NCBI GenBank assembly: GCA_023406895.1 | Contig: JAEXTV010000031.1 | Span: 110,603 to 174,602, forward strand | Direction of reading: 5' to 3' | DNA: 64,000 bases | Source: Bacillota bacterium | GTDB lineage: Bacteria; Bacillota; Clostridia; Christensenellales; SZUA-584 | In this document: one piece after another, positions 1-64,000 of the stretch | Numbering within the stretch: position 1 is the stretch's first letter | How the letters are laid out: each line of letters starts with the position of its first letter | Made by a program: the position numbers and the translations under genes | Notes under the pieces: generated by a model | What the model was told of the DNA's origin: nothing | What the model saw: only the letters and a program-made list of their open reading frames with translations | Database searches by the model: none

Positions 1-4
1 GACG

Positions 5-36
5 GCTCCCGCAGGCTCAGCCTTCGGGAGCTTTTT
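5..36 (+). terminator. Rho-independent terminator-like hairpin at the window edge
   Basis: Inverted repeat GCTCCCG (5-11) / CGGGAGC (25-31) followed by T-run 32-36. Confidence 0.5.
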
Positions 37-104
37 CTTATGGCCACCGTAACAGATGAGGTCATCGGACAGGCACAACTGAGTGCCGCTTCATCTCATA
101 TCAA

Positions 105-130
105 GTCATTCTGAGCGTCAGCGAAGAATC
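105..130. repeat. Short palindromic repeat, GTCATTCTGA...GAAGAATC family
   Basis: ATTCT/AGAAT inverted ends. Related copies at 29579-29612 and 29744-29777. Confidence 0.5.
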
Positions 131-223
131 CCATGTCAGTGCTTTGCAGAAGAGGTCTTTATCGCTGCTGAGCTCAGCAATTATTTTTCTCAACAAGACA
201 GGAGTTCATAGGGCAAAGAAAAT

Positions 224-280
224 ACTCCCTCAGTCGCCTTGCGGCGACAGCTCCCTCTCGGAGGGAGCCAAGGGTGCGAT
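224..280 (-). repeat. Double-hairpin REP/MITE-like element, inverted orientation
   Basis: GTCGCC-TTGC-GGCGAC hairpin next to AGCTCCCTC-TCG-GAGGGAGC hairpin. Same architecture as copies at 2628, 13118, 13312, 18757, 18985, 36.5-37.3 kb and 46398. Confidence 0.7.
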
Positions 281-428
281 AGCTTTTGAAGCTGCGGCGA
301 AGGTGTGAAAGTGACGATTGGGAGTCATCAATTACTGATCATTCTGGATTATTGTAACAATCAAGATATGTACGGTGTAATCACCACCAATAATTCGTAA
401 AAATGTGGGTCTTTATGTCAAAAAACTA

Positions 429-457
429 TTGACAACACCGCAGCAAGACGCTAATAT
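429..457 (+). promoter_or_regulatory. Sigma-A-type promoter upstream of the ABC transporter operon
   Basis: TTGACA (429-434), 17-nt spacer, TAATAT (452-457). Two short palindromes follow: TATATCGT..ACGATATA and TATAGCG..CGCTATA. Confidence 0.55.
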
Positions 458-522
458 TTATATCGTCAAACGATATAGCGTTAGGCGCTATACCGCAGGC
501 CGTTATAAAGACGGCAAAAGAA

Positions 523-1329
523 ATGAGGCATGACATGAACACTGAAACGAAATTGGAAGAAGTTCTTTGTGTCAGAAATCTGACAAAGACTTTTACGATG
601 ACAAACAAACAGCGCAGAATAGAAAAAACGACCGAGAGAACAAAAACGGCCGTCAACGACTTATCATTCACCGCATACAAGGGTGAAATATTCGGGCTGC
701 TTGGTCCCAACGGTGCCGGAAAAACCACCACGCTTCGCATCATTTCCACACTGCTTCGTCCCGATACGGGCGATGTCACGGTCAACGGTGAGAGCGCAGC
801 GGAAAATCCGTCAAAGGTTCGCAGCCAGATCGGTTTTCTCACCAGCGAGCTCAAGCTGGAAACCTGCTTTACCCCTAATTATCTATATGGCTTCTTCTCT
901 GATCTTTACGGGGTGGATCCCTCAGTCAGAGACGAGCGTCAGAAAAGATTGTTTGAGAAATTCGGCATTGATAAATTTGCGGAAGTGAAAATCGGGAATC
1001 TGTCTTCGGGCATGAAGCAAAAGGTTTCGCTTGTCATATCCATCGTGCACGATCCGGATATCATTATTTTCGACGAGCCGACAAACGGGCTCGATGTGCT
1101 GACTGCGAAGGTCGTCACGGATTTTCTGCTCGAACTCAAAGCGCAGGGCAAAAGCATCATTTTATCCACGCACATATTCAATCTCGCGGAAAGGCTTTGT
1201 GACCGGGTCGGGATTATCATCAACGGCAAAATGACACTTTGCGGAACGCTAGAAGACATCACCGCGTCAAAGCCGCTTGAGGATGTTTTCTTCGATTCAT
1301 ATGCAAAGACGGTGGGTGACACGTTATGA
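523..1329 (+). CDS. ABC transporter ATP-binding protein (ABC-2 / NatA-like)
   Basis: Walker A GPNGAGKTT, signature LSSGMKQK, Walker B IIIFDEPT. The ATG at 535 has better RBS spacing (GAGG 525-528). 4-nt overlap with the downstream permease. Confidence 0.9.
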   Translation: MRHDMNTETKLEEVLCVRNLTKTFTMTNKQRRIEKTTERTKTAVNDLSFTAYKGEIFGLLGPNGAGKTTTLRIISTLLRPDTGDVTVNGESAAENPSKVRSQIGFLTSELKLETCFTPNYLYGFFSDLYGVDPSVRDERQKRLFEKFGIDKFAEVKIGNLSSGMKQKVSLVISIVHDPDIIIFDEPTNGLDVLTAKVVTDFLLELKAQGKSIILSTHIFNLAERLCDRVGIIINGKMTLCGTLEDITASKPLEDVFFDSYAKTVGDTL

Positions 1330-2504
1330 AAAGCAATATCTTAACGATTATGAAAAAAGAGTTTTCAAAGTTCTTTGGCGATAAAAGGATGGTTCTCACA
1401 TCGCTGTTTTTGCCCGGGCTGATGATATTCTTAATGTATTCTGTGATGGGTGACGCAATCAAGTCGTTCTCGTCGGTGGATCAAACATATGTCTACCGTG
1501 TTTATGTCAGCAATATGCCGTCATCCATTAACGACGATATTGATGCGTTGAATTTTGATATAACCAATATAGATGAAAAAGACTTTGACAATATCAAAAC
1601 GCAGATAGCGGATAAAAATGCCGATATGCTTGTGGTGTTCCCTCAGGATTTCGACTCAGCTGTCGCTGATTATAACGCCTCGGATGCGTCGCAGACGGCG
1701 CCCAATGTGGACATTTATTACAACACCACATCCACAGAATCGAGCAATGCCTATTCGCTGATGCTGGGCTTTCTTGATGACTATGAATCTCGGCTGGCCA
1801 ACAGATTTGATGTGAACAACAGGGGTGCCGCCTACGATCTGGCTTCGGAAAAAGACGTGACCGGCGAGTTTTTCTCGATGATGCTGCCCATGCTGATGAT
1901 GGTATTCATGTTCAGCGGGTGCATGGGCATTGCCCCCGAGTCCATCGCGGGCGAAAAAGAGAGAGGAACCATCGCCACCTTGCTGGTCACGCCGATAAAA
2001 CGAAGCGAGCTGGCTGTCGGCAAGATCATCAGCTTAAGCACGCTCGCGCTGCTGAGCGGTTTATCGAGCTTTATCGGCACAATGCTGGCGCTGCCAAAAA
2101 TGATGGGCGGAGAAGGGATGAATGCGTCGGTATACTCATTGGCCGATTACGCGCTGCTGCTCGTGGTCATTCTCTCCACAATTCTTCTGTTCATCTCGCT
2201 GATATCGGTAATCTCCGCATTCTCGAAAACCGTGAAGGAAGCCACCACATCGGTGCTGCCGCTCATGATCATCGTGATGCTGATCGGTATCACGGCGATG
2301 TTTGGCAACGGAGCTCCGACCGACATGGCTTGGTACTTCGTGCCGCTGTACAACAGCGTGCAGTGCATGATCGGCATTTTCTCGTTTGCCTACGATCCGT
2401 TGCACATCGTTGTGACTATGGCAGCCAATATCGCCGTTTCCGCCTTGTTTATGTATGTGCTCACGCGCATGTTCAACAGCGAAAAGGTGATGTTCGCCAT
2501 TTAA
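1326..2504 (+). CDS. ABC-2 family transporter permease (NatB-like)
   Basis: 392 aa. N-terminal TM helix, large acidic extracytoplasmic loop, then a C-terminal multi-TM block. Start overlaps the ATPase stop (ATGA). Confidence 0.8.
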   Translation: MKSNILTIMKKEFSKFFGDKRMVLTSLFLPGLMIFLMYSVMGDAIKSFSSVDQTYVYRVYVSNMPSSINDDIDALNFDITNIDEKDFDNIKTQIADKNADMLVVFPQDFDSAVADYNASDASQTAPNVDIYYNTTSTESSNAYSLMLGFLDDYESRLANRFDVNNRGAAYDLASEKDVTGEFFSMMLPMLMMVFMFSGCMGIAPESIAGEKERGTIATLLVTPIKRSELAVGKIISLSTLALLSGLSSFIGTMLALPKMMGGEGMNASVYSLADYALLLVVILSTILLFISLISVISAFSKTVKEATTSVLPLMIIVMLIGITAMFGNGAPTDMAWYFVPLYNSVQCMIGIFSFAYDPLHIVVTMAANIAVSALFMYVLTRMFNSEKVMFAI

Positions 2505-2570
2505 GTGAAAATCGGTTCGCCGCATCAAACTGAGCTTGCATGCGGATAATAAGCTATTGAAAATGATACC

Positions 2571-2829
2571 GCTTCCGTCAGCAGCAAACTGACGGAAGCT
2601 CAGAGTGTCAAAAAACCCTATTATCTCGGCCCCCTCTGACGAGGGGGCTGTCACCGATAGGTGACTGGGGGAGAGAAAATGGCTTGAAATTGGTTAAATC
2701 AGTCACTCTCTCCAGCTCGTTGTACCCATCTCCATATCCACTCTTTCGGGGTAGTCATCTGCGAGAGGCTCTTTAGATTTTATCGACAACCTGCGCTTCC
2801 GTTAGCAGCAAACTGACGGAAGCTTTTTT
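2571..2829 (+). repeat. Duplicated terminator hairpin flanking an insert that carries a double-hairpin element
   Basis: GCTTCCGTCAG-CAGCAAA-CTGACGGAAGC at 2571-2599 recurs at 2795-2823, with one G.T wobble pair (G2805/T2814). Only the second copy is followed by TTTTTT. REP-like element GCCCCCTC-TGAC-GAGGGGGC / GTCACC-GATA-GGTGAC at 2628-2676. Confidence 0.7.
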
Positions 2830-2895
2830 ATTGCTTGTTCATATTCGCCGCTTTAACGGGACACATTAAGCATATCAACACATGGAGGACTTGCC

Positions 2896-3708
2896 ATGCA
2901 TGCGATGTTTAAGGGCACCATCAGCTTCGGGCTGGTGAGCATCCCAATTAAAATGTTCGCCGCGACGGAGGAAAAGGATATTCGTTTTCGCTCGATCCAT
3001 AAAAAGTGCCACACACCCATCAAATACAAAAAGGTCTGCCCGATCTGCAACGAGGAAGTGGGCCCCGACGATATCGTCAAGGGCTTTGAGTACGAGCCCG
3101 GCAAGTTCGTGATCATCTCCGATGAGGATATCGAGTCGGCCAAAGCCGAGGTACAGGGGCGGGCCATCGAAATCGTGGATTTTGTGGATCTGCGCGAGAT
3201 AGACCCGATTTACTTCGATAAGACATATTACTTGGCACCGCAGCCCGAGATGGGCGACAAGGCCTACAGCCTGCTGCGCGAGGCGATGAACCGCTCGGGG
3301 CGCATTGCGGTGGCGCGCGTGACCATGCGCGATAAGCAAACGCTCTGTGTGCTGCGCGTTTACGGTGATGCGCTTGTGCTCGAAACGATATTCTATCCCG
3401 ATGAGATACGCCCGGTCAGTGAGGTGCCGTCGCTGCCCAAACAAACGGTTGTGGACCCAAAAGAGATGGACATTGCGGAGAAGCTGATCGGAAACCTCAC
3501 GGCAGCGTTCGATCCGTCGAAATACACCGATGAATACCGCGCGTCACTGCGCAAAGTGATTGATATGAAAATCGCGGGCAAGCAGGTGGTCACGCAGCCA
3601 AGCGCCCCGGAAACCAACGTGATCGATCTGATGGAAGCGCTGAAACGAAGCGTGGAGCAGACGGAGAAAGCGATGAAGAAAGCGCCGCCGAAGCGCAAAG
3701 CCAAATAA
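2896..3708 (+). CDS. ku: Ku protein (bacterial NHEJ DNA end-binding protein)
   Basis: N-terminus MFKGTISFGLVSIPIKMFAATEEKDIRFRSIHKKC..PIKYKKVCP matches the YkoV/Ku family pattern. Basic C-terminal tail. RBS GGAGG 7 nt upstream. Confidence 0.92.
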   Translation: MHAMFKGTISFGLVSIPIKMFAATEEKDIRFRSIHKKCHTPIKYKKVCPICNEEVGPDDIVKGFEYEPGKFVIISDEDIESAKAEVQGRAIEIVDFVDLREIDPIYFDKTYYLAPQPEMGDKAYSLLREAMNRSGRIAVARVTMRDKQTLCVLRVYGDALVLETIFYPDEIRPVSEVPSLPKQTVVDPKEMDIAEKLIGNLTAAFDPSKYTDEYRASLRKVIDMKIAGKQVVTQPSAPETNVIDLMEALKRSVEQTEKAMKKAPPKRKAK

Positions 3709-3709
3709 T

Positions 3710-4603
3710 ATGGATATCATGGTTATGGAGCCCATCACGCTGCCGAACGTGGCCGTGGGGGATTTTATTCATCAGATCAAATGGGACGGCATCCGCGGCA
3801 TCTGCGTGATTGAGAACGGCGGCGTCTCAGTGTTTTCAAAAAGCGGACGCAATGCGACAGCGGCGTATCCCGAACTGGGCGCGCTCGCCCAGCACATAGA
3901 CGCGAAGCAGGCCGTGCTGGACGGTGAAATTGTGGTGTTCGCGGAAGGAAAGCCTTCGTTTTACCATGTGCTCAAACGCAGCCGCGTGCACAGCCCGGCA
4001 GTGGCTGCGCAGTATCCGGTGCGTTACGTCGTGTTCGACATTTTGATGCTGAACGGATGCGATTTGAAAAATGAGCCGATTGAAAAACGTCAGCAGCTGC
4101 TTAACAGCCGGTTCAGTGGCAGCGCTTCGATGGCGCTTGCGGACAGCTTTGCCGACGGTGAGGCGCTTTTTGCGCTGATGCGGCAGAAGAGTATGGAAGG
4201 CATCGTCTCAAAGCGGCGCGGCAGCCGCTACATTGCGGGCAAAAGCCACAGTGATTGGTACAAAACCAAAACAGCGAGAAAAATGCTTTGTGTCGTCACG
4301 GGAGTGCATTTCAACGCGGGGCAGGCGGCTTCGCTGAGCCTCGGCGTTTATCATGATGGGGAGCTGATTCCCGCCGGACACGTGGGGACGGGGCTCTCTC
4401 AGGACGACTTGGGTCTAATGGCCGACTATGCGCGGCGCGAAGGCATACCGATGGGTAAAGACGATATTCGTTTGGAACCGCGTTTAACCTGCTGGGTCCG
4501 CTTTGCGGAATGGACGCCGACAATGACGCTGCGCCATCCCGTGTTGCTTGGCTTTTCGGATAAAGCGCCGTCGGAAGCGACCGGAGAGGAGATCACACTG
4601 TGA
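3710..4603 (+). CDS. ligD: ATP-dependent DNA ligase, LigD-type ligase-only domain
   Basis: Adenylation motif KxDG (IKWDGIRG), ~300 aa. Starts 2 nt after the ku stop. Confidence 0.88.
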   Translation: MDIMVMEPITLPNVAVGDFIHQIKWDGIRGICVIENGGVSVFSKSGRNATAAYPELGALAQHIDAKQAVLDGEIVVFAEGKPSFYHVLKRSRVHSPAVAAQYPVRYVVFDILMLNGCDLKNEPIEKRQQLLNSRFSGSASMALADSFADGEALFALMRQKSMEGIVSKRRGSRYIAGKSHSDWYKTKTARKMLCVVTGVHFNAGQAASLSLGVYHDGELIPAGHVGTGLSQDDLGLMADYARREGIPMGKDDIRLEPRLTCWVRFAEWTPTMTLRHPVLLGFSDKAPSEATGEEITL

Positions 4604-5484
4604 GCACGATCACCGTACAAGGCAGCAGCGTGGCCATGACGAACCCCGATAAAGTGCTGTTTCCCGATACCGGCATGACGAAGGGCGAATATGTGAAAGC
4701 GCTCGTTTCGCTCGCGCCGTATTTGCTGCCGCACACGAGCGGTCAGCCATTAACCATTCTGCGCTATCCGCATGGCGTGGGCGACGAATTCTTCTATCAG
4801 AAAAGGCCGCCCAAGGGCACGCCCGAATGGGTTAGCATCACCACCGACGATTCGGGCGAGGCATTCGTCAATCTCGACAGCTTAAAAACGCTGATTTGGC
4901 TCGGGAATTCGGCTGCGCTCGAATTTCATGTGCCGTTCTGCGCGCCTGACGGGATGCTGCTAGCACTTGTTTTCGATCTCGATCCATCGGAAGGGCAGAC
5001 GTTTGAAGACGTGGCGGATTGCGCGCTCTTGGTGCATGAAACACTTTCGCATCTCGGCGTACCGAATTATGCCAAAACCTCGGGCGCGTCTGGCCTGCAG
5101 ATCCACATCCCCACAAGGCGTATGACGTTTGAGGAAGGCCGCAGGATCAACTTGTTCTTCGGCAAGTATTTTGCGGCAAAGCATCCGAAAACCATGACGA
5201 TCGAGCGTCTCGTTAAAAACAGAGGACACAAGCTGTATTTTGATTATTTGCAGATGGGGCACGGCAAAAGCATCATCAGTGTTTATTCGCCGCGCGCTGT
5301 GCCGTGCGGCGCGGTGTCGATGCCGGTCACATGGGACGAGCTGCAAAACGGCGCGAAGCCGTGCGACTTTACGCTGCAAAATGCCGCGCAGCGGCTGAAA
5401 AAAACCGGAGATCTGTTCGCGCCCATGCTGAGGGAGGGCAAGAGTATCCCCGTGCTTGAGGAGATACTGGCACGCGATGTCTAA
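4600..5484 (+). CDS. LigD-type polymerase/primase domain protein (NHEJ PolDom), stand-alone
   Basis: 294 aa. The LFPDTGMTKGEYV..YPHG..FFYQK pattern is typical of the LigD PolDom. GTG start overlaps the ligase stop (GTGA). Confidence 0.85.
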   Translation: MSTITVQGSSVAMTNPDKVLFPDTGMTKGEYVKALVSLAPYLLPHTSGQPLTILRYPHGVGDEFFYQKRPPKGTPEWVSITTDDSGEAFVNLDSLKTLIWLGNSAALEFHVPFCAPDGMLLALVFDLDPSEGQTFEDVADCALLVHETLSHLGVPNYAKTSGASGLQIHIPTRRMTFEEGRRINLFFGKYFAAKHPKTMTIERLVKNRGHKLYFDYLQMGHGKSIISVYSPRAVPCGAVSMPVTWDELQNGAKPCDFTLQNAAQRLKKTGDLFAPMLREGKSIPVLEEILARDV

Positions 5485-5560
5485 CTGTCATTTGTTTTAA
5501 AACGATCTGATCCATCTCGGCAAACGGGTGTACCGGATGAACCAAAGTCCATACAAAAAG

Positions 5561-5590
5561 CCGGGCGCGTTCTTATGAAGTCACCCGGCG
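5561..5590. terminator. Bidirectional terminator-like hairpin between convergent genes
   Basis: GCCGGG...CCCGGC stem flanked by an A-run upstream and GTTTA downstream. Confidence 0.4.
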
Positions 5591-5602
5591 TTTATGGAGG
5601 CA

Positions 5603-6352
5603 TTAATACTTACCCTTCACACAATCCATATGTTCAACGTCACCATTGTAATATTTGGATACAATAACGTAGGCTGCATCTCCTTTCACCATGGCAAACA
5701 ATCCCAGGCCAGTGGTATATATATTTCCCGGATGAAAATCGTCAGGCTCCTCTCCGATATTCGTTATCATCGATAAGCCGATGTAGGACATTCCATTGAA
5801 TTCAATTCCGCCGCCATCCGGTGACTCAGCATAAAGCTGTATTGAAGGCGTTTGGATGCCATAATCATCATCAGGGTAGTCCGACGGATAAGCCACTTCG
5901 TATTTAACAAGGCAATACTCTAAATCATCGCTTTCAAGCGGTTCGAAAACCCAAACATGATTTTCTGAGTTGTACTTATCAATGGTTGATTGGACTTCAC
6001 CGCTTTCTGAAGAACGGAGGATGTCGGTGACGCGGTAATATATCGTGTGATCTTGATCATCCACCGAGGAATGCTTTTTTGACTCCACCCATTCTCCGAA
6101 ATCAGCCGGATTTTCGGGTGTTGTATCGGTACGGGGCACGATAGCCGCAATATCCGCGTTTTCCGGTACAGATGCGTCAGGCGATTCAACATCAGGCTCC
6201 TGCGCAGTCACCTCTTCAGATACCAAAGGCTCTGACTCTTCAACTTGCGCCGGATCACTGCTCTTATCAGACGGAACAACCGCTTGGCTGCATCCCGCCA
6301 GACTGAAAACGAGCATTGCAATGGCAACCAGATAACAAAAATATCTTTTCAT
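5603..6352 (-). CDS. Putative lipoprotein, function unknown
   Basis: Signal peptide with lipobox (LVFSLAGC), then an acidic low-complexity linker and a globular domain. Confidence 0.7.
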   Translation of the reverse strand: MKRYFCYLVAIAMLVFSLAGCSQAVVPSDKSSDPAQVEESEPLVSEEVTAQEPDVESPDASVPENADIAAIVPRTDTTPENPADFGEWVESKKHSSVDDQDHTIYYRVTDILRSSESGEVQSTIDKYNSENHVWVFEPLESDDLEYCLVKYEVAYPSDYPDDDYGIQTPSIQLYAESPDGGGIEFNGMSYIGLSMITNIGEEPDDFHPGNIYTTGLGLFAMVKGDAAYVIVSKYYNGDVEHMDCVKGKY

Positions 6353-6491
6353 GGAAACACTCCTTAATGAATTGTATTAATAACACATAATGTTATATTA
6401 CGACAATAAAACCAATATATCAACATAATATAACATTAATGTATAAATCAACTTGTCTTCTTGCCCGAATATGTATGGCGGGATTCGCTTA

Positions 6492-6744
6492 TTGACATAA
6501 ATGGTGTTTGCTGATAAGCTGAATTATATATTAAGAAAACCAAGGAGGCAGCAGAAGCGAATGAAGAGACAGTAACCAAAAAACAAAGAAACGGGCAAAA
6601 GGCCCGCATACGTTTTGAGGATTACTGTTTAGAGAAATCATTCGTTTCCATGATGCCTTTTATTGTGCTCAAATTGCCTTGTGCTTTGATGCACTATTGG
6701 CGTATTGACGGTAATCCTCTCTTGAAAAGGAGTGGATTTTTTTG
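6492..6744 (+). promoter_or_regulatory. Leader of the ABC-F gene: candidate promoter, 4-codon uORF and terminator/RBS-sequestering hairpin
   Basis: TTGACA 6492-6497. RBS AAGGAGG 6542-6548 followed by ATG AAG AGA CAG TAA (6561-6575). Hairpin ATCCTCTCTT-GAAA-AGGAGTGGAT (6714-6737, one mismatch) followed by a T-run (6738-6743) that runs into the TTG start. The hairpin 3' arm contains the gene RBS. Confidence 0.55.
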
Positions 6745-8166
6745 TTGCTGGAAATCAACAATCTAGAGAAAAGCTACGGCACCCGAACAGTGGTGTCACT
6801 CAAAAGGCTCGCCCTGTACGGCGGCGATAAGCTCGCTGTGGTGGGCAAGAACGGCGCGGGCAAAACCACGCTGCTAAAGCTCATCACGGGGGAGGAGGAG
6901 CCGGATGCCGGGCGTGTGAGTGTGCGCGGGCAGCTCGGCGTTATCGCGCAGTTTGATACGCCGGACGATGAAAACGCCCACAGCGGCGGAGAAAAAACTT
7001 CCGCGCTGATTGCGCGTGCGTTTGAACAAAACCCGGATATACTGGTAGCCGACGAGCCGACCACCAATCTTGATCTGCCGGGTATTGAAAGGCTCGAAGG
7101 CGCGCTTATGGCGTTTGACGGCGCGCTGCTGCTCGTCTCGCACGACCGCGTGCTGCTCGGAAGCGTCTGCACAAAGGTGCTGGAAATTGAGAACGGCTGC
7201 TGCACACTGTATGGCTGCGGTTATGAGGATTATCTTGCGCAAAAGCAGCTCGAAAAAGCATCGCAGGCGGCGCGGTACGATGCGTATGCAGAGGAAGCCG
7301 GCCGGCTCAAAAAAGTGGCGGAGGAAAAAGCACGGCAATCCGCCGGCGTTAAGAAAGCGCCAAAACGTATGGGCAACTCGGAGGCGCGGCTGCATAAAAT
7401 GGGCGGACAAAGCCAGAAAGCCAAGCTGGACCGTGCGGCCAAGGCGGCCCGGTCGCGCCTCGATCATCTGGAAAGGGTGGAAAAGCCGTGGCAGGACAGA
7501 GATATCGCGTTTGATCTGCGCGCCACAGCGATTCACAGCCCCGTGCTGGTGGATGTGCGCGGCGTGTCCAAGCGTTTTGGCAGCAGAGTGGTGCTGAATG
7601 ATGTTCGTTTTGTGATCCCGAACGGCAGAAAAACGGCGTTGGTTGGGGCCAACGGCGCGGGTAAAACCACGCTGCTCGAGCTCATCGCGGCGCGTGCGGA
7701 AGGCGTGGAACCCTGCGCGCATCTGCGCATCGGCTACTTTAAGCAGGATTTAAGCACGCTCGACAGTCAAAAAAGCGTGATCGAGAACGCGATGGACGGC
7801 GCGGCCTACCCCGAGACGTTTGTGCGGACGATACTCGCGCGCCTGCTGTTCCGGCGCGACGCGGTGCACCAAAAGGCTGCCACACTGAGCGGCGGCGAGC
7901 GTCTAAAGCTCGCGCTCGCGCGTATCATTCTTTCGGGCTTTCATCTGCTTGTGCTCGATGAGCCGACGAATTTTCTTGATGCCGAATCGCGCAGCGCGCT
8001 GGAAGCGGTGCTGTGCGCGTACCCGGGTGCGGTGCTGTTTGTCTCGCACGACCGCGCATTTCTGCGCGCTGTGGCCGACAGGGTTGTGCTTATCTCGGAC
8101 GGACGCGCGCAGACCTATGAAGATGGCTTTGAGGCGTTTGAACAGCTGCATAAACAAAATGGCTGA
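6742..8166 (+). CDS. ABC-F family ATPase, probable ribosome-protection type
   Basis: Two ABC cassettes (GKNGAGKTT and GANGAGKTT; signatures HSGGEK and LSGGER), no TM segments, basic ~80-aa inter-domain linker (..KKAPKRMGNSEARLHKMGG..). Confidence 0.85.
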   Translation: MLLEINNLEKSYGTRTVVSLKRLALYGGDKLAVVGKNGAGKTTLLKLITGEEEPDAGRVSVRGQLGVIAQFDTPDDENAHSGGEKTSALIARAFEQNPDILVADEPTTNLDLPGIERLEGALMAFDGALLLVSHDRVLLGSVCTKVLEIENGCCTLYGCGYEDYLAQKQLEKASQAARYDAYAEEAGRLKKVAEEKARQSAGVKKAPKRMGNSEARLHKMGGQSQKAKLDRAAKAARSRLDHLERVEKPWQDRDIAFDLRATAIHSPVLVDVRGVSKRFGSRVVLNDVRFVIPNGRKTALVGANGAGKTTLLELIAARAEGVEPCAHLRIGYFKQDLSTLDSQKSVIENAMDGAAYPETFVRTILARLLFRRDAVHQKAATLSGGERLKLALARIILSGFHLLVLDEPTNFLDAESRSALEAVLCAYPGAVLFVSHDRAFLRAVADRVVLISDGRAQTYEDGFEAFEQLHKQNG

Positions 8167-8260
8167 GGGTGTACAGACTTGGCAAACTGTGATAATATAA
8201 GACAAGCCAAAGCATACCTAAAGGCAATTTGGCGTACGTACAGGCCATATTTAGGAGAGT

Positions 8261-9157
8261 ATGAAAATGAAGAAAGCATTGTTTATCATATTGGTGATGG
8301 CCATTGTTTTCACAATGGCGATTCCGGTATCGCTCGGTGCGCCCGAGGATGACCCCTCCGCCACACCGACGACCACGGACACACAAGGCACAGAAGACCC
8401 CATGCCGGATGACGCAGCCCCGGATACCTCGCAGAGTACGTTTGAGGTGCTTAAGCTTGAGAGCTCGGGGACAAGGGTTTTCAAGATACAGATGCGCCTG
8501 CGGGACCTGGGGTACTTAAACTATCGGCCTACCGGGCAGTACTTCGGCCTGACGCAGGACGCCGTGATGAAGTTTCAGCAGAATAACGGCCTTGATACAG
8601 ACGGCCAGATCGGCCAGATCACATACGACAAGCTGTTCGCAGCAGACGCGGTGCGCAAGCCGTTAAGCGCGTCGGTGACTGTTTATTACGGCGTCGGTGA
8701 GCCCAATGGCGCCACAGCGCCCGGCCAACTCGCTGATTGGTCTACCGTGGTTGACCCGGCCTTCACGGTCGGCACAACGGCCACCGTGACCGATTTTAAT
8801 ACCGGCAAAGCGTTTACGGTGCAGCGCACAGGCGGCACAGGACATGCGGATGTGGAGGTGACGGATGCCGCCGCTTACGCCACATTCCTGGAATGCTTCG
8901 GTGTTCCGGCGGACGTGGAGCCCACGTGGGAGAAGCGCGCCGTGGTGGTCACCGTGGGAACGGATTCTTACGCGGCATCGCTGTTCGGGCATCCGACCGG
9001 TGCCGATACCCTGCCCGACAATGGTATGAGCGGCCACACATGCCTTTATTTTATGGGCAGCACATCGGATGTGCTCGGGTTTGTGGACAAGGAGCATTAC
9101 AAAATGGTGCTGATTGCGGGCGGCAAATCGGAAGGCGAGCTTCAGTATCAGCAATAA
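8261..9157 (+). CDS. Secreted peptidoglycan-binding domain protein
   Basis: Signal peptide. PG_binding_1-like segment (MRLRDLGYL..DAVMKFQQNNGLDTDGQIG..TYDKLF). Confidence 0.7.
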   Translation: MKMKKALFIILVMAIVFTMAIPVSLGAPEDDPSATPTTTDTQGTEDPMPDDAAPDTSQSTFEVLKLESSGTRVFKIQMRLRDLGYLNYRPTGQYFGLTQDAVMKFQQNNGLDTDGQIGQITYDKLFAADAVRKPLSASVTVYYGVGEPNGATAPGQLADWSTVVDPAFTVGTTATVTDFNTGKAFTVQRTGGTGHADVEVTDAAAYATFLECFGVPADVEPTWEKRAVVVTVGTDSYAASLFGHPTGADTLPDNGMSGHTCLYFMGSTSDVLGFVDKEHYKMVLIAGGKSEGELQYQQ

Positions 9158-9168
9158 TTCAAAAACAA

Positions 9169-9200
9169 AAGCAAGTGAGTGTAGTGCTCGCTTGCTTTTT
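9169..9200 (+). terminator. Rho-independent terminator
   Basis: AAGCAAGTGAG / CTCGCTTGCTT stem followed by a T-run. Confidence 0.7.
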
Positions 9201-9311
9201 GATTTCGTTCTTTGTTGAAGTGTCCGTTGATCGGCGTTTCTTCAATGACTGAAGATCGCCTGTTAAATCGGTTTTTTCGGCTGAACCGGTTTGTTACTTT
9301 ACTAAGAGATA

Positions 9312-9890
9312 TCAATAGCCCATCGCAGTGCGTACCGATTCCATGTCACGTCCGGAGGTCAGCATCTCGAGCAGCTTAAACGCCACGACGGGTGCCGTTT
9401 GAGGGCAATAGGACGTGATGATGTTGCTGTCGACAACAATGGGTTCGTTGACCACGTCTGCGCCGAATTCCGCCAGCTGCTTTTGGCGCAGCCCGTTGTT
9501 TAGATGGTATGTGGTGGCCTTGCGGTTCTTCAATACGCCGCTTTTGCCGAGCGGCAGGGCACCCACGCATACCGATGCGATGATTTTGCTTTCCGCGTTA
9601 AATTCTTTTATCAGATTAAGAAATCTTCCATCGTAAGCGTCCTCGTAAAACCCATACTCTTCAAAACCTCCCGGTATCGCAAGAGCATCAAAATTGTCCG
9701 CATTGATCTCGTCAATCGTTTTATCCACCAACACAGGAATGCCGAACGCACTCACGACCTGCATGCAAAATCCGCAGGTCAAAACAGATACATTCATTCC
9801 GAAATCGTTTCTTGCCCATCCCAATACATCGACGAATGGGCTGAATTCCATAGTCTCAAAACCCTTAGCCAGAAACAGCAGGGTTTTCAT
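9312..9890 (-). CDS. DJ-1/PfpI family protein
   Basis: MKTLLFLAKGFETMEF start, nucleophile-elbow Cys (ASVCVGALPL). The longer ORF start at 9947 has no support. Confidence 0.8.
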   Translation of the reverse strand: MKTLLFLAKGFETMEFSPFVDVLGWARNDFGMNVSVLTCGFCMQVVSAFGIPVLVDKTIDEINADNFDALAIPGGFEEYGFYEDAYDGRFLNLIKEFNAESKIIASVCVGALPLGKSGVLKNRKATTYHLNNGLRQKQLAEFGADVVNEPIVVDSNIITSYCPQTAPVVAFKLLEMLTSGRDMESVRTAMGY

Positions 9891-10363
9891 GGCTTTGCCT
9901 GCTCCAGCAGCGCCGCTGCCGCTTCTTGAAACTTTCCATACGACCACGTTGCGCCCGACACGGCATCCACATCGCCCACTTCCTGTTTATCGATCAGAGC
10001 GGGTGCGTACGTTTTCATGCCGCTCAAGTCATCCCGACACTGCTGTTTATAAGTGTCATTGCCGAATACCTCTTCATATGTCTCGTCAAATACGCGGTGT
10101 CTGTGATCGTCAACAATCTGCCACTCCATGGATTGAATCAAGCCGTCGCTGATAACCATCGTCCCTTCCACAAGGTAGCCCTCGCCGTCCTTCTTGCCGG
10201 TATATTGATAAGTTCCGTCCTTGTACGCGCCGGTCGAAGCGGAAACATCGGCTGCAGACGGCGATTCCGAAGCCTGCGAATCGGAAACCGGCTGACCGCC
10301 GCAAGCGCACAAAAGGGATACCAGTGTTACCGAAATTGCTATAAGGGTTACGGCTCTTTTCAT
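9887..10363 (-). CDS. FMN-binding domain lipoprotein
   Basis: Lipobox (LLCACGG). C-terminal FMN_bind motif DAVSGATWS. Start at MKRAV (10363) with RBS GGAGG. Confidence 0.75.
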   Translation of the reverse strand: MKRAVTLIAISVTLVSLLCACGGQPVSDSQASESPSAADVSASTGAYKDGTYQYTGKKDGEGYLVEGTMVISDGLIQSMEWQIVDDHRHRVFDETYEEVFGNDTYKQQCRDDLSGMKTYAPALIDKQEVGDVDAVSGATWSYGKFQEAAAALLEQAKP

Positions 10364-10411
10364 CACATACCTCCTAAAATGAATTGGAATATATACCGTA
10401 AGTTGGGTACA

Positions 10412-10440
10412 AGTATATATACTGGATGGCATACTGTCAA
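10412..10440 (-). promoter_or_regulatory. Sigma-A-type promoter for the FMN-binding/DJ-1 operon
   Basis: On the minus strand: TTGACA (10435-10440), 17 nt, TATACT (10412-10417). Confidence 0.55.
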
Positions 10441-10548
10441 CAAAACACCTTGCTTTTGAATCGTCTGCGGTCACTGCAGACGGCAGGCATGGACCACAAA
10501 GCAGACTTGCACGCTAATGCGGCTAGCAAGTGTTCAACTCTAAAATAT

Positions 10549-10975
10549 TAAAACAGTCCTGTCACCCCGAAGGAGTAAGGTCGAAACTAAGTACTGAAAA
10601 GTCAATGTTGCGGGATGTAGATGTCTCTATAGTTTATCGGTGATTTTAATTGACAGGCTAGACAAGCCTAAATAAAAAACAGTCCTGTACCCCGAAGGGG
10701 TAAGCCGAGACTGGGTGCTGAAAAGTCAATGTTGCGTGATGTAGGTGTCTCTATAGTTTATCGGTGATTTTAATTGACAGGCTAGACAAGCCTAAATAAA
10801 AAACAGTCCTGTACCCCGAAGGGGTAAGCCGAGACTGGTGCTGAAAAGCCAATGTTGCGGGATGTAGATGTCTCTATAGTTTATCGGTGATTCTAATTGG
10901 CGGGCTGGACAAGTCTAAATAATAAAAATGTTCCTGTAACCCTGAAGGGGTAAGGTTGAAACGGTGCGCGTCGCA
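10549..10975. repeat. Tandem array of about 3.5 copies of a 124-127-bp unit
   Basis: Unit starts (ACAGTCCTG) at 10552, 10679 and 10803, with a degenerate copy at ~10928. Each unit holds a TACCCC-GAAG-GGGGTA hairpin (UUCG loop on the minus strand) and an AGGCT-AGACA-AGCCT hairpin. Confidence 0.85.
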
Positions 10976-10991
10976 GCCAATCCCGCACGAT

Positions 10992-11023
10992 AAAAAAGGC
11001 GGTACCAATTCATCAGTACCGCC
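10992..11023 (-). terminator. Rho-independent terminator of thrS
   Basis: GGCGGTAC / GTACCGCC stem with a T-run on the minus strand (A-run 10992-10997), 16 nt after the thrS stop. Confidence 0.8.
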
Positions 11024-11038
11024 TTCAAGATTTTTAAA

Positions 11039-12970
11039 TTAGAATATCGTTTTCTCACTGATCTGCTGTATCACCATCTCAAGGAACGCATTGCCGTCCA
11101 TCTCACCGATGTCGCCTTCGCCGCGTTTCCGTATGGCGAGCGTACCCTTATCCACTTCGTTGTCGCCCGCAACCGCCATATACGGAATGCGCTCGTTGCG
11201 TGCCTCGCGGATTTTGTAGCCGATCTTCTCGCTGCGCGAATCCACCGTCACACGCACGCCGGCGGCCTTAAGCTTTTTCTCCCATTCGCGCAAGTATTCA
11301 AGTGACCGGTCGGTGATGGACATCAGACGCACCTGCTCCGGCGCAATCCAGAGCGGCATCGCGCCCGCGTATTTCTCTATCAGCATCGCGAGCGTGCGCT
11401 CGTAGCAGCCGATGGAGGAGCGGTGGATGATGTACGGACGTTTCTTCTCTCCGTCCGAATCCACATACGTCATGTCAAAATTGCCCGCGTTGGCAAAGTC
11501 GATCTGCACTGTGAACAGCGTGTCTTCCTTGCCGAACACATTTTTGAACTGAAGGTCAAGCTTGGGCCCATAGAACGCAGCTTCGCCGTCCGCTTCCACG
11601 TAGTTAAGGCCGATGTCGTCGAGAATTTCTTTCATGAGCCGCTGTGTGGTTTCCCAAGCCTCAGGGTCGTTGATGTATTTCTCGGTGTTTTTCGGGTCCC
11701 ACTTGGAGAAACGGTATTTGATATCGTCCTGCACGCCGATACAGCCCATCATATACTGAATCAGGCTGACCACACCCTTAAACTCATCCGCAAGCTGATC
11801 GGGGCGGCAGATGATGTGCGCATCGGCCAGCGTAAACTGGCGCACGCGAATCAGCCCGTGCATCTCACCGGACGCTTCATTGCGGAACAGCGTCGCGTTT
11901 TCGCTGTAACGAATGGGCAGCTCGCGGTAGCTGTGCAGCTCGGAATTGTAGATCATAAACTGGAACGGGCAGTCCATCGGCCGCAGTGCCATGACTTCCT
12001 CGTCCTTGTTTTCATCACCCAGCACAAACATGCCGTCTTTATAATGATCCCAATGGCCGGAAATCTTATAGAGATCGCTCTTGGCCATCAGCGGTGTGCG
12101 CACAAGCTGATAGCCGCGTTTTTCTTCCTCGTCTTCCACGAACCGGCTTAATGTTTGAATAACCTTTGTGCCCTTTTGCATGATCAGCGGCAACCCCTGG
12201 CCCACAACATCGCTGGTGGTGAAGTATTTGAGCTCGCGCCCAAGCTTATTGTGGTCACGTTCGCGCGCTTCTTTAAGCATGTTGAGGTATGCCGCCAGCT
12301 CTTCGCTCTTTTCGAAAGCCGTGCCGTATATGCGCGTGAGCATCTTGTTCTTTTCGCTGCCGCGCCAATACGCGCCCGCCACGCTCAAGAGCTTAAACGA
12401 TTTGACTTTGCCGGTAGACAGGACATGCGGCCCCGCGCAAAGGTCGGTAAACTCGCCCTGTTTGTAAAAGCTCAGCACTGCGTCTTCGGGCAGGTCGTTG
12501 ATGAGCTCCTGCTTGTACGGCTCATCCTTCATGAAAGCAAGCGCTTCGCTGCGGCCGAGCTCGAATTTTTCCAGCGGCAGGTCATCGGCCACAATGCGCG
12601 CCATCTCGTCCTCAATCTTTTTAAGATCGTCCGCGTCGAAAGGCTTCTCCACATCGAAGTCGTAGTAATAGCCGGTATCAATAGCGGGGCCGATGGCGAG
12701 CTTCGCGCCCGGGAAAAGCCGTTTTACAGCCTGCGCCATCACGTGGGAGGCGGTGTGCCAAAGCGCCTTTTTGCCTGCTTCATCCTCAAACGTTAAAATT
12801 TCAAGAGAGCTCCCGTCGCTCAAGATCGTGTTCAAGTCATGCACGGTACCGTCAATCCTCGCGGCGAGCGCCTTTTTTGCGAGCTTGCCGGAGATGGCTT
12901 TGGCGGCGTCCAGCGCGCTGATGCCGTTCTCAAACTCTCTTTGTTCTCCGTCTGCCAGTGTGATCTTCAT
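11039..12970 (-). CDS. thrS: Threonine--tRNA ligase
   Basis: 643 aa. TGS domain N-terminus (MKITLADGEQREF), class II core motifs, full-length colinear ThrRS pattern. Confidence 0.97.
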   Translation of the reverse strand: MKITLADGEQREFENGISALDAAKAISGKLAKKALAARIDGTVHDLNTILSDGSSLEILTFEDEAGKKALWHTASHVMAQAVKRLFPGAKLAIGPAIDTGYYYDFDVEKPFDADDLKKIEDEMARIVADDLPLEKFELGRSEALAFMKDEPYKQELINDLPEDAVLSFYKQGEFTDLCAGPHVLSTGKVKSFKLLSVAGAYWRGSEKNKMLTRIYGTAFEKSEELAAYLNMLKEARERDHNKLGRELKYFTTSDVVGQGLPLIMQKGTKVIQTLSRFVEDEEEKRGYQLVRTPLMAKSDLYKISGHWDHYKDGMFVLGDENKDEEVMALRPMDCPFQFMIYNSELHSYRELPIRYSENATLFRNEASGEMHGLIRVRQFTLADAHIICRPDQLADEFKGVVSLIQYMMGCIGVQDDIKYRFSKWDPKNTEKYINDPEAWETTQRLMKEILDDIGLNYVEADGEAAFYGPKLDLQFKNVFGKEDTLFTVQIDFANAGNFDMTYVDSDGEKKRPYIIHRSSIGCYERTLAMLIEKYAGAMPLWIAPEQVRLMSITDRSLEYLREWEKKLKAAGVRVTVDSRSEKIGYKIREARNERIPYMAVAGDNEVDKGTLAIRKRGEGDIGEMDGNAFLEMVIQQISEKTIF

Positions 12971-13109
12971 TGTCTATTTCCTCTTTCTTTGTTTTCTCAT
13001 ATATTTGTCCCCGAACTGCAACGGGGATTTTTCATCAACGATATCGTTTTGCATGAGTCAGTATCGCTAATAGGCTTTGCCAAGTCTTGAGCAGTCAACG
13101 TCCTCATAT

Positions 13110-13365
13110 CGTGTGCCCACTCTGGAGAGGAGGCTGTCACCGATAGGTGACTGGAGAGATAGGCTTAAAGCAGCACGCTCCATATCGGCAATTGATGAGG
13201 TGCTGCGGCGAACGCCTGCGAATCGCCCCTCATCCGGCGCTCCGCGCACCTTTCCCCGAGAGGGAGGCTATCCTGCCGATCGTCTCGGTGTCGATAGACA
13301 GATGTTCACCCGATGGCTTCCCCTGGAGGGGAAGCTGTCGCCGATAGGCGATTGATGAGGTGTTG
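13110..13365 (+). repeat. Two to three double-hairpin REP-like elements inside the thrS 5' UTR
   Basis: GTCACC-GATA-GGTGAC (13136-13151). GCTTCCCC-TGGA-GGGGAAGC plus GTCGCC-GATA-GGCGA (13316-13352). Shared TGATGAGGTG tail. Confidence 0.7.
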
Positions 13366-13399
13366 CGGGTTTCCGATAAGGTTCCCCATGTTTTCGTAT

Positions 13400-13620
13400 G
13401 CAATAAAAAAACCCATGTGCATTGCACATGGGACGATTATCAAAACCGCGGTTCCACCCATCTTCCATCGATATGGCTCTTTATCGGCCGATACGGGGGC
13501 CATCCCATTCATGGTTAAGGTGGTTTCGTTTACTGCCGCGCCCGGCACACTTGCAGCCTATGGTGTGCGCGTCTCTTCATAACGCATTGGCAGGAAAATT
13601 ACTTGTCCTTATCCGTACAG
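13400..13620 (-). promoter_or_regulatory. T-box riboswitch leader (Thr) with intrinsic terminator
   Basis: Minus strand reads ..GCAGTAAACGAAACCACC.. (candidate ACC specifier at 13522-13524). T-box sequence GGGTGGAACCGCGG (13446-13460). Terminator CCCATGTGC-ATT-GCACATGGG (13412-13432) followed by TTTTTTT. Confidence 0.85.
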
Positions 13621-13625
13621 CCATT

Positions 13626-13654
13626 ATTATATGACTGCAAAAAGTGTCTGTCAA
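13626..13654 (-). promoter_or_regulatory. Consensus sigma-A promoter of the thrS leader
   Basis: Minus strand: TTGACA (13649-13654), 17 nt, TATAAT (13626-13631). Confidence 0.8.
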
Positions 13655-13664
13655 TCTATTAAGT

Positions 13665-14222
13665 TTAATACAGGTTCGACCGGCCGCCCGACGTGCGCCC
13701 GTCACGCTGCACCTTGTAAACAATGCCCTGAGCGGTTCGAAACACGCCGATCAGTATGGCGACAACGCCGAGGAACAGCACATGGTTGATGCTGAGCAGG
13801 AACGGCAGCAGTATGAGCACCACGCCAATCAGCAGCAACAGGGCGCTGATGCGTGTTTTGGAGGCGTTGCCGCCATCCTGCCGCGCGTTAATGATGCCGA
13901 ACAGCCCAAAAATAATGAACCAGCTCGAAAGAATCACACCGAGCAGCGCGGGTGAGTTTCTGATGATAATGAGCAGCAGAAACAAAACAAGGTCTAGCAG
14001 CGCATGCACAAGAGACGGAACAAAAAACCGGTTTTCATCCTTGAATTTGTATGCCTTATAAAAGTAGTAGAGACTCATAAGCAGCACCCCGATGGTCAGC
14101 AGAAAGGTCAGCGCTTTGAGCCCGCTTTCCGGTGACACCAGCAGATAAATGCCCACTGCCAGTATAATAAGCCCTGTTAAAACAACCAACCACCATGGCA
14201 TCGTTTTATCTTTACTGATCAT
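13665..14222 (-). CDS. Integral membrane protein, HdeD/DUF308-like
   Basis: Start at MISKDK. Six hydrophobic helices in a repeated pattern. The longer ORF start at 14309 is unsupported. Confidence 0.55.
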   Translation of the reverse strand: MISKDKTMPWWLVVLTGLIILAVGIYLLVSPESGLKALTFLLTIGVLLMSLYYFYKAYKFKDENRFFVPSLVHALLDLVLFLLLIIIRNSPALLGVILSSWFIIFGLFGIINARQDGGNASKTRISALLLLIGVVLILLPFLLSINHVLFLGVVAILIGVFRTAQGIVYKVQRDGRTSGGRSNLY

Positions 14223-14339
14223 ATTCGGATAAACGCTCCTCTCAGCTAAAAAACGTATGTCTATGCTTCTCCTACGACAATAATACCACCAAAATGGAAA
14301 CGAAAACAACAGTCATGAGGACATTCATTTAAGATTTTT

Positions 14340-15182
14340 TCAAAAGCCTTCGCCCATCACTTCTTTCACATCCGCAACGATCACAAATGCGTTTTCATCA
14401 ATGCTGCTCACAATGCGTTTCAGCTTTGCGCCTTCCGTGTGCCATCGGAGTACGCACAGCAGCACCTCTTTTTCTTTTCCGCTGTACACGCCCTTTGCGG
14501 AAAGCGCCGTGACACCGCGGCTCAGTTTTTCGATGATGACCTTTGAAATTTCATCGTTTTTTTCGGATATGATGTAGAACGCCTTTGATACGGCAAGTCC
14601 CACGGTCATCACCTCAATGAGCTTGGTTGTGACGTACAGCGACGCGATGGCATAAAGAGCTGCCTGCGGCTCAAAAATAAAACCCGCGGCGGCAATGACC
14701 ACGAAGTCGATGGCAAATACGAAGGTGCTGATGCCGATATGCTTAAACCGGGCACTGAGCATCTTGGCCGCCATATCGGTGCCGCCCGTGCTGCCGCCGC
14801 AGCGCACCACAAGGCCGATGCCCGCACCCACTAAGACGCCGCCGTAAACGCATCCCAAAAACATGTCCTGCGATTGCGGTACCGGCATGAGCTCGGCGAG
14901 CAGCGAATAGAGCACGAGTGCGTAAGCGGTGCGTATGGCAAAACTCCTGCCCACGAATCTGTAGCCAAGCACAAACAAAGGCACATTGAGCACAGCGATT
15001 GTGATGCCGAGAGGAAATCCAAAAACATGATAGAGTATTGTCGCGATGCCGCTGATGCCGCCCGCGGCGATTTTATTGGGAACCAGAAACAGATTCAGCC
15101 CGGCCACGGCGACCGCGACGCCCACTGTGATCAATATGTAGTCTTTTATGCGCCTGTTCATGGCTCCTCCAAATACCAGCAT
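14340..15182 (-). CDS. YitT family membrane protein (DUF2179 C-terminal domain)
   Basis: N-terminal multi-TM region with GGISG/GGTGG motifs and a soluble C-terminal domain. Alternative start at 15161. Confidence 0.75.
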   Translation of the reverse strand: MLVFGGAMNRRIKDYILITVGVAVAVAGLNLFLVPNKIAAGGISGIATILYHVFGFPLGITIAVLNVPLFVLGYRFVGRSFAIRTAYALVLYSLLAELMPVPQSQDMFLGCVYGGVLVGAGIGLVVRCGGSTGGTDMAAKMLSARFKHIGISTFVFAIDFVVIAAAGFIFEPQAALYAIASLYVTTKLIEVMTVGLAVSKAFYIISEKNDEISKVIIEKLSRGVTALSAKGVYSGKEKEVLLCVLRWHTEGAKLKRIVSSIDENAFVIVADVKEVMGEGF

Positions 15183-15214
15183 AATTAAAAAGCGGAAGAT
15201 GGTGTCTCCCGCCT

Positions 15215-15574
15215 TTATTCTTCCTCGGTCTGCCTCGATTTATCAAACCCCATACTAATGGATATGGCTTCGTCGATGCGAAGCATTTCCTTTTCGCTTA
15301 GCCGTCCTACTTTTTTGATCAGCCGAGTCTTGTCAATCGTTCTGATCTGTTCGAGCAGAACCACGCTTTTTTCGCTTAGCTTATCATTATCGATGATGAT
15401 ATGCGTCGGTAGGCGTGCCTTGCCAAGATTGGACGTTATGGCTGCCACGATCACCGTCGGACTGAACCGGTTGCCGGTGTCGTTCTGTATCACAAGCACA
15501 GGCCTTATGCCGCCTTGCTCAGATCCGGTAACGGGGTTTAAATCCGCGTAAAATATATCTCCTCGCTCTATCAT
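15215..15574 (-). CDS. mazF: MazF/EndoA (PemK family) endoribonuclease toxin
   Basis: 119 aa, near-colinear with the Bacillus EndoA pattern: [38 protein letters not shown]...LPTH. Confidence 0.92.
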
Positions 15575-15786
15575 ATTTCACCCCGCGTATGCTGTTTTGG
15601 TTTCCCTTATTATCATATGAGCCGGGGAAGTTATGTGTTAGCCCCTGACAGGCCAAAAATTTGCCCGCATAACAGTGGGCCGGCAGATTGAAAACAGGAC
15701 TTTATGAAAAATAGAATACATAAATTATAAAAATACCTTGACAGACGAGGTAATGTGATGTACGTTATACACGAGGAGGCGATATA

Positions 15787-16116
15787 ATGAGCGATAATAA
15801 AATCTCATCCGATCTGCTTCGGGGGCATACGGATACGATGATACTAAAACTGCTGCTGAGCGGCGACCAATACGGCTATGAGATCACAAAGCTGATCAGT
15901 CAGCATTCGGGCGGCGCGTATGAGATCAAGGAAGCCACAATGTACTCGAGCCTTAAAAGGCTTGAAAGCGAGGGGTGCATCACATCGTACTGGGGTGATG
16001 AAAATCAGGGCGGCAGAAGAAAGTATTACAAGATCACGGAAAAAGGCAAATTGCTTTATACGGAAAACAAACAAAACTGGGAGTACGCCAAACGCGTGCT
16101 CGACCAACTGTTATAG
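15787..16116 (+). CDS. PadR family transcriptional regulator
   Basis: 109 aa, winged-HTH PadR pattern (GHTDTMILKLL..GDQYGYEI..YSSLKRLE..G..RKYY.IT.KG). Confidence 0.9.
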   Translation: MSDNKISSDLLRGHTDTMILKLLLSGDQYGYEITKLISQHSGGAYEIKEATMYSSLKRLESEGCITSYWGDENQGGRRKYYKITEKGKLLYTENKQNWEYAKRVLDQLL

Positions 16117-16132
16117 AAAGGCGCGAAACGGT

Positions 16133-16987
16133 ATGAATGAAAAATTGACCAGCTACCTTGATGAGATATTTTCTCCTTATGAGGAACTCAGGACAGTCAA
16201 AGAGCTGAAGGAAGAACTGGGGCATGATTTGCGCGAACGGATGGCTGACCTGAAAGAGCAGGGCATGAGCGATGAAGAAGCCCTCGCAGCCACGATCGAT
16301 TCGGTTGGTGATATTCAGCAGACCATCGCGGATATCGCGGAACAGTCGCGCGCACTGCAGCGGATGGTGAACATCAACTTCTCTGCGTCGGATATGCAGA
16401 ACGCTGATTTAAAGAATGTGACTGTGCACGACGGCAAATTCTCGAGCAGCGCACTGAAAGGGACGGATTTCAGCGGTTCTGATCTCTCCGGCAGCTCGTT
16501 TAAAGCCAGCGATTTGAGAAACGCAAGGTTTGATGGCGCCAACCTGACCGGGGCAAAGCTTAATATGAGCTCGCTTGAAAACGCGAGCTTTGCAAATTGC
16601 AGGCTTGAGCGCGCGGATTTAAGCTGCTCGGATCTGCGAGGCGCGGTGTTCACCGGTGCCAGCCTGACGAATACGAAGCTCACGAAGGTTGACCTGAGAA
16701 CCACTCTGTTTGAAAACTGCACCTTTAACGGTGCGGATTTCAGCTGTTCGGATCTGAGGGGTGTCACATTTGACGGTGCCAGCTTAACCGGTGTGAAGTT
16801 CAATATGGCAGCGATCGGCGAGGCGTCGTTTAAAAATGCAGTGCTTTTTGATGTCAGCTTTCATCACAACAACAAGAAGGATGTTCAAAAGGCCGTGTTT
16901 GAGGGCGCGAAAATGGATAAGCTCACGTATGCGGTGCTCAAATCCTACGGCGCGAATCTTGCGAACGTCACGCTGATGACGAGGTGA
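16133..16987 (+). CDS. Pentapeptide-repeat protein with an N-terminal PadR-associated helical (DUF1700-like) module
   Basis: Start at MNEKLTSYLDEIF. From about aa 80 onward there are consecutive A(D/N)LxG-type pentapeptide repeats (ADLKN, TDFSG, SDLSG, ANLTG...). The ORF-track start 15920 overlaps padR and is rejected. Confidence 0.85.
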   Translation: MNEKLTSYLDEIFSPYEELRTVKELKEELGHDLRERMADLKEQGMSDEEALAATIDSVGDIQQTIADIAEQSRALQRMVNINFSASDMQNADLKNVTVHDGKFSSSALKGTDFSGSDLSGSSFKASDLRNARFDGANLTGAKLNMSSLENASFANCRLERADLSCSDLRGAVFTGASLTNTKLTKVDLRTTLFENCTFNGADFSCSDLRGVTFDGASLTGVKFNMAAIGEASFKNAVLFDVSFHHNNKKDVQKAVFEGAKMDKLTYAVLKSYGANLANVTLMTR

Positions 16988-16991
16988 GGAT

Positions 16992-17927
16992 ATGAACGAA
17001 AACGCAATTGAGATTAAGGGCCTCGAAAAATCCTTCAAAAATGTGAAGGTGCTGCGCGGCATCAATCTGACGGTCAGGCAAGGCAGCGTTTTCGCACTGC
17101 TCGGGTCGAACGGAGCGGGCAAAACCACCACAATCCGCATATTGAGCACGCTGCTCAAAGCCGATAAAGGCGAGGCCATGGTGTGCGGGTACGATGTGCT
17201 GCGGCAGCCGGAACGCGTGCGCGAAGCCATCAGCCTCACGGGGCAAAGTGCCGCGGTGGATAACATACTCACCGGGCGCGAAAACCTGCGCATGATCGGC
17301 AAGCTGCGTCATTTAAGCGACGCGAGGCAGCAAGCCGACGCGCTGCTTGAGCGCTTTGACCTGACGGACGCCGCCGACAGAAAAGTGGCGTCGTATTCGG
17401 GCGGCATGCGCAGGCGGCTCGATCTCGCGATGGGGCTTCTCGGGTCGCCGTCGCTGATGTTTCTCGATGAGCCGACGACGGGGCTTGACCCTCAGAGCCG
17501 CATCGCGATGTGGGATATCATTAAAGGTCTCGGTGCGCGTGGTACCACGGTGTTTTTAACCACGCAATATCTCGAAGAGGCGGAGCAGCTTGCCGACCAT
17601 ATCGCGATACTCGACAAGGGAGAGATCGTGGCGCAGGGGAGTGCCGAAGAGCTGAAAAAAACGCTGCCGCACAGCCATGTGACGCTTGCATTTTACAGCC
17701 TGGAAGACGTGCGCAAGGCTATAAAACTGCTGAATGATTTTGAAACGGCTGCCGATGATGAGAATCTGTCGCTTTCGGTCACCACAGACGGCAGCGTCAA
17801 GGACATCTCAAAGGTCCTCGGTCTGCTCGAAAACGCGGTGACGGTGACCGAGTTCGCACTCAAGCAGCCCACGCTCGAGGATGTATTCTTAAAGCTTGTC
17901 AATGTGAATGAAGAGGAGGCGGTGTAA
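16992..17927 (+). CDS. ABC transporter ATP-binding protein (DrrA-like, ABC-2 type)
   Basis: Walker A GSNGAGKTT, signature YSGGMRRR, Walker B LMFLDEPT. Confidence 0.9.
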   Translation: MNENAIEIKGLEKSFKNVKVLRGINLTVRQGSVFALLGSNGAGKTTTIRILSTLLKADKGEAMVCGYDVLRQPERVREAISLTGQSAAVDNILTGRENLRMIGKLRHLSDARQQADALLERFDLTDAADRKVASYSGGMRRRLDLAMGLLGSPSLMFLDEPTTGLDPQSRIAMWDIIKGLGARGTTVFLTTQYLEEAEQLADHIAILDKGEIVAQGSAEELKKTLPHSHVTLAFYSLEDVRKAIKLLNDFETAADDENLSLSVTTDGSVKDISKVLGLLENAVTVTEFALKQPTLEDVFLKLVNVNEEEAV

Positions 17928-17928
17928 T

Positions 17929-18699
17929 ATGGCTTTGCGTATCAAACGGTATTTCAGTGATACGGCGGTGATGAGCGGCCGTGTGCTGCGACACACATTT
18001 CGGAGCATGGACACGCTGATTTCGGTGATCGTTATGCCGGTACTGATTATGCTGATGTTTGTGTATGTGCTGGGCGGCGCGATGAAGCCCGGTGCCACCG
18101 ACTATGTCAATTATGTCGTGCCCGGTATCCTCATGTTCACCATATTGAGCGTGGTGGCCTATACGGCTTTTCGAATCAACAACGATATTTCGGGCGGCAT
18201 GTTCGACCGTTTCCACTCGATGCCCGTATCAAAATCCGCGGTGCTGGGCGGGCATGTGGTCACGTCGGTGGTGTTCAGCGCCGTTTCCACGGTGGCGGTG
18301 CTCATCGTTGCCTTCCTCGTGGGGTTTCGTCCCGAAGCCGGGTTCTTCGGCTGGCTCGGCGCGGCCGGGCTGATGCTGCTCTTTTCGCTCGCGCTCACAT
18401 GGATGTCGGTGACGTTCGGGCTGCTAGCCAACAGCGCGGAAGGCGCTTCCGCGTTTGCGTATCCCGTGCTCGGTCTGCTGTTTATCAGCTCGGCCTTTGC
18501 GCCAACGGATTCAATGCCGGGTGTGGTAAAGGCGTTTGCGGAGCACCAGCCGATGACGCCGATCATCGAAGCGGCGCGCGCGCTGCTGATGAACGAGCCC
18601 GCACAGAACAGCGCGTGGGTGGCGGTGCTCTGGTGCGTCGGTATATGGGTTTTCTTCTATGCCGCGTCGATGCGCGCCTACAAGCGCAAACGCACCTGA
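17929..18699 (+). CDS. ABC-2 type transporter permease
   Basis: Six TM helices. Start at MALRIKRYF with RBS GAGGAGG, 2 nt after the ATPase stop. Confidence 0.85.
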   Translation: MALRIKRYFSDTAVMSGRVLRHTFRSMDTLISVIVMPVLIMLMFVYVLGGAMKPGATDYVNYVVPGILMFTILSVVAYTAFRINNDISGGMFDRFHSMPVSKSAVLGGHVVTSVVFSAVSTVAVLIVAFLVGFRPEAGFFGWLGAAGLMLLFSLALTWMSVTFGLLANSAEGASAFAYPVLGLLFISSAFAPTDSMPGVVKAFAEHQPMTPIIEAARALLMNEPAQNSAWVAVLWCVGIWVFFYAASMRAYKRKRT

Positions 18700-18749
18700 A
18701 ACGCATCATAAACGACCATCGCAATGATAAATGATATAAGTAACTATTG

Positions 18750-19135
18750 ACAGCCTTGGCCCCCTCGAGAGGGGGCTGGCGCCGCAAGGCGACTGGGGGA
18801 GTTCAAGTGTTTGAGGTGTTGACGCGTCAGGGATGCCGCGCCCTACGATAGGTGAGTTAGGGATGCCGCGTCCTAAAAAACCATCGTATGGTGGATGGCA
18901 AGCCGAAAGGTATAAACCGAAAAGAAAAATGCAATGCGGTTTCTTTTTTCGGTGCTTCGAGTTACCTCCAAAGTAGGTATGTATACCACGAATCATGGCC
19001 CCCTTAGAGGGAGCTGGCGCCGCAAAGCGACTGGGGGAGTTTAAACTTTGAGATGTTTGAAGCAACAGAAAGCCGCACCCGACGATAGGTGCGTCAAGGA
19101 TGCCGCACCCGACGACATCGGCAGCCGAGTTCCTA
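18750..19135. repeat. Cluster of REP-like elements (double-hairpin type plus a GGATGCCGC-containing type)
   Basis: GCCCCCTC-GAGA-GGGGGC / GGCGCC-GCAA-GGCGAC at 18757-18800, repeated at 18985-19035. GGATGCCGC(G/A)CC motif occurs three times, plus one truncated copy (GCCGCACCC). Confidence 0.7.
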
Positions 19136-19756
19136 TCAAGGATGTGTATTCTTTCCGTTTATAAAATGAAAATCGCAGAGGGTTTGGCCCTTTGCTAAAG
19201 TGGAAGAGCGCTGAAAGATGATTTTGGGGTGATATCCCGCAAAAGTTGTTTCGTCGTTGGCACAGAACACAGGGCAAACCTCGGGGCATCCGTATTTCAC
19301 GCACGTGTCAAGATAAATACAGCTTGTAAAGTCGACATGAATTTCTTTGTTGTCATACCGTCTCCAGACAACATGCCAGCCCTCATCCGGATATTGCTTG
19401 GGCAAGATATGTTTGCAGAAAAGCTTAAAAATCTGAAACGTGAAAGGTATTTTTTTAAGTTTGCTGTTTTGTTCCTTGGCTTTTTCTGCCGCGATTTGAA
19501 CGATGTCAAGGGTATCATCGTAGGCCTTCTCGTATGTGGATGGATTGCTTCTGAATACGAGATACATGGCAATGGTCGGCAGCATATTGCCAGCCATATG
19601 CTCTTTGATCACTTTGCCGGTGCTTGGGGGAATCTCGCCGATCATGCGGTCCAGCAAGCTGTCCGCTTCCGAGAAAAGGCGGCTTCCTTCGTCAAGCCCA
19701 AAACGCTTAATGCATTCGTTTTCAAAATAGCTGAAACGTGTTTGATAAAACCCCAT
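19136..19756 (-). CDS. Hypothetical protein, possibly L-2-amino-thiazoline-4-carboxylate hydrolase-like family
   Basis: 206 aa with a Cys-rich C-terminal part (C..C.....CP..CP.FC..D......CDFHF). Family assignment is from memory only. Confidence 0.4.
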   Translation of the reverse strand: MGFYQTRFSYFENECIKRFGLDEGSRLFSEADSLLDRMIGEIPPSTGKVIKEHMAGNMLPTIAMYLVFRSNPSTYEKAYDDTLDIVQIAAEKAKEQNSKLKKIPFTFQIFKLFCKHILPKQYPDEGWHVVWRRYDNKEIHVDFTSCIYLDTCVKYGCPEVCPVFCANDETTFAGYHPKIIFQRSSTLAKGQTLCDFHFINGKNTHP

Positions 19757-19786
19757 CGAAAACCCTCTTTTGGTGCCGTCGGCACA

Positions 19787-20572
19787 CTATTTTAAAAGAT
19801 CTTCAGCGTTCTTGTAGAGGATGGCTTCCTTCTCCTCTAAAGATAAATCAAGCCCCATGATCATTCGAATATCGTCATCGGCGCGTTTCCACGGCGAATC
19901 CGAGCCGAACAGCACCCTCTCAGCACCGTGCTTCTTGATCATGCGCGTCATGCCTTCATTCTGCAGCACATAATGCGAATACGAGGTGTCAATAAAAAGC
20001 GGCAGGCCGAGCAGGGTTTCCTCCACATCGCGCCAGAGCGCGTGGCCGCCCATATGCGCGGCCACCAGCTTAAGCCCCGGTACATTCCTGATCACATTTC
20101 TGATCATCAGCGGCGTGCATCGTATGGGAGCGGGCAGCCCGATGTCCCATCCCGCGTGGAGCATGGTGATAAGCCCTAAGTCCCTCAGGGCTTCATAGAG
20201 CGGCATCATCTTCTTATCGTCCGTATAAAAATTCTGATAATCGGGGTGAAACTTAACGCCCTTAATGCCGTCCGCTTTAAGCTTTTGCGCTGCCGATATA
20301 AAATCCGGGTCGTCCGGGTGCAGCGCCCCGAAAAAGACGGCCTTTTCATTTGAATTGCTTTTTGCCCATTCGTTAATAACGGGAACCTGCGACGGCTTCG
20401 TTGCAACGGGCTGCACCACGAATTTGTCAACGCCGCACTCGGTCATAAAGGCGGTTAAGCCGCTCAGTGTTCCGTTGTGCAGTGCCGTGATATGCGCGTT
20501 CTTTTCCAGCGTCGCGATGGCGGCGGGCGCAAGCGCGTCCACAAAGCAGTGTGTGTGAAAATCAATAACCAT
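19787..20572 (-). CDS. Amidohydrolase-family metal-dependent hydrolase
   Basis: N-terminal IDFHTHCF metal-binding motif, TIM-barrel amidohydrolase_2-like length (261 aa). Confidence 0.75.
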   Translation of the reverse strand: MVIDFHTHCFVDALAPAAIATLEKNAHITALHNGTLSGLTAFMTECGVDKFVVQPVATKPSQVPVINEWAKSNSNEKAVFFGALHPDDPDFISAAQKLKADGIKGVKFHPDYQNFYTDDKKMMPLYEALRDLGLITMLHAGWDIGLPAPIRCTPLMIRNVIRNVPGLKLVAAHMGGHALWRDVEETLLGLPLFIDTSYSHYVLQNEGMTRMIKKHGAERVLFGSDSPWKRADDDIRMIMGLDLSLEEKEAILYKNAEDLLK

Positions 20573-20970
20573 ACTTCCGTACTCCGTTGCTTTTAATCAA
20601 TATCATTTTACACCACTCGCATGGTTAATTAAAGAGAAATCAATTTATAGCGCCAATCGGATAAAAATATGACGACAATAAATCAATAATGTCGTTAGCT
20701 TATACCATGTAAAGATAGTATATCTTGTGAGGTAAACAATGGTTAAATGAGGAATGATGGATTAACGAGCGGAAGCAGCCGTCAAAACAGCGTTTCGAAT
20801 TTATCGGTTTACTTAGCAAACAAAATACTTTTTGAGTCAGGCACCGCTCCTCCAAGAGACGGCGGAGCCGTTATCGATACAAGAAAGCGATGTCTCACAC
20901 AAACATGCCAAAGGTTTAAAGGGCACCGGTCATTTTTAGACTGAATAAGCTGCCCGGGTCACCGGGCAGC

Positions 20971-21798
20971 TTATATCATGTCTTCGGAGAACTCCACACG
21001 CTGGCCAAACACATCTTTGATGGTTTCAATGATGCGCGCGTCAATAAAACGCTCTTTATTATGAACGATAATGGACAGCGGTGCCATGTTCACCAGCGCG
21101 CTCAGCAGCGCGTCGTCTTTATCCATGCTTTGGCTTGTGTATTGGCACTTCAAAAGGCAGAGCCGGTCGTCCAGCAGTAAATACTGGCCGTTGCCGTCCA
21201 CGCAAATGTGAACCTTGCGCACACGCGGTATCCGTATTTTAACAAACAGCCGCAGAATTTCAACGAATTCTACGTATTCGCGTTTTCTGACGTATTCCTC
21301 CACGCACAGCGCGAGCTCCTTTTCCCAGGTCTCAAGGTAATCCTTCATACGAAACCGCATGAAGCCCTCAAGCATCACGGTGTCTGCTTCATTCTGCGCG
21401 AGCATATCCGAAAGCCGCTGTTTCACTTCGATCTTGCACATAGCGACCTCGTTTTTTTGCCCTGATGTGCCGTACCATAACCTCTTTAAGGCTTTCACGA
21501 GTATGTCGCACTGCTCTTTTTCCGAAAGAAAATAGTAGTCCTGCTTTAAAAGCTTCACCATATGGCGAATCTGCAGGTTTTCCACGATGATGTCGGCGAG
21601 TATCGCGCAAAGTATCGTACGCTCTTTGTCAGCGCAGTGATCACTGTCGGAAAGACAGACACTGGCAATGCGTCCGTCCGATCCGTCCATCTCATTTATG
21701 CTGACCATGCAGCCCTGCCGCGTCGCGTCGTGCATCCTGTTTGTGATGAGCGGTGCAAGCTCTAGGCCCTGATCTTCAATTCCAATTACGATATCCAA
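20971..21798 (-). CDS. Hypothetical protein, possibly YtxC-like sporulation protein
   Basis: 275-aa ORF with good coding character. Weak recollection of the YtxC family pattern only. Confidence 0.35.
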   Translation of the reverse strand: MDIVIGIEDQGLELAPLITNRMHDATRQGCMVSINEMDGSDGRIASVCLSDSDHCADKERTILCAILADIIVENLQIRHMVKLLKQDYYFLSEKEQCDILVKALKRLWYGTSGQKNEVAMCKIEVKQRLSDMLAQNEADTVMLEGFMRFRMKDYLETWEKELALCVEEYVRKREYVEFVEILRLFVKIRIPRVRKVHICVDGNGQYLLLDDRLCLLKCQYTSQSMDKDDALLSALVNMAPLSIIVHNKERFIDARIIETIKDVFGQRVEFSEDMI

Positions 21799-22414
21799 TT
21801 CACGTCATCCTTTTTTTCGGTTCTATATAATTTATGCCGTGCTGAAATAAACGTTTCTCACATTAATGTGTGCCTCGCAAGAAAAATAATCTCATTGTAA
21901 TTTTTGTCATTTGGAGCATTGCCTTCGGTGATTAAAAAGATGCTGAGCGCCGATATTCGGGTTGCGTAAAGTGTAAATTACTTCCTTATAAAGGAAGCAT
22001 AGGTGGCAGGTTATTGCCGGATAATGCTTTCACGGCAAGAAAACTGATTTTACCCTGTTTTTCTGTTGGTTTTGACAAATTTACTGTTGACTTTTATGAA
22101 ACAAGGTGTACCATGTAAAATGGCGGAGGATTGGAAATATTATTTTAAATGTTATCTTAGAACTTGATTTTGAGACACTGAGACATAATCAAAAGAAAGC
22201 TTAAAGAGGATCAATCTCATCCACCATTGTTAAATACTATAGCCCGGAACAAGATGTCAATGTTTTGCCCCAGTAGTTTTTTGTATGCATTTTACAGGAG
22301 GTTACAGCATGAACATGATGTTACTTGAGAGTGGATAACGCCACAGTAAGCACCATTAGCACGGCATCTCGTTACCGTTTTACTTACTGATAGAATAACA
22401 AAAAGGAGAATACT

Positions 22415-24496
22415 ATGAGCAATAATCTACTTCTATTTGAAATCGTTGGCGTTATTATCTCTTTGCTCGCTTTTGCTGTAGCTGTGTATTTCTACTTTTG
22501 GATTAAAAAGCTTCCCAAAGGTACGGCTGATATGGAGCATATCGGGATGATGATCAAAAAGGGTGCGCGGGCATTCTTGAGCAGAGAGTATAAAACTCTC
22601 GTTTGGTTTGTTCTTGGTGCATGCATACTGATATTTCTGTTTCTTCCTGCACCGATATGGTCGACCACGGATATCACGCTCAACATTATGATGGCCATTG
22701 CCTATGTAGCCGGTTCCGTGTTTTCTGCTTTGGCCGGAAAGATCGGTATTGAAGTGGCTACCATCGCCAACGTCAAAACTGCGGTCGCAGCCAAAGACGG
22801 TATCAAGAAAGCTTTTGCCTCGGGTTTCCGCGGCGGCGCCGTCATGGGTATGGCCGTTGTGGGATCGGCGCTGCTTGGCTGCTCCCTGCTGCTTTTAATC
22901 ACGAACAGCGAAAATGCCGTGCTCGGCTTCTCGTTTGGCGCATCCACACTGGCTCTCTTCGCGAAAGCGGGCGGCGGTATCTACACCAAAACGGCGGATA
23001 TTTCGGCTGACATTGTCGGTAAAGTGGAACTTGGCCTTGAAGAAGACGACCCGAGAAACCCTGCCGTTATCGCTGATAACGTGGGCGACAACGTGGGTGA
23101 CGTGGCCGGCATGGGCGCTGACCTTTTTGATTCCAACGTGGCGGCGTTTGCGGCGGCTTCAATTATCGGCGTGATACTGCACAGAGTTGACATGGTGCTT
23201 TGCTACACCGCTCTCGGCCTTTTGGCTTCCATCATCGGCGTGCTGATGGCCAGAATGGGCAAAAGCAACGATCCGGGCAAAGCCCTTAATATGAGCACAT
23301 ACATCACCACCGCATTGTACGCGGTGCTGACAGCAGGCGCTTCGCTGCTGTTCGGTTACGACTTCCGTTTCTGGGGCGCGACGTTTGTCGGTCTGCTCGT
23401 GGGCGTTATTATCGGTCTTGCAACCGACTACTTCACAAACGACTTACGCAAGCCCGTTCAGCATGTGGCCAAAGCCAGCCAATCGGGCCCGGCGTTTACG
23501 GTGCTCAGCGGCGTAGCATATGGCTTTAAGAGCGCGCTGCCTTCGTTGATCGGTATCGGCGCGTCGGCGGCTATCGCGTATTTCCTCTGCTATCCGATGG
23601 GTGCGACTCCCGAAGAGAGCGTACAATATGCCATGTTCGGCATTTCGATGGCGGCGCTCGGCATGCTGTCAATCGTCGGCATGATTGTGTCGAATGACGC
23701 GTTTGGCCCGATTGTGGACAATGCCCGCGGTCTTGCCGAAATGGGTGGCCTTGGTGACGATGTTATCAGAATCACGGACGACCTTGACTCAGCCGGCAAC
23801 ACCGTCAAAGCAATCACGAAAGGCTTTTCCATCAGCGCAGCGGGTTTAACGGTTATCGCGTTGCTCGCATCTTTCCTTGAAATTGCGAAAGCGAACAACA
23901 CGGGTATCACGGGCTTTGACATTATGAACCCGCTTGTGTTCTTCGGTCTTCTTGTTGGTCTGGGAATTCCTGCTATGTTCTCAGCGATGCTGATTATGGG
24001 CGTGGATAAAAACGCTCAGCGCATGGTGGCGGAAATCCACAGACAGTTCAACGAAATCCCCGGGCTTAAAGAGGGCAAAGAAGGCGTACACCCCGAGTAT
24101 GAGAAGTGCATTGACATTGCCACCAGAGGCGCGCTTCGCGAGCTTGCTCCGGCCGGTTTGATGACAATTGTCGTGACACTCGCTGTCGGCTTCCTCGGCG
24201 GCATCTCGGCAATCGGCGGCTTCCTCGTGGGCAATATCGCTTCCGGTCTGCTGCTCGCCCTGTTCATGTCGAACTCGGGCGGCACATGGGACAACGCGAA
24301 GAAATACATTGAAGCGGGCAACTTCGGCGGCAAGGGCAGCATTGCTCACAAAGCCGGCGTTATCGGCGACATGATCGGCGATCCGTTCAAAGATACGGCA
24401 GGTCCTTCGATCAACACGCAGATCACCGTGGTTTCGCTCGTAGCGAACCTGACAGCTGTGCTTTTCAGCACCGTGTCCCTGTTTGGTATGCTTTGA
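22415..24496 (+). CDS. hppA: Membrane-bound ion-translocating pyrophosphatase
   Basis: 693 aa, ~16 TM helices. Hallmark motifs GGG.YTKAADI..D.VGKVE, DNVGDNVGD, GGAWDNAKKYIE. Confidence 0.96.
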   Translation: MSNNLLLFEIVGVIISLLAFAVAVYFYFWIKKLPKGTADMEHIGMMIKKGARAFLSREYKTLVWFVLGACILIFLFLPAPIWSTTDITLNIMMAIAYVAGSVFSALAGKIGIEVATIANVKTAVAAKDGIKKAFASGFRGGAVMGMAVVGSALLGCSLLLLITNSENAVLGFSFGASTLALFAKAGGGIYTKTADISADIVGKVELGLEEDDPRNPAVIADNVGDNVGDVAGMGADLFDSNVAAFAAASIIGVILHRVDMVLCYTALGLLASIIGVLMARMGKSNDPGKALNMSTYITTALYAVLTAGASLLFGYDFRFWGATFVGLLVGVIIGLATDYFTNDLRKPVQHVAKASQSGPAFTVLSGVAYGFKSALPSLIGIGASAAIAYFLCYPMGATPEESVQYAMFGISMAALGMLSIVGMIVSNDAFGPIVDNARGLAEMGGLGDDVIRITDDLDSAGNTVKAITKGFSISAAGLTVIALLASFLEIAKANNTGITGFDIMNPLVFFGLLVGLGIPAMFSAMLIMGVDKNAQRMVAEIHRQFNEIPGLKEGKEGVHPEYEKCIDIATRGALRELAPAGLMTIVVTLAVGFLGGISAIGGFLVGNIASGLLLALFMSNSGGTWDNAKKYIEAGNFGGKGSIAHKAGVIGDMIGDPFKDTAGPSINTQITVVSLVANLTAVLFSTVSLFGML

Positions 24497-24529
24497 TAAC
24501 AGAATAAATAGTAATCTCATAATCACAGA

Positions 24530-24559
24530 CAGCCGGCTGCATCATGCAGCCGGCTGTTT
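24530..24559 (+). terminator. Terminator hairpin after hppA
   Basis: 12-bp perfect stem CAGCCGGCTGCA / TGCAGCCGGCTG followed by TTT. Confidence 0.65.
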
Positions 24560-24832
24560 GCGTATACGAGCCGCAATACAAGACGATGACTCAATCAGAC
24601 TGCTCCATATGATTCAATGAAAACAAACACCCTTGAGCTGACTGGTGAAGGCATCGCTAAGCGGCAATCGGCCAAGTTATCAAATGGGCTTCATCTGCGG
24701 TGGATAGGCTGCCGCGAAGAGGACGTGATAAACCACGTCGAAAGCAACCATATATTATTATGAGTCGATGAAGACCTGCAGAGGTGGAAATTAAATCATT
24801 TTTATACCCATTCAAGCGCTTTTCTCAAAAAA

Positions 24833-24861
24833 TTGCATGAGCGTGGGCTCTGTGATATGAT
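24833..24861 (+). promoter_or_regulatory. Sigma-A-type promoter of the ABC operon
   Basis: TTGCAT (24833-24838), 17 nt, TATGAT (24856-24861). Confidence 0.55.
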
Positions 24862-24907
24862 GGCAGCATTGGTGGAATCATTTATTACCATTTATAAAGG
24901 AGGGCGT

Positions 24908-25843
24908 ATGGCGCTGCTCGACATTCAGGACTTAAAAAAGTATTTTAAAAACATCAAAGCGGTAGACGGCATATCATTCAGTGTAGAAAAAGGGGATATT
25001 TTCGGGCTGCTGGGCCCGAACGGCGCGGGTAAATCGACAACGATTTCGATGATCGCGACGCTTGCCGCACCCGATAGCGGGACGATTGAATTTAAAGGTG
25101 AGAATATCGCGAAAAGCCCGAGGGCAATACAGCAGTGCCTTGGGCTCGTGCCGCAGGAGATTGCATTGTACCCAAGTCTCTCGGGTATTGAAAATCTGCA
25201 GTTCTGGGGCAGAGCATACGGGCTTTCGGGCGCTAAGCTCAAAAAGCGCATCGATGAGGTGTCTGAAGTGATCGGTATCACCGACAGACTCAAGGACCGC
25301 GTCAAAAAATATTCAGGCGGCATGCAGCGGCGGCTCAACATCGGCGCGGCACTGCTTCACAATCCCGAATTTATCATTATGGACGAACCCACGGTGGGTA
25401 TCGATCCGCAGTCGCGCAACCACATCCTTGATACGGTGAAGGCGCTGGCTGGGCAGGGTGCAACGATCATCTACACGAGCCACTACATGGAAGAGGTGGA
25501 GATGCTCTGCAACCGCGTGTGCATCATGGATGAGGGCAAAATCATCGCGGCGGGCACCAAGGACGAGATCACGTCATCACTTGGCGGCGGGTGCGAATTG
25601 AGCCTGAAGCTTGCCAAGCCTGATGCGGCGCTCTGCGAAAAGCTTGCGGCGCTTCCCGAAGTGAAAAAACTCAGCGCGGAAGACGGCAATGTGTTGATCG
25701 TTGCGGATGATGCTGATAAAGCCACACACGCTCTGCTCGATACGGTGAACAAAAGCCACGCGTCGCTGCTCTCCTTCGACACCAAAAAGCCAAGCCTTGA
25801 GACGGTGTTTTTAAACCTCACAGGCCGCGCCCTGAGGGACTGA
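24908..25843 (+). CDS. ABC transporter ATP-binding protein
   Basis: Start MALLDIQDL with RBS AAAGGAGGG. Walker A GPNGAGKST, signature YSGGMQRR, Walker B FIIMDEPT. Confidence 0.9.
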   Translation: MALLDIQDLKKYFKNIKAVDGISFSVEKGDIFGLLGPNGAGKSTTISMIATLAAPDSGTIEFKGENIAKSPRAIQQCLGLVPQEIALYPSLSGIENLQFWGRAYGLSGAKLKKRIDEVSEVIGITDRLKDRVKKYSGGMQRRLNIGAALLHNPEFIIMDEPTVGIDPQSRNHILDTVKALAGQGATIIYTSHYMEEVEMLCNRVCIMDEGKIIAAGTKDEITSSLGGGCELSLKLAKPDAALCEKLAALPEVKKLSAEDGNVLIVADDADKATHALLDTVNKSHASLLSFDTKKPSLETVFLNLTGRALRD

Positions 25844-25846
25844 GCC

Positions 25847-27133
25847 ATGAGGATGACCGATATTATTGCAAAAGACCTGCGCGTGGTGCTTCGCAACCGC
25901 GTGGCATTGATATTTATATTCCTAATGCCCATTGTGCTGATTACGATATTGAGCTTTGCGCTGGGCGGCATGTTCACATCCGAAGGCGTATCGATTGGGC
26001 ATTTGAACATTGCCGTGGTGGACTTTACAGATGACGATGAAGCGCAGGGGCTGCAGCAGATGGCATCTGCCAACGGCACAGGCGCTTTTGACTCCAAGGC
26101 GATGTCGCTGTATGCCGTGCTTGATTCGAAAGAGGTGGCCGCATTTTTAAGCTACACTGTGGCCGATGAACAGACGGCAAAGCAACAACTCGAAGATGGC
26201 AGTATCGATGCGGTCGTCACAATCCCCAAAGGGTTCACAATGGGCATCATGACGGCGATGACGGGCGGCGGCAGCCATCAGCAAATTGATGTGACGGGCG
26301 CCCAAAACAAAGCGATGCAGTCGGGCATCGTGGCCGGTATTGTCCGCGCGTACACGGATACACTCTCCGCGATGTCGGCAGACATCAAAATACTGATGGA
26401 AACGGCGCTGTCCGGCGGTATCGCGCAAGAGGCGATTGCGCAGCTGGATTTTGCGTCGTTCATGCAGAGCCTCTCGCAGCCCGGCGATATCAACGTGACC
26501 ATGCAGGGCATTGATGCGCGCAAGGCGCTCAGCAGCTTCTCGTACTATTCCATCGCCATTACGTGTATGTTTCTGCTGTATTCGGCGGGGCAGGGCAGCT
26601 CGTTTCTGCTGACGGAGAGTCAGGAGAAAACACTCGTGCGTTTAAGGGCAGCGGGCGTTTCGGTGAAAAAGCTGCTGCTCGGCAAATCCGTCGCGGTATT
26701 TTTCCTCAGCATCATACAGCTCATCGTGCTGCTCGGGTTTTCGACGCTGGCCTTTGGCCTCGACTGGGGCAATCCGCTCGTGTTTATACTCATATCCGTC
26801 TGCGTCGCCGTCTCCATCACGGGGCTCGGCGTGCTGCTGATGGTGCTCGTGTACCGCGCGGGCAATCCGGCTGTGGGCAGTGTGTTCCAAAGCGTGATCG
26901 CGCAGGTACTTGCGTTGTTCGGCGGCAGCTTTCTGCCGCTGGCCGTGCTGCATGCGTTCTTTTCAACCGTCGCGCTGTTCACGCCCAACGGCCTTGCTGT
27001 GATGGCGTATACGGGCAACGTATCGGGCGCGCCGCTGGCTGAGATACTGCCGTACCTCGGCGGCAGCGTGCTGATGGGCATTGTGCTCTATTGTCTGGGG
27101 CTGCTGCTGTTCCCCAAAGAAAGGAGGGCCTGA
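25847..27133 (+). CDS. ABC-2 transporter permease (large extracytoplasmic loop)
   Basis: 428 aa. N-terminal TM, ~200-aa loop, C-terminal 5-6 TM helices. Confidence 0.8.
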   Translation: MRMTDIIAKDLRVVLRNRVALIFIFLMPIVLITILSFALGGMFTSEGVSIGHLNIAVVDFTDDDEAQGLQQMASANGTGAFDSKAMSLYAVLDSKEVAAFLSYTVADEQTAKQQLEDGSIDAVVTIPKGFTMGIMTAMTGGGSHQQIDVTGAQNKAMQSGIVAGIVRAYTDTLSAMSADIKILMETALSGGIAQEAIAQLDFASFMQSLSQPGDINVTMQGIDARKALSSFSYYSIAITCMFLLYSAGQGSSFLLTESQEKTLVRLRAAGVSVKKLLLGKSVAVFFLSIIQLIVLLGFSTLAFGLDWGNPLVFILISVCVAVSITGLGVLLMVLVYRAGNPAVGSVFQSVIAQVLALFGGSFLPLAVLHAFFSTVALFTPNGLAVMAYTGNVSGAPLAEILPYLGGSVLMGIVLYCLGLLLFPKERRA

Positions 27134-27134
27134 T

Positions 27135-28307
27135 ATGTCCGCGATACTTTGGCTCAAATGGAAGCGCATGCGGCAGGATGTGACGATGTACGTGATCATG
27201 ACGTTTATGGCCCTGTTCTTAACGTTCATATTCGGCAACGCGATGTTCGGAGGCGGCGGCGCGCAGCGCGTGTATGTGGCGGATAGCGACGGCTCAGCGC
27301 TCTCCGCCGCGTTAATCGGCGCGTTTGATCCGGACGCGTACGCGCTGGAGGAGATGAGCGAAACGGACGCGCAGGCCGCCGTGGCCAAGGGCGAAGCGCT
27401 CGCGGCAATCGTGATCCCCGAGGGCTTTGAAGACGCCGCGCTCAAAGGCTCGGCAGAGGTGACCGTTCTGCGCACGGCGGACAGCGCCGACATTCTCATG
27501 CTGCAAAGCGCGGTGAATTCGGCATACCGCAATGCTGTGCACGGCTTTAAGCTGCACGGCGCGCTGGCGGATACGCTAAAGCTCGCGAATATTGAAGCGC
27601 CGTCGCTCAGTGAGGTGCAGGCAAGCCTCGCGGCCGCATTGGAAAGCAAACCGGTGACGGTGAATTACACACTGCTCGCGGCGGACGATTACGACGAGAA
27701 GTTCGCGGAAAACATCCATTACATGATGGGCTTTAACATCTTCTTTGTGATGTTCAGCATCGTGTTCACACTCAGCAGCATACTCGAAGATAAAAAGCTG
27801 CATACGTGGAACCGCATCCGCATCTCTCCGCTCTCCACGCGCGCGGTGCTTGCGGGCAACTTTATTCCGGCTTATGCGGTGGGCCTGATCCAAATGGCAA
27901 TCGTGCTGTTTTTCGGGCAGCTGCTGTTTGGCATCAATCTCGGCGCGGCGCTGCTGCCTGTGTTCGCGGTGTTTGCGGTGTTTGTGTTGGCGGCCACGTG
28001 CCTCGGGCTGCTGCTTGCCACCGTGTTTAAAGCGTACGAGCAGATGAACGCGGCGGTGCCCGTGATCATTGTGGGCACGAGCATGCTCGGCGGCTGCATG
28101 TGGCCGCTGTCCATCGTGGGTTCCGATGTGCTGATCGGCATCGCGAAGGGCATGCCGCAATTCTGGGCGCTCGACGCGGCGGAGAACCTCGCGGTGATGG
28201 GGGCGGGCTTTGGCGATATTGTGCTCAACATCGGCGTGCTTTTTGGCATGGCGCTTGTGTTGTTTGCGCTGAGCATGGTAATCTATAACAAAAAGCAGAG
28301 GGCGTGA
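27135..28307 (+). CDS. ABC-2 transporter permease, paralogous second subunit
   Basis: Start MSAILWLKWKR two nt after the preceding stop. Same topology as the upstream permease. Confidence 0.8.
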   Translation: MSAILWLKWKRMRQDVTMYVIMTFMALFLTFIFGNAMFGGGGAQRVYVADSDGSALSAALIGAFDPDAYALEEMSETDAQAAVAKGEALAAIVIPEGFEDAALKGSAEVTVLRTADSADILMLQSAVNSAYRNAVHGFKLHGALADTLKLANIEAPSLSEVQASLAAALESKPVTVNYTLLAADDYDEKFAENIHYMMGFNIFFVMFSIVFTLSSILEDKKLHTWNRIRISPLSTRAVLAGNFIPAYAVGLIQMAIVLFFGQLLFGINLGAALLPVFAVFAVFVLAATCLGLLLATVFKAYEQMNAAVPVIIVGTSMLGGCMWPLSIVGSDVLIGIAKGMPQFWALDAAENLAVMGAGFGDIVLNIGVLFGMALVLFALSMVIYNKKQRA

Positions 28308-28855
28308 TGAGTATGGACGACAGAATTCTTGAAACGGCAAACAAATACTTAAAGCTCGCGCAGGATGTGATGACGTTTGAAGCGGCGGAGCGCATTGACG
28401 GTGAATTGCCGATTGACGTGCAGACCGCGCTTCTTCGCATTTACTACGCGAAAAAGCTCGAAGTGCGGCTGCAAAAGTGCGAAGCGCTGCTGACGGATGA
28501 AACGGCGCAGGACGCGGTGGACGCGCTCGGCGCGGCGATGCAGGCGGTGGATGACGCAACGCTGGCCGCAATGGACTGTATTGAGGACTACAAGCGTGAC
28601 GACAGCAATTTTGAGCGCATGATGGATACCCTCTCAATGAGCACGCCCGCCGAGCGGGTAGAAGGGCAGCTCTTAAAGCTTTACAAGTGCGAGAGCATCA
28701 TCCGCGAGACGTATGAGTTTGCGTCGGCGCATTCGTACATGCTCACGCCGGAGGAATACATCGCCCAGCGCATGGACGTGGACATGGACGCGCTGACCGA
28801 GCTCCGGCAGTCGCTGCTCGATGAGATAAGCAAAATGATGGGGGAGACCGCATAG
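28304..28855 (+). CDS. Hypothetical acidic cytoplasmic protein, co-transcribed with the ABC operon
   Basis: 183-aa ORF overlapping the permease stop. Helical, acidic, no recognised motif. Confidence 0.6.
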   Translation: MMSMDDRILETANKYLKLAQDVMTFEAAERIDGELPIDVQTALLRIYYAKKLEVRLQKCEALLTDETAQDAVDALGAAMQAVDDATLAAMDCIEDYKRDDSNFERMMDTLSMSTPAERVEGQLLKLYKCESIIRETYEFASAHSYMLTPEEYIAQRMDVDMDALTELRQSLLDEISKMMGETA

Positions 28856-28932
28856 CCCAAGGTGATTATATTGCTCAATGAATGTTTCGGTGTCATTCTG
28901 AAGGTGCGTGCTGACGTTACAGCAACACAAAG

Positions 28933-28956
28933 GGCAGCAGGAATGCTGCCTTTTTT
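28933..28956 (+). terminator. Rho-independent terminator
   Basis: GGCAGCA-GGAA-TGCTGCC followed by TTTTTT. Confidence 0.8.
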
Positions 28957-29049
28957 ATGTCGCATAGGAGTGCGCAAATGCAGAAAAACGTCAGACTTGC
29001 ATCGGAAATCCACCAATGATACTATATAACAAAAACGGAGATTTTCACC

Positions 29050-29508
29050 ATGGAGAACCGACTTAAAGGCTGCGCCGGCGTCAAAATTCTTATTGTTACA
29101 CTTATCTATTTGTTCGCGGCACTGATCGTTGATCAAAAGCTTGCGCCCATGTTTCGCATCGTACCCGACAAAAGCATTCTTTTAAACGCGCTCGGTATCA
29201 TAATTCTCACGCTTGGGCTTTTTGCCGATTTTGCCGCTTTGTCCGCCATGCGACGCGCGCGCGATGAGGGCAGGCTCGCGACAACAGGGCTGTACCGTAT
29301 TGTTCACGATCCGATGTACATGTCGCAGATCTTTCTCATTCTGCCCGGCGCCATGCTGATTGTGAATTCGTGGCTCGGGCTGACCACAATGATCCCGGCT
29401 TACTTGGCGTATAAGGTTTTCACGCGTAAGGAACACCGGGTGCTGAGGGAGACATTCGGGCAGGCCTACACAGAGTACGAGAAAACGATACTGATTCCGT
29501 TTTTGTAA
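29050..29508 (+). CDS. Isoprenylcysteine carboxyl methyltransferase (ICMT/PEMT) family membrane protein
   Basis: 152 aa, 4 TM helices. Motif TTGLYRIVHDPMY and C-terminal E...FG..Y..Y. Confidence 0.75.
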   Translation: MENRLKGCAGVKILIVTLIYLFAALIVDQKLAPMFRIVPDKSILLNALGIIILTLGLFADFAALSAMRRARDEGRLATTGLYRIVHDPMYMSQIFLILPGAMLIVNSWLGLTTMIPAYLAYKVFTRKEHRVLRETFGQAYTEYEKTILIPFL

Positions 29509-29530
29509 AGCGATTTTATAGATTTTTGCA

Positions 29531-29860
29531 AACACAAAGGGCAGCAGAAATATTGTCTGCTCTCCATCAACTCATCGTGTCACTCTGAACGAGCGAAGCA
29601 AAGTGAAGAATCTGTTGACGTAGCAGCTTTTATCAGAACAGAGTCTTAGTCCGTCACAGCCTTCCTCATAATGACCGGAATAGTGCTTCTTTGAAAACAC
29701 AAAGGGCAGCAGAGATATTGTCTGCTCTCCATCAACTCATCGTGTCATTCTGAACGAGCGAAGCGAAGTGAAGAATCTGTTGACGTAGCAGTCTTTATCA
29801 GAACAGAGCCATCGTCCGGCTAGAAACCGTCTTCAGAATGACGGGACTAGTCAGTTTCTC
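29531..29860 (+). repeat. Direct duplication, two copies with ~165-bp period
   Basis: AACACAAAGGGCAGCAGA.ATATTGTCTGCTCTCCATCAACTCATCGTGTCA.TCTGAACGAGCGAAGC.AAGTGAAGAATCTGTTGACGTAGCAG at 29531 and 29696. The first ~110 bp are near-identical, then the copies diverge. Confidence 0.85.
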
Positions 29861-29930
29861 TTTTTAATGAAAAGCGCCGAATTCCGAGAACCGGCGCTTT
29901 TGTTATGCCATGAGCCATGTTAAATGTCAA

Positions 29931-30557
29931 TCAGCATATGAAAACCTGATCTCGCCTGACGCCAAAGGATTCGATAAAGGCTTCGGCATCGCGCAGGCTA
30001 AAGAACGGGCCCGCCACAAATCTGCATCCAGGGCTAATGGATAATGGCTGATCCCCAAAAGCGACTGTATATTGGCAATAGTTGATGCCCTCCGCCGCGC
30101 TGAAAAATCTGCAAAGATAAACGTTGAGCGGGCGACGCGGCTGCGGTACCGGCACGGGTACGGGTATCGGACGTGGCCGTGGACGTGGCCGTGGTGGAGG
30201 CATCGGCGGCCTTGGACGCGGCGGTCTCGGCCCCGGCATGGGTGGCCTTGGTCCCGGCATGGGAGGTCTCGGCCCCGGCATGGGTGGCCTCGGCCCCGGC
30301 GTCGGCGGTCTCGGCCCCGGCATGGGTGGCCTCGGTCCCGGCATCGGCGGTCTCGGCCCCGGCATGGGAGGTCTCGGCCCCGGCATCGGTGGTCTTGGCC
30401 CCGACATAGGCGGTCTTGGGCGCGGCATGGGGGTCGGTATCGGCGGCACCACTGGTTGTTCCGGCAGCCCCGGCATCATCGGCTGCATCGGGGGCGGTGT
30501 CTCGCGTTGTGCGATATACGGGTTATAAAAATAGTCTTCGTCATCATACGGGTTCAT
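29931..30557 (-). CDS. Proline-rich repeat protein with a Cys-containing C-terminal domain, function unknown
   Basis: 208 aa. About ten tandem (P)GPRPPM(P) heptads. RBS GGAGGT 7 nt upstream of the ATG. C-terminal ~65 aa non-repetitive. Confidence 0.7.
   Translation of the reverse strand: MNPYDDEDYFYNPYIAQRETPPPMQPMMPGLPEQPVVPPIPTPMPRPRPPMSGPRPPMPGPRPPMPGPRPPMPGPRPPMPGPRPPTPGPRPPMPGPRPPMPGPRPPMPGPRPPRPRPPMPPPRPRPRPRPIPVPVPVPQPRRPLNVYLCRFFSAAEGINYCQYTVAFGDQPLSISPGCRFVAGPFFSLRDAEAFIESFGVRRDQVFIC
30200..30425. repeat. 21-bp tandem coding repeat, ~10 units
   Basis: GGCCCCGGCATGGG(T/A)GG(C/T)CT(C/T) units alternating with ..ATCGGCGGTCTC variants. The differences are largely synonymous proline codons on the minus strand. 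Confidence 0.85.
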
Positions 30558-30804
30558 TATTTACCTCCAAAACAAGTTGGACAGTCTTTATTCATTAGCG
30601 CTACAACGCGGGCAGTTTGCTATGTTTATAGCGCTGATGAAGTTGTATTCGTCAATTCACGCGGATTAAAGGTTTATAAAATCCGGCTGGTATTATTGTA
30701 TGCGCGGCGGGTGAAACCTGTAACAGAGCATACATGGATGAAGGGTGAGGCAGCAAGGAAGTACGTGGGAATGCTGTCTTTCTTGTGGTGAATGAGGGGG
30801 TAAA

Positions 30805-30833
30805 TTGAAATATTGTGTAAGATTTGATACAAT
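30805..30833 (+). promoter_or_regulatory. Sigma-A-type promoter at the left edge of the AT-rich islet
   Basis: TTGAAA (30805-30810), 17 nt, TACAAT (30828-30833). Confidence 0.6.
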
Positions 30834-30880
30834 AACTTATTGAAAGTAATCGTAGTATTTAAATTGCTGAGGAGAACTAA

Positions 30881-31468
30881 TTGGATACTTTGAATTTTGC
30901 TATTAATATAAAGACACCTTCTATAATCAATAATAGAATTTTAAAATTCTGCGATAGAATTGATACTCTTAATAAGCCACAATACATCAAGTGTTTAGAA
31001 TATAGAAGTGGTGAGGCAGGGAAATGCTTTGACAATGTAAGAAGATATATCTTGGAATTTGGGGGAGAGATGATCGTTGGGTGGAATATTTGGATTTATA
31101 AAAATATCTTTATTCAAGCTGAATCACATGCTGTAGTAGAAACATCTAAGCTTGGTCTTGTCGATGTATCACCACAAAAGGAAAATAGGGTGTTATTCCT
31201 TAAAGATAGTGGTCTTCAAAATTTAGAAAATCCCATTAAAAGTAGATTTGAAGTACTTACAGATTCAGAATATTCTAAGCAATTTGTTAATCTGTTAGAC
31301 AGTATTGATGAGAAACGTTCCATAAGTGAGGAAGGTTTTTATTTATCACAAGAAGAATTATATCTATATCAATTCCTAATTAAAAAGTTTTCAGAAATTC
31401 GTAAAGGTCATGAATTCTGTCCTTGTGAATCTGGTCTAAAATTTAAGAGCTGTTGTGGTAGAAAATAA
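30881..31468 (+). CDS. SEC-C motif protein, N-terminal domain unknown
   Basis: 195 aa. TTG start with RBS GAGGAG 6 nt upstream. C-terminal CPCESGLKFKSCCGRK is a SEC-C metal-binding motif. AT-rich codon usage unlike the flanks. Confidence 0.75.
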   Translation: MDTLNFAINIKTPSIINNRILKFCDRIDTLNKPQYIKCLEYRSGEAGKCFDNVRRYILEFGGEMIVGWNIWIYKNIFIQAESHAVVETSKLGLVDVSPQKENRVLFLKDSGLQNLENPIKSRFEVLTDSEYSKQFVNLLDSIDEKRSISEEGFYLSQEELYLYQFLIKKFSEIRKGHEFCPCESGLKFKSCCGRK

Positions 31469-31506
31469 TGATGAGAACTTACGATAAATTTATTTGAGGT
31501 AATTTT

Positions 31507-32778
31507 ATGAAAATTTCATTTGAATTTTGGTTAAATGAAAAAAATCTAAGCGCTAACACTAAAGAGTTATTTAATGAAGCAATAATCTGCTACAAAGCTG
31601 GAGCAAATAGAGCAGCTTTGCTCTTTTCATATATTGCTTTTATAGAATTAATTAAAAATCGTTTGCTTGAAGCCAACAAACCCGATGAAGTAACCCAAGG
31701 AGAATGGGATAATAAAAGGAAGAAACTGCTTGATGATTTTGAAGTCGATAAAGAGATTTTTGATATTTTAAATAGAACTGATAACAAGTATTTTAAATTG
31801 AACGACTCATTACGAAATCAAATAAAATACTGGAAGGACAGGAGAAATGATTGCGCTCATTTAAAGCTTAATAAAATCGACAGTGCACATGTGGAAACCT
31901 TTTGGAACTTCATTATGAGTAATATAAATAGGTTTTCTATAGTTGGAAGTCAAAATGATTTTATAAACAGGATTTTAAGGCATTATGACGAAGACAGCAC
32001 ACCAATTGGGAGTGATTTCTCTTCAATTGTTCTTGATATTCCTCAATCAGTCGATTTAAGTAACTTTTCGGCTTTTTTATTAGAATTAGAAGAAATTCTA
32101 TTGAAAGTAGAAGAAGAGCAATGGTTATATTATACTTATGAATATGCAGGTTTTTTTTATAGTATGTTAACGAAGCTTGAAGAGAGTTATAGTGAAATAG
32201 TAAAGAATTTTGTTCTTAGTAATAGTAAAATTTCTACAGAATTATTCGGATATAAACCTGAGTTTTTGATTTATTTCAAGAATGAAAATGCTGAGTATAT
32301 TAGACAACTATGGAAAAAAAGTGATAGCGTAACTGCAAAGCAAGCATGTGTACTATTGAGAAATACCATAGTACCTGCGAATCAAATAGATGAGTTAATT
32401 GAAGATTGTATTTATAAGAACAAAAACCATATTCCAAAAGTTGAAGAGCTAGAATTTTTAATCCCGTATGGATATGTAAAACGATTAAATTATATAATTG
32501 AGAAAGCGCTATCTGAAGGCAAGGCATTTGAATGGTGGCTAAAAGATAATAACAAGTTTATGAAGTTTTATATTAAATATAATTTTACAATAAAGAAAAG
32601 CGATATTATTGATATGTTTCTGAAAAATGTAACATACATTCCTGAAGGTGAACAAACTAGAGTGCTTTTTTCGTTATTTTCTGGTATTATAAGAGAGAAT
32701 GATGAATTTCTTGCTTATACTAAACAAAGGGCTGTTAGTCTAGGTGTTGATTTAGATAAATTACTAATGATATTTTAA
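31507..32778 (+). CDS. Protein with N-terminal HEPN-like domain (RRNDCAH), C-terminal region unknown
   Basis: 423 aa. Helical N-terminus with an Rx4H / RNxxAH-type motif at aa 112-118 (nt 31840-31860). AT-rich. Confidence 0.7.
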   Translation: MKISFEFWLNEKNLSANTKELFNEAIICYKAGANRAALLFSYIAFIELIKNRLLEANKPDEVTQGEWDNKRKKLLDDFEVDKEIFDILNRTDNKYFKLNDSLRNQIKYWKDRRNDCAHLKLNKIDSAHVETFWNFIMSNINRFSIVGSQNDFINRILRHYDEDSTPIGSDFSSIVLDIPQSVDLSNFSAFLLELEEILLKVEEEQWLYYTYEYAGFFYSMLTKLEESYSEIVKNFVLSNSKISTELFGYKPEFLIYFKNENAEYIRQLWKKSDSVTAKQACVLLRNTIVPANQIDELIEDCIYKNKNHIPKVEELEFLIPYGYVKRLNYIIEKALSEGKAFEWWLKDNNKFMKFYIKYNFTIKKSDIIDMFLKNVTYIPEGEQTRVLFSLFSGIIRENDEFLAYTKQRAVSLGVDLDKLLMIF

Positions 32779-32855
32779 AGCATATTATTATTGCCCCCTT
32801 TACAACTTATGATGCTACAATCAAATGTAGCTTTTCAAATGGAAACGGACTTAAG

Positions 32856-32883
32856 GCTGCGCCGCATAAAACGCAGCTTTTTT
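32856..32883 (+). terminator. Rho-independent terminator closing the AT-rich islet
   Basis: GCTGCG / CGCAGC stem followed by TTTTTT (32878-32883). Confidence 0.7.
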
Positions 32884-33012
32884 AATGCTTCGGGGGGTAG
32901 CGCTCGATCAAAGTTTTCTCATCCCTATCCTTTCCCATATTCCTCCTTGCACCTATCCTCCCCGCAATGCTATAATCTTTTATCGAAAAATCCACACGCA
33001 AGGAGTCCTTTC

Positions 33013-35169
33013 ATGATCAGCATCGCCAGCCAAATCGCCAAGGAACTCGGTATCAGGGAAGAGCAGGCCAAAAGCGCCATCGCGCTTATCGACGAAGGCA
33101 ACACCGTCCCGTTCATCGCGCGCTACCGCAAAGAAGTCACCGGTTCTTTAACCGACGAACAGCTGCGCGACCTTGCCGACCGCCTCGCCTACCTTCGCAA
33201 GCTCGAAGAGCGCAAGGAAGAGGTGATTCGCCTCATCGACGAGCAGGGGAAGCTGACCGACGAACTCCGCGCCAAAATCAACGCCGCGCAGGGCGTCACC
33301 GAGGTGGACGATATCTACCGCCCGTACCGCCCCAAACGCCGCACACGCGCCACCATTGCCAAGGAAAAGGGCCTTGAGCCGCTGGCGGACCTCATCTGGC
33401 AGCAGCAGACGAGCGACGATGCTGTATTACAAAAGGCTCAAGAATACATCAATGAAGAAAAAGACGTGGCATCCGCCGACGACGCGGTGGCGGGCGCGCT
33501 CGATATCATTGCGGAAATGATCTCCGACGATGCCGATCTGCGCGGCAAGCTGCGCGCTTATCTGCGCCGCAGCGGCGACGCGATCTCCAAAACACAGACG
33601 AGCGAAAGCACCGTCTACGATATGTACTACGATTTTAAAGAACCCATCTCAAAGCTCGTGCCGCACCGCGTGCTCGCATTGAACCGCGGCGAGAAGGAAA
33701 AGATACTCAATGTGAAAATCGAGGCAGAGGAGCAGGACGCCGTATCGCTGATGCACCGCGTCATATTCCAGCCGCGCTGGCAGAGCGCTTATCTGCAGTC
33801 GGCCATTGAAGACGCGTATAAACGGCTCATATTCCCGTCCATCGAGCGCGAGATAAGAAACGAGCTGACCGAAACCGCCGAGGAGCAGGCGATACGGGTG
33901 TTTGGCGAGAACCTCAAAAACCTGCTGCTTCAGCCGCCCGTCCACGGCAAAACGGTGCTCGGGCTCGATCCCGGCTTTCGCACGGGCAACAAGGTGGCCG
34001 TGGTGGATGCCACGGGCAAGGTGCTCGAAACGGGCGTCGTTTACATGACGCTCGAGCATCACGACACCGCCAAAGCCAAGGATTATTTGAGAAGGCTCAT
34101 CGAAAAGCACAACGTCGATATCATCGCGATCGGCAACGGCACCGCCAGCAAGGAGACCGAAGCCGTGGTTGCGGAACTCATCAAAACGCTGCCGAAGCAA
34201 ATATACTATCTTGTGGTCAGCGAAGCGGGTGCGTCGGTGTATTCGGCGTCGGCGCTCGGCACCGAGGAATTCCCCGAGTTCGATGTCGCGCTGCGCAGCG
34301 CGGTGTCCATCGCGCGGCGATTGCAGGACCCGCTCGCGGAGCTCGTGAAGATTGACCCGAAGGCCATCGGCGTCGGTCAGTACCAGCACGATGTGAACCA
34401 AAAGCGCCTCGCGGAGATGCTCGGCGGTGTGGTGGAAGACTGCGTGAACGCGGTCGGCGTCGATCTCAATACGGCGTCGCCGTCGCTGCTCAAGTACATT
34501 TCGGGCATATCGCCCGCCGTGGCAAAAAACATCGTGGAGATGCGCGAGACGACCGGCCAGTTCAAAAGCCGTGCGCAGCTCAAAAAGGTGAAGGGGCTCG
34601 GCGGCAAGGCGTTCGAGCAGTGCGCGGGCTTCCTGCGCATACCGGGCGCGGCCAACATCCTCGATACCACGGCGATTCACCCCGAATCGTACGACGCGGT
34701 GACGCGCCTGTTTGAAAAGCAGGGCGTGCAGGTGAAGCAGGAGAAGGACTTGGAGCCGCTGCGCGCGCAGATCGGCGCGTGGAACGTGAACGCGCTGGCA
34801 GACGTGCTCGGCATCGGTGTGCCCACGCTCAAGGATATCTTAGAGGAGCTCAAAAAACCGGGCCGCGACCCGCGTGACGCGTTTGAGCAGCCCGTGTTTC
34901 GCTCCGACGTGATGCACCTTGAGGATTTGAAAGAGGGCATGGTTTTAACGGGCACCGTGCGTAACGTGATCGATTTTGGCGCGTTTGTGGATATCGGCGT
35001 GCATCAGGACGGCCTCGTGCACATCAGCCAGCTTGCCGATAAGTTCGTCAAGCACCCGATGGACGTGGTGAAAACGGGTGACATCGTCAAGGTGCGCGTG
35101 CTGAGCGTGGACGTGAATAAAAAGCGCATCGCGCTCACAATGAAAAACATAGGCAATACATTGAACTGA
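33013..35169 (+). CDS. tex: Tex-like transcription accessory protein (S1 RNA-binding domain)
   Basis: Start MISIASQIAKELGI..VPFIARYRKE. YqgF/RuvX-like, HhH and C-terminal S1 domain pattern. RBS AAGGAG. ORF-track start 32791 rejected. Confidence 0.93.
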   Translation: MISIASQIAKELGIREEQAKSAIALIDEGNTVPFIARYRKEVTGSLTDEQLRDLADRLAYLRKLEERKEEVIRLIDEQGKLTDELRAKINAAQGVTEVDDIYRPYRPKRRTRATIAKEKGLEPLADLIWQQQTSDDAVLQKAQEYINEEKDVASADDAVAGALDIIAEMISDDADLRGKLRAYLRRSGDAISKTQTSESTVYDMYYDFKEPISKLVPHRVLALNRGEKEKILNVKIEAEEQDAVSLMHRVIFQPRWQSAYLQSAIEDAYKRLIFPSIEREIRNELTETAEEQAIRVFGENLKNLLLQPPVHGKTVLGLDPGFRTGNKVAVVDATGKVLETGVVYMTLEHHDTAKAKDYLRRLIEKHNVDIIAIGNGTASKETEAVVAELIKTLPKQIYYLVVSEAGASVYSASALGTEEFPEFDVALRSAVSIARRLQDPLAELVKIDPKAIGVGQYQHDVNQKRLAEMLGGVVEDCVNAVGVDLNTASPSLLKYISGISPAVAKNIVEMRETTGQFKSRAQLKKVKGLGGKAFEQCAGFLRIPGAANILDTTAIHPESYDAVTRLFEKQGVQVKQEKDLEPLRAQIGAWNVNALADVLGIGVPTLKDILEELKKPGRDPRDAFEQPVFRSDVMHLEDLKEGMVLTGTVRNVIDFGAFVDIGVHQDGLVHISQLADKFVKHPMDVVKTGDIVKVRVLSVDVNKKRIALTMKNIGNTLN

Positions 35170-35177
35170 GGATAGAT

Positions 35178-35852
35178 ATGAAGCTCGCGGTGTTCGATTT
35201 CGACGGCACGCTGTTCCCGAAGGACACGCTGCCGTTCCTCTTAAAACAGTGGAACAAGCAGCACATGGGGCGGCGGCGCTTCATCGGCACGTGCGCCTCG
35301 GTGGGCGGTCTGTTCGTGCGCTACAAGCTCGGGCTTTACGATGGGGACGCGCGCGAATACGTGCGCCGCAAGGCGATGGACCGTTTTGCGCCGATATTCC
35401 GCCTCATGAAGACGGAGGATGTGGACGCGTTCTTTGAGCGCTGCGCGAGGCTGATACTGCCGCAGCTCAACGCCGACGTGGTGAACGAGATAAAAATAAC
35501 AAAGCAGCAGGGCTTTCACACCGTGCTGCTTTCGGGCGGTTTTCAGCGGCTCATGGAGTATGTCGGCTTATCGCTCGGCTTCGATACGGTGATCGGCACG
35601 GCGCTGCACTATAAGAACGGGCGCGTGGATGTGTCTCAGCCGCTCGACATCGTCTGCGGTGACGACAAGGCGACGCATCTTCGCGGCACATTCAACGCTG
35701 CGGATGTGGATTGGCAGGGGAGCACCGCGTATGCAGACAGCCTTTCGGACCTATCGATATTGCAGCTCGTTGGCACGCCTGTCGCGGTAAACCCCGAGCC
35801 GGAGCTCAAAGCTCACGCCGAGGCGGCGGGCTGGCGCATTATCACCCGCTAG
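35178..35852 (+). CDS. HAD-IB family hydrolase (SerB-like phosphatase)
   Basis: DFDGTL motif I at the N-terminus and a YADSxSD motif near the C-terminus. Confidence 0.8.
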   Translation: MKLAVFDFDGTLFPKDTLPFLLKQWNKQHMGRRRFIGTCASVGGLFVRYKLGLYDGDAREYVRRKAMDRFAPIFRLMKTEDVDAFFERCARLILPQLNADVVNEIKITKQQGFHTVLLSGGFQRLMEYVGLSLGFDTVIGTALHYKNGRVDVSQPLDIVCGDDKATHLRGTFNAADVDWQGSTAYADSLSDLSILQLVGTPVAVNPEPELKAHAEAAGWRIITR

Positions 35853-36472
35853 CCGTTTAATATCGCCTGATCTGCCCGCAGTACCGGCCTGCCGTGCGCG
35901 GGGCACAGCCACTCAAAATCGAGCGCGGCCGCTATTTTAACGGCATCACGCATCATGTCATCGTTCCAGTTCCACGGAGCGGGGTAGGGGATCAGCCCCT
36001 TTTTTTTGCTTTCGAACAGATCGCCCGCAAACAGCACGCCGTCGTAAAGGAAGCAGACGTGGCCCGGCGTGTGTCCGGGCGTGGGGATCACCTGAATGCC
36101 GCAGATGCTGCCGCCCTCAAAAGCGCGCAGCCCGCGCGGCTTGTGCCGCTGCAATTTTCCGATGTATTTTTTGAAGCCGTACCGGGGCGTCTCGCCCGTG
36201 ATATACGGGATGTCCTCGGCGGAGGCCCAGAGCGTCGCGCCTGTCAGCTGCTGCAGGTGCAAAGCGCTGCCGGTATGGTCTACATCGTGGTGCGTGAAGA
36301 TGATGTGCTTGATGTCTTTGAAATTGACGCCCATATCGTTGAGGGCGCGCAGCACGTTTTGACGCTGAAACGCCATACCTGTGTCGATGAGCACCAACTC
36401 GGGGGTGGAGACGAGAAAAACATGGCTGAAATGTGTGCCGTCCAGCATGGAGACCTTATCCGTGATTTTCAT
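35849..36472 (-). CDS. MBL-fold metallo-hydrolase
   Basis: HHDVDH (HxHxDH) motif and TPGHTPGH. Confidence 0.85.
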   Translation of the reverse strand: MKITDKVSMLDGTHFSHVFLVSTPELVLIDTGMAFQRQNVLRALNDMGVNFKDIKHIIFTHHDVDHTGSALHLQQLTGATLWASAEDIPYITGETPRYGFKKYIGKLQRHKPRGLRAFEGGSICGIQVIPTPGHTPGHVCFLYDGVLFAGDLFESKKKGLIPYPAPWNWNDDMMRDAVKIAAALDFEWLCPAHGRPVLRADQAILNG

Positions 36473-36520
36473 AATTGATTACCTCATTTAAAATATTTGA
36501 ATGCAAAAGCATAATTCTTG

Positions 36521-37345
36521 TCAGCAATTCCGCAATCCTCCGTCACGCTGCGCGTGCCACCTCCTTTCAAAAGGAGGCTTGTCTCGTGCGGCGAATGAAG
36601 GCTCCTTTGAAAAGGAGCTGTCAGCGTAAGCTGACTGAGGATTGACCTGAAAGCAGACTTCGGCAGTCTTCTGATGTCAGCAGCAATTCCGCAATCCTCC
36701 GTCTCGATGAGTTCTTATCAACGCGTGTTAGTCAGCCATTTAACTCCCTCAGTCGCCTGCGGCGACAGCTCCCTCAACGAGGGAGCCAGAGGTGCACGTT
36801 GGCAGTTAGTGCCGATAGGGGTGTTGATTGCTGATTCAATTAATAAGGCCTGCGGTTTTAATTTTCATAGTTGCAGCTTCTATTGCGAAGCACCCAAGCC
36901 TCCCTCAACGAGGGAGGTGGCAAATGACGGATCTCAATCCGGCATTTGACGGAGGGAGTTGATGATCTGAAGTTTCCTGATGTCTGCAGCAATTGCGCAA
37001 TCATCCGTCAAAGGCTCCTTTGAAAAGGAGCTGTCAGCGTAAGCTGACTGAGGATTGACCTGAAAACAGACTTCGGTAGTTTCGGGATGTCGGCAGCAAT
37101 TCCGCAATCCTCCGTCACGCTGCGCGTGCCACCTCCTTTCAAAAGGAGGCTTGTTTTTCATACTTTGATCTAAAAAAGAGTCCTGTTGGGCGCTTATGCG
37201 CCGATTGCACCGCAGAAACTTATCGAAAGCAATCCTCCGTCACGCTGCGCGTGCCACCTCCTTTCAAAAGGAGGCTTGTCTCGTGCGGCGAATTGAGGCT
37301 CCTTTGAAAAGGAGCTGTCAGCGTAAGCTGACTGAGGATTGATTG
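36521..37345. repeat. ~0.8-kb intergenic block built almost entirely of double-hairpin REP/MITE-like elements in both orientations
   Basis: At least eight units. Inverted pairs bounded by AATCCTC...GAGGATT (36534-36642, 37107-37150, 37230-37339). Hairpins CCTCCTTT-CAAA-AGGAGG, GCTCCTTT-GAAA-AGGAGC, TCAGC-GTAA-GCTGA, GTCGCC-TGC-GGCGAC. Confidence 0.85.
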
Positions 37346-37373
37346 TAACATTCTTTGTTTATTTGCTTTCCGG

Positions 37374-37925
37374 TTAACCTTTGTTCAGCTCTGCGATGCA
37401 TTCATTCGCCCACTCAATCGTGGTGTTCAAATTCATCGCCGCGCGGCGCAGGATGAACTTCCAGTACATCTCCTCGCCGCCCATCAACGCAAGCTTTTGC
37501 GTATAATCCCGTGTCAGATTCAAAAAGCCTTCAACGTCAGTGAGCTGACCGCGTTTTTCTTCGATAAGCCTTTCAAACTGCGCGATGAGCTGCTCCTTAG
37601 AAAGATTCGAGCCAAAGAATATGCGCAGGCTGAATTCGTCGCGCTTCTCTTTCGACAGCTGTTCGGGGAAATGCGCGAGCCATTCCTGAAACGCCTGTTT
37701 TCCCTCAGGGGTGATGCTGTAAACGCGCTTGTCAGGACGGTCGGTTTGCGGCTGTATCACGGAGCTCACATGCCCGTCCTTTTCGAGCGTGTTGAGCTCG
37801 CGGTAAATCTGGCTGATGCTTGCGTACCAAAAGTTGCGTATGGATTCATCAAACATCTTCTTTAATTCATATCCGGTCAGATCATGATAGCTGAGCAGGC
37901 CGAGTAACGCGTATCGCAATGCCAT
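37374..37925 (-). CDS. PadR family transcriptional regulator with C-terminal dimerisation domain
   Basis: MALRYALLGLLSYHDLTGYELKK.. PadR pattern. ATG at 37925 has proper RBS spacing (GAGGTG); the GTG at 37937 abuts the RBS. Confidence 0.85.
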   Translation of the reverse strand: MALRYALLGLLSYHDLTGYELKKMFDESIRNFWYASISQIYRELNTLEKDGHVSSVIQPQTDRPDKRVYSITPEGKQAFQEWLAHFPEQLSKEKRDEFSLRIFFGSNLSKEQLIAQFERLIEEKRGQLTDVEGFLNLTRDYTQKLALMGGEEMYWKFILRRAAMNLNTTIEWANECIAELNKG

Positions 37926-38191
37926 ATATGTCAGCACCTCTTTTTAATATTCAACAAGTTATATAATATGATACAGGTAGAATAATGTCAACGAAAATAT
38001 TACCATTTTTTAATAAACATCCATAGCCTTTTGAATAGCAAATTTTTACCTTTTCGTATGTACAAGCGTAAATAGCTATGATAAAATATGGAAAGATATG
38101 ACGTTATAAGGCATAATGGTTCATCAACGTCGGTGATGGTATATATAATCAAATTGTGAGTGGTGGGAATACATGAAGAGGAGTATTTCCA

Positions 38192-41137
38192 ATGCGGCGC
38201 AAGTTTTTTATCACTGTTATTTTCATATTGGCGTTTTTGCTTGCAACGGCTGCTTCGGCGCTCGCCGCGGATGAGCAGAGCATCGTACGGGTGAAGCTCT
38301 CCATCGGCGACCCCACCGAGTTTTCGTTCTTTGCGGACGGCAATTACACAGTCGGTACGGATGGCCCGGGGCTAGAGCGGCAGCTCTATACCGTGAAGCT
38401 CGAAGGGGGGACGCTGAACCTTTACTGCGGATCTGAGAGGCTCGCGAGCGGCGCATCAATTAAGCTGGTGCGGCACACGGCCACGGACGGAAGGAACAAC
38501 TTCATTTGGATGTACAACGAGCAGGCATCCGATGGCACGAATAAGAATTTTAAATATCTCGGTGATATGGAGTTTATCATTGAGAGCGGGCATATTACCG
38601 CTGTGAACCATGTGTATATCGAGGATTATCTCATTGGCGTGGTGCCGAGTGAGATGGAAAACGGTTCACACGTTGAGGCCTTGAAATCGCAGGCGATTGC
38701 CTCGAGAAGCTACGTCGAATTTCATTTGAGGCCGTCTCAACCTTATGATGTCTATGATTCGACAAGGAGTCAGGTCTATAAAGGATATAACGAATTAACC
38801 AATTCGAAAACTGCCGTTGAAGGCACCGCCAAAACTGTTCTGACGTATGAAGGCAAGATCATCGAAGGTTTGTTTGGAGCGTCCAACGGCGGCTGGACGG
38901 ATATACCGCTTCATAAGTGGGGCAGTCCTGATGTTCCATATTTTCAAATCACCCCGGATGATTTTGACGCGGCTAATCCTGACAGCCTTTTTGAGACGAT
39001 ATACTTTCCTGCTGTGATAGACGGCGCACACACAATAACCCCTTCTGACAATATCAAAGATTCTGATCCGAACGCTGCCAATGCGGAAGCGTATATTAAG
39101 GAAATGATACTTCAATCCAAACAGATTGAGAAAGCGGGCCAAAGTGTGGCCACCCGAGACGATTTTACACTCACGGGTGTGACCAGCCTTGTGATGGCTG
39201 ATGGGAATTTTGATATTGACGGTGACGAAAACCACAGCCTTCCGGGCGGCGGCGGCGGCGTATGTGCCGATCGATATGTGGCAACGGGCAGCTTTACTGT
39301 ACTGGTACCGGCAACCGGTGCCACCGTATCCGTCACGGATTTACCGATCGATCTTCGTTATCTGGATGCATCGAACGGCGTTGCGGATTATAAGTCTTTT
39401 TTCAAAGGCAGTTTAACGCTGTTTGTCGTTGCACCCGTCATGACGGAAGGAACGGTAAGCGGATATTCGATCTCCCAAAAACGCTTTGGTCACGGCATCG
39501 GTCTTTCACAGCAGGGAGCCAAACAGCGAGCGAACTCAACCGAACCCACCGTGAACACTTTTGATAAAATACTCGGGTTTTATTACCCGGGAACGACGCT
39601 GACTGTGCAAGCCTACGAGCCTCCCGCCCTGACGCCAGCGTCTTTGCCCGACCATTCAAACGCAGCTATGATTTCCGATCTCGTTCGCGTACGAAGCGGA
39701 CCCGGAACCTCGTATAGCACGCTCAACAGGCTGCCGAACGGGGCAAGAATAGAGGTGGTTCAGGCCAATGCAACCACCACGGGCAACATCGTATGGCATA
39801 AGATCTATTACGCGGGGCAGTACGCCTATGTCGCCGCCAGTGAGGGGGCAAGTGTCTACATCAGCGCGGTTGAGCCGGATAAGAGAGAACAGATTGCCGT
39901 CAGCTTCGAAACCAACGGCGGCAGCCCCGTCTCCGCACCGGACTATTACCACGCGGACAGTATAGCCGCCGCGCCCTCATCGTCAAGGGCGGGCTTCGCT
40001 CTCGAAGGCTGGTATTTCGACGCCGGGCTCACGTCGAAGGTCTCTTTCCCGATTATCGTCACGCGAAGCACCACGCTGTATGCCAAATGGGTATCAACCG
40101 TCTGTACCGTGAATTTTGACGCGGCAGGCGGCTCTCAGGTAGCGGGCGTGCAAAAGAACTACGGGGAAACAATTCCTTCCGAACCTGCCACATCGCGGCC
40201 CGGCTACAACTTTGCGGGCTGGTTTAACGGCTCCGGCCAGCGCGTCTCGTTCCCGTATACGGTGACGGATAACGCCACGCTGACCGCAAGGTGGAACGCG
40301 CAGCCGCAAACCAATCTGCTTGCCGGGGTCGGCCTCTCGAGCGGCTCATTAAACCGCGGCTTTGCGAAGACGGTGACGAGCTATAAAATCACAATCGGGG
40401 AGAACGACGGCAGCTTTACGCTGACGCCGGTGAAGGAATACGACGGCGCGACGATGACGATCAACGGCAAGCCGTATTCAAATTATACCGTGAACCTCGC
40501 CAACGGCAAGAGCACCACGATCAAGGTGAAGGTCACCTTCGCCAAGAAGTCTAAAACCTATAAGTTCACCGTGACGAGAGCAAAGTCATCCAACAACGCA
40601 CTGAGCTCATTGTCTGTCATCGGCGGGTCGCTGGATCAGCCGTTCAACCCGAACGTGCTCAATTATACGCTCAATCTTGATGAGAACACGAAGAGCACGT
40701 CAATCAAGGCAACCGCCGCCGCGGGCAAAGCGGCCAGCGTTTCGCCTTCGTCCAAAAAGATTTCACTCAACAACGGGCAGAGCAAGGATGTAAAGATCAC
40801 GGTTAAGGCGCAGTCGGGCGCAAAACGGACATACACGATCCATGTCGTGCGGGCGGCGTCCACGAACGCCGATTTGAAGTCGCTCAAGGCGAACGGGATG
40901 GCGCCGGGGTTCAGCCCGGGCAATACGAATTACACCATCGTGCTGCCCGCAAACAAGAGCTCAGCGAGCATATCCGCAAAGGCGGCCGGCTACAAGGCTG
41001 CGGTTTATATCGACGGCGCGAAAAAGTCATCGAAGAAGGTGACGCTCGCAAACGGACAGAGCACCGTTGTGCGTGTGACGGTGGTGTCTCAGGCGGGCAA
41101 TGCGAAGGAATACGTGATCACGGTGATCAGGCAATAG
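38192..41137 (+). CDS. SpoIID/LytB-domain cell-surface protein with SH3-like and repeated beta-sandwich domains
   Basis: Signal peptide. SpoIID region (YL.GVVPSEM..EALKSQAIASRSY ... GHGIGLSQQGA). SH3-like segment. GW/Listeria-Bacteroides-type repeats. C-terminal repeats with LS.L..G.L.P.F....Y. Confidence 0.8.
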   Translation: MRRKFFITVIFILAFLLATAASALAADEQSIVRVKLSIGDPTEFSFFADGNYTVGTDGPGLERQLYTVKLEGGTLNLYCGSERLASGASIKLVRHTATDGRNNFIWMYNEQASDGTNKNFKYLGDMEFIIESGHITAVNHVYIEDYLIGVVPSEMENGSHVEALKSQAIASRSYVEFHLRPSQPYDVYDSTRSQVYKGYNELTNSKTAVEGTAKTVLTYEGKIIEGLFGASNGGWTDIPLHKWGSPDVPYFQITPDDFDAANPDSLFETIYFPAVIDGAHTITPSDNIKDSDPNAANAEAYIKEMILQSKQIEKAGQSVATRDDFTLTGVTSLVMADGNFDIDGDENHSLPGGGGGVCADRYVATGSFTVLVPATGATVSVTDLPIDLRYLDASNGVADYKSFFKGSLTLFVVAPVMTEGTVSGYSISQKRFGHGIGLSQQGAKQRANSTEPTVNTFDKILGFYYPGTTLTVQAYEPPALTPASLPDHSNAAMISDLVRVRSGPGTSYSTLNRLPNGARIEVVQANATTTGNIVWHKIYYAGQYAYVAASEGASVYISAVEPDKREQIAVSFETNGGSPVSAPDYYHADSIAAAPSSSRAGFALEGWYFDAGLTSKVSFPIIVTRSTTLYAKWVSTVCTVNFDAAGGSQVAGVQKNYGETIPSEPATSRPGYNFAGWFNGSGQRVSFPYTVTDNATLTARWNAQPQTNLLAGVGLSSGSLNRGFAKTVTSYKITIGENDGSFTLTPVKEYDGATMTINGKPYSNYTVNLANGKSTTIKVKVTFAKKSKTYKFTVTRAKSSNNALSSLSVIGGSLDQPFNPNVLNYTLNLDENTKSTSIKATAAAGKAASVSPSSKKISLNNGQSKDVKITVKAQSGAKRTYTIHVVRAASTNADLKSLKANGMAPGFSPGNTNYTIVLPANKSSASISAKAAGYKAAVYIDGAKKSSKKVTLANGQSTVVRVTVVSQAGNAKEYVITVIRQ

Positions 41138-41168
41138 GATTTTTATCAAAATTTAAGATTATAAGATG

Positions 41169-41201
41169 CAGTCTGCCGGAATTCCCGGCAGGCTGTTTTT
41201 T
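41169..41201 (+). terminator. Rho-independent terminator
   Basis: CAGTCTGCCGG-AATTC-CCGGCAGGCTG followed by TTTTTT. Confidence 0.8.
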
Positions 41202-41303
41202 AGCAAAAGAGGATTCACATCATGTTCTGGTATGCAGCAAAGAAGGGCCGCTCTTGCACTGCCTTGTATGCTTAAGGGAAGATGAAGTCGATTAGCTTGT
41301 TAT

Positions 41304-41915
41304 TCACACTTGGTTTGTATCGCCGATGATGTCGTCAATCCCTTGGCTGTCGGGGTTTGCGTCCTGATCGGGAAAGCCTCCCGCCATCCGCATCACCGTG
41401 ATGCTCATTACCTCTTTGCCGTCAGTTTGAGCAGTTACGATATCGCCGGTTTGAAGATCTGCCAGCGAGCCTGTCTTTGAGTCGCTGCCGGATTGTATCG
41501 TGATCACGGTGCTGTCCGAAACGGTGATCGTCTTTTCTTCTTCTGTCAGCGTCATGCCTCCCGGCACATCGCCGTCACCTCGAAACGCGCCGCCGGACGG
41601 GGGATTACCCGGCACCTTGCCGTTCTGTTGAGGCATGTCACCAGACGGGCCATTACCGTCCTGCGGGCCGGTTGGGGCATCTCCATTCGCGGTCGCCGAC
41701 GATGTTGCATCGGCTCCGTTTTGAGATTCGTTCATCTGTGGCCTCTGTGGCGGTGCGCCAGCGGCAATGGTGATGTTGGTGCCGTCAATGGCTGTGATTT
41801 GCCCGAATAATACCGAATTTGCAGCGGCGCTGTCATCCCCGTTGCTTGCACATCCCCCCAGTATTATAAAAGCGCTCAATATCCCAAACATCAGCATGAA
41901 TCCTTTTTTCAGCAT
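41304..41915 (-). CDS. Putative lipoprotein, function unknown
   Basis: Lipobox (IILGGCAS), Gly/Pro/Asn-rich middle region. Confidence 0.65.
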   Translation of the reverse strand: MLKKGFMLMFGILSAFIILGGCASNGDDSAAANSVLFGQITAIDGTNITIAAGAPPQRPQMNESQNGADATSSATANGDAPTGPQDGNGPSGDMPQQNGKVPGNPPSGGAFRGDGDVPGGMTLTEEEKTITVSDSTVITIQSGSDSKTGSLADLQTGDIVTAQTDGKEVMSITVMRMAGGFPDQDANPDSQGIDDIIGDTNQV

Positions 41916-42429
41916 AATTAAAACCTCTCTTGCTTACTTGTTACGGGTATCATATCAGCGCATATTAACAGCATTCTGTCAGCGACATTAACAATTTATG
42001 AACACCGAATAAACAAAAAAGGCTGCTCTTGTGCGGCCTTCCTTGCATATCGTAGGGGAAACTATGAAACGGTTCTCTTTAAGCTGTGAATATGTCGGCC
42101 TGCAGGGTATGCTTGCGCTGTCATACCGCCCGGTGCATTGTCGTCGCCTCATGACGTGCCGTCCGGTGATCGCCTTCACCTTCTGAGCATTGTCGCCGCC
42201 ACGAGACGTGTCGCCGGACGCGGTATGGCTTCTTTGCAAGCTCGTCTGCGCCTTCTTCGCGGATGCGCGGTCTCTATGCCCGCCGCTTTGCTAGCCTCTT
42301 TGGCTCTTGCCAACGTTGACTATCATATCAGCATTTCATGACAACATTCCGTATGGAATTTAAACAAACGATGAACAACGAAAAAGACGCCGACGTTGAG
42401 TCAAGCGCCTTTGCTTGAAGAATGCTATC

Positions 42430-43719
42430 TCACGGCACCACCTTGACGATGCTGAACATGCTGTCGAGCACGGCCCAGTTCTGCGGAAACTCGAGGCCAA
42501 GCAGCCAGTAGCTCACGCCGCGCAGATCGTATTTGTTGACGAGCAGCAGCTTGGCGCGTACGCTGCGCGCATCTTCGAACCAAACCTCGTGCTGAACACT
42601 GTTGCTGTCGTAGTATTTAAACGTGGGGGCTTGTGTCTGCTCGTTATAGCTGATATTTGCGCCCACCTGCGCCGCTAGCTTGAGCGCGTCCTGCGGGCTT
42701 AAGCGTTTGGCCCATTTGCCGCCCGGCATAAACGGCAGCATCCAGTCGTACCCGTAAAGCGGCATACCCATCAGTATCTTGCGGCTGGGTATCACGGACA
42801 CCGCGTAGCGGAGCACCTCTTCAACGAGGTCCACCGGGGCAACGGCATACGGCGGCCCACCCGACCATCCCCATTCATACGTCATAATGATCACAAAATC
42901 GACGATTTCGCCGTGCGCCTTGTAATCGTGCGCGCCGTGCCATGTGCCCGTTTGAGAGGCGGAGTTCTTGGGCGCGAGCGCCGTGGACACCACGAACCCG
43001 GCGGGATGCAGCGCCGCCACCACGCGCCGCAGAAAATCGTTATAACGCTCAGCGTTTTCGGGCGATATCCGCTCAAAATCGATGTTGACGCCATAGTAGC
43101 CTTTGGTGCGCATTGTCTGAATCATGTTGTTAATCAGCGTATCCTGCACCGCCGTGTCGTTCAATATCGCGTCGACGAGCTCCGTATCGAAGGTGCCTGT
43201 GCCGAAGTTCGTGAGCACGAGCAGCGGGGCGATGCGGAATTGCCGGGCTGCCGCGAGCATGGCCGCGTCGTTGATGGGCTTTAAGCTGCCGTCGGCGCGC
43301 ACCTGATAGCTGAACGGGCTCAAATATGTGAGGAATTCACCCACTTCGCGAACGGTCTGCGCCTCAGTCTCGGGTGTGGAGGGCTCGATGTAGCCGTTGA
43401 CTTCGATAAACCCGTAATTCTTTTCTCTGACCGGTATACGCAGCACCGTGCCGGGGGTCAGCGCATCGGGGTTCGTTATGCCGTTGAGCGCGATGATGCT
43501 GCCCGTTGTGGTCCCGAAGCGCCGCGCGATGGAAAAAAGCGTGTCTCCGGGTGCGACGGTATACGAAATTTCCTGTGTGGGGATCACCAGCGCCTGCCCA
43601 ACCACAAGGAACGGAATATCACCCAGCGCATTGACGCGGTATATTTCATCGGGGGAAACGCCGTACCGCCGGGCGATGCTGTAAAGCGAATCGCCCTGCT
43701 TCACTACATGTATATCCAA
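42430..43719 (-). CDS. LysM-LysM-GH18 protein (YaaH/SleL-like spore cortex fragment hydrolase)
   Basis: Two N-terminal LysM repeats (VKQGDSLYSIARRYGV.., VAPGDTLFSIARRFGT..), then a GH18-like barrel with DFE catalytic segment (GVNIDFERI). Confidence 0.8.
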   Translation of the reverse strand: MDIHVVKQGDSLYSIARRYGVSPDEIYRVNALGDIPFLVVGQALVIPTQEISYTVAPGDTLFSIARRFGTTTGSIIALNGITNPDALTPGTVLRIPVREKNYGFIEVNGYIEPSTPETEAQTVREVGEFLTYLSPFSYQVRADGSLKPINDAAMLAAARQFRIAPLLVLTNFGTGTFDTELVDAILNDTAVQDTLINNMIQTMRTKGYYGVNIDFERISPENAERYNDFLRRVVAALHPAGFVVSTALAPKNSASQTGTWHGAHDYKAHGEIVDFVIIMTYEWGWSGGPPYAVAPVDLVEEVLRYAVSVIPSRKILMGMPLYGYDWMLPFMPGGKWAKRLSPQDALKLAAQVGANISYNEQTQAPTFKYYDSNSVQHEVWFEDARSVRAKLLLVNKYDLRGVSYWLLGLEFPQNWAVLDSMFSIVKVVP

Positions 43720-43883
43720 ATTAATATCACTTCCTTAAAACTAAAGTTTTGGTTGGTATATTATATGGAAACAGTCTCAGTTAAGTTTATTTTTATCCCC
43801 AAAGCTTTATCACTTTTTGGCTTTATGCAATATACTATACTGTATGCGCCAGTGAGGAATTCATAAATGAAGTTGGTGAGAAG

Positions 43884-44327
43884 ATGGAACTATCAGGAAG
43901 AGAACTTTTTGCACGAATGATACAATGTGAAGCAGGCGGAGAGGGTATAGACGGCATGAAGGCTGTTGCGACGACAATCATGAACAGAGTTCACGTCTCA
44001 TATGGGGAGTACTTAAGAACAGGGCAGGGGGATCTGCGGCGGGTATTGACCCAGCCGGGGCAATTTACCTGCTATATGGACACGGTGAACGGCGTGTATA
44101 ATCCGCAGAATGTATGGAACATGGTTCCTGAGCAGATTCACTACGACGTGGCGGACTGGGCCCTTGCGGGGAATGTCCACGGGGGAGCCATCGAGACGCT
44201 TTGGTATATGAACCCGTTTATTCCGAATTGTCCGCCGTATTTTCCGTACAACCGCACAGGCGTCCAGTTTAACAGAGTTGCGCAGCATTGCTTTTTCCAA
44301 CCGACAAGCCTTTACGCATTGACATAA
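43884..44327 (+). CDS. Cell wall hydrolase, SleB/CwlJ family
   Basis: Hydrolase_2 pattern (ARMIQCEAGGEG..GMKAVATTIMNRV ... PGQF). 147 aa, CwlJ-like size. Confidence 0.8.
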   Translation: MELSGRELFARMIQCEAGGEGIDGMKAVATTIMNRVHVSYGEYLRTGQGDLRRVLTQPGQFTCYMDTVNGVYNPQNVWNMVPEQIHYDVADWALAGNVHGGAIETLWYMNPFIPNCPPYFPYNRTGVQFNRVAQHCFFQPTSLYALT

Positions 44328-44351
44328 AAAATTTAGAAAGGAGACACAAAA

Positions 44352-44930
44352 ATGAACTGCAGTCAATACAGCTACGGTCAAACGAAACCAAATGATCATA
44401 TGCCAAGCCACGATATGACGACAAGACCCATGCAGCCCGACGGCATGGATATGAATATGGGCAGACAGATGGGAATGCAAAGCCCTCAGATAAGCGTGGG
44501 GAGGATGTCTGATATGCAAACCATGCCAATGAGCACCGGGAGGACGGCAGGCATGCAGAGCCCTCCGATGGGAACAGGCAGAATGAGGGATGCTCAGGGG
44601 ATGACCATGCCGGATACGGGACGGGGCATGAGCCCTGCGATGACACCGCCGCCCGGAGGATGGAATCTGCCCAGCACAACGGCGCAGCCACTCACCATGC
44701 AAACGCCGACGACCGTGGAAAGCCCTTATTACACCGCCGGATTTTTAAGAAACTTCATTGGGAAAACGATGCGTGTGGAGTTTTTAATCGGGACATCCGG
44801 CGCACTGGTTGACAGAACGGGCGAGCTGGTGGAAGTGGGTGCAAGCTACATTGTGCTCAAGCCTTCCTTCACGGACGACCTCGTGATGTGCGACCTGTAC
44901 GCCATCAGGTTTGTGACGATATATCAGTAA
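44352..44930 (+). CDS. gerQ: GerQ-like spore coat protein
   Basis: Sits directly downstream of the cwlJ-like gene, as in Bacillus cwlJ-gerQ. Low-complexity Met/Gly/Pro/Gln-rich N-terminus. C-terminal block FIGKTMRVEFLIG...ELVEVGASYIVL...MCDLYAIRFV resembles the GerQ family. Confidence 0.6.
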   Translation: MNCSQYSYGQTKPNDHMPSHDMTTRPMQPDGMDMNMGRQMGMQSPQISVGRMSDMQTMPMSTGRTAGMQSPPMGTGRMRDAQGMTMPDTGRGMSPAMTPPPGGWNLPSTTAQPLTMQTPTTVESPYYTAGFLRNFIGKTMRVEFLIGTSGALVDRTGELVEVGASYIVLKPSFTDDLVMCDLYAIRFVTIYQ

Positions 44931-44955
44931 GAAACATAGGGCCCATTATGAACGG

Positions 44956-44999
44956 AATAAGCCTTGAGTATAAGGGCTTATTCTTTTTTCTTCTCAGAC
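44956..44999 (+). terminator. Rho-independent terminator after the gerQ-like gene
   Basis: AATAAGCC...GGGCTTATT stem followed by CTTTTTT. Confidence 0.75.
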
Positions 45000-45437
45000 A
45001 GTCCGCGGCTCATTTAAGTTTGAATGACGAGAGCGATTGAACGCTGATGACAGTGTTTAAAAAAAGATGACTTTTTGTCAGGCAAGTGCAGACCGTGCGC
45101 CCACCTCATCAGATGCTCACAGGCGGCTTGTATCGATATCGGCAGACCATATTCCAAAGCGGAGATGCTTTGTTCCGGGGATAGAGTTGTGATCTCTATC
45201 GGCGCTGTCAAAAAGCGCATATCGCCAATGTGGGGCGCATAGCCTTAGGTAAACGCTGATTAATTCGGAACGCTGTATTGATGGCTGCTTGCGTGCTCTG
45301 CGGTGTCGCTGAAATCTTGAAATAGCTCTGCTATTCCCTTGACTTCGCTCCTTGCATAGCGCGAAATCCACTCATCCATCCATCACTCCTCATTTAATCA
45401 TCGTTTACTTGAATAGTATGGTGAAAGGAGGCTTGAC

Positions 45438-46283
45438 ATGAAACGAAAAAGCCTCATCGTGTTTGTAGCGGCCTGCCTTGATGTGGTGCTCATTGCGTTG
45501 TCGTTGGGCTTTGATTTCAATACACAGGTGTGCTTTTTTACAGCCGCGCATAGTGAAGATGCCAGCTACAACTGGTATTTTGTGCCGCGCAGTGACGGTT
45601 TGCAGCCCAGAGACCTGCCGGAGTTTTCGTTCATCAAGGGCAGGGATGCGTTTTGGGTGGGTGATCCCGAGGAAAAGTCGATATATTTGACGTTCGACGC
45701 GGGATATGAGAACGGCTACACCTCAAAGATACTCGATGTGCTCAAAGCGCATAACGCGCCCGCCGCGTTTTTTGTGGTGGGACACTATATCAAAACGGCA
45801 CCAGAGCTGATCACCCGAATGGTGAATGAGGGGCATTTGGTATGCAGCCATTCGATGAACCACAAAGATATGTCGGCCATCGGTGACCTAAACGCGTTTA
45901 AAACGGATCTTGAAGAGCTTGAAAACACATACAAGGAGCTGACCGGGAAGCCGCTTCCAAAATACTTTCGCCCGCCGGAGGGCCGCTTCAGCGAGCGCAG
46001 TATAAAATTTGCCGAGGAGCTCGGGTATAAAACGATATTTTGGAGCTTTGCCTATAAAGACTGGTATGTGGATGCCCAGCCGTCCGAAGAAGAGGCGTTT
46101 AAAACCATCACAACACGCACGCATCCGGGTGCGATTGTGCTGCTGCACGCCACCTCCAAAACCAACGCGGATGTGCTGGATCGCGTGATTACCGAGTGGG
46201 AACGCATGGGCTACAAGCTCAAATCGCTTAATGAGTTTCCTTTTGAGCAGATGAAGCAGAACCCGGGAGGCTCTAAGGAATAA
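45438..46283 (+). CDS. pdaA: Polysaccharide deacetylase, PdaA-like (delta-lactam biosynthesis)
   Basis: N-terminal TM. NodB domain motifs (TFDAGYE, HSMNH, LLH). The YNWYFVPRSDG segment is typical of sporulation PdaA. Confidence 0.75.
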   Translation: MKRKSLIVFVAACLDVVLIALSLGFDFNTQVCFFTAAHSEDASYNWYFVPRSDGLQPRDLPEFSFIKGRDAFWVGDPEEKSIYLTFDAGYENGYTSKILDVLKAHNAPAAFFVVGHYIKTAPELITRMVNEGHLVCSHSMNHKDMSAIGDLNAFKTDLEELENTYKELTGKPLPKYFRPPEGRFSERSIKFAEELGYKTIFWSFAYKDWYVDAQPSEEEAFKTITTRTHPGAIVLLHATSKTNADVLDRVITEWERMGYKLKSLNEFPFEQMKQNPGGSKE

Positions 46284-46394
46284 TGCTGTTTGCAATAATG
46301 AGCCGCTAAAGCCGCCTTTACTGTCGCTGTCCTATGTATTCTTAGATGAATTGCAGCCGCGAGAGCTTGGTGATTCGCCTTTGAGAAGCTGTGC

Positions 46395-46450
46395 ATTTAC
46401 GGCTTCCCCTTTGAGGGGAAGCTGTTGCCGGCAGGCGGCTGATGCGGTGT
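46395..46450 (+). repeat. Double-hairpin REP-like element
   Basis: GCTTCCCC-TTTG-AGGGGAAGC followed by a second GC hairpin and a TGATGCGGTG tail. Confidence 0.6.
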
Positions 46451-46505
46451 TCTGATATCTTTTGTGAACCACGCCGGGGTACTGCGCCCCGGTCGGGGAT
46501 ACGAA

Positions 46506-47291
46506 TTATTGCGCGGCATCCCCGCGCTTTTTTGCGCCTTTGATCACAAAATAAAGGCCGATTGGAATGAGTGCGAGGCTGATCCATTGCGATGTGGACA
46601 GCAGCCAGAACGCGCCGCGGTCGCCGTCACCGCGCAGGAATTCGAGAGCAAAACGGATGATGCCATAGCCTGTGATATACAGGCCCGTGATCTGCCTGTC
46701 GGCACGCGGCTTGCGCGAATAGACGAAAAGAATGCAAAAGAGTATGAGATTGAGTGCAGACTCAACGAGCTGAACCGGGAAGAATGCGATGCCGTGCGGC
46801 GCGACCGAATCGGCGCGAAAATACACGCCCCAGGGCGGGTCCATCGGCAGCCCATAGCAGCAGCCCGCGCAATAGCACCCGATGCGGCCCACCGCGTGCA
46901 TGAGCGGCACCGAGGGGATCAGGCTGTCGGTCAACGGCCATGCTTTTAAACGATACTGTCTGCTGTAGACAAAAACACCCGCCACCGCGCCGATTAAACC
47001 GCCGTAAAACACGAAGCCATGCGTGAAAAGGAAGGTGATATCATTAAGCGTCCAGGCAGTTCCCGCGTGCGCTTCAATAAAGCTCGGCAGTGAGATCGCA
47101 AGATAAAGCAGCTTCGCCCCAACAACCGTCCCGATCAGCGCATACAGCGCGCAAAAGAAGATATCCTGTTTGGGTATATCTCGCCGCACCGGCAGATAGA
47201 CCGCAACGAGTATGCCAAGCACGCAGCCGAGCAGTATCAGCGGGCCGTACATCGGAATGGTCAGAGAGAAAACGGTGATCGTCGGGAGCAT
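46506..47291 (-). CDS. lgt: Prolipoprotein diacylglyceryl transferase
   Basis: Lgt pattern (MYGPLILLG.., HGFVFYGGLIG, GRIGCY.AGCCYG). Start at MLPTITVF. Confidence 0.88.
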   Translation of the reverse strand: MLPTITVFSLTIPMYGPLILLGCVLGILVAVYLPVRRDIPKQDIFFCALYALIGTVVGAKLLYLAISLPSFIEAHAGTAWTLNDITFLFTHGFVFYGGLIGAVAGVFVYSRQYRLKAWPLTDSLIPSVPLMHAVGRIGCYCAGCCYGLPMDPPWGVYFRADSVAPHGIAFFPVQLVESALNLILFCILFVYSRKPRADRQITGLYITGYGIIRFALEFLRGDGDRGAFWLLSTSQWISLALIPIGLYFVIKGAKKRGDAAQ

Positions 47292-47367
47292 CTTGATCCT
47301 TTCGGTGTGTATTAGAAAAATAGAGAAAGAGTGCAGCACTCTTTCTCATATGTTCTCACTGCAAATT

Positions 47368-47670
47368 TTAGCGGATAAGGCTGACCGGTGCGAGACAGGC
47401 GGTGCAGGCCAGCACCAAAATAACCGAGAAAGCCAACGCGACAATATTGAGCACAAGACCCGCTGTGGCCATGCCGGTCAGATTCTGCTTTCTCGCCGAG
47501 ATGCTCAGCACAAGGCCGACAACGCCGAGAATGATTGAAATGAACCAAAGAAACCAGAAGAAGATGGCGAAGAAAACCGCGCATATGCCAAGGACCATAC
47601 CCGCTATGGCCATTCCGTTTTGATTCGCAGGCGGAGTGGGCTGAGTATTCTGAGTGTTCTGCTCTTCCAT
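47368..47670 (-). CDS. Small membrane protein, DUF4190-like
   Basis: 100 aa. Gln/Thr/Pro-rich N-terminus followed by two or three TM helices. Confidence 0.65.
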   Translation of the reverse strand: MEEQNTQNTQPTPPANQNGMAIAGMVLGICAVFFAIFFWFLWFISIILGVVGLVLSISARKQNLTGMATAGLVLNIVALAFSVILVLACTACLAPVSLIR

Positions 47671-47789
47671 GGATTACCCTCCTTAATGATTTTAGAGTTA
47701 TAAATACCCTTCGAGTATACCAAAGAATGAGATTGTTGGGTAGAAAAAGATGGACTTTCTTATTTTTTCTAACATGGACTTTCTTGTTT

Positions 47790-49415
47790 TCATTCCGCAG
47801 ACTGTTGGCTGGCAAATGTGATGCCCAGCTGATTTGAAACATCATCAATAAGCAGATCCCCTCTGTAAGAAAAAACAATTCTTTGGCCTTCGTTGCCAAT
47901 AATGAAATCACCGTTTGGTTCTATCTTGACGGGAATACCCAGCTGCAGGCACAAGCGGTAGACGCTTCCCGCAGTCATTAAGCCTTGATCAACACGCACG
48001 TCGGAGAAAGTTTGCGGTTCGCCATCAATCAGTACAGTCACAGCCGCACCATATGACAGTTTGTACTGTAAGGCTTTTTCGTCTTTCCATGGCGTATAAT
48101 CACTGGTAAAAACATCAAGCATGTGCCGGAGCATCTTCAGCGCTGAGGCCTCGCTGGAAAGCCAGTCGTTATCAGTCAGCACGGGTCGCGGGATACCATT
48201 GGGGAAAGGGTATGGAGAATCAGGGGGAAGCACCCCGAAATAAAGGTCTGCGCCGCGAGCAAAAGGATATGTTTCAAGGTAGTCTTCGGGGATCGACGGA
48301 AGTATGGAGGCCAGTGTCTTTAACTCCTCATCATTTGCGACAGGCAGATATATGGTGCCATAGCACATGTCGTAAGCGCCGTCCACACCTGACGACCGAA
48401 GCGTTTCTTCAAACGCAGATTCTAAAAGATTATCTCTCATCAAATCAGCGGTATCGAGTATGGCATAAACCTTAAATTCCAGATCACCATAATCGGGAAG
48501 GCTGCATGTGTAAATGTGTCCCGTATCTGCCTGCTCATACTTTTCAGAAACTTCGATGGTTAAATCCGGGTACTTGTCGCCTAAATAAAGCTGTACGGCA
48601 TCCGGGCCGGTAACAACTTGAACAATGGGGATGGATTCAGGTGTCGGCTGCGGAAAATATTTAGTGCCATTTTGCCCGTTGAGCAGCAAGATAACGCAAA
48701 GAACAAGCACCAATGCGATTGGAGAAACCCCAAGGGTAATATTCAGCTTGCGGTTAGGATGCCGTGCCCTTGACCGCGCTTTAAGCGTGGTGAGCAGCCG
48801 GGCCAATTGACGGTAGGGAGGACGATTGGGATCTCGATTCTTTTTTGCGAAATATGCCCGCCGGATGGCATCGTAAACCACGGGATGGATCGTGTAAAAA
48901 TCTTTGTATAAAAGCTTGGTCAATTCATCGATGAATTCCGGTGAATCCATGACATGCTGAAAGTCTTCACTGTTGAGAAAAGTATACCATACGCTTTTCT
49001 GGGAGTTGCCATTGGAAAGCAGCTTGTATGCATTGTTCAGGACGGAGATAAAAAGAAGTTGTTCTTTGCGTTCAAGATACTGCAAGCTTTCGGCAGGAAA
49101 AGCTTCAAAATCATATCTGTCTTGTTCCGCTTGAGTCTGGTCGTTCTCGGGCAAGCTTTTTTGGGTAAAATCAAAACTGACGGGTTTTTCCGGCGCAGGG
49201 GAGGAAGGGCCTAACACAGGTTGGTCGATGTCAGCCGCCCGTTGGGGCTGCGACGATGAGGCCATAGCCAACGCCTTGCGATAGGCTTCGTTGAGCCTCT
49301 GAAACTCCTGCGGATGCTCTTCGGGGTGAAATTGTCTTATTTTTTGAGCATAGGCTTTGCGAATTGTATCCGCGTCTGAATTGGCTTCGATACCAAGCAT
49401 GTACCACACATTCAT
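47790..49415 (-). CDS. Membrane-anchored J-domain protein (DjlB/DjlC-like co-chaperone candidate)
   Basis: N-terminal J-domain pattern (WYMLGIEANSDADTIRKAYAQKIRQFHPEEHPQEFQRLNEAYRKAL) with HPE in place of HPD. Central TM helix (GVSPIALVLVLCVILLL). ~300-aa C-terminal domain of unknown fold. Confidence 0.8.
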   Translation of the reverse strand: MNVWYMLGIEANSDADTIRKAYAQKIRQFHPEEHPQEFQRLNEAYRKALAMASSSQPQRAADIDQPVLGPSSPAPEKPVSFDFTQKSLPENDQTQAEQDRYDFEAFPAESLQYLERKEQLLFISVLNNAYKLLSNGNSQKSVWYTFLNSEDFQHVMDSPEFIDELTKLLYKDFYTIHPVVYDAIRRAYFAKKNRDPNRPPYRQLARLLTTLKARSRARHPNRKLNITLGVSPIALVLVLCVILLLNGQNGTKYFPQPTPESIPIVQVVTGPDAVQLYLGDKYPDLTIEVSEKYEQADTGHIYTCSLPDYGDLEFKVYAILDTADLMRDNLLESAFEETLRSSGVDGAYDMCYGTIYLPVANDEELKTLASILPSIPEDYLETYPFARGADLYFGVLPPDSPYPFPNGIPRPVLTDNDWLSSEASALKMLRHMLDVFTSDYTPWKDEKALQYKLSYGAAVTVLIDGEPQTFSDVRVDQGLMTAGSVYRLCLQLGIPVKIEPNGDFIIGNEGQRIVFSYRGDLLIDDVSNQLGITFASQQSAE

Positions 49416-49438
49416 AGCAGCATCTCTTCCTGACTTTG

Positions 49439-51030
49439 TTAATTTTCTGATATAATCGTGATGCCCAAAGCCTGTGCAGCCTCGCCGATGTCAGCCGTCC
49501 CCTCCTCGGAGCATACGATAAAACTTTCATGATTATAAAAATTCAGCTTGTTGTCTTTGGCTAGGAAAGGTATATCAAGATGTTTACAGAGCCTGTAAAT
49601 ATCCCCAGCCGATATCACACCGTTCTCTGCCCGGACATCCTCGAATGTTTGCGTGACATCATTCGCTTGCACGGTCACGGGCTGCCCATAGCTTAGATAA
49701 ACGTTGCTGTTTTCTTGTGATAACGCAAGATTGGCCCATGGTTCATATCTGATCGTGTACTCTGTGCGCATGTCTTTAAACAGCTTGAGCATACCTTCTC
49801 TGTCGCGAGGCCGGTTGTGCCCGTCATACAGTTCGTATGCTGTGATCTTGGCGAAAGGAAATATAACTTGCTGCGGCAGAACGGTGATTTTTATATTGAA
49901 CTCGCGAACAAACGGATACAAATTTGAGCACTTTTCCGGAAGAGCCATTAAAGAGTCGGACATTTCTTCAAGGTACGCGTCGCTATTATAATAATAGTAC
50001 GCAACGTCTGAACAGTTGTTTCGGGGAATAAACAGATCAGAAGCGTATTCAACAGCCGTTTCCGCTAGGTTATCCTTAATTGACGACAAATCAAAAGGCG
50101 GGCTTGCATAGGCTTTAAACACCAAATTGTTGTATTCGGGCAGCGTACACTCAAAAGTATGAACTGAATCGTCTTCTATTAAGGATTCAAATACCTTGAT
50201 ATCGATATCGGGATATTCATTTTTGATATATGTTTCAACGTTTTCCAGTATGGTGCTGTTCAGTATGCTGTCAGCCACAGAAACGATCTTGTTGCTATTA
50301 TTATTTTTGGCCAAGTAAGCAAGCCCAAGAGAAGCCAATATTGAAATCAAGATAATCAGCCAAATATGCTTTGCAATAAATGACACACAAACGAATAAAT
50401 ATCTTTTTAAGCCAAGCTGTTCTTTGAGTATTTGCGCAAGCTGTCTGTACGGGGGGAGATTAGGATTACGGTGGTTGTCTTTGAAATATTGCCGCCTAAC
50501 CATTTTGTATATAGCGGGGTTGAAATCATGACGATGTTTTCTTAGCAGCTCGGTAAATTCGCCGATGAATACCGGTTCATCCATCACTTTAATAAAACGT
50601 TCGCTATTAAAAAAAGCGTGCCATACATCGAGGCGAGCTTCGCCAATCGTAATAAATACCTGGATCTTCTTAAGAATATCTGCTGGGGTCAGGTATTCGG
50701 ACCCTTTAGGTGCAGGTTTGGTCTTGAATTCATCGTAGTCAAAGTTATCACCTTTGGGTGTTTTATTTTCTGTTGTTGCGTCTTCCGGGGAGCGGCCGAA
50801 TTCATATTCGGCGGTTTGAGGCTCGTAGATATCCGTTTCCGGTATGTTGTCATCAAATAAGACCGTTTGCTGGACGGTGTCAGCAATGGCCTGCCTGTAT
50901 CGTTGAGCTGTTTAAACTCTTCAGGGTGTTCTTCGGGGTGGAATTGCTTAATTTTTGCGGCATATGCTTTGCGGATACTATTGGCATTTGAACCTCTGGG
51001 GATGCCCAGTAGACGCCAAGGGTCTTTCAT
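49439..51030 (-). pseudogene. Frameshifted paralogue of the membrane J-domain protein
   Basis: J-domain ORF (51030-50689) and the 382-aa ORF (50587-49439) are colinear with the 541-aa paralogue. Frames join at ~50898-50902, where ..FKQLND|YRQAIADTVQQ.. continues open in the -1 frame with no stop. Confidence 0.75.
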
Positions 51031-52769
51031 TTATCGTCTCCATCATTATCAAAGCGAAATAACACCGAGTTTTGATCGCTCATACCGGTGGTGAACTGGT
51101 CAAGAAATTCAATAAACTTAGCACGCATTTTTTTAATAGCCAAACGCTCCTGTTTTTCGAGTATCCCCATAAATACTTCGTAGTTGTGCATAATGGTTTC
51201 GCGCAATGAACCTGTCGTTTCTTCAAAAAGCCGTTCCGCTCGCGCCAAAACCAGTTTGTTCTCGTCCTCATCACGAGGATGAATTTTAAGCTTGGCAAGC
51301 TCGCTGATCCGCTTCTCAACCTCATAATCGGTCAATGAGCTGCCTTTGCTGATAATAACCAGCCGTTCCCTCTGCTGAGAGGAAACGTTGACCGCATCCA
51401 CCTCGAGTATGCCGTTAATATCATAAGTAAAACGCACATCAATACTTTCCTGGCCGCGAGGCGCAGGCGTAACTGACATATTGATTTCACCAAGAAGAAC
51501 ATTGTCTTCCGTGTACATGGATTCCCCTTGATAAACCCCCACTCTGATGTCCTTTTGCCAGTCTCCCGCCGTACAAAAACGGCTTTCCTTGCTTGTCGGC
51601 AGCGCGCTGTTGCGCTCAATAAGCACTGACATGAGTGAGCGATGGGGCTGAATTCGGTTGTGCACGTTGATACCTAGAGAGAACGGGCATATGTCTGTCA
51701 GCAAGAAGTCCTTGATTTCGCTGCAGCGTTCCTTTATGCCCACGAAGACGCCGAGCCCAAGAGCAACGGATGTGTCGGGCGACCCGTACTCACAGGTTTT
51801 GATGCCGCAAATATGCTCAAGATATTGCTTGACGATAGGCATATGGCAAGAACCGCCCACGAGAATTATGCTATGAATATCCTCTTTACCAAGACCGCTG
51901 TCCTTAAGCGCGTGCCGTACAGGCTGCTCGATGCGTCTAAACAGCGCTGAGGAAATTTCGATGAGTTTTTGATTGCCGATAATGATGCTGCCGGTGATCT
52001 CTTGATTAACCACCTTCATTTCCGTCGAGTTCTTTTTTGACAGCTCAATTTTGCACAGCTCCGCCTGCCGCAGCAATATAGCTCGCCCGGTCTCGGAAAG
52101 ATCCTTGAATTGAATACCGTTTTGCTGGCAAAAGTATTGTGCCATCACCTCGTCAAAATCACTGCCGCCCAAATGATTATCGCCGCAAACGGCCAGAATA
52201 CTGACGATGTTTTCAAAGCATTCGACAACGGAGACATCAAGAGTTCCGCCGCCGAAGTCAAACACGATATAGTTGCGATAAGCTGTCGGATCACCGCCGG
52301 CCATATAGCTGGCAAGTGCAGCGGCTGATGGTTCATTCACCAGTCTTTCCACATGAAGCCCTGCGAGTTTTCCCGCGCGCTTTGTTGCGCTGCGTTGATA
52401 ATCATTAAAATAAGCGGGCACGCTGATGATAGCCTCAGTAACGGGTTCCCCTGTAAAACGCTCCGCGTCTTCACGCAGCTGCCGAAGAACAAGCGCGGAC
52501 AGCTCTTCGGGCAGGTAAGCTTGTTTTCCCAGATGAAATTCGGTGCCGCTCCCCATTTGCCGCTTAAAAAGTGCCGCTGTCAATTCAGGATGAGAGATCA
52601 GGCGTTCTTTTGCGATCTTGCCAATATACAAAGTGCCGTTCTCATCAATGCTGACAACGCTCGGTGTTAAAAATTCGGAAAAACTATTCGGAACCAATTC
52701 ACTTTTGCCGTTGCGCCAAATGGCGCACAGGCTGTTGGTGGTTCCAAGATCAATACCTATTACTGCCAT
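51027..52769 (-). CDS. Hsp70-family chaperone, non-DnaK (HscC-like)
   Basis: Start MAVIGIDLGTTNS (RBS GGGAGGG). Actin-fold ATPase motifs (DLGTTNS, VPAYFND.QR, DFGGGTLDVS, ILVGGS). ~580 aa. Stop overlaps the start of the J-domain gene (ATGA). Confidence 0.9.
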   Translation of the reverse strand: MAVIGIDLGTTNSLCAIWRNGKSELVPNSFSEFLTPSVVSIDENGTLYIGKIAKERLISHPELTAALFKRQMGSGTEFHLGKQAYLPEELSALVLRQLREDAERFTGEPVTEAIISVPAYFNDYQRSATKRAGKLAGLHVERLVNEPSAAALASYMAGGDPTAYRNYIVFDFGGGTLDVSVVECFENIVSILAVCGDNHLGGSDFDEVMAQYFCQQNGIQFKDLSETGRAILLRQAELCKIELSKKNSTEMKVVNQEITGSIIIGNQKLIEISSALFRRIEQPVRHALKDSGLGKEDIHSIILVGGSCHMPIVKQYLEHICGIKTCEYGSPDTSVALGLGVFVGIKERCSEIKDFLLTDICPFSLGINVHNRIQPHRSLMSVLIERNSALPTSKESRFCTAGDWQKDIRVGVYQGESMYTEDNVLLGEINMSVTPAPRGQESIDVRFTYDINGILEVDAVNVSSQQRERLVIISKGSSLTDYEVEKRISELAKLKIHPRDEDENKLVLARAERLFEETTGSLRETIMHNYEVFMGILEKQERLAIKKMRAKFIEFLDQFTTGMSDQNSVLFRFDNDGDDK

Positions 52770-52948
52770 AAGCCCTCCCAATGACACCACTTTATACATA
52801 ATAAACCATAAATATATACATTTCAACAATAACGGTATACTTTGTATGAAGCTGCTACGGATTATCATTGATTTAAGGTTTATTTTGGGTTGAAAGCATG
52901 ATATACTTTACCAGTTAATTATCATTATGAATAAGGAGCTGAAGTGCT

Positions 52949-53662
52949 TTGGCAAAGATCAATAAAAAGTACAAATATTTATTGCTTGATGTGGACGATA
53001 CGCTGATGGATTTCAAAAAGATCGAAGCGGAAGCGCTGCACAAGCTGTTTGAATACTACGGGCATCCGCTCACCGCGGAGCTGCTGAAGGTTTATCATAC
53101 AATCAACAAAGGGCTTTGGGCAGACTATGAACTGGGCCGCGTGGCCATGCGCGATATGCTCAATAACCGGTTTGGGCAGACTATGGCCGAGTTTGGCATC
53201 GCGGTGGACAGCGGGGAGTGGGAGCTGCGTTATCAGGCCCTACTCGGCGAAGGCGGGCATCTTATCGACGATGCGAAAGAGGTTGTCACACGCCTTCGCA
53301 ATTCATACAGGCTGTTCGTGGTCACCAATGGTGTGAGGGAAACGCAGCGGCGCCGGCTCGAAGCGGGTGGGCTGTACAGCCTTTTTGAGGCGGTGTTCGA
53401 TTCGCAGAGTATCGGTTATCAGAAGCCCGCGAAGGAATTTTTCGATCATGTGGCGGCGAATATCGACGGCTTTGATAAACAAAGCGCGCTGATCATCGGC
53501 GATTCACTGACGACCGATATCAGGGGAGGCATTTCGGCAGGCATCGATACCTGCTGGTTCAACAGAAACCCGGAGAAGAGCGCGGAGGATCTGCCCATCA
53601 CCTATACGGTCACGAGGCTTACGCAGCTTTATGACATACTCGGAGTAACGCATGAGGGATAA
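52949..53662 (+). CDS. HAD family hydrolase (YjjG-like nucleotidase subfamily)
   Basis: LLDVDDTL motif I, VTNG, GDSL.TDI motif. TTG start with RBS AAGGAG. Confidence 0.75.
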   Translation: MAKINKKYKYLLLDVDDTLMDFKKIEAEALHKLFEYYGHPLTAELLKVYHTINKGLWADYELGRVAMRDMLNNRFGQTMAEFGIAVDSGEWELRYQALLGEGGHLIDDAKEVVTRLRNSYRLFVVTNGVRETQRRRLEAGGLYSLFEAVFDSQSIGYQKPAKEFFDHVAANIDGFDKQSALIIGDSLTTDIRGGISAGIDTCWFNRNPEKSAEDLPITYTVTRLTQLYDILGVTHEG

Positions 53663-54698
53663 GCTTCTCGGGTGGTATGATGATAACAAGCGTGATTTGC
53701 CGTGGCGGCGGCGCAGCGGCGCGTACGCGGTGCTTGTATCTGAAATGATGCTTCAGCAAACCACGGTGGAAACGGTGCTGCGCTATTATGAACCGTTCCT
53801 TGAGCGCTTCCCTGATGTGCATGCGCTTGCGGCGGCGGATGAGCAAGAGGTGCTGGCCTGCTGGAAGGGGCTCGGGTATTATTCGCGCGCGCGCAATTTG
53901 CACCGCATTGCGAAGCTGGTTGTCAGCGAATACGGCGGCGACTTTCCCGATTCGTTTGAAGCGTGGCGAAAATTGCCCGGCGTCGGGCCATATATGACGG
54001 GCGCGGTGATGAGCATCGCTTTTGGAAAAGCGTATCCCGCGGTTGACGGCAACGTGCTCCGCGTGATTTCGCGGGCTTTTGCGCTGCGAGAGGACATCAG
54101 CAGCCCCGCGGCGCGCAAGCAGACCGAAGCGCGTGTGGCCGCGATGATGCCGGCGCAGCGCGCGGGTGATTTCACTCAGGCGCTGATGGAGCTCGGTGCA
54201 CTGGTCTGTCGTCCCGTTTCGCCCGATTGCGCGGCCTGCCCATGGCAAGAGGATTGTGCGGCGCTTCGTGAAGATATCGTGAATGAACTGCCTGTCAGAA
54301 AACCGCGTGCCAAGGTGAAAACCGTGGCATTGTGGGCGGCACTGATCGAAACGCCGGATGCCGTGCTGCTGCATTACCGAAGCGGAGATACGCTGCTGGG
54401 GCGGCTCTGGGGCCTGCCCGTCGCAGAGAAGCAGGAAGGTGACTCAGCCGAGACTGCGTTCTTTAAAAAGTACGGTATTCAATTGACTGATGGAGAAGCT
54501 TTAACGCATGCGGCGCACGTGTTCACGCACCAGCGCTGGGAGATGGACGTGATCGCATACAGGCCGCAAAATGAGATAAAACCGGATGACGGCGAATGGG
54601 AGTTTGTCAGCTGGGAATCAATAGATGAAAAGCCCATTCCCACGGCGTTTATGAGGATATTAAACGATGTGCGCAAAAGGAGGATAAGCGATGGATAA
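53652..54698 (+). CDS. mutY: A/G-specific adenine DNA glycosylase
   Basis: [18 protein letters not shown], HhH-GPD (LPGVGPYT), 4Fe-4S cluster loop C.....C..C.....C, NUDIX-like C-terminal domain. Confidence 0.92.
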
Positions 54699-55620
54699 GA
54701 AGGCGGTATTCGCGGGCGGATGCTTTTGGTGCATGGAGCCCCCGTACGCAGGCATTCCCGGCGTGAAGCAGGTGCTCCCGGGCTACACGGGCGGGCAGAC
54801 AGAGAACCCCACTTATGAGCAGGTTTGTGCGGGCGGCACGGGCCACTATGAAGCCGTCGAAGTCACGTACGACCCTGAAAAAGTGTCGTTTGAGCAATTA
54901 TTGGAAGTGTTTTGGCGCCAGATAGACCCGACGGACGCATTCGGACAGTTCGCGGACAGGGGCCGCCAGTATCAGACGGCAATATTTTATCGCGATGACG
55001 AGGAAAAGCGCATCGTCGAGGACTCGGTGCGGCGCATCCAGCGCCTGTTCGACAAACCCATTCGCACACAGGTACTGCCCGCGGCTGTGTTTTATCCGGC
55101 GGAGGGCGGGCACTGTGAGTACTATAAGAAGAACCCGACGCACTATACGCGCTACAAGGCGGGTTCGGGGCGCGAGGCGTATATCCACAGCGTGTGGGGC
55201 GACGATGCGCTAAAACAAAGGCTCACGCCGGTTCAGTACAGCGTCACAAGGCAGAGCGCCACAGAGCCGCCGTTTCGCAACGAATACTGGGATAATCACG
55301 AGCCGGGGCTGTATGTGGATATCATATCGGGAGAACCGCTGTTTACGTCGAAAGATAAGTTCGATTCGGGCTGCGGCTGGCCGAGCTTTTCAAAGCCGGT
55401 GGATAAGCGCCGCATCGAAGAAAAGACTGACATGAGCCATGGGATGATCCGCACCGAGGTGAGAACCAAGGGATCGGATGCGCATCTCGGGCATGTGTTT
55501 CCGGACGGGCCGGGGCCGGAGGGCCTCCGGTACTGCATCAATTCGGCGTCGCTGCGCTTCGTGCCAATTGATGATCTTGAAAAAGAGGGATACGGCGAAT
55601 ACAGGAAGCTGTTTGAGTAG
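54691..55620 (+). CDS. msrAB: Bifunctional methionine sulfoxide reductase MsrA/MsrB
   Basis: N-terminal GCFWC (MsrA). C-terminal SelR domain with RYCINSASL. Confidence 0.92.
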
Positions 55621-56024
55621 CAGCTTTCTGCTTGTTAAAAATGCTGCTTATGTCATTGCTGTGAAAAGCAATTCATCGGTCATCCAGTCCACTTCGTAGT
55701 GAGGAGCGAAGCGACGATAGCGAAGTGGAATAGGATGAGTTAAGACGGATTTTTTATCCGCTGTCGCGGTCACATAGCGAAGCGCGTTCGCGACGATAGC
55801 GGAAAGAATGCCGCTGTCCGTCGGTTTAGTCACTGTCTTGCGGCAGCGTATGAACGATTGAAGAGTCGCTCGCTTGTTACATACGTTCTTAGCGCACCAC
55901 AAGATTGAATGACCGAATATTCTGTTTGAGTTGAATTAAATTGTGTTTCTTTATTTGCCAAATTCTCATTCTTATGTTATAATCGTTATCGAGAAATATT
56001 CCGAATAAGAAGGGGTCAAGAGTC

Positions 56025-56777
56025 ATGAAAATCGTCTCATGGAACGTCAATGGCCTGCGCGCGTGCTACGGCAAGGGCTTTACAGATTTTTTCACCGCAG
56101 GCAACGCGGATATCTTCTGCGTTCAGGAAACAAAGCTGCAGCGCGGCGATTTTGAATTTGACCGGCCCGACTACTTTGATTACTGGAACGATGCGGAGAA
56201 AAAGGGCTATTCGGGCACGGCGGTGTTTACCAAGCAAGAGCCCATTGCGGTCACCTACGGCATCGGTATGGACGCGCACGACCATGAGGGCCGCGTGATC
56301 ACACTTGAGTTCGACGGTTTCTATTTCGTGAACGTGTACGTGCCGAACGCGGGAGAGGAACTCAAAAGGCTTAACTACCGCATGGAATGGGACGAGGCCT
56401 TTCGCGGCTACCTCACATCGCTGGATGCCAAAAAGAGCGTCATCGTCTGCGGCGATTTTAACGTGGCGCATCAGCCGATCGATTTGAAAAACCCGTCTTC
56501 CAACAAGCACACGGCGGGCTTTACCGATGAGGAGCGAGAAGGCTTCACCAAGCTGCTGAGTGCGGGCTTTACCGATTCGTTCCGCCATCTTTATCCCGAA
56601 AAGCGAGACGCGTACACCTATTGGTCTTACCGATTCGGCGCGCGGGCGCGCAACGCGGGCTGGCGCATTGATTACGCGTGCATTTCACAAAGGCTCAACA
56701 GCGAGCTGCGTGAATTCACAATACACAGCGATGTGATGGGCTCAGATCATTGCCCGGTATCTATCGACATATTTTAA
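56025..56777 (+). CDS. xth: Exodeoxyribonuclease III
   Basis: MKIVSWNVNGLRA.., CVQETK, GDFNVAH, SDHCPV. Confidence 0.93.
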   Translation: MKIVSWNVNGLRACYGKGFTDFFTAGNADIFCVQETKLQRGDFEFDRPDYFDYWNDAEKKGYSGTAVFTKQEPIAVTYGIGMDAHDHEGRVITLEFDGFYFVNVYVPNAGEELKRLNYRMEWDEAFRGYLTSLDAKKSVIVCGDFNVAHQPIDLKNPSSNKHTAGFTDEEREGFTKLLSAGFTDSFRHLYPEKRDAYTYWSYRFGARARNAGWRIDYACISQRLNSELREFTIHSDVMGSDHCPVSIDIF

Positions 56778-56791
56778 AGGAGGGTATTTTT

Positions 56792-56944
56792 ATGGCACAG
56801 TTTATTTGCAGAGCGTGCGGTTACACCTTTTACGACGAGAACAACGAACCCGACTATGAGGAATTGAGCGAAGCGGTTCCGGTCGATTTTGAATGCCCGT
56901 GCTGCGGCAAAACCGAATGTGAGCTTACGAAAGAGCAAGCGTGA
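56792..56944 (+). CDS. Small rubredoxin-like zinc-ribbon protein
   Basis: 50 aa. CRACG...CPCCG pairs. RBS AAGGAGGG upstream of the ATG at 56792. Confidence 0.6.
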   Translation: MAQFICRACGYTFYDENNEPDYEELSEAVPVDFECPCCGKTECELTKEQA

Positions 56945-56987
56945 CGGTTCACGCATAACCGCCGCGTCGATTCAGAATAATAGAACC

Positions 56988-57632
56988 ATGACGACGATGA
57001 CAATGCTGAATCACGCGCAGACGTGTTTTAATGAATTTGATAAGCACCTGATGGAAGATGAAAAGCCTTCCGTCTATTTTGACGAACTCGTGGAGAAGGA
57101 AGCGTTTCCGCAGCAGTATCCGTTTACGATGCTGACCGACCTGATTGGCGTGGAACAGTCGCCGACGCATCATCCCGAAGGCGATGTATGGCGGCATACC
57201 ATGCTCGTGGTGGACAACGCGGCGGAGATCAAGCGCCTCAGCAGACAGCCGCGCGCGTTGATGTGGGCGGCGCTGCTGCACGACACGGGCAAAAAGGAAA
57301 CGACAAAGCTGCGAAAAGGCCGCATCACCGCGTACGATCACGACAAGGCGGGGGAGCGGCTTGCGGTGAGCTTCCTCGAGGCGTGCGGACAGAGCGATGA
57401 CTTTTGCCGACAGGTGAGCGCGCTCGTGCGCTGGCATATGCAGGCGCTGTTCGCATCCAAGAACCTGCCGTTTTACAACCCCAAAGCGATGATGGCACAG
57501 ACGGACGTGAACGAGGTGGCGCTGCTTTGCCTCGCCGACAGGCTCGGGCGCGGGCCAATCACCGCGCAGCAGCTTGAGCGCGAGCAGCAGCAGATTGCCG
57601 CGTTCGTGGAGAAAAGCCTCAAGTACAGATAA
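56988..57632 (+). CDS. HD-domain phosphohydrolase
   Basis: HHPEGDVW.HT and LLHDTGK motifs. Start at MTTMTML. Confidence 0.8.
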   Translation: MTTMTMLNHAQTCFNEFDKHLMEDEKPSVYFDELVEKEAFPQQYPFTMLTDLIGVEQSPTHHPEGDVWRHTMLVVDNAAEIKRLSRQPRALMWAALLHDTGKKETTKLRKGRITAYDHDKAGERLAVSFLEACGQSDDFCRQVSALVRWHMQALFASKNLPFYNPKAMMAQTDVNEVALLCLADRLGRGPITAQQLEREQQQIAAFVEKSLKYR

Positions 57633-57643
57633 AAGAGAATGAA

Positions 57644-58237
57644 ATGAAACGCATTTATGGCGCGCGCATCACGATAAAGCTGATGCGCGATTTTTTAATC
57701 AGCATCGGTGATTTACGCCGTGCCGAGAAAGACGGCGACATCGATAAGAAGTTTGTGAAGCGTATTATGCTGGCCGTGACGCATGTGAACGGCTGTGCGC
57801 TGTGCAGCTGGTTTCATACGCGCGAAGCGCTCAAAATCGGCATGCCGCAGGACGAGATAGCGCGCCTGCTTGACGGAGAACTGCGTGACACACCCAGGGA
57901 TGAAGCGGCGGCGCTTGTGTTTGCGCAGCACTATGCGGATACGCTGGGCGCTGTGGATGCCGATGCGTGGCGGCGCATCGTGGCCGCATACGGCGTGCGG
58001 AAAGCGCGCGGCATCCGAGCGGCGATTTGTATGATTATGGCGGGCAACGCGCAGGGCAACATCTGGGGCGCTTTTGCGTCCCGGCTCAAGGGAAAGCCGC
58101 AGACCGGCAGCAGCCTTGGTAAAGAGCTGGGTGTGCTCGTGTGCGATATTTTCGCAGTGCCGTTCATGCTCATCTGGGCGGCGTTTGCAGGGCTGATGAG
58201 GCGAATAACCTGGGCTGAAAGGCTGTATAGTCATTGA
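57644..58237 (+). CDS. Carboxymuconolactone decarboxylase (AhpD-like) family protein
   Basis: CxxC-type motif in VTHVNGCALCSWFH. C-terminal hydrophobic segment. Confidence 0.6.
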   Translation: MKRIYGARITIKLMRDFLISIGDLRRAEKDGDIDKKFVKRIMLAVTHVNGCALCSWFHTREALKIGMPQDEIARLLDGELRDTPRDEAAALVFAQHYADTLGAVDADAWRRIVAAYGVRKARGIRAAICMIMAGNAQGNIWGAFASRLKGKPQTGSSLGKELGVLVCDIFAVPFMLIWAAFAGLMRRITWAERLYSH

Positions 58238-58349
58238 TAGTTTATAAATTGCTAATCGGCATATAATATACAAACGCCTGATTTTGTATTTTTGGTGGTA
58301 TATTATGTATACAGAGAATGATATTGATAAAGAAAAACAAGGTGATAAG

Positions 58350-58502
58350 ATGTCAGCTTTAACTGAAAGAGTCTTTGAAGTGAAGCCTGATAAGACAAGC
58401 GAATTCATGAAAATGCTTAGAAAGCCCATGATTTCGAAGCAATTTCTTGAAGATTGCAAAAAGGCAGCCGACAGCATCAAAGATTCTAAAAAAATCAAAT
58501 AG
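58350..58502 (+). CDS. Small protein upstream of the GNAT toxin remnant, possible antitoxin
   Basis: 50-aa Lys/Glu-rich ORF (MSALTERVFEVKPDKT..) directly preceding the TacT-like gene. Does not visibly match DUF1778. Confidence 0.35.
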   Translation: MSALTERVFEVKPDKTSEFMKMLRKPMISKQFLEDCKKAADSIKDSKKIK

Positions 58503-58515
58503 TGCAGGTCTTGTT

Positions 58516-59021
58516 TTGAACACGATCCCGCTTACTGAGGAAAATACTGATATCATCAGCCATTTTTGCTGCGGCAAAGAAGGGTTAGACAATTATTTAA
58601 AAGAAGTGGCTTTGAAAGACCAAAATGATCACAAGGCAACAACCACACTTATCGTCAAGAATTACCCGGAAAAACGACACTCATAGGTTATTACACGCTC
58701 AAAAATACGTGTATTTTATTTCTTTCTGCAAATACCTTAAGGGGCTATCCGGCCATAGAAATTGTGTTTCTTGCCATTGACAAGAAATATCAAAGAAAAG
58801 GGTTAGGCAGTAAGATATTAAAGAAGATAATATATAAATCTATTGAGATATCACGATCATTCTCAGCAATCACAGTTCTCATACTATCTTCAGAGAAAGA
58901 TGTCGTCGGTTTTTATAAAAAGAATCGATTTATTGATTTCCCGGATGTCTTTGAGATACTTCATGAAGATTGCAGAACATCAACAATTCCGCTTTTATTA
59001 AATCTGCTGTACGAAGAATAG
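58516..59021 (+). pseudogene. TacT/KacT-like GNAT acetyltransferase toxin, frameshifted
   Basis: HFCCGKEGLDNYLKEVALKDQ..TTTLIV and, in the +1 frame, TLIGYYTLKN..YPAIEIVFLAIDKKYQRKGLG..FYKKNRF match the toxin-GNAT pattern. Frames join at the A5 run 58670-58674; premature TAG at 58684. Confidence 0.75.
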
Positions 59022-59132
59022 CATTATATATATTTCGTTTGATTTTGTATAATTAGATATTTTTGACTTTCATAACATTCCGTGATACGTTTAGTGCGGG
59101 ATGGATATATTTGCATGAAACAGCGGTGATAC

Positions 59133-59690
59133 ATGAAATTAGTAAATACAATTCTCAAAATACTATTGCTTGTACAAATTGCAATCTGCATATTGACACC
59201 ATTCGACTCACTTAATACTGTTGCGCCGCTTGCAATGACCTTTTTGTTTATTTCGCTGGGTTTTTGGTTGCAGATCGAGCCTTCCGTCAAATATAAGGAA
59301 GCCATGCAGCAGGTATCCGAAGCCCATTATGAATTCTCGATGAGAGTGTTTCGTATGAAACCCAGCAACACAGAAGTTGAGAATGCCGGCAAAGCACGTT
59401 TGCAAGCGAGCGTTATTTTTGGCTCCATTTTTATTTCCATTGCATTGATTGTTTACATCGTGGTTTTCCTTGTCTATATAGATAACAATTTTTCATATTT
59501 AATTTTCTACTTTTTCAAACCAACGAGGATAATCGGAGCTCTCATTTTGTTATCAAGCTGCGGGTTGCTGATTGATCGAAAAGTAAAAAACAAGAGGAAT
59601 AAAGAAAAACTATTTTCCGAGGCGAACATCTCGCAAACCGGGCTTATCATAGAAAACATTCTGTTATCTATGATCACTTTTATTTATTGA
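59133..59690 (+). CDS. Hypothetical membrane protein (AT-rich islet)
   Basis: 185 aa, four hydrophobic helices, AT-rich codons. Confidence 0.55.
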   Translation: MKLVNTILKILLLVQIAICILTPFDSLNTVAPLAMTFLFISLGFWLQIEPSVKYKEAMQQVSEAHYEFSMRVFRMKPSNTEVENAGKARLQASVIFGSIFISIALIVYIVVFLVYIDNNFSYLIFYFFKPTRIIGALILLSSCGLLIDRKVKNKRNKEKLFSEANISQTGLIIENILLSMITFIY

Positions 59691-59735
59691 TTCAAGAAAA
59701 CAAAAGGATAAGTCTGTGATAGAAGAATGCCGCTG

Positions 59736-59744
59736 TGGTATAAT
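59736..59744 (+). promoter_or_regulatory. Extended -10 promoter element upstream of the AmmeMemoRadiSam genes
   Basis: TGgTATAAT (59736-59744), 24 nt before the ATG with RBS AAGGGAGGG. Confidence 0.5.
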
Positions 59745-59767
59745 ATGGCCAAGGGAGGGTTTGTCCT

Positions 59768-61153
59768 ATGGCTATTGAATACGCATGTATCGTTCCGCAT
59801 CCGCCGCTTATTATTCCGGCGGTCGGCAGGGGAAAAGAAAGCAAAATCGCCGCCACGACGGAAAACTATCACAAGGTTGCCAAAGAGATCGCGCGCATCA
59901 TGCCAGAAACCATTGTGGTCGCATCTCCGCATGCCGTGATGTACGGCGACTATATCCACATTTCTCCCGGCAAATCGGCGGAGGGCGGGTTCGATCACTT
60001 CGGCGCGCCGCACGAACGCTTCGAAAAAACATACGATACCGAATTTGTGAGCACGCTTTCGGATATCGTATTCGATAAAAACATCCACGCGGGCACCTTG
60101 GGCGAGCGGGACCCGGAGCTCGATCACGGCACAATGGTGCCGCTTTACTTCATCGATCAGTATTATAAAAACTATCGCCTCGTGCGCGTGTCATTATCGG
60201 GTCTCTCGTATCTGGAGCATTACCGCTTCGGCAGCTGCGTGGCACAAGCGGCGCAAAAGCTCGGCCGCAAAACCGTGTTCGTCGCGAGCGGCGACCTCTC
60301 GCACAAGCTTATGAAAAGCGGCCCATACGGCTTTGCCGCCGAAGGCCCCGAATTCGACGAGCAGGTGACGGCAGCGATGCCCGCGGGCGACTTCTATCGT
60401 TTCTTCGATTTCGCCGAAACGTTTACCGAGGCGGCGGCGGAGTGCGGTTTGCGCTCGTTCATCGAAATGGCGGGCGCGCTCGACGGTCTTGCCGTGAAGC
60501 CCACGGCGTTTTCGTATGAAGGGCCTTTCGGCGTGGGGTATGGCGTCTGCGGCTACAAGATCGGCGCAGCAGACGAGAACCGCCGTTTTGCGGACATTTA
60601 TGAGTTGAAACAGGCGCAAATGCTCGCGGAAACGAAGGAGAAGGAAGACGCGTATGTGAAGCTTGCGCGGCTGTCGCTTGAAACCTATGTGACGACGGGC
60701 AAACGCGCGAAGCTGCCCAAGAGCCTTCCGAAGGACATGACAGACAGCCGGGCGGGCGTGTTTGTCTCGCTCAAGAAAAACGGGCGGCTGCGCGGCTGCA
60801 TCGGCACGATCGAGCCGGCTGAGGAGTCGATCGCGCAAGAGATACTGCGCAACGCGGTCAGCGCGGGCACAGGCGACCCGCGGTTCGACCCGGTCACGCA
60901 GGATGAATTGCCCACCCTTGTTTACAGTGTGGATGTGCTCGGACAGGCGGAGCCCGCACCCTCAATGGACGATCTGGATGTGCAGCGCTATGGCGTGATT
61001 GTCACCAAAGGGTATAAGCGTGGTCTTTTGCTGCCTAATCTTGAGGGCGTGAACACCCCCGAAGAGCAGGTGAATATCGCGCTGCAAAAGGCAGGCATAC
61101 TGCGCAACGACAAATACACAATGGAGCGCTTTGAGGTGGTGCGGCACAAATGA
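59768..61153 (+). CDS. Fusion protein: class III extradiol dioxygenase/Memo-like N-terminal domain plus AMMECR1 C-terminal domain
   Basis: N-terminus IVPHPPLIIP..ASPH..; C-terminal AMMECR1 pattern (GVFVSLKKNGRLRGCIGTIEP ... RGLLLP). Confidence 0.8.
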   Translation: MAIEYACIVPHPPLIIPAVGRGKESKIAATTENYHKVAKEIARIMPETIVVASPHAVMYGDYIHISPGKSAEGGFDHFGAPHERFEKTYDTEFVSTLSDIVFDKNIHAGTLGERDPELDHGTMVPLYFIDQYYKNYRLVRVSLSGLSYLEHYRFGSCVAQAAQKLGRKTVFVASGDLSHKLMKSGPYGFAAEGPEFDEQVTAAMPAGDFYRFFDFAETFTEAAAECGLRSFIEMAGALDGLAVKPTAFSYEGPFGVGYGVCGYKIGAADENRRFADIYELKQAQMLAETKEKEDAYVKLARLSLETYVTTGKRAKLPKSLPKDMTDSRAGVFVSLKKNGRLRGCIGTIEPAEESIAQEILRNAVSAGTGDPRFDPVTQDELPTLVYSVDVLGQAEPAPSMDDLDVQRYGVIVTKGYKRGLLLPNLEGVNTPEEQVNIALQKAGILRNDKYTMERFEVVRHK

Positions 61154-61971
61154 GCAAACTGCTCTGCGGTATCTGTCCGCAAAACTGCATGCTGGAAGAC
61201 GGCCAAACGGGCTTCTGTCGTGCGCGCACACGCTGCGGCAACGAGATCAGCGCGAACAACTATGGGCGTGTCACGTCGTTGGCGCTCGACCCGATCGAAA
61301 AGAAGCCGCTGCGGCGTTTTCACCCGGGCAGCATGATACTCTCAGTGGGCAGCTACGGGTGCAACTTAAGGTGCCCGTTCTGTCAGAACTTCGAAATCTC
61401 CATGGCGGATGAGAAGCTCGGCGGCGTATATGTGTCGCCCGAAGCGCTGATCGAAAAAGCGCTATCCATCAAAGATAACCTCGGCGTGGCGTTCACGTAC
61501 AACGAGCCGCTGATCGGCTACGAATACGTGCGCGACTGCGCGAAGCTGCTTAAAGACAACGGCCTGAAAACCGTACTCGTGACCAACGGCTACATCAACG
61601 AAGGGCCGATGAGTGAGCTGCTGCCCCTGATTGACGCGATGAACATCGATCTTAAAGCGTTTACGGAAAGCTATTACCAAACGCTTAAAGGGCAACTCGA
61701 ACCCGTGAAGCGCACGATTGCGCTTTGCGCGCCGCGCTGCCACGTGGAGGTCACCACGCTGATTGTGCCCGGGCAAAACGACAGCGAACAGGACATGCGT
61801 GCACAATCAGCGTGGCTTGCGGGCATCAGCAGGGACATTCCGCTGCACATATCGCGCTTTTTTCCGCGCTACCATATGGAAGACGCGGCACCGACGTCCG
61901 TGGAAACGATCAGACATCTTGCGGCCGTCGCGCGCGAGTCGCTCACACACGTCTATATCGGCAACTGCTGA
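61150..61971 (+). CDS. AmmeMemoRadiSam system radical SAM enzyme
   Basis: CNLRCPFCQN radical-SAM cluster motif preceded by an extra Cys-rich N-terminus (C..CP..C......G.C..R). 4-nt overlap with the upstream gene. Confidence 0.85.
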   Translation: MSKLLCGICPQNCMLEDGQTGFCRARTRCGNEISANNYGRVTSLALDPIEKKPLRRFHPGSMILSVGSYGCNLRCPFCQNFEISMADEKLGGVYVSPEALIEKALSIKDNLGVAFTYNEPLIGYEYVRDCAKLLKDNGLKTVLVTNGYINEGPMSELLPLIDAMNIDLKAFTESYYQTLKGQLEPVKRTIALCAPRCHVEVTTLIVPGQNDSEQDMRAQSAWLAGISRDIPLHISRFFPRYHMEDAAPTSVETIRHLAAVARESLTHVYIGNC

Positions 61972-62016
61972 TGCTGATATGACAGTCAATACATTTATAT
62001 CTTCCATGCCAAATCA

Positions 62017-62045
62017 TTGAAAACCATACCGTATATTGATATAAT
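62017..62045 (+). promoter_or_regulatory. Sigma-A-type promoter of the terminal operon
   Basis: TTGAAA (62017-62022), 17 nt, TATAAT (62040-62045). Confidence 0.65.
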
Positions 62046-62054
62046 AAATTAATA

Positions 62055-63266
62055 TTGACTGATCAGGAGACGCTTTTGGACGAAGAGACAAATGCCGGTT
62101 CTTTGGTGACCGATGCAACGCAGGATGCAGAAGAAATAAAACCGCTGATCACTGCCAAGCTCACGTACGAATGCGGCGGTGTGCGCCAAGAAAAGGTGAC
62201 CGCACAGCTGTTTGCCGACGTGCTTGAGATGTCGGGCGCCGGGTTTTCGCGTACGCTCAAGCTGAGCACACTTTCCGCAGTGGAGCCGGGCAATTACCGC
62301 ATGATCGTCCGCCATAAAGCGGGAGATATCACACTCTCGATGATCGGCCATCTCTATGAGGATTTTGTGCGGTACTTCATTAGCGCGTTCAATGAGATCG
62401 TGTTTCACGAGTCGTTGATGAGCGAGACGGTGCACTTTGAAGCCAAGGGGCAGTATGTGTCGCCCACGGGCGAAACGTCGTCGGCGGTTTTTCGCGTCTG
62501 CGAGACGGCGCTGGCGGTGCTGCCGGAAACGCACGCGCTCGTGCGCGTTCCGTTCTGTTTGATGGCCGATATCAAAAACGAGCCGTACCGGCTGACCATC
62601 ACGGAAAAGCGGGGCAAAAGCCATGTGCTGCAAAAGCTCGGCTTCGCCACCGACGATTTTCTGCGCGAGTTTGCCAAGCGCGAGAAGGAGCTATTAAAGC
62701 TTACGAAGGAAAGGCTGCAAACCATCGCGCCGGTCAGCGATGCGCTCGCCAAGCTGATGACGGAAGGGCTTGTGGTACCGGCTCGGCAGATCAGAGACAT
62801 ATCCGCGCCATTCGCGGATGCGCTCGATGCAAAGCTTTTGGAACAGATTCCGGATGAGTACGGTTATTTAAAGTCTGTTTCAGGCGCGCTGGCTGTGGGC
62901 ATCAAGCGCGGGCTGATGGGTGCGCTGACGGGAGAAAGCATCATATTGCTTGCGTCTGTCGAGAACAAGGTGATTATGGAAAGCCTCGGCGAGGCGGCGG
63001 CAGCCACGTATGTGTTCGATATGGGGCAAACGCCGTGGGAGGCCTTTTTGCCCGCGTTTAATGAGAGCATGCTCGCGGTCAATTTTCGCCGTGAGCCGAT
63101 TTACATGAGCGACGAAGCGCTCGCATCCGAAAAGCACGAGGCATACAGGAACGCGATTGTGCGCTGCCCCGCACTGGGGACACTTCGAAAACAATATTTG
63201 GGGCGCGTCGCGCACGGCGGGTTTGACGCATGGCAGCGCGCGCTCAACGGGTATATCAATCCATAA
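62055..63266 (+). CDS. Hypothetical protein, no recognised domain
   Basis: 403-aa ORF with good coding character. The more likely start is the TTG at 62076, 5 nt after RBS AGGAGA (62065-62070). Confidence 0.65.
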   Translation: MTDQETLLDEETNAGSLVTDATQDAEEIKPLITAKLTYECGGVRQEKVTAQLFADVLEMSGAGFSRTLKLSTLSAVEPGNYRMIVRHKAGDITLSMIGHLYEDFVRYFISAFNEIVFHESLMSETVHFEAKGQYVSPTGETSSAVFRVCETALAVLPETHALVRVPFCLMADIKNEPYRLTITEKRGKSHVLQKLGFATDDFLREFAKREKELLKLTKERLQTIAPVSDALAKLMTEGLVVPARQIRDISAPFADALDAKLLEQIPDEYGYLKSVSGALAVGIKRGLMGALTGESIILLASVENKVIMESLGEAAAATYVFDMGQTPWEAFLPAFNESMLAVNFRREPIYMSDEALASEKHEAYRNAIVRCPALGTLRKQYLGRVAHGGFDAWQRALNGYINP

Positions 63267-63296
63267 CCATGAAATGTGGTATTGAGGAGGAACTCT

Positions 63297-63638
63297 ATGG
63301 CAGGCTACGATAAACCATGCATCGGCTGCGGTACGTTCATCGGCTACGACAGCCACTTTTGTCCCGTGTGCGGGAGACAGAGCCCGTTTTTTGACGCGTG
63401 CCCCGCATGCAACATTGAAATCAAGCGCGGGTGGCAGCGCTGCCCATCCTGCGGGAGAGATCTGTATACCGTTTGTCCGTTTTGCGGCCAAAGAACGTTT
63501 GTGGCCGAGAAGTGCGACAATTGCCACCAGCCGCTGATGATCAAATGCGAAAACAAGCTGTGTCAAGGTCTTCAATTCTTTGAAAACACCAAGTGCACCT
63601 TGTGCGGCAAAAAAATAAAGCATAAGAAAGGAAAGTAA
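63297..63638 (+). CDS. Multi-zinc-ribbon protein
   Basis: 113 aa with six CxxC pairs plus a seventh CxxxxC pair (CIGC, CPVC, CPAC, CPSC, CPFC, CDNC, CTLC), basic tail. Confidence 0.7.
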   Translation: MAGYDKPCIGCGTFIGYDSHFCPVCGRQSPFFDACPACNIEIKRGWQRCPSCGRDLYTVCPFCGQRTFVAEKCDNCHQPLMIKCENKLCQGLQFFENTKCTLCGKKIKHKKGK

Positions 63639-63642
63639 GGTT

Positions 63643-64000
63643 ATGATGCAGGCATTTACGCGCAATTATGAGGATAACAGCACCGATGCGGGATTTCAGT
63701 TCACGTTTTACTGCGACGTGTGCCACGACGGTTTCAAAACGTCTTTCATCGAATCGGCGACATATAAAAAGGGGAGCCTGCTCCGGGGCCTTACACGCGG
63801 CATCGGGGCGGCGGGCAGCCTGTTCGGCGGGGCGCTCGGCAACATCAGCAGCGCGGCTTATCAGGGCGAGCACATCCTCGGAGAGCGTTTCGAAGGCATG
63901 TCGCCCGAATGGCAGAAGGAGCATGAAAAGGCGTTTGCGATGGCGCAGAACGAAGCCAAGCAGCATTTTCACCGCTGCCACAAGTGCCACAGCTGGGTGT
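63643..64000 (+). CDS. Hypothetical zinc-ribbon-containing protein, 3'-truncated by the window end
   Basis: Frame open from ATG 63643 (RBS AAAGGAAAG) to the window end. I translated it as MMQAFTRNYEDNSTDAGFQFTFYCDVCHDGF...HRCHKCHSWV. Not in the ORF track because there is no stop. Confidence 0.6.
   Translation, partial: MMQAFTRNYEDNSTDAGFQFTFYCDVCHDGFKTSFIESATYKKGSLLRGLTRGIGAAGSLFGGALGNISSAAYQGEHILGERFEGMSPEWQKEHEKAFAMAQNEAKQHFHRCHKCHSWV

Follow-up and report, generated by a model that had tools for sequence, protein, structure and literature searches.

The locus at positions 47790-52769 of the window (the whole 64,000-nt stretch of DNA that was analysed) is the counterpart in Clostridia of the HscC chaperone system known from E. 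coli, with a different J-protein architecture. It encodes an HscC-type Hsp70 and two membrane J-protein genes, J1 and J2, and as a whole it is probably best explained as a specialised Hsp70 system of the HscC class. HscC ranks among the most poorly understood of the bacterial Hsp70s, with no known clients; in E. coli, its phenotypes comprise only Cd2+ and UV sensitivity, and little is known of its physiological role (PMC8215388). The following features were identified, in the direction of transcription:

52798-52826 (-): promoter-like TTGAAA-17-TATTAT, some 30 nt before the Hsp70 start codon (10/12 in a consensus scan; pattern match only)
51027-52769 (-): HscC-type Hsp70, 580 aa, stop codon included (Pfam HSP70, 405 bits, and comparison with HscC)
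50689-51030 (-): 5' fragment of J1, 113 aa, comprising the J-domain (QFHPEEHP) and then an out-of-frame run to a stop (ORF reading, Pfam DnaJ)
50896-50905 (-): frameshift site of J1, AACGA/TACAGG here (the slash marks the missing AGCT, 4 nt) versus AACGAAGCTTACAGG in eight related contigs
49439-50911 (-): remainder of J1 in the shifted frame, with linker, helical cytoplasmic segment, membrane helix and C-terminal domain of ~290 aa
47790-49415 (-): J2, intact J-domain membrane protein of 541 aa, stop codon included (Pfam DnaJ)
49254-49415 (-): J-domain of J2 (residues 1-54), in which HPE occupies residues 30-32 and a short loop connects it to helix III (Pfam DnaJ)
48762-49094 (-): cytoplasmic helical segment of J2, residues ~108-218, with the motif W..F..S..F...M(D/N)xPxFIxE
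48663-48749 (-): single membrane helix of J2, residues ~223-251 (Kyte-Doolittle 19-residue mean 2.84)
47808-48608 (-): extracytoplasmic orphan domain of J2, residues ~270-536, predicted alpha/beta fold (AF2)
47368-47670 (-): downstream membrane protein of 100 aa, outside the module (faint Pfam DUF4190 match)

By profile, alignment and tree, the Hsp70 belongs to the HscC subfamily. Indeed, it aligns end to end with E. coli HscC (39% identity over 553 residues), and the window clade and its Bacillota homologues join E. coli HscC with a support of 92/92, not canonical DnaK, in the kind of phylogeny that a first-pass annotation of the window had proposed as a check; DnaK and HscA branch away from the HscC-type group (97/95), E. 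coli HscC being the single proteobacterial HscC reference in this tree and lying on a long branch. The protein scores 403.7 bits against the NCBIfam DnaK equivalog, far under the cut-off of 822.55 for canonical DnaK, and is also well under the NCBIfam HscA cut-off; the Hsp70 encoded in the grpE-dnaK-dnaJ operon of the same genome (contig C29) scores 733.8 bits. The published hallmarks of HscC are a length of 550-580 aa, deletion of the GrpE-signature loop, an acidic/aliphatic C-terminal tail, an insertion of 4-8 aa in loop L1,2 of the SBD-beta and a deletion of ~9 aa in lid helix B (PMC8215388). In the alignment, the window's Hsp70 shows these features of length, indels and tail: the GrpE-signature loop is lost through deletion of 6 aa (DnaK positions ~283-290), as in HscC; the L1,2 insertion comprises 6 aa (4 aa in HscC); the helix B deletion comprises 11 aa, as in HscC; and the acidic tail reads RFDNDGDDK. 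A KIHPRD/KIYPRD motif, which is absent from the hallmark list of PMC8215388, is also common to the two proteins. Furthermore, the Hsp70 retains intact ATPase motifs and an intact hydrophobic interdomain linker, the substrate-binding domain is present, and R167, which in DnaK pairs with the acidic residue of the J motif, is conserved.

The Hsp70 ORF begins with MAVIGIDLGT at 52769 and is preceded by a ribosome-binding site (GGGAGGG), and its stop codon overlaps the start of J1 in an ATGA at 51027-51030. An Hsp70 of about 580 aa outside a dnaK operon, coupled by ATGA to a J gene, is what the first-pass annotation had reported, and both points hold: no grpE or dnaJ was found near the Hsp70 gene, and the canonical operon lies instead on contig C29, with the sole canonical grpE of the genome beside dnaK. 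The gene thus combines an adjoining HPE-type J gene with the lack of a linked GrpE, as HscC does. J2 has its own ribosome-binding site, AGGAAGAG. A terminator-like hairpin is present at 47323-47347. The membrane gene at 47368-47670 was considered as a member of the operon and rejected, because it is also present, adjoining lgt, in a genome that has neither the Hsp70 nor the J genes (G025).

The likeness to E. coli hscC and its neighbours djlB and djlC, which had already been pointed out, was borne out by identity, indels, tree and gene linkage. E. coli HscC (YbeW) belongs to the same Hsp70 subfamily and likewise has no linked GrpE; two paralogous J genes, encoding DjlB (YbeS) and DjlC (YbeV), adjoin hscC, as here, and both products are membrane-anchored, as is predicted for the J-proteins of the window. 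By sequence, the J-domains of the window fall in the DjlB/DjlC class, being short and carrying HPE instead of HPD at the N-terminus of the protein: the J-domain of J2 is 41-47% identical to those of DjlC and DjlB, and hhalign aligns them with a probability of 98% over 55 columns (columns 1-55). However, the two systems differ in several respects. The genes of the window are co-directional and translationally coupled (ATGA), whereas hscC is divergent from djlC, and the neighbouring Sel1 and DUF1266 genes of E. coli are absent here. Both DjlB and DjlC have a tail anchor, with the helix at residues 446-475 of 475 and 457-483 of 483, respectively, whereas that of J2 lies at 223-251 of 541. DjlB and DjlC are ~50% identical to each other throughout, while J2 showed no homology to either past the 55-residue J-domain by hhalign (columns 1-55 only) or BLASTP, its cytoplasmic segment included (hhalign). 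Function is therefore not transferable from DjlB/DjlC beyond the J-domain.

The layout that the first-pass annotation had assigned to both J-proteins (J-domain, conserved segment, one membrane helix and an outside domain of ~300 aa) applies, as predicted, to J2, while in J1 it is split between two frames. In the AF2 prediction, the J-domain of J2 has helices at residues 15-28 and 35-54, and the cytoplasmic segment is all-helical (pLDDT 61-82), its motif recurring in partner J-proteins at L028, L029 and L058. Topology prediction, another of the proposed checks, places a membrane helix in J2 (residues ~223-251) with six K/R among the 15 residues preceding it versus one after it, a distribution that predicts an N-terminus-inside orientation. 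Both J-proteins are thus probably bitopic membrane proteins of type II. The C-terminal domain, which had been described as unassignable, is indeed without a match in Pfam or NCBIfam for the ~290 residues after the helix. Modelled alone by AF2, it folds confidently (pLDDT 89.7, pTM 0.84), and it is conserved across its family; the best hits of this model in PDB and BFVD had an E-value of ~0.1 and query-normalised TM-scores of at most 0.18, and the full-length J2 model had no match in PDB below E 0.1. A profile search of 1.84 billion representative proteins retrieved only the domain's own tiny family and one further protein (P0132, from L058), a word-based homologue search retrieved four close clusters only, and a scan of genome contigs retrieved one locus. 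P0132 is a marginal match (E 3.7e-4) and the sole distant relative of the domain; it directly follows an HscC-type gene whose product is 52% identical to the window's Hsp70, and it has an apparently odd helix count ahead of the shared domain. A mid-protein helix followed by an extracytoplasmic domain of ~290 aa is possibly a new J-protein architecture. The J-protein DjlA of E. coli is likewise bitopic and draws an Hsp70 to the inner membrane face, but the membrane helix of DjlA is N-terminal and its J-domain C-terminal, it has no large outside domain, it reads HPD and its partner is DnaK. The NCBIfam DjlA match in the window's J-proteins is insignificant (E 0.052).

Other Clostridia and Bacillota genomes encode comparable pairs (e.g. 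L026, L028, L029, L041-L056 and L058), in which the Hsp70 is 40-57% identical to that of the window and is immediately followed by a J gene with the motif [H/N]PE. By hydropathy, at least one membrane helix is predicted in every partner J-protein checked (13 complete sequences and the window's family). Unlike the window's family, most of the others either have a tail anchor or are multi-pass, and their tails measure at most 20 aa; the tails past the last helix are longer in L028 (206 aa), L056 (129 aa) and L058 (292 aa), and the outside domain of the window's family was found elsewhere only, and weakly, in P0132. The pairing of HscC with a membrane-anchored [H/N]PE J-protein therefore holds as a rule in the Clostridia data surveyed, while the type of anchor differs between partners, which may be tail-anchored, multi-pass, or bitopic and equipped with a large domain outside. 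These findings support a site of action of HscC at the membrane, and partners with a folded outside domain offer a handle for finding what the HscC system acts on.

On this basis, a cytoplasmic HscC-type Hsp70 would be co-transcribed with dedicated J co-chaperones and translationally coupled to J1, as the gene layout predicts, with J2 as the predicted working partner; no GrpE gene is linked to the Hsp70 and its GrpE-contact loop is deleted. The J-domain and the helical segment would lie in the cytoplasm, connected by one membrane helix to a folded domain of ~290 aa outside. Most likely, the J-protein would bring the Hsp70 to the inner membrane face and trigger ATP hydrolysis there, a step that mirrors the proposal for the tail-anchored DjlB and DjlC of E. 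coli, while the outside domain would set the place, or the membrane or envelope partner, of Hsp70 action.

The outside domain could, moreover, detect the state of the envelope or cell wall, or a ligand, and, by signalling across the membrane, switch the recruitment of HscC by the J-domain on or off. This reading, which the first-pass annotation had raised as a possible envelope-sensing Hsp70 system and which would refine the explanation preferred here and does not exclude it, is rather unlikely. The domain is large, confidently folded in the AF2 model and conserved, the J-domain and the membrane helix are separated by a juxtamembrane helical segment that is conserved, and HscC partners in L028, L056 and L058 also have sizeable tails; however, profile, PDB and BFVD searches revealed no recognisable ligand-binding or sensor fold in it, and no signalling partner is encoded within the module. 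Most HscC partner J-proteins are tail-anchored or multi-pass and have almost nothing outside, so that a sensing role cannot apply to the class in general. The broader idea that the J-proteins are transmembrane adaptors, in which the orphan domain links a cue or partner on the extracytoplasmic side to the recruitment of Hsp70 within the cell, is doubtful. If it were true, the Hsp70 system of a single-membrane bacterium would be gated from outside the membrane, and the repeated independent losses of J1 together with the higher dN/dS of the J-proteins might reflect surface selection (e.g. by phage or host factors) and not mere redundancy.

The specialised HscC system preferred here appears to have been retained for a long time, although not everywhere and not with both J genes. 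The first-pass annotation had described two paralogous J genes; both are present where it had placed them, but J1 is frameshifted in this assembly, as judged by DNA alignment to the eight related contigs, which are 97.6-97.9% identical. Its shifted-frame remainder is colinear with the corresponding part of J1 in sister strains. The gene is intact (531 aa) in six of the eight related contigs and is broken across lineages by three different lesions, of 4 nt (here), 2 nt and 143 nt, whereas J2 proved intact in all of the related contigs examined. Judged from these sequences, J1 is a redundant paralogue, apparently inactivated here and independently in two other lineages. The proposed co-occurrence check found the Hsp70 and J genes together in exactly three of the 23 genomes of the genus, and the window's J-protein family is limited to a few species of this one genus. 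Where present in different species, the module occupies the same site, and its divergence resembles that of the flanks (HAD 76-81%, mutY 82-83%, Hsp70 76-82%), which indicates long vertical retention; its patchiness across genomes and the recurrent loss of J1 show that it is dispensable.

A horizontally gained accessory module that is being lost, and that has no important function here, is an improbable reading of these data. It would fit the GC content, which is 0.42-0.48 in the module versus 0.52-0.58 in the flanks, as well as the presence in 3/23 genomes, the clean empty site in G025, the deletion in G031 that takes the module and part of lgt, and the three J1 lesions. Against it speak the strong purifying selection on the Hsp70 (dN/dS versus a sister strain of 0.08, compared with 0.31 for J1 and 0.40 for J2), the intactness of J2 and same-site retention among diverged species.

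An anti-phage or conflict module based on an Hsp70-like ATPase is highly improbable: sporadic distribution, low GC, a predicted surface-exposed orphan domain and a dN/dS of the J-proteins above that of the Hsp70 could be read in this sense, but PADLOC models matched none of the three proteins, the Hsp70 is an HscC of full length that includes a substrate-binding domain, and no integrase, transposase or adjacent defence gene was found among the neighbours of the module, which is flanked by housekeeping and spore-cortex genes whose order is kept in relatives. A tie of the module to the spore-cortex neighbours (pdaA, gerQ-like and cwlJ/sleB-like genes) was also considered and was rejected for lack of support, since these genes stand in the same order where the module is absent.

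As for the J motif, the J1 and J2 ORFs both match Pfam DnaJ and both read QFHPEEHP, as had been noted. HPE had been presented as a departure from the hscC/djlB/djlC model, a claim that fails: E. coli DjlB and DjlC read HPE themselves, and this has already been described for these HscC co-chaperones (PMC13254874, PMC10410713). HPE is therefore a signature of the class and not a novelty, and its occurrence in place of HPD adds no new knowledge. The proposed comparison of J-domain homologues gave the same picture, since the J partners adjoining HscC-type genes in the Clostridia data read HPE (13) or NPE (4) and never HPD (n=17), and HPE is fixed throughout the members of the window's J-protein family. 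This conservation directly supports HPE as a putatively functional, co-evolved form of the motif in the DjlB/DjlC class. That HPE is a strain-specific error, or the mark of dead J-like domains no longer acting on Hsp70, can be practically dismissed: changes in HPD generally abolish function in DnaJ-type proteins (PMC13254874), but the fixation within the family, the 17/17 HscC-linked partners and E. coli DjlB/DjlC contradict it, and DjlC is reported to stimulate HscC in E. coli (Kluck 2002, as cited in PMC8215388). The other four J-domains of this genome read HPD and have a long loop.

Three successive genes on the minus strand of the window encode an Hsp70 and two paralogous J-domain proteins, J1 and J2, which both match Pfam DnaJ and both carry QFHPEEHP. 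The Hsp70 stop overlaps the J1 start (ATGA).

Features of the Hsp70/J-protein module in the window
52769-51027, minus strand: Hsp70 gene, 580 aa, start MAVIGIDLGT
5 nt upstream of the Hsp70 gene: ribosome-binding site GGGAGGG
~30 nt upstream of the Hsp70 start: promoter-like site TTGAAA-17-TATTAT
49415-47790, minus strand: J2, 541 aa, with its own ribosome-binding site

By its sequence, the Hsp70 is of the HscC type. Indeed, it scores far under the NCBIfam cut-offs for DnaK and HscA, matches E. coli HscC over the full length (39% identity) and, together with many Bacillota homologues, joins E. coli HscC in a maximum-likelihood tree (92/92), in which this group stands apart from DnaK and HscA (97/95). 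The canonical grpE-dnaK-dnaJ operon of the same genome is located on contig C29. The HscC hallmarks set out in Mayer 2021 (PMC8215388) are visible in the alignment.

Comparison of the Hsp70 with E. coli HscC
Length: 580 aa in the Hsp70; 556 aa in HscC
GrpE-signature loop: 6-aa deletion in the Hsp70; identical deletion in HscC
Loop L1,2 of the substrate-binding domain: 6-aa insertion in the Hsp70; 4-aa insertion in HscC
Lid helix B: 11-aa deletion in the Hsp70; identical deletion in HscC
C-terminal tail: acidic (RFDNDGDDK) in the Hsp70; short (AIEIP) in HscC

The KIHPRD/KIYPRD motif, which is outside the hallmark list of PMC8215388, is also shared in the alignment. The Hsp70 keeps the ATP-binding motifs and the hydrophobic interdomain linker. 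The aspartate of HPD pairs with R167 of DnaK, and the matching arginine is conserved in the alignment. The first-pass annotation had likened the operon to E. coli hscC, rightly so in view of the identity, the tree position and the common deletions. In E. coli MG1655 (674000-686000), djlB and djlC, which encode the J-protein co-chaperones of HscC, are each directly 3' of a DUF1266 gene (ybeR, ybeU) and near the Sel1-repeat genes ybeQ and ybeT, whereas these neighbours have no counterpart at the Clostridia locus.

The same annotation had pointed to HPE in place of HPD, a seeming anomaly that is already explained in the literature: HPE is the sole tolerated replacement and occurs in DjlB and DjlC, partners of HscC (PMC13254874), and ~1% of J-domains carry it, DjlB and DjlC being given as examples (PMC10410713). 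Indeed, DjlB and DjlC of MG1655 read SFHPETDPQGF and LCHPETDPQGF, and share 47% and 41% identity, respectively, with the J2 J-domain. At a survey threshold of E <= 1e-120, 14 of 399 genomes of the class (11 of 217 genera) carry HscC-type genes. Ordinary HPD in the homologues, which would have refuted the first-pass reading, did not turn up in the Clostridia data: among the J-proteins adjoining HscC-type genes (n=17), 13 carry HPE, 4 carry NPE and none carries HPD. The other four J-domains of the genome have HPD and a longer loop. On sequence grounds, HPE is a class signature, normal for the known class of HscC partners, and ordinary HPD is therefore absent from the homologues. The NPE J-domains (L043, L044, L047 and L052, loci from other genomes of the class) have the histidine shifted or absent (VHNPEDD, IYNPEDD, INPEDE), so that the otherwise invariant histidine of the HPD motif is missing from its usual position; if these proteins are functional, they would be more unusual than those with HPE.

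Two J genes had been reported beside the Hsp70 gene; both are present, but J1 is broken. Its J-domain frame ends at a stop after 113 codons and the remainder lies in a different frame, an open one spanning 50911-49439. The same operon occurs in eight contigs from metagenomes or genomes (97.6-97.9% DNA identity), and all eight read AACGAAGCTTACAGG where the window reads AACGATACAGG, so that 4 nt (AGCT) are missing from the window J1. J1 is intact (531 aa) in six of the eight; in the other two (L016, L018), 2 nt are missing further downstream and J1 is split into 366 + 169 aa. A more distant species (L057, Hsp70 89% identical) has a 143-nt internal deletion in J1 and an intact J2 (545 aa). J1 is thus broken by three independent lesions, a recurrent inactivation of a J2 paralogue that is of interest. 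The Hsp70 is accompanied by one J gene only in two more species of the genus, G024 and G032 (G032 being also L007), and J2 or the lone J gene is intact in all contigs examined. The 4-nt gap is plausibly a real mutation, since no homopolymer is involved and J1 carries separate lesions in other lineages. Relative to a sister strain, the Hsp70 has a dN/dS of 0.08, J1 of 0.31 and J2 of 0.40. The missing AGCT (window ~50896-50905) is the exact core of a palindrome, AAGCTT, present in all related contigs.

J2 has a membrane helix at residues 223-251 of 541, with six K/R before it and one after it; from this charge distribution, the J-domain is predicted to be inside and the C-terminal domain (~290 aa) outside.

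Architecture of J2 (AF2, full-length model, unless indicated)
Residues 1-54: J-domain
Residues 55-116: acidic linker, disordered
Residues 108-218: helical segment, pLDDT 61-82
Residues ~223-251: membrane helix, from hydropathy; the AF2 model shows a low-confidence helix at 234-245
Residues 270-536: alpha/beta domain, pLDDT mostly 80-95

In profile-profile comparison, the likeness of the J2 family to DjlB and DjlC is limited to the first 55 residues, with nothing aligned beyond. Each HscC partner J-protein examined is predicted to have one or more membrane helices. Within the class, those of L043, L046, L048, L052 and L055 are tail-anchored, like DjlB and DjlC, and others are multi-pass with short tails; sizeable tails past the last helix are found in L028 (206 aa), L056 (129 aa) and L058 (292 aa).

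Folded alone, the C-terminal domain of J2 reached a pLDDT of 89.7 and a pTM of 0.84. It has no match in Pfam or NCBIfam; a word-based search of 5.8 billion proteins returned four close clusters only, and when 1.84 billion representatives were searched exhaustively with an HMM, only its own family and one marginal match, P0132 (E 3.7e-4), came up. P0132 has an HPE J-domain, the W..F/DPxF motif and membrane helices followed by the outside domain, and its gene is directly 3' of an HscC-type gene (52% identical); because of this common build and gene position, it was accepted as a true, if distant, relative. Foldseek against PDB and BFVD gave a best E of ~0.1 and query-normalised TM-scores <= 0.18. 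The outside domain is thus an orphan and, as modelled, well folded, and J2 is of interest as a predicted bitopic form, rare among the J-proteins that partner HscC.

The identity of the parts, their linkage and the fact that the catalytic and allosteric motifs and HPE are conserved are observed directly. The biochemistry of E. coli HscC and DjlC (Kluck 2002, cited in PMC8215388) suggests, by analogy, that the J-domain would specifically stimulate this Hsp70 and that a nucleotide exchange factor would be dispensable. Following the predicted topology, the J-protein may bring the Hsp70 to the membrane on its cytoplasmic side, and the outside domain of the J-protein may set the location or the partner.

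The Hsp70 and J genes co-occur in exactly 3 of 23 genomes of the genus, always flanked on one side by a HAD hydrolase gene, past which lie mutY, msrAB and xth, and on the other by the gene of a small membrane protein, past which lie lgt and pdaA. G025 has an empty site, with ~200 bp from the HAD gene to the small membrane gene. In G031, the closest relative (HAD 95% identical), a deletion, which could be real or a MAG assembly artefact, takes out the module together with the small membrane gene and also cuts ~120 codons from the start of lgt. The truncated lgt is left adjoining the HAD hydrolase gene (L038, G031:C45, 7145-7728). GC content is lower in the module than in the flanks, and the divergence of the module is similar to that of the genes around it. 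An old acquisition in a subclade followed by several losses fits this distribution.

The small membrane protein (100 aa, 47368-47670, minus strand, between J2 and lgt) has a Q/N/T/P-rich N-terminus and a faint DUF4190 match, and is conserved whether or not a relative carries the module. Its gene may be co-transcribed with J2 here, since the spacer between the two showed no hairpin of terminator type. Furthermore, outside the window, contig C24 of the same genome (~22300-35800; L014 4295-17831, minus strand) carries a tandem cluster of four Hsp70-like proteins that keep the nucleotide-binding domain only, each with a distinct C-terminal module (zinc ribbon; WG repeats; none; Sel1 + RCC1 repeats), accompanied by a YbjN-like gene, two dynamin-family GTPases and a second GrpE-like gene. 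This cluster resembles the 'DnaK derivates' described as chaperone dark matter (PMC13580251).
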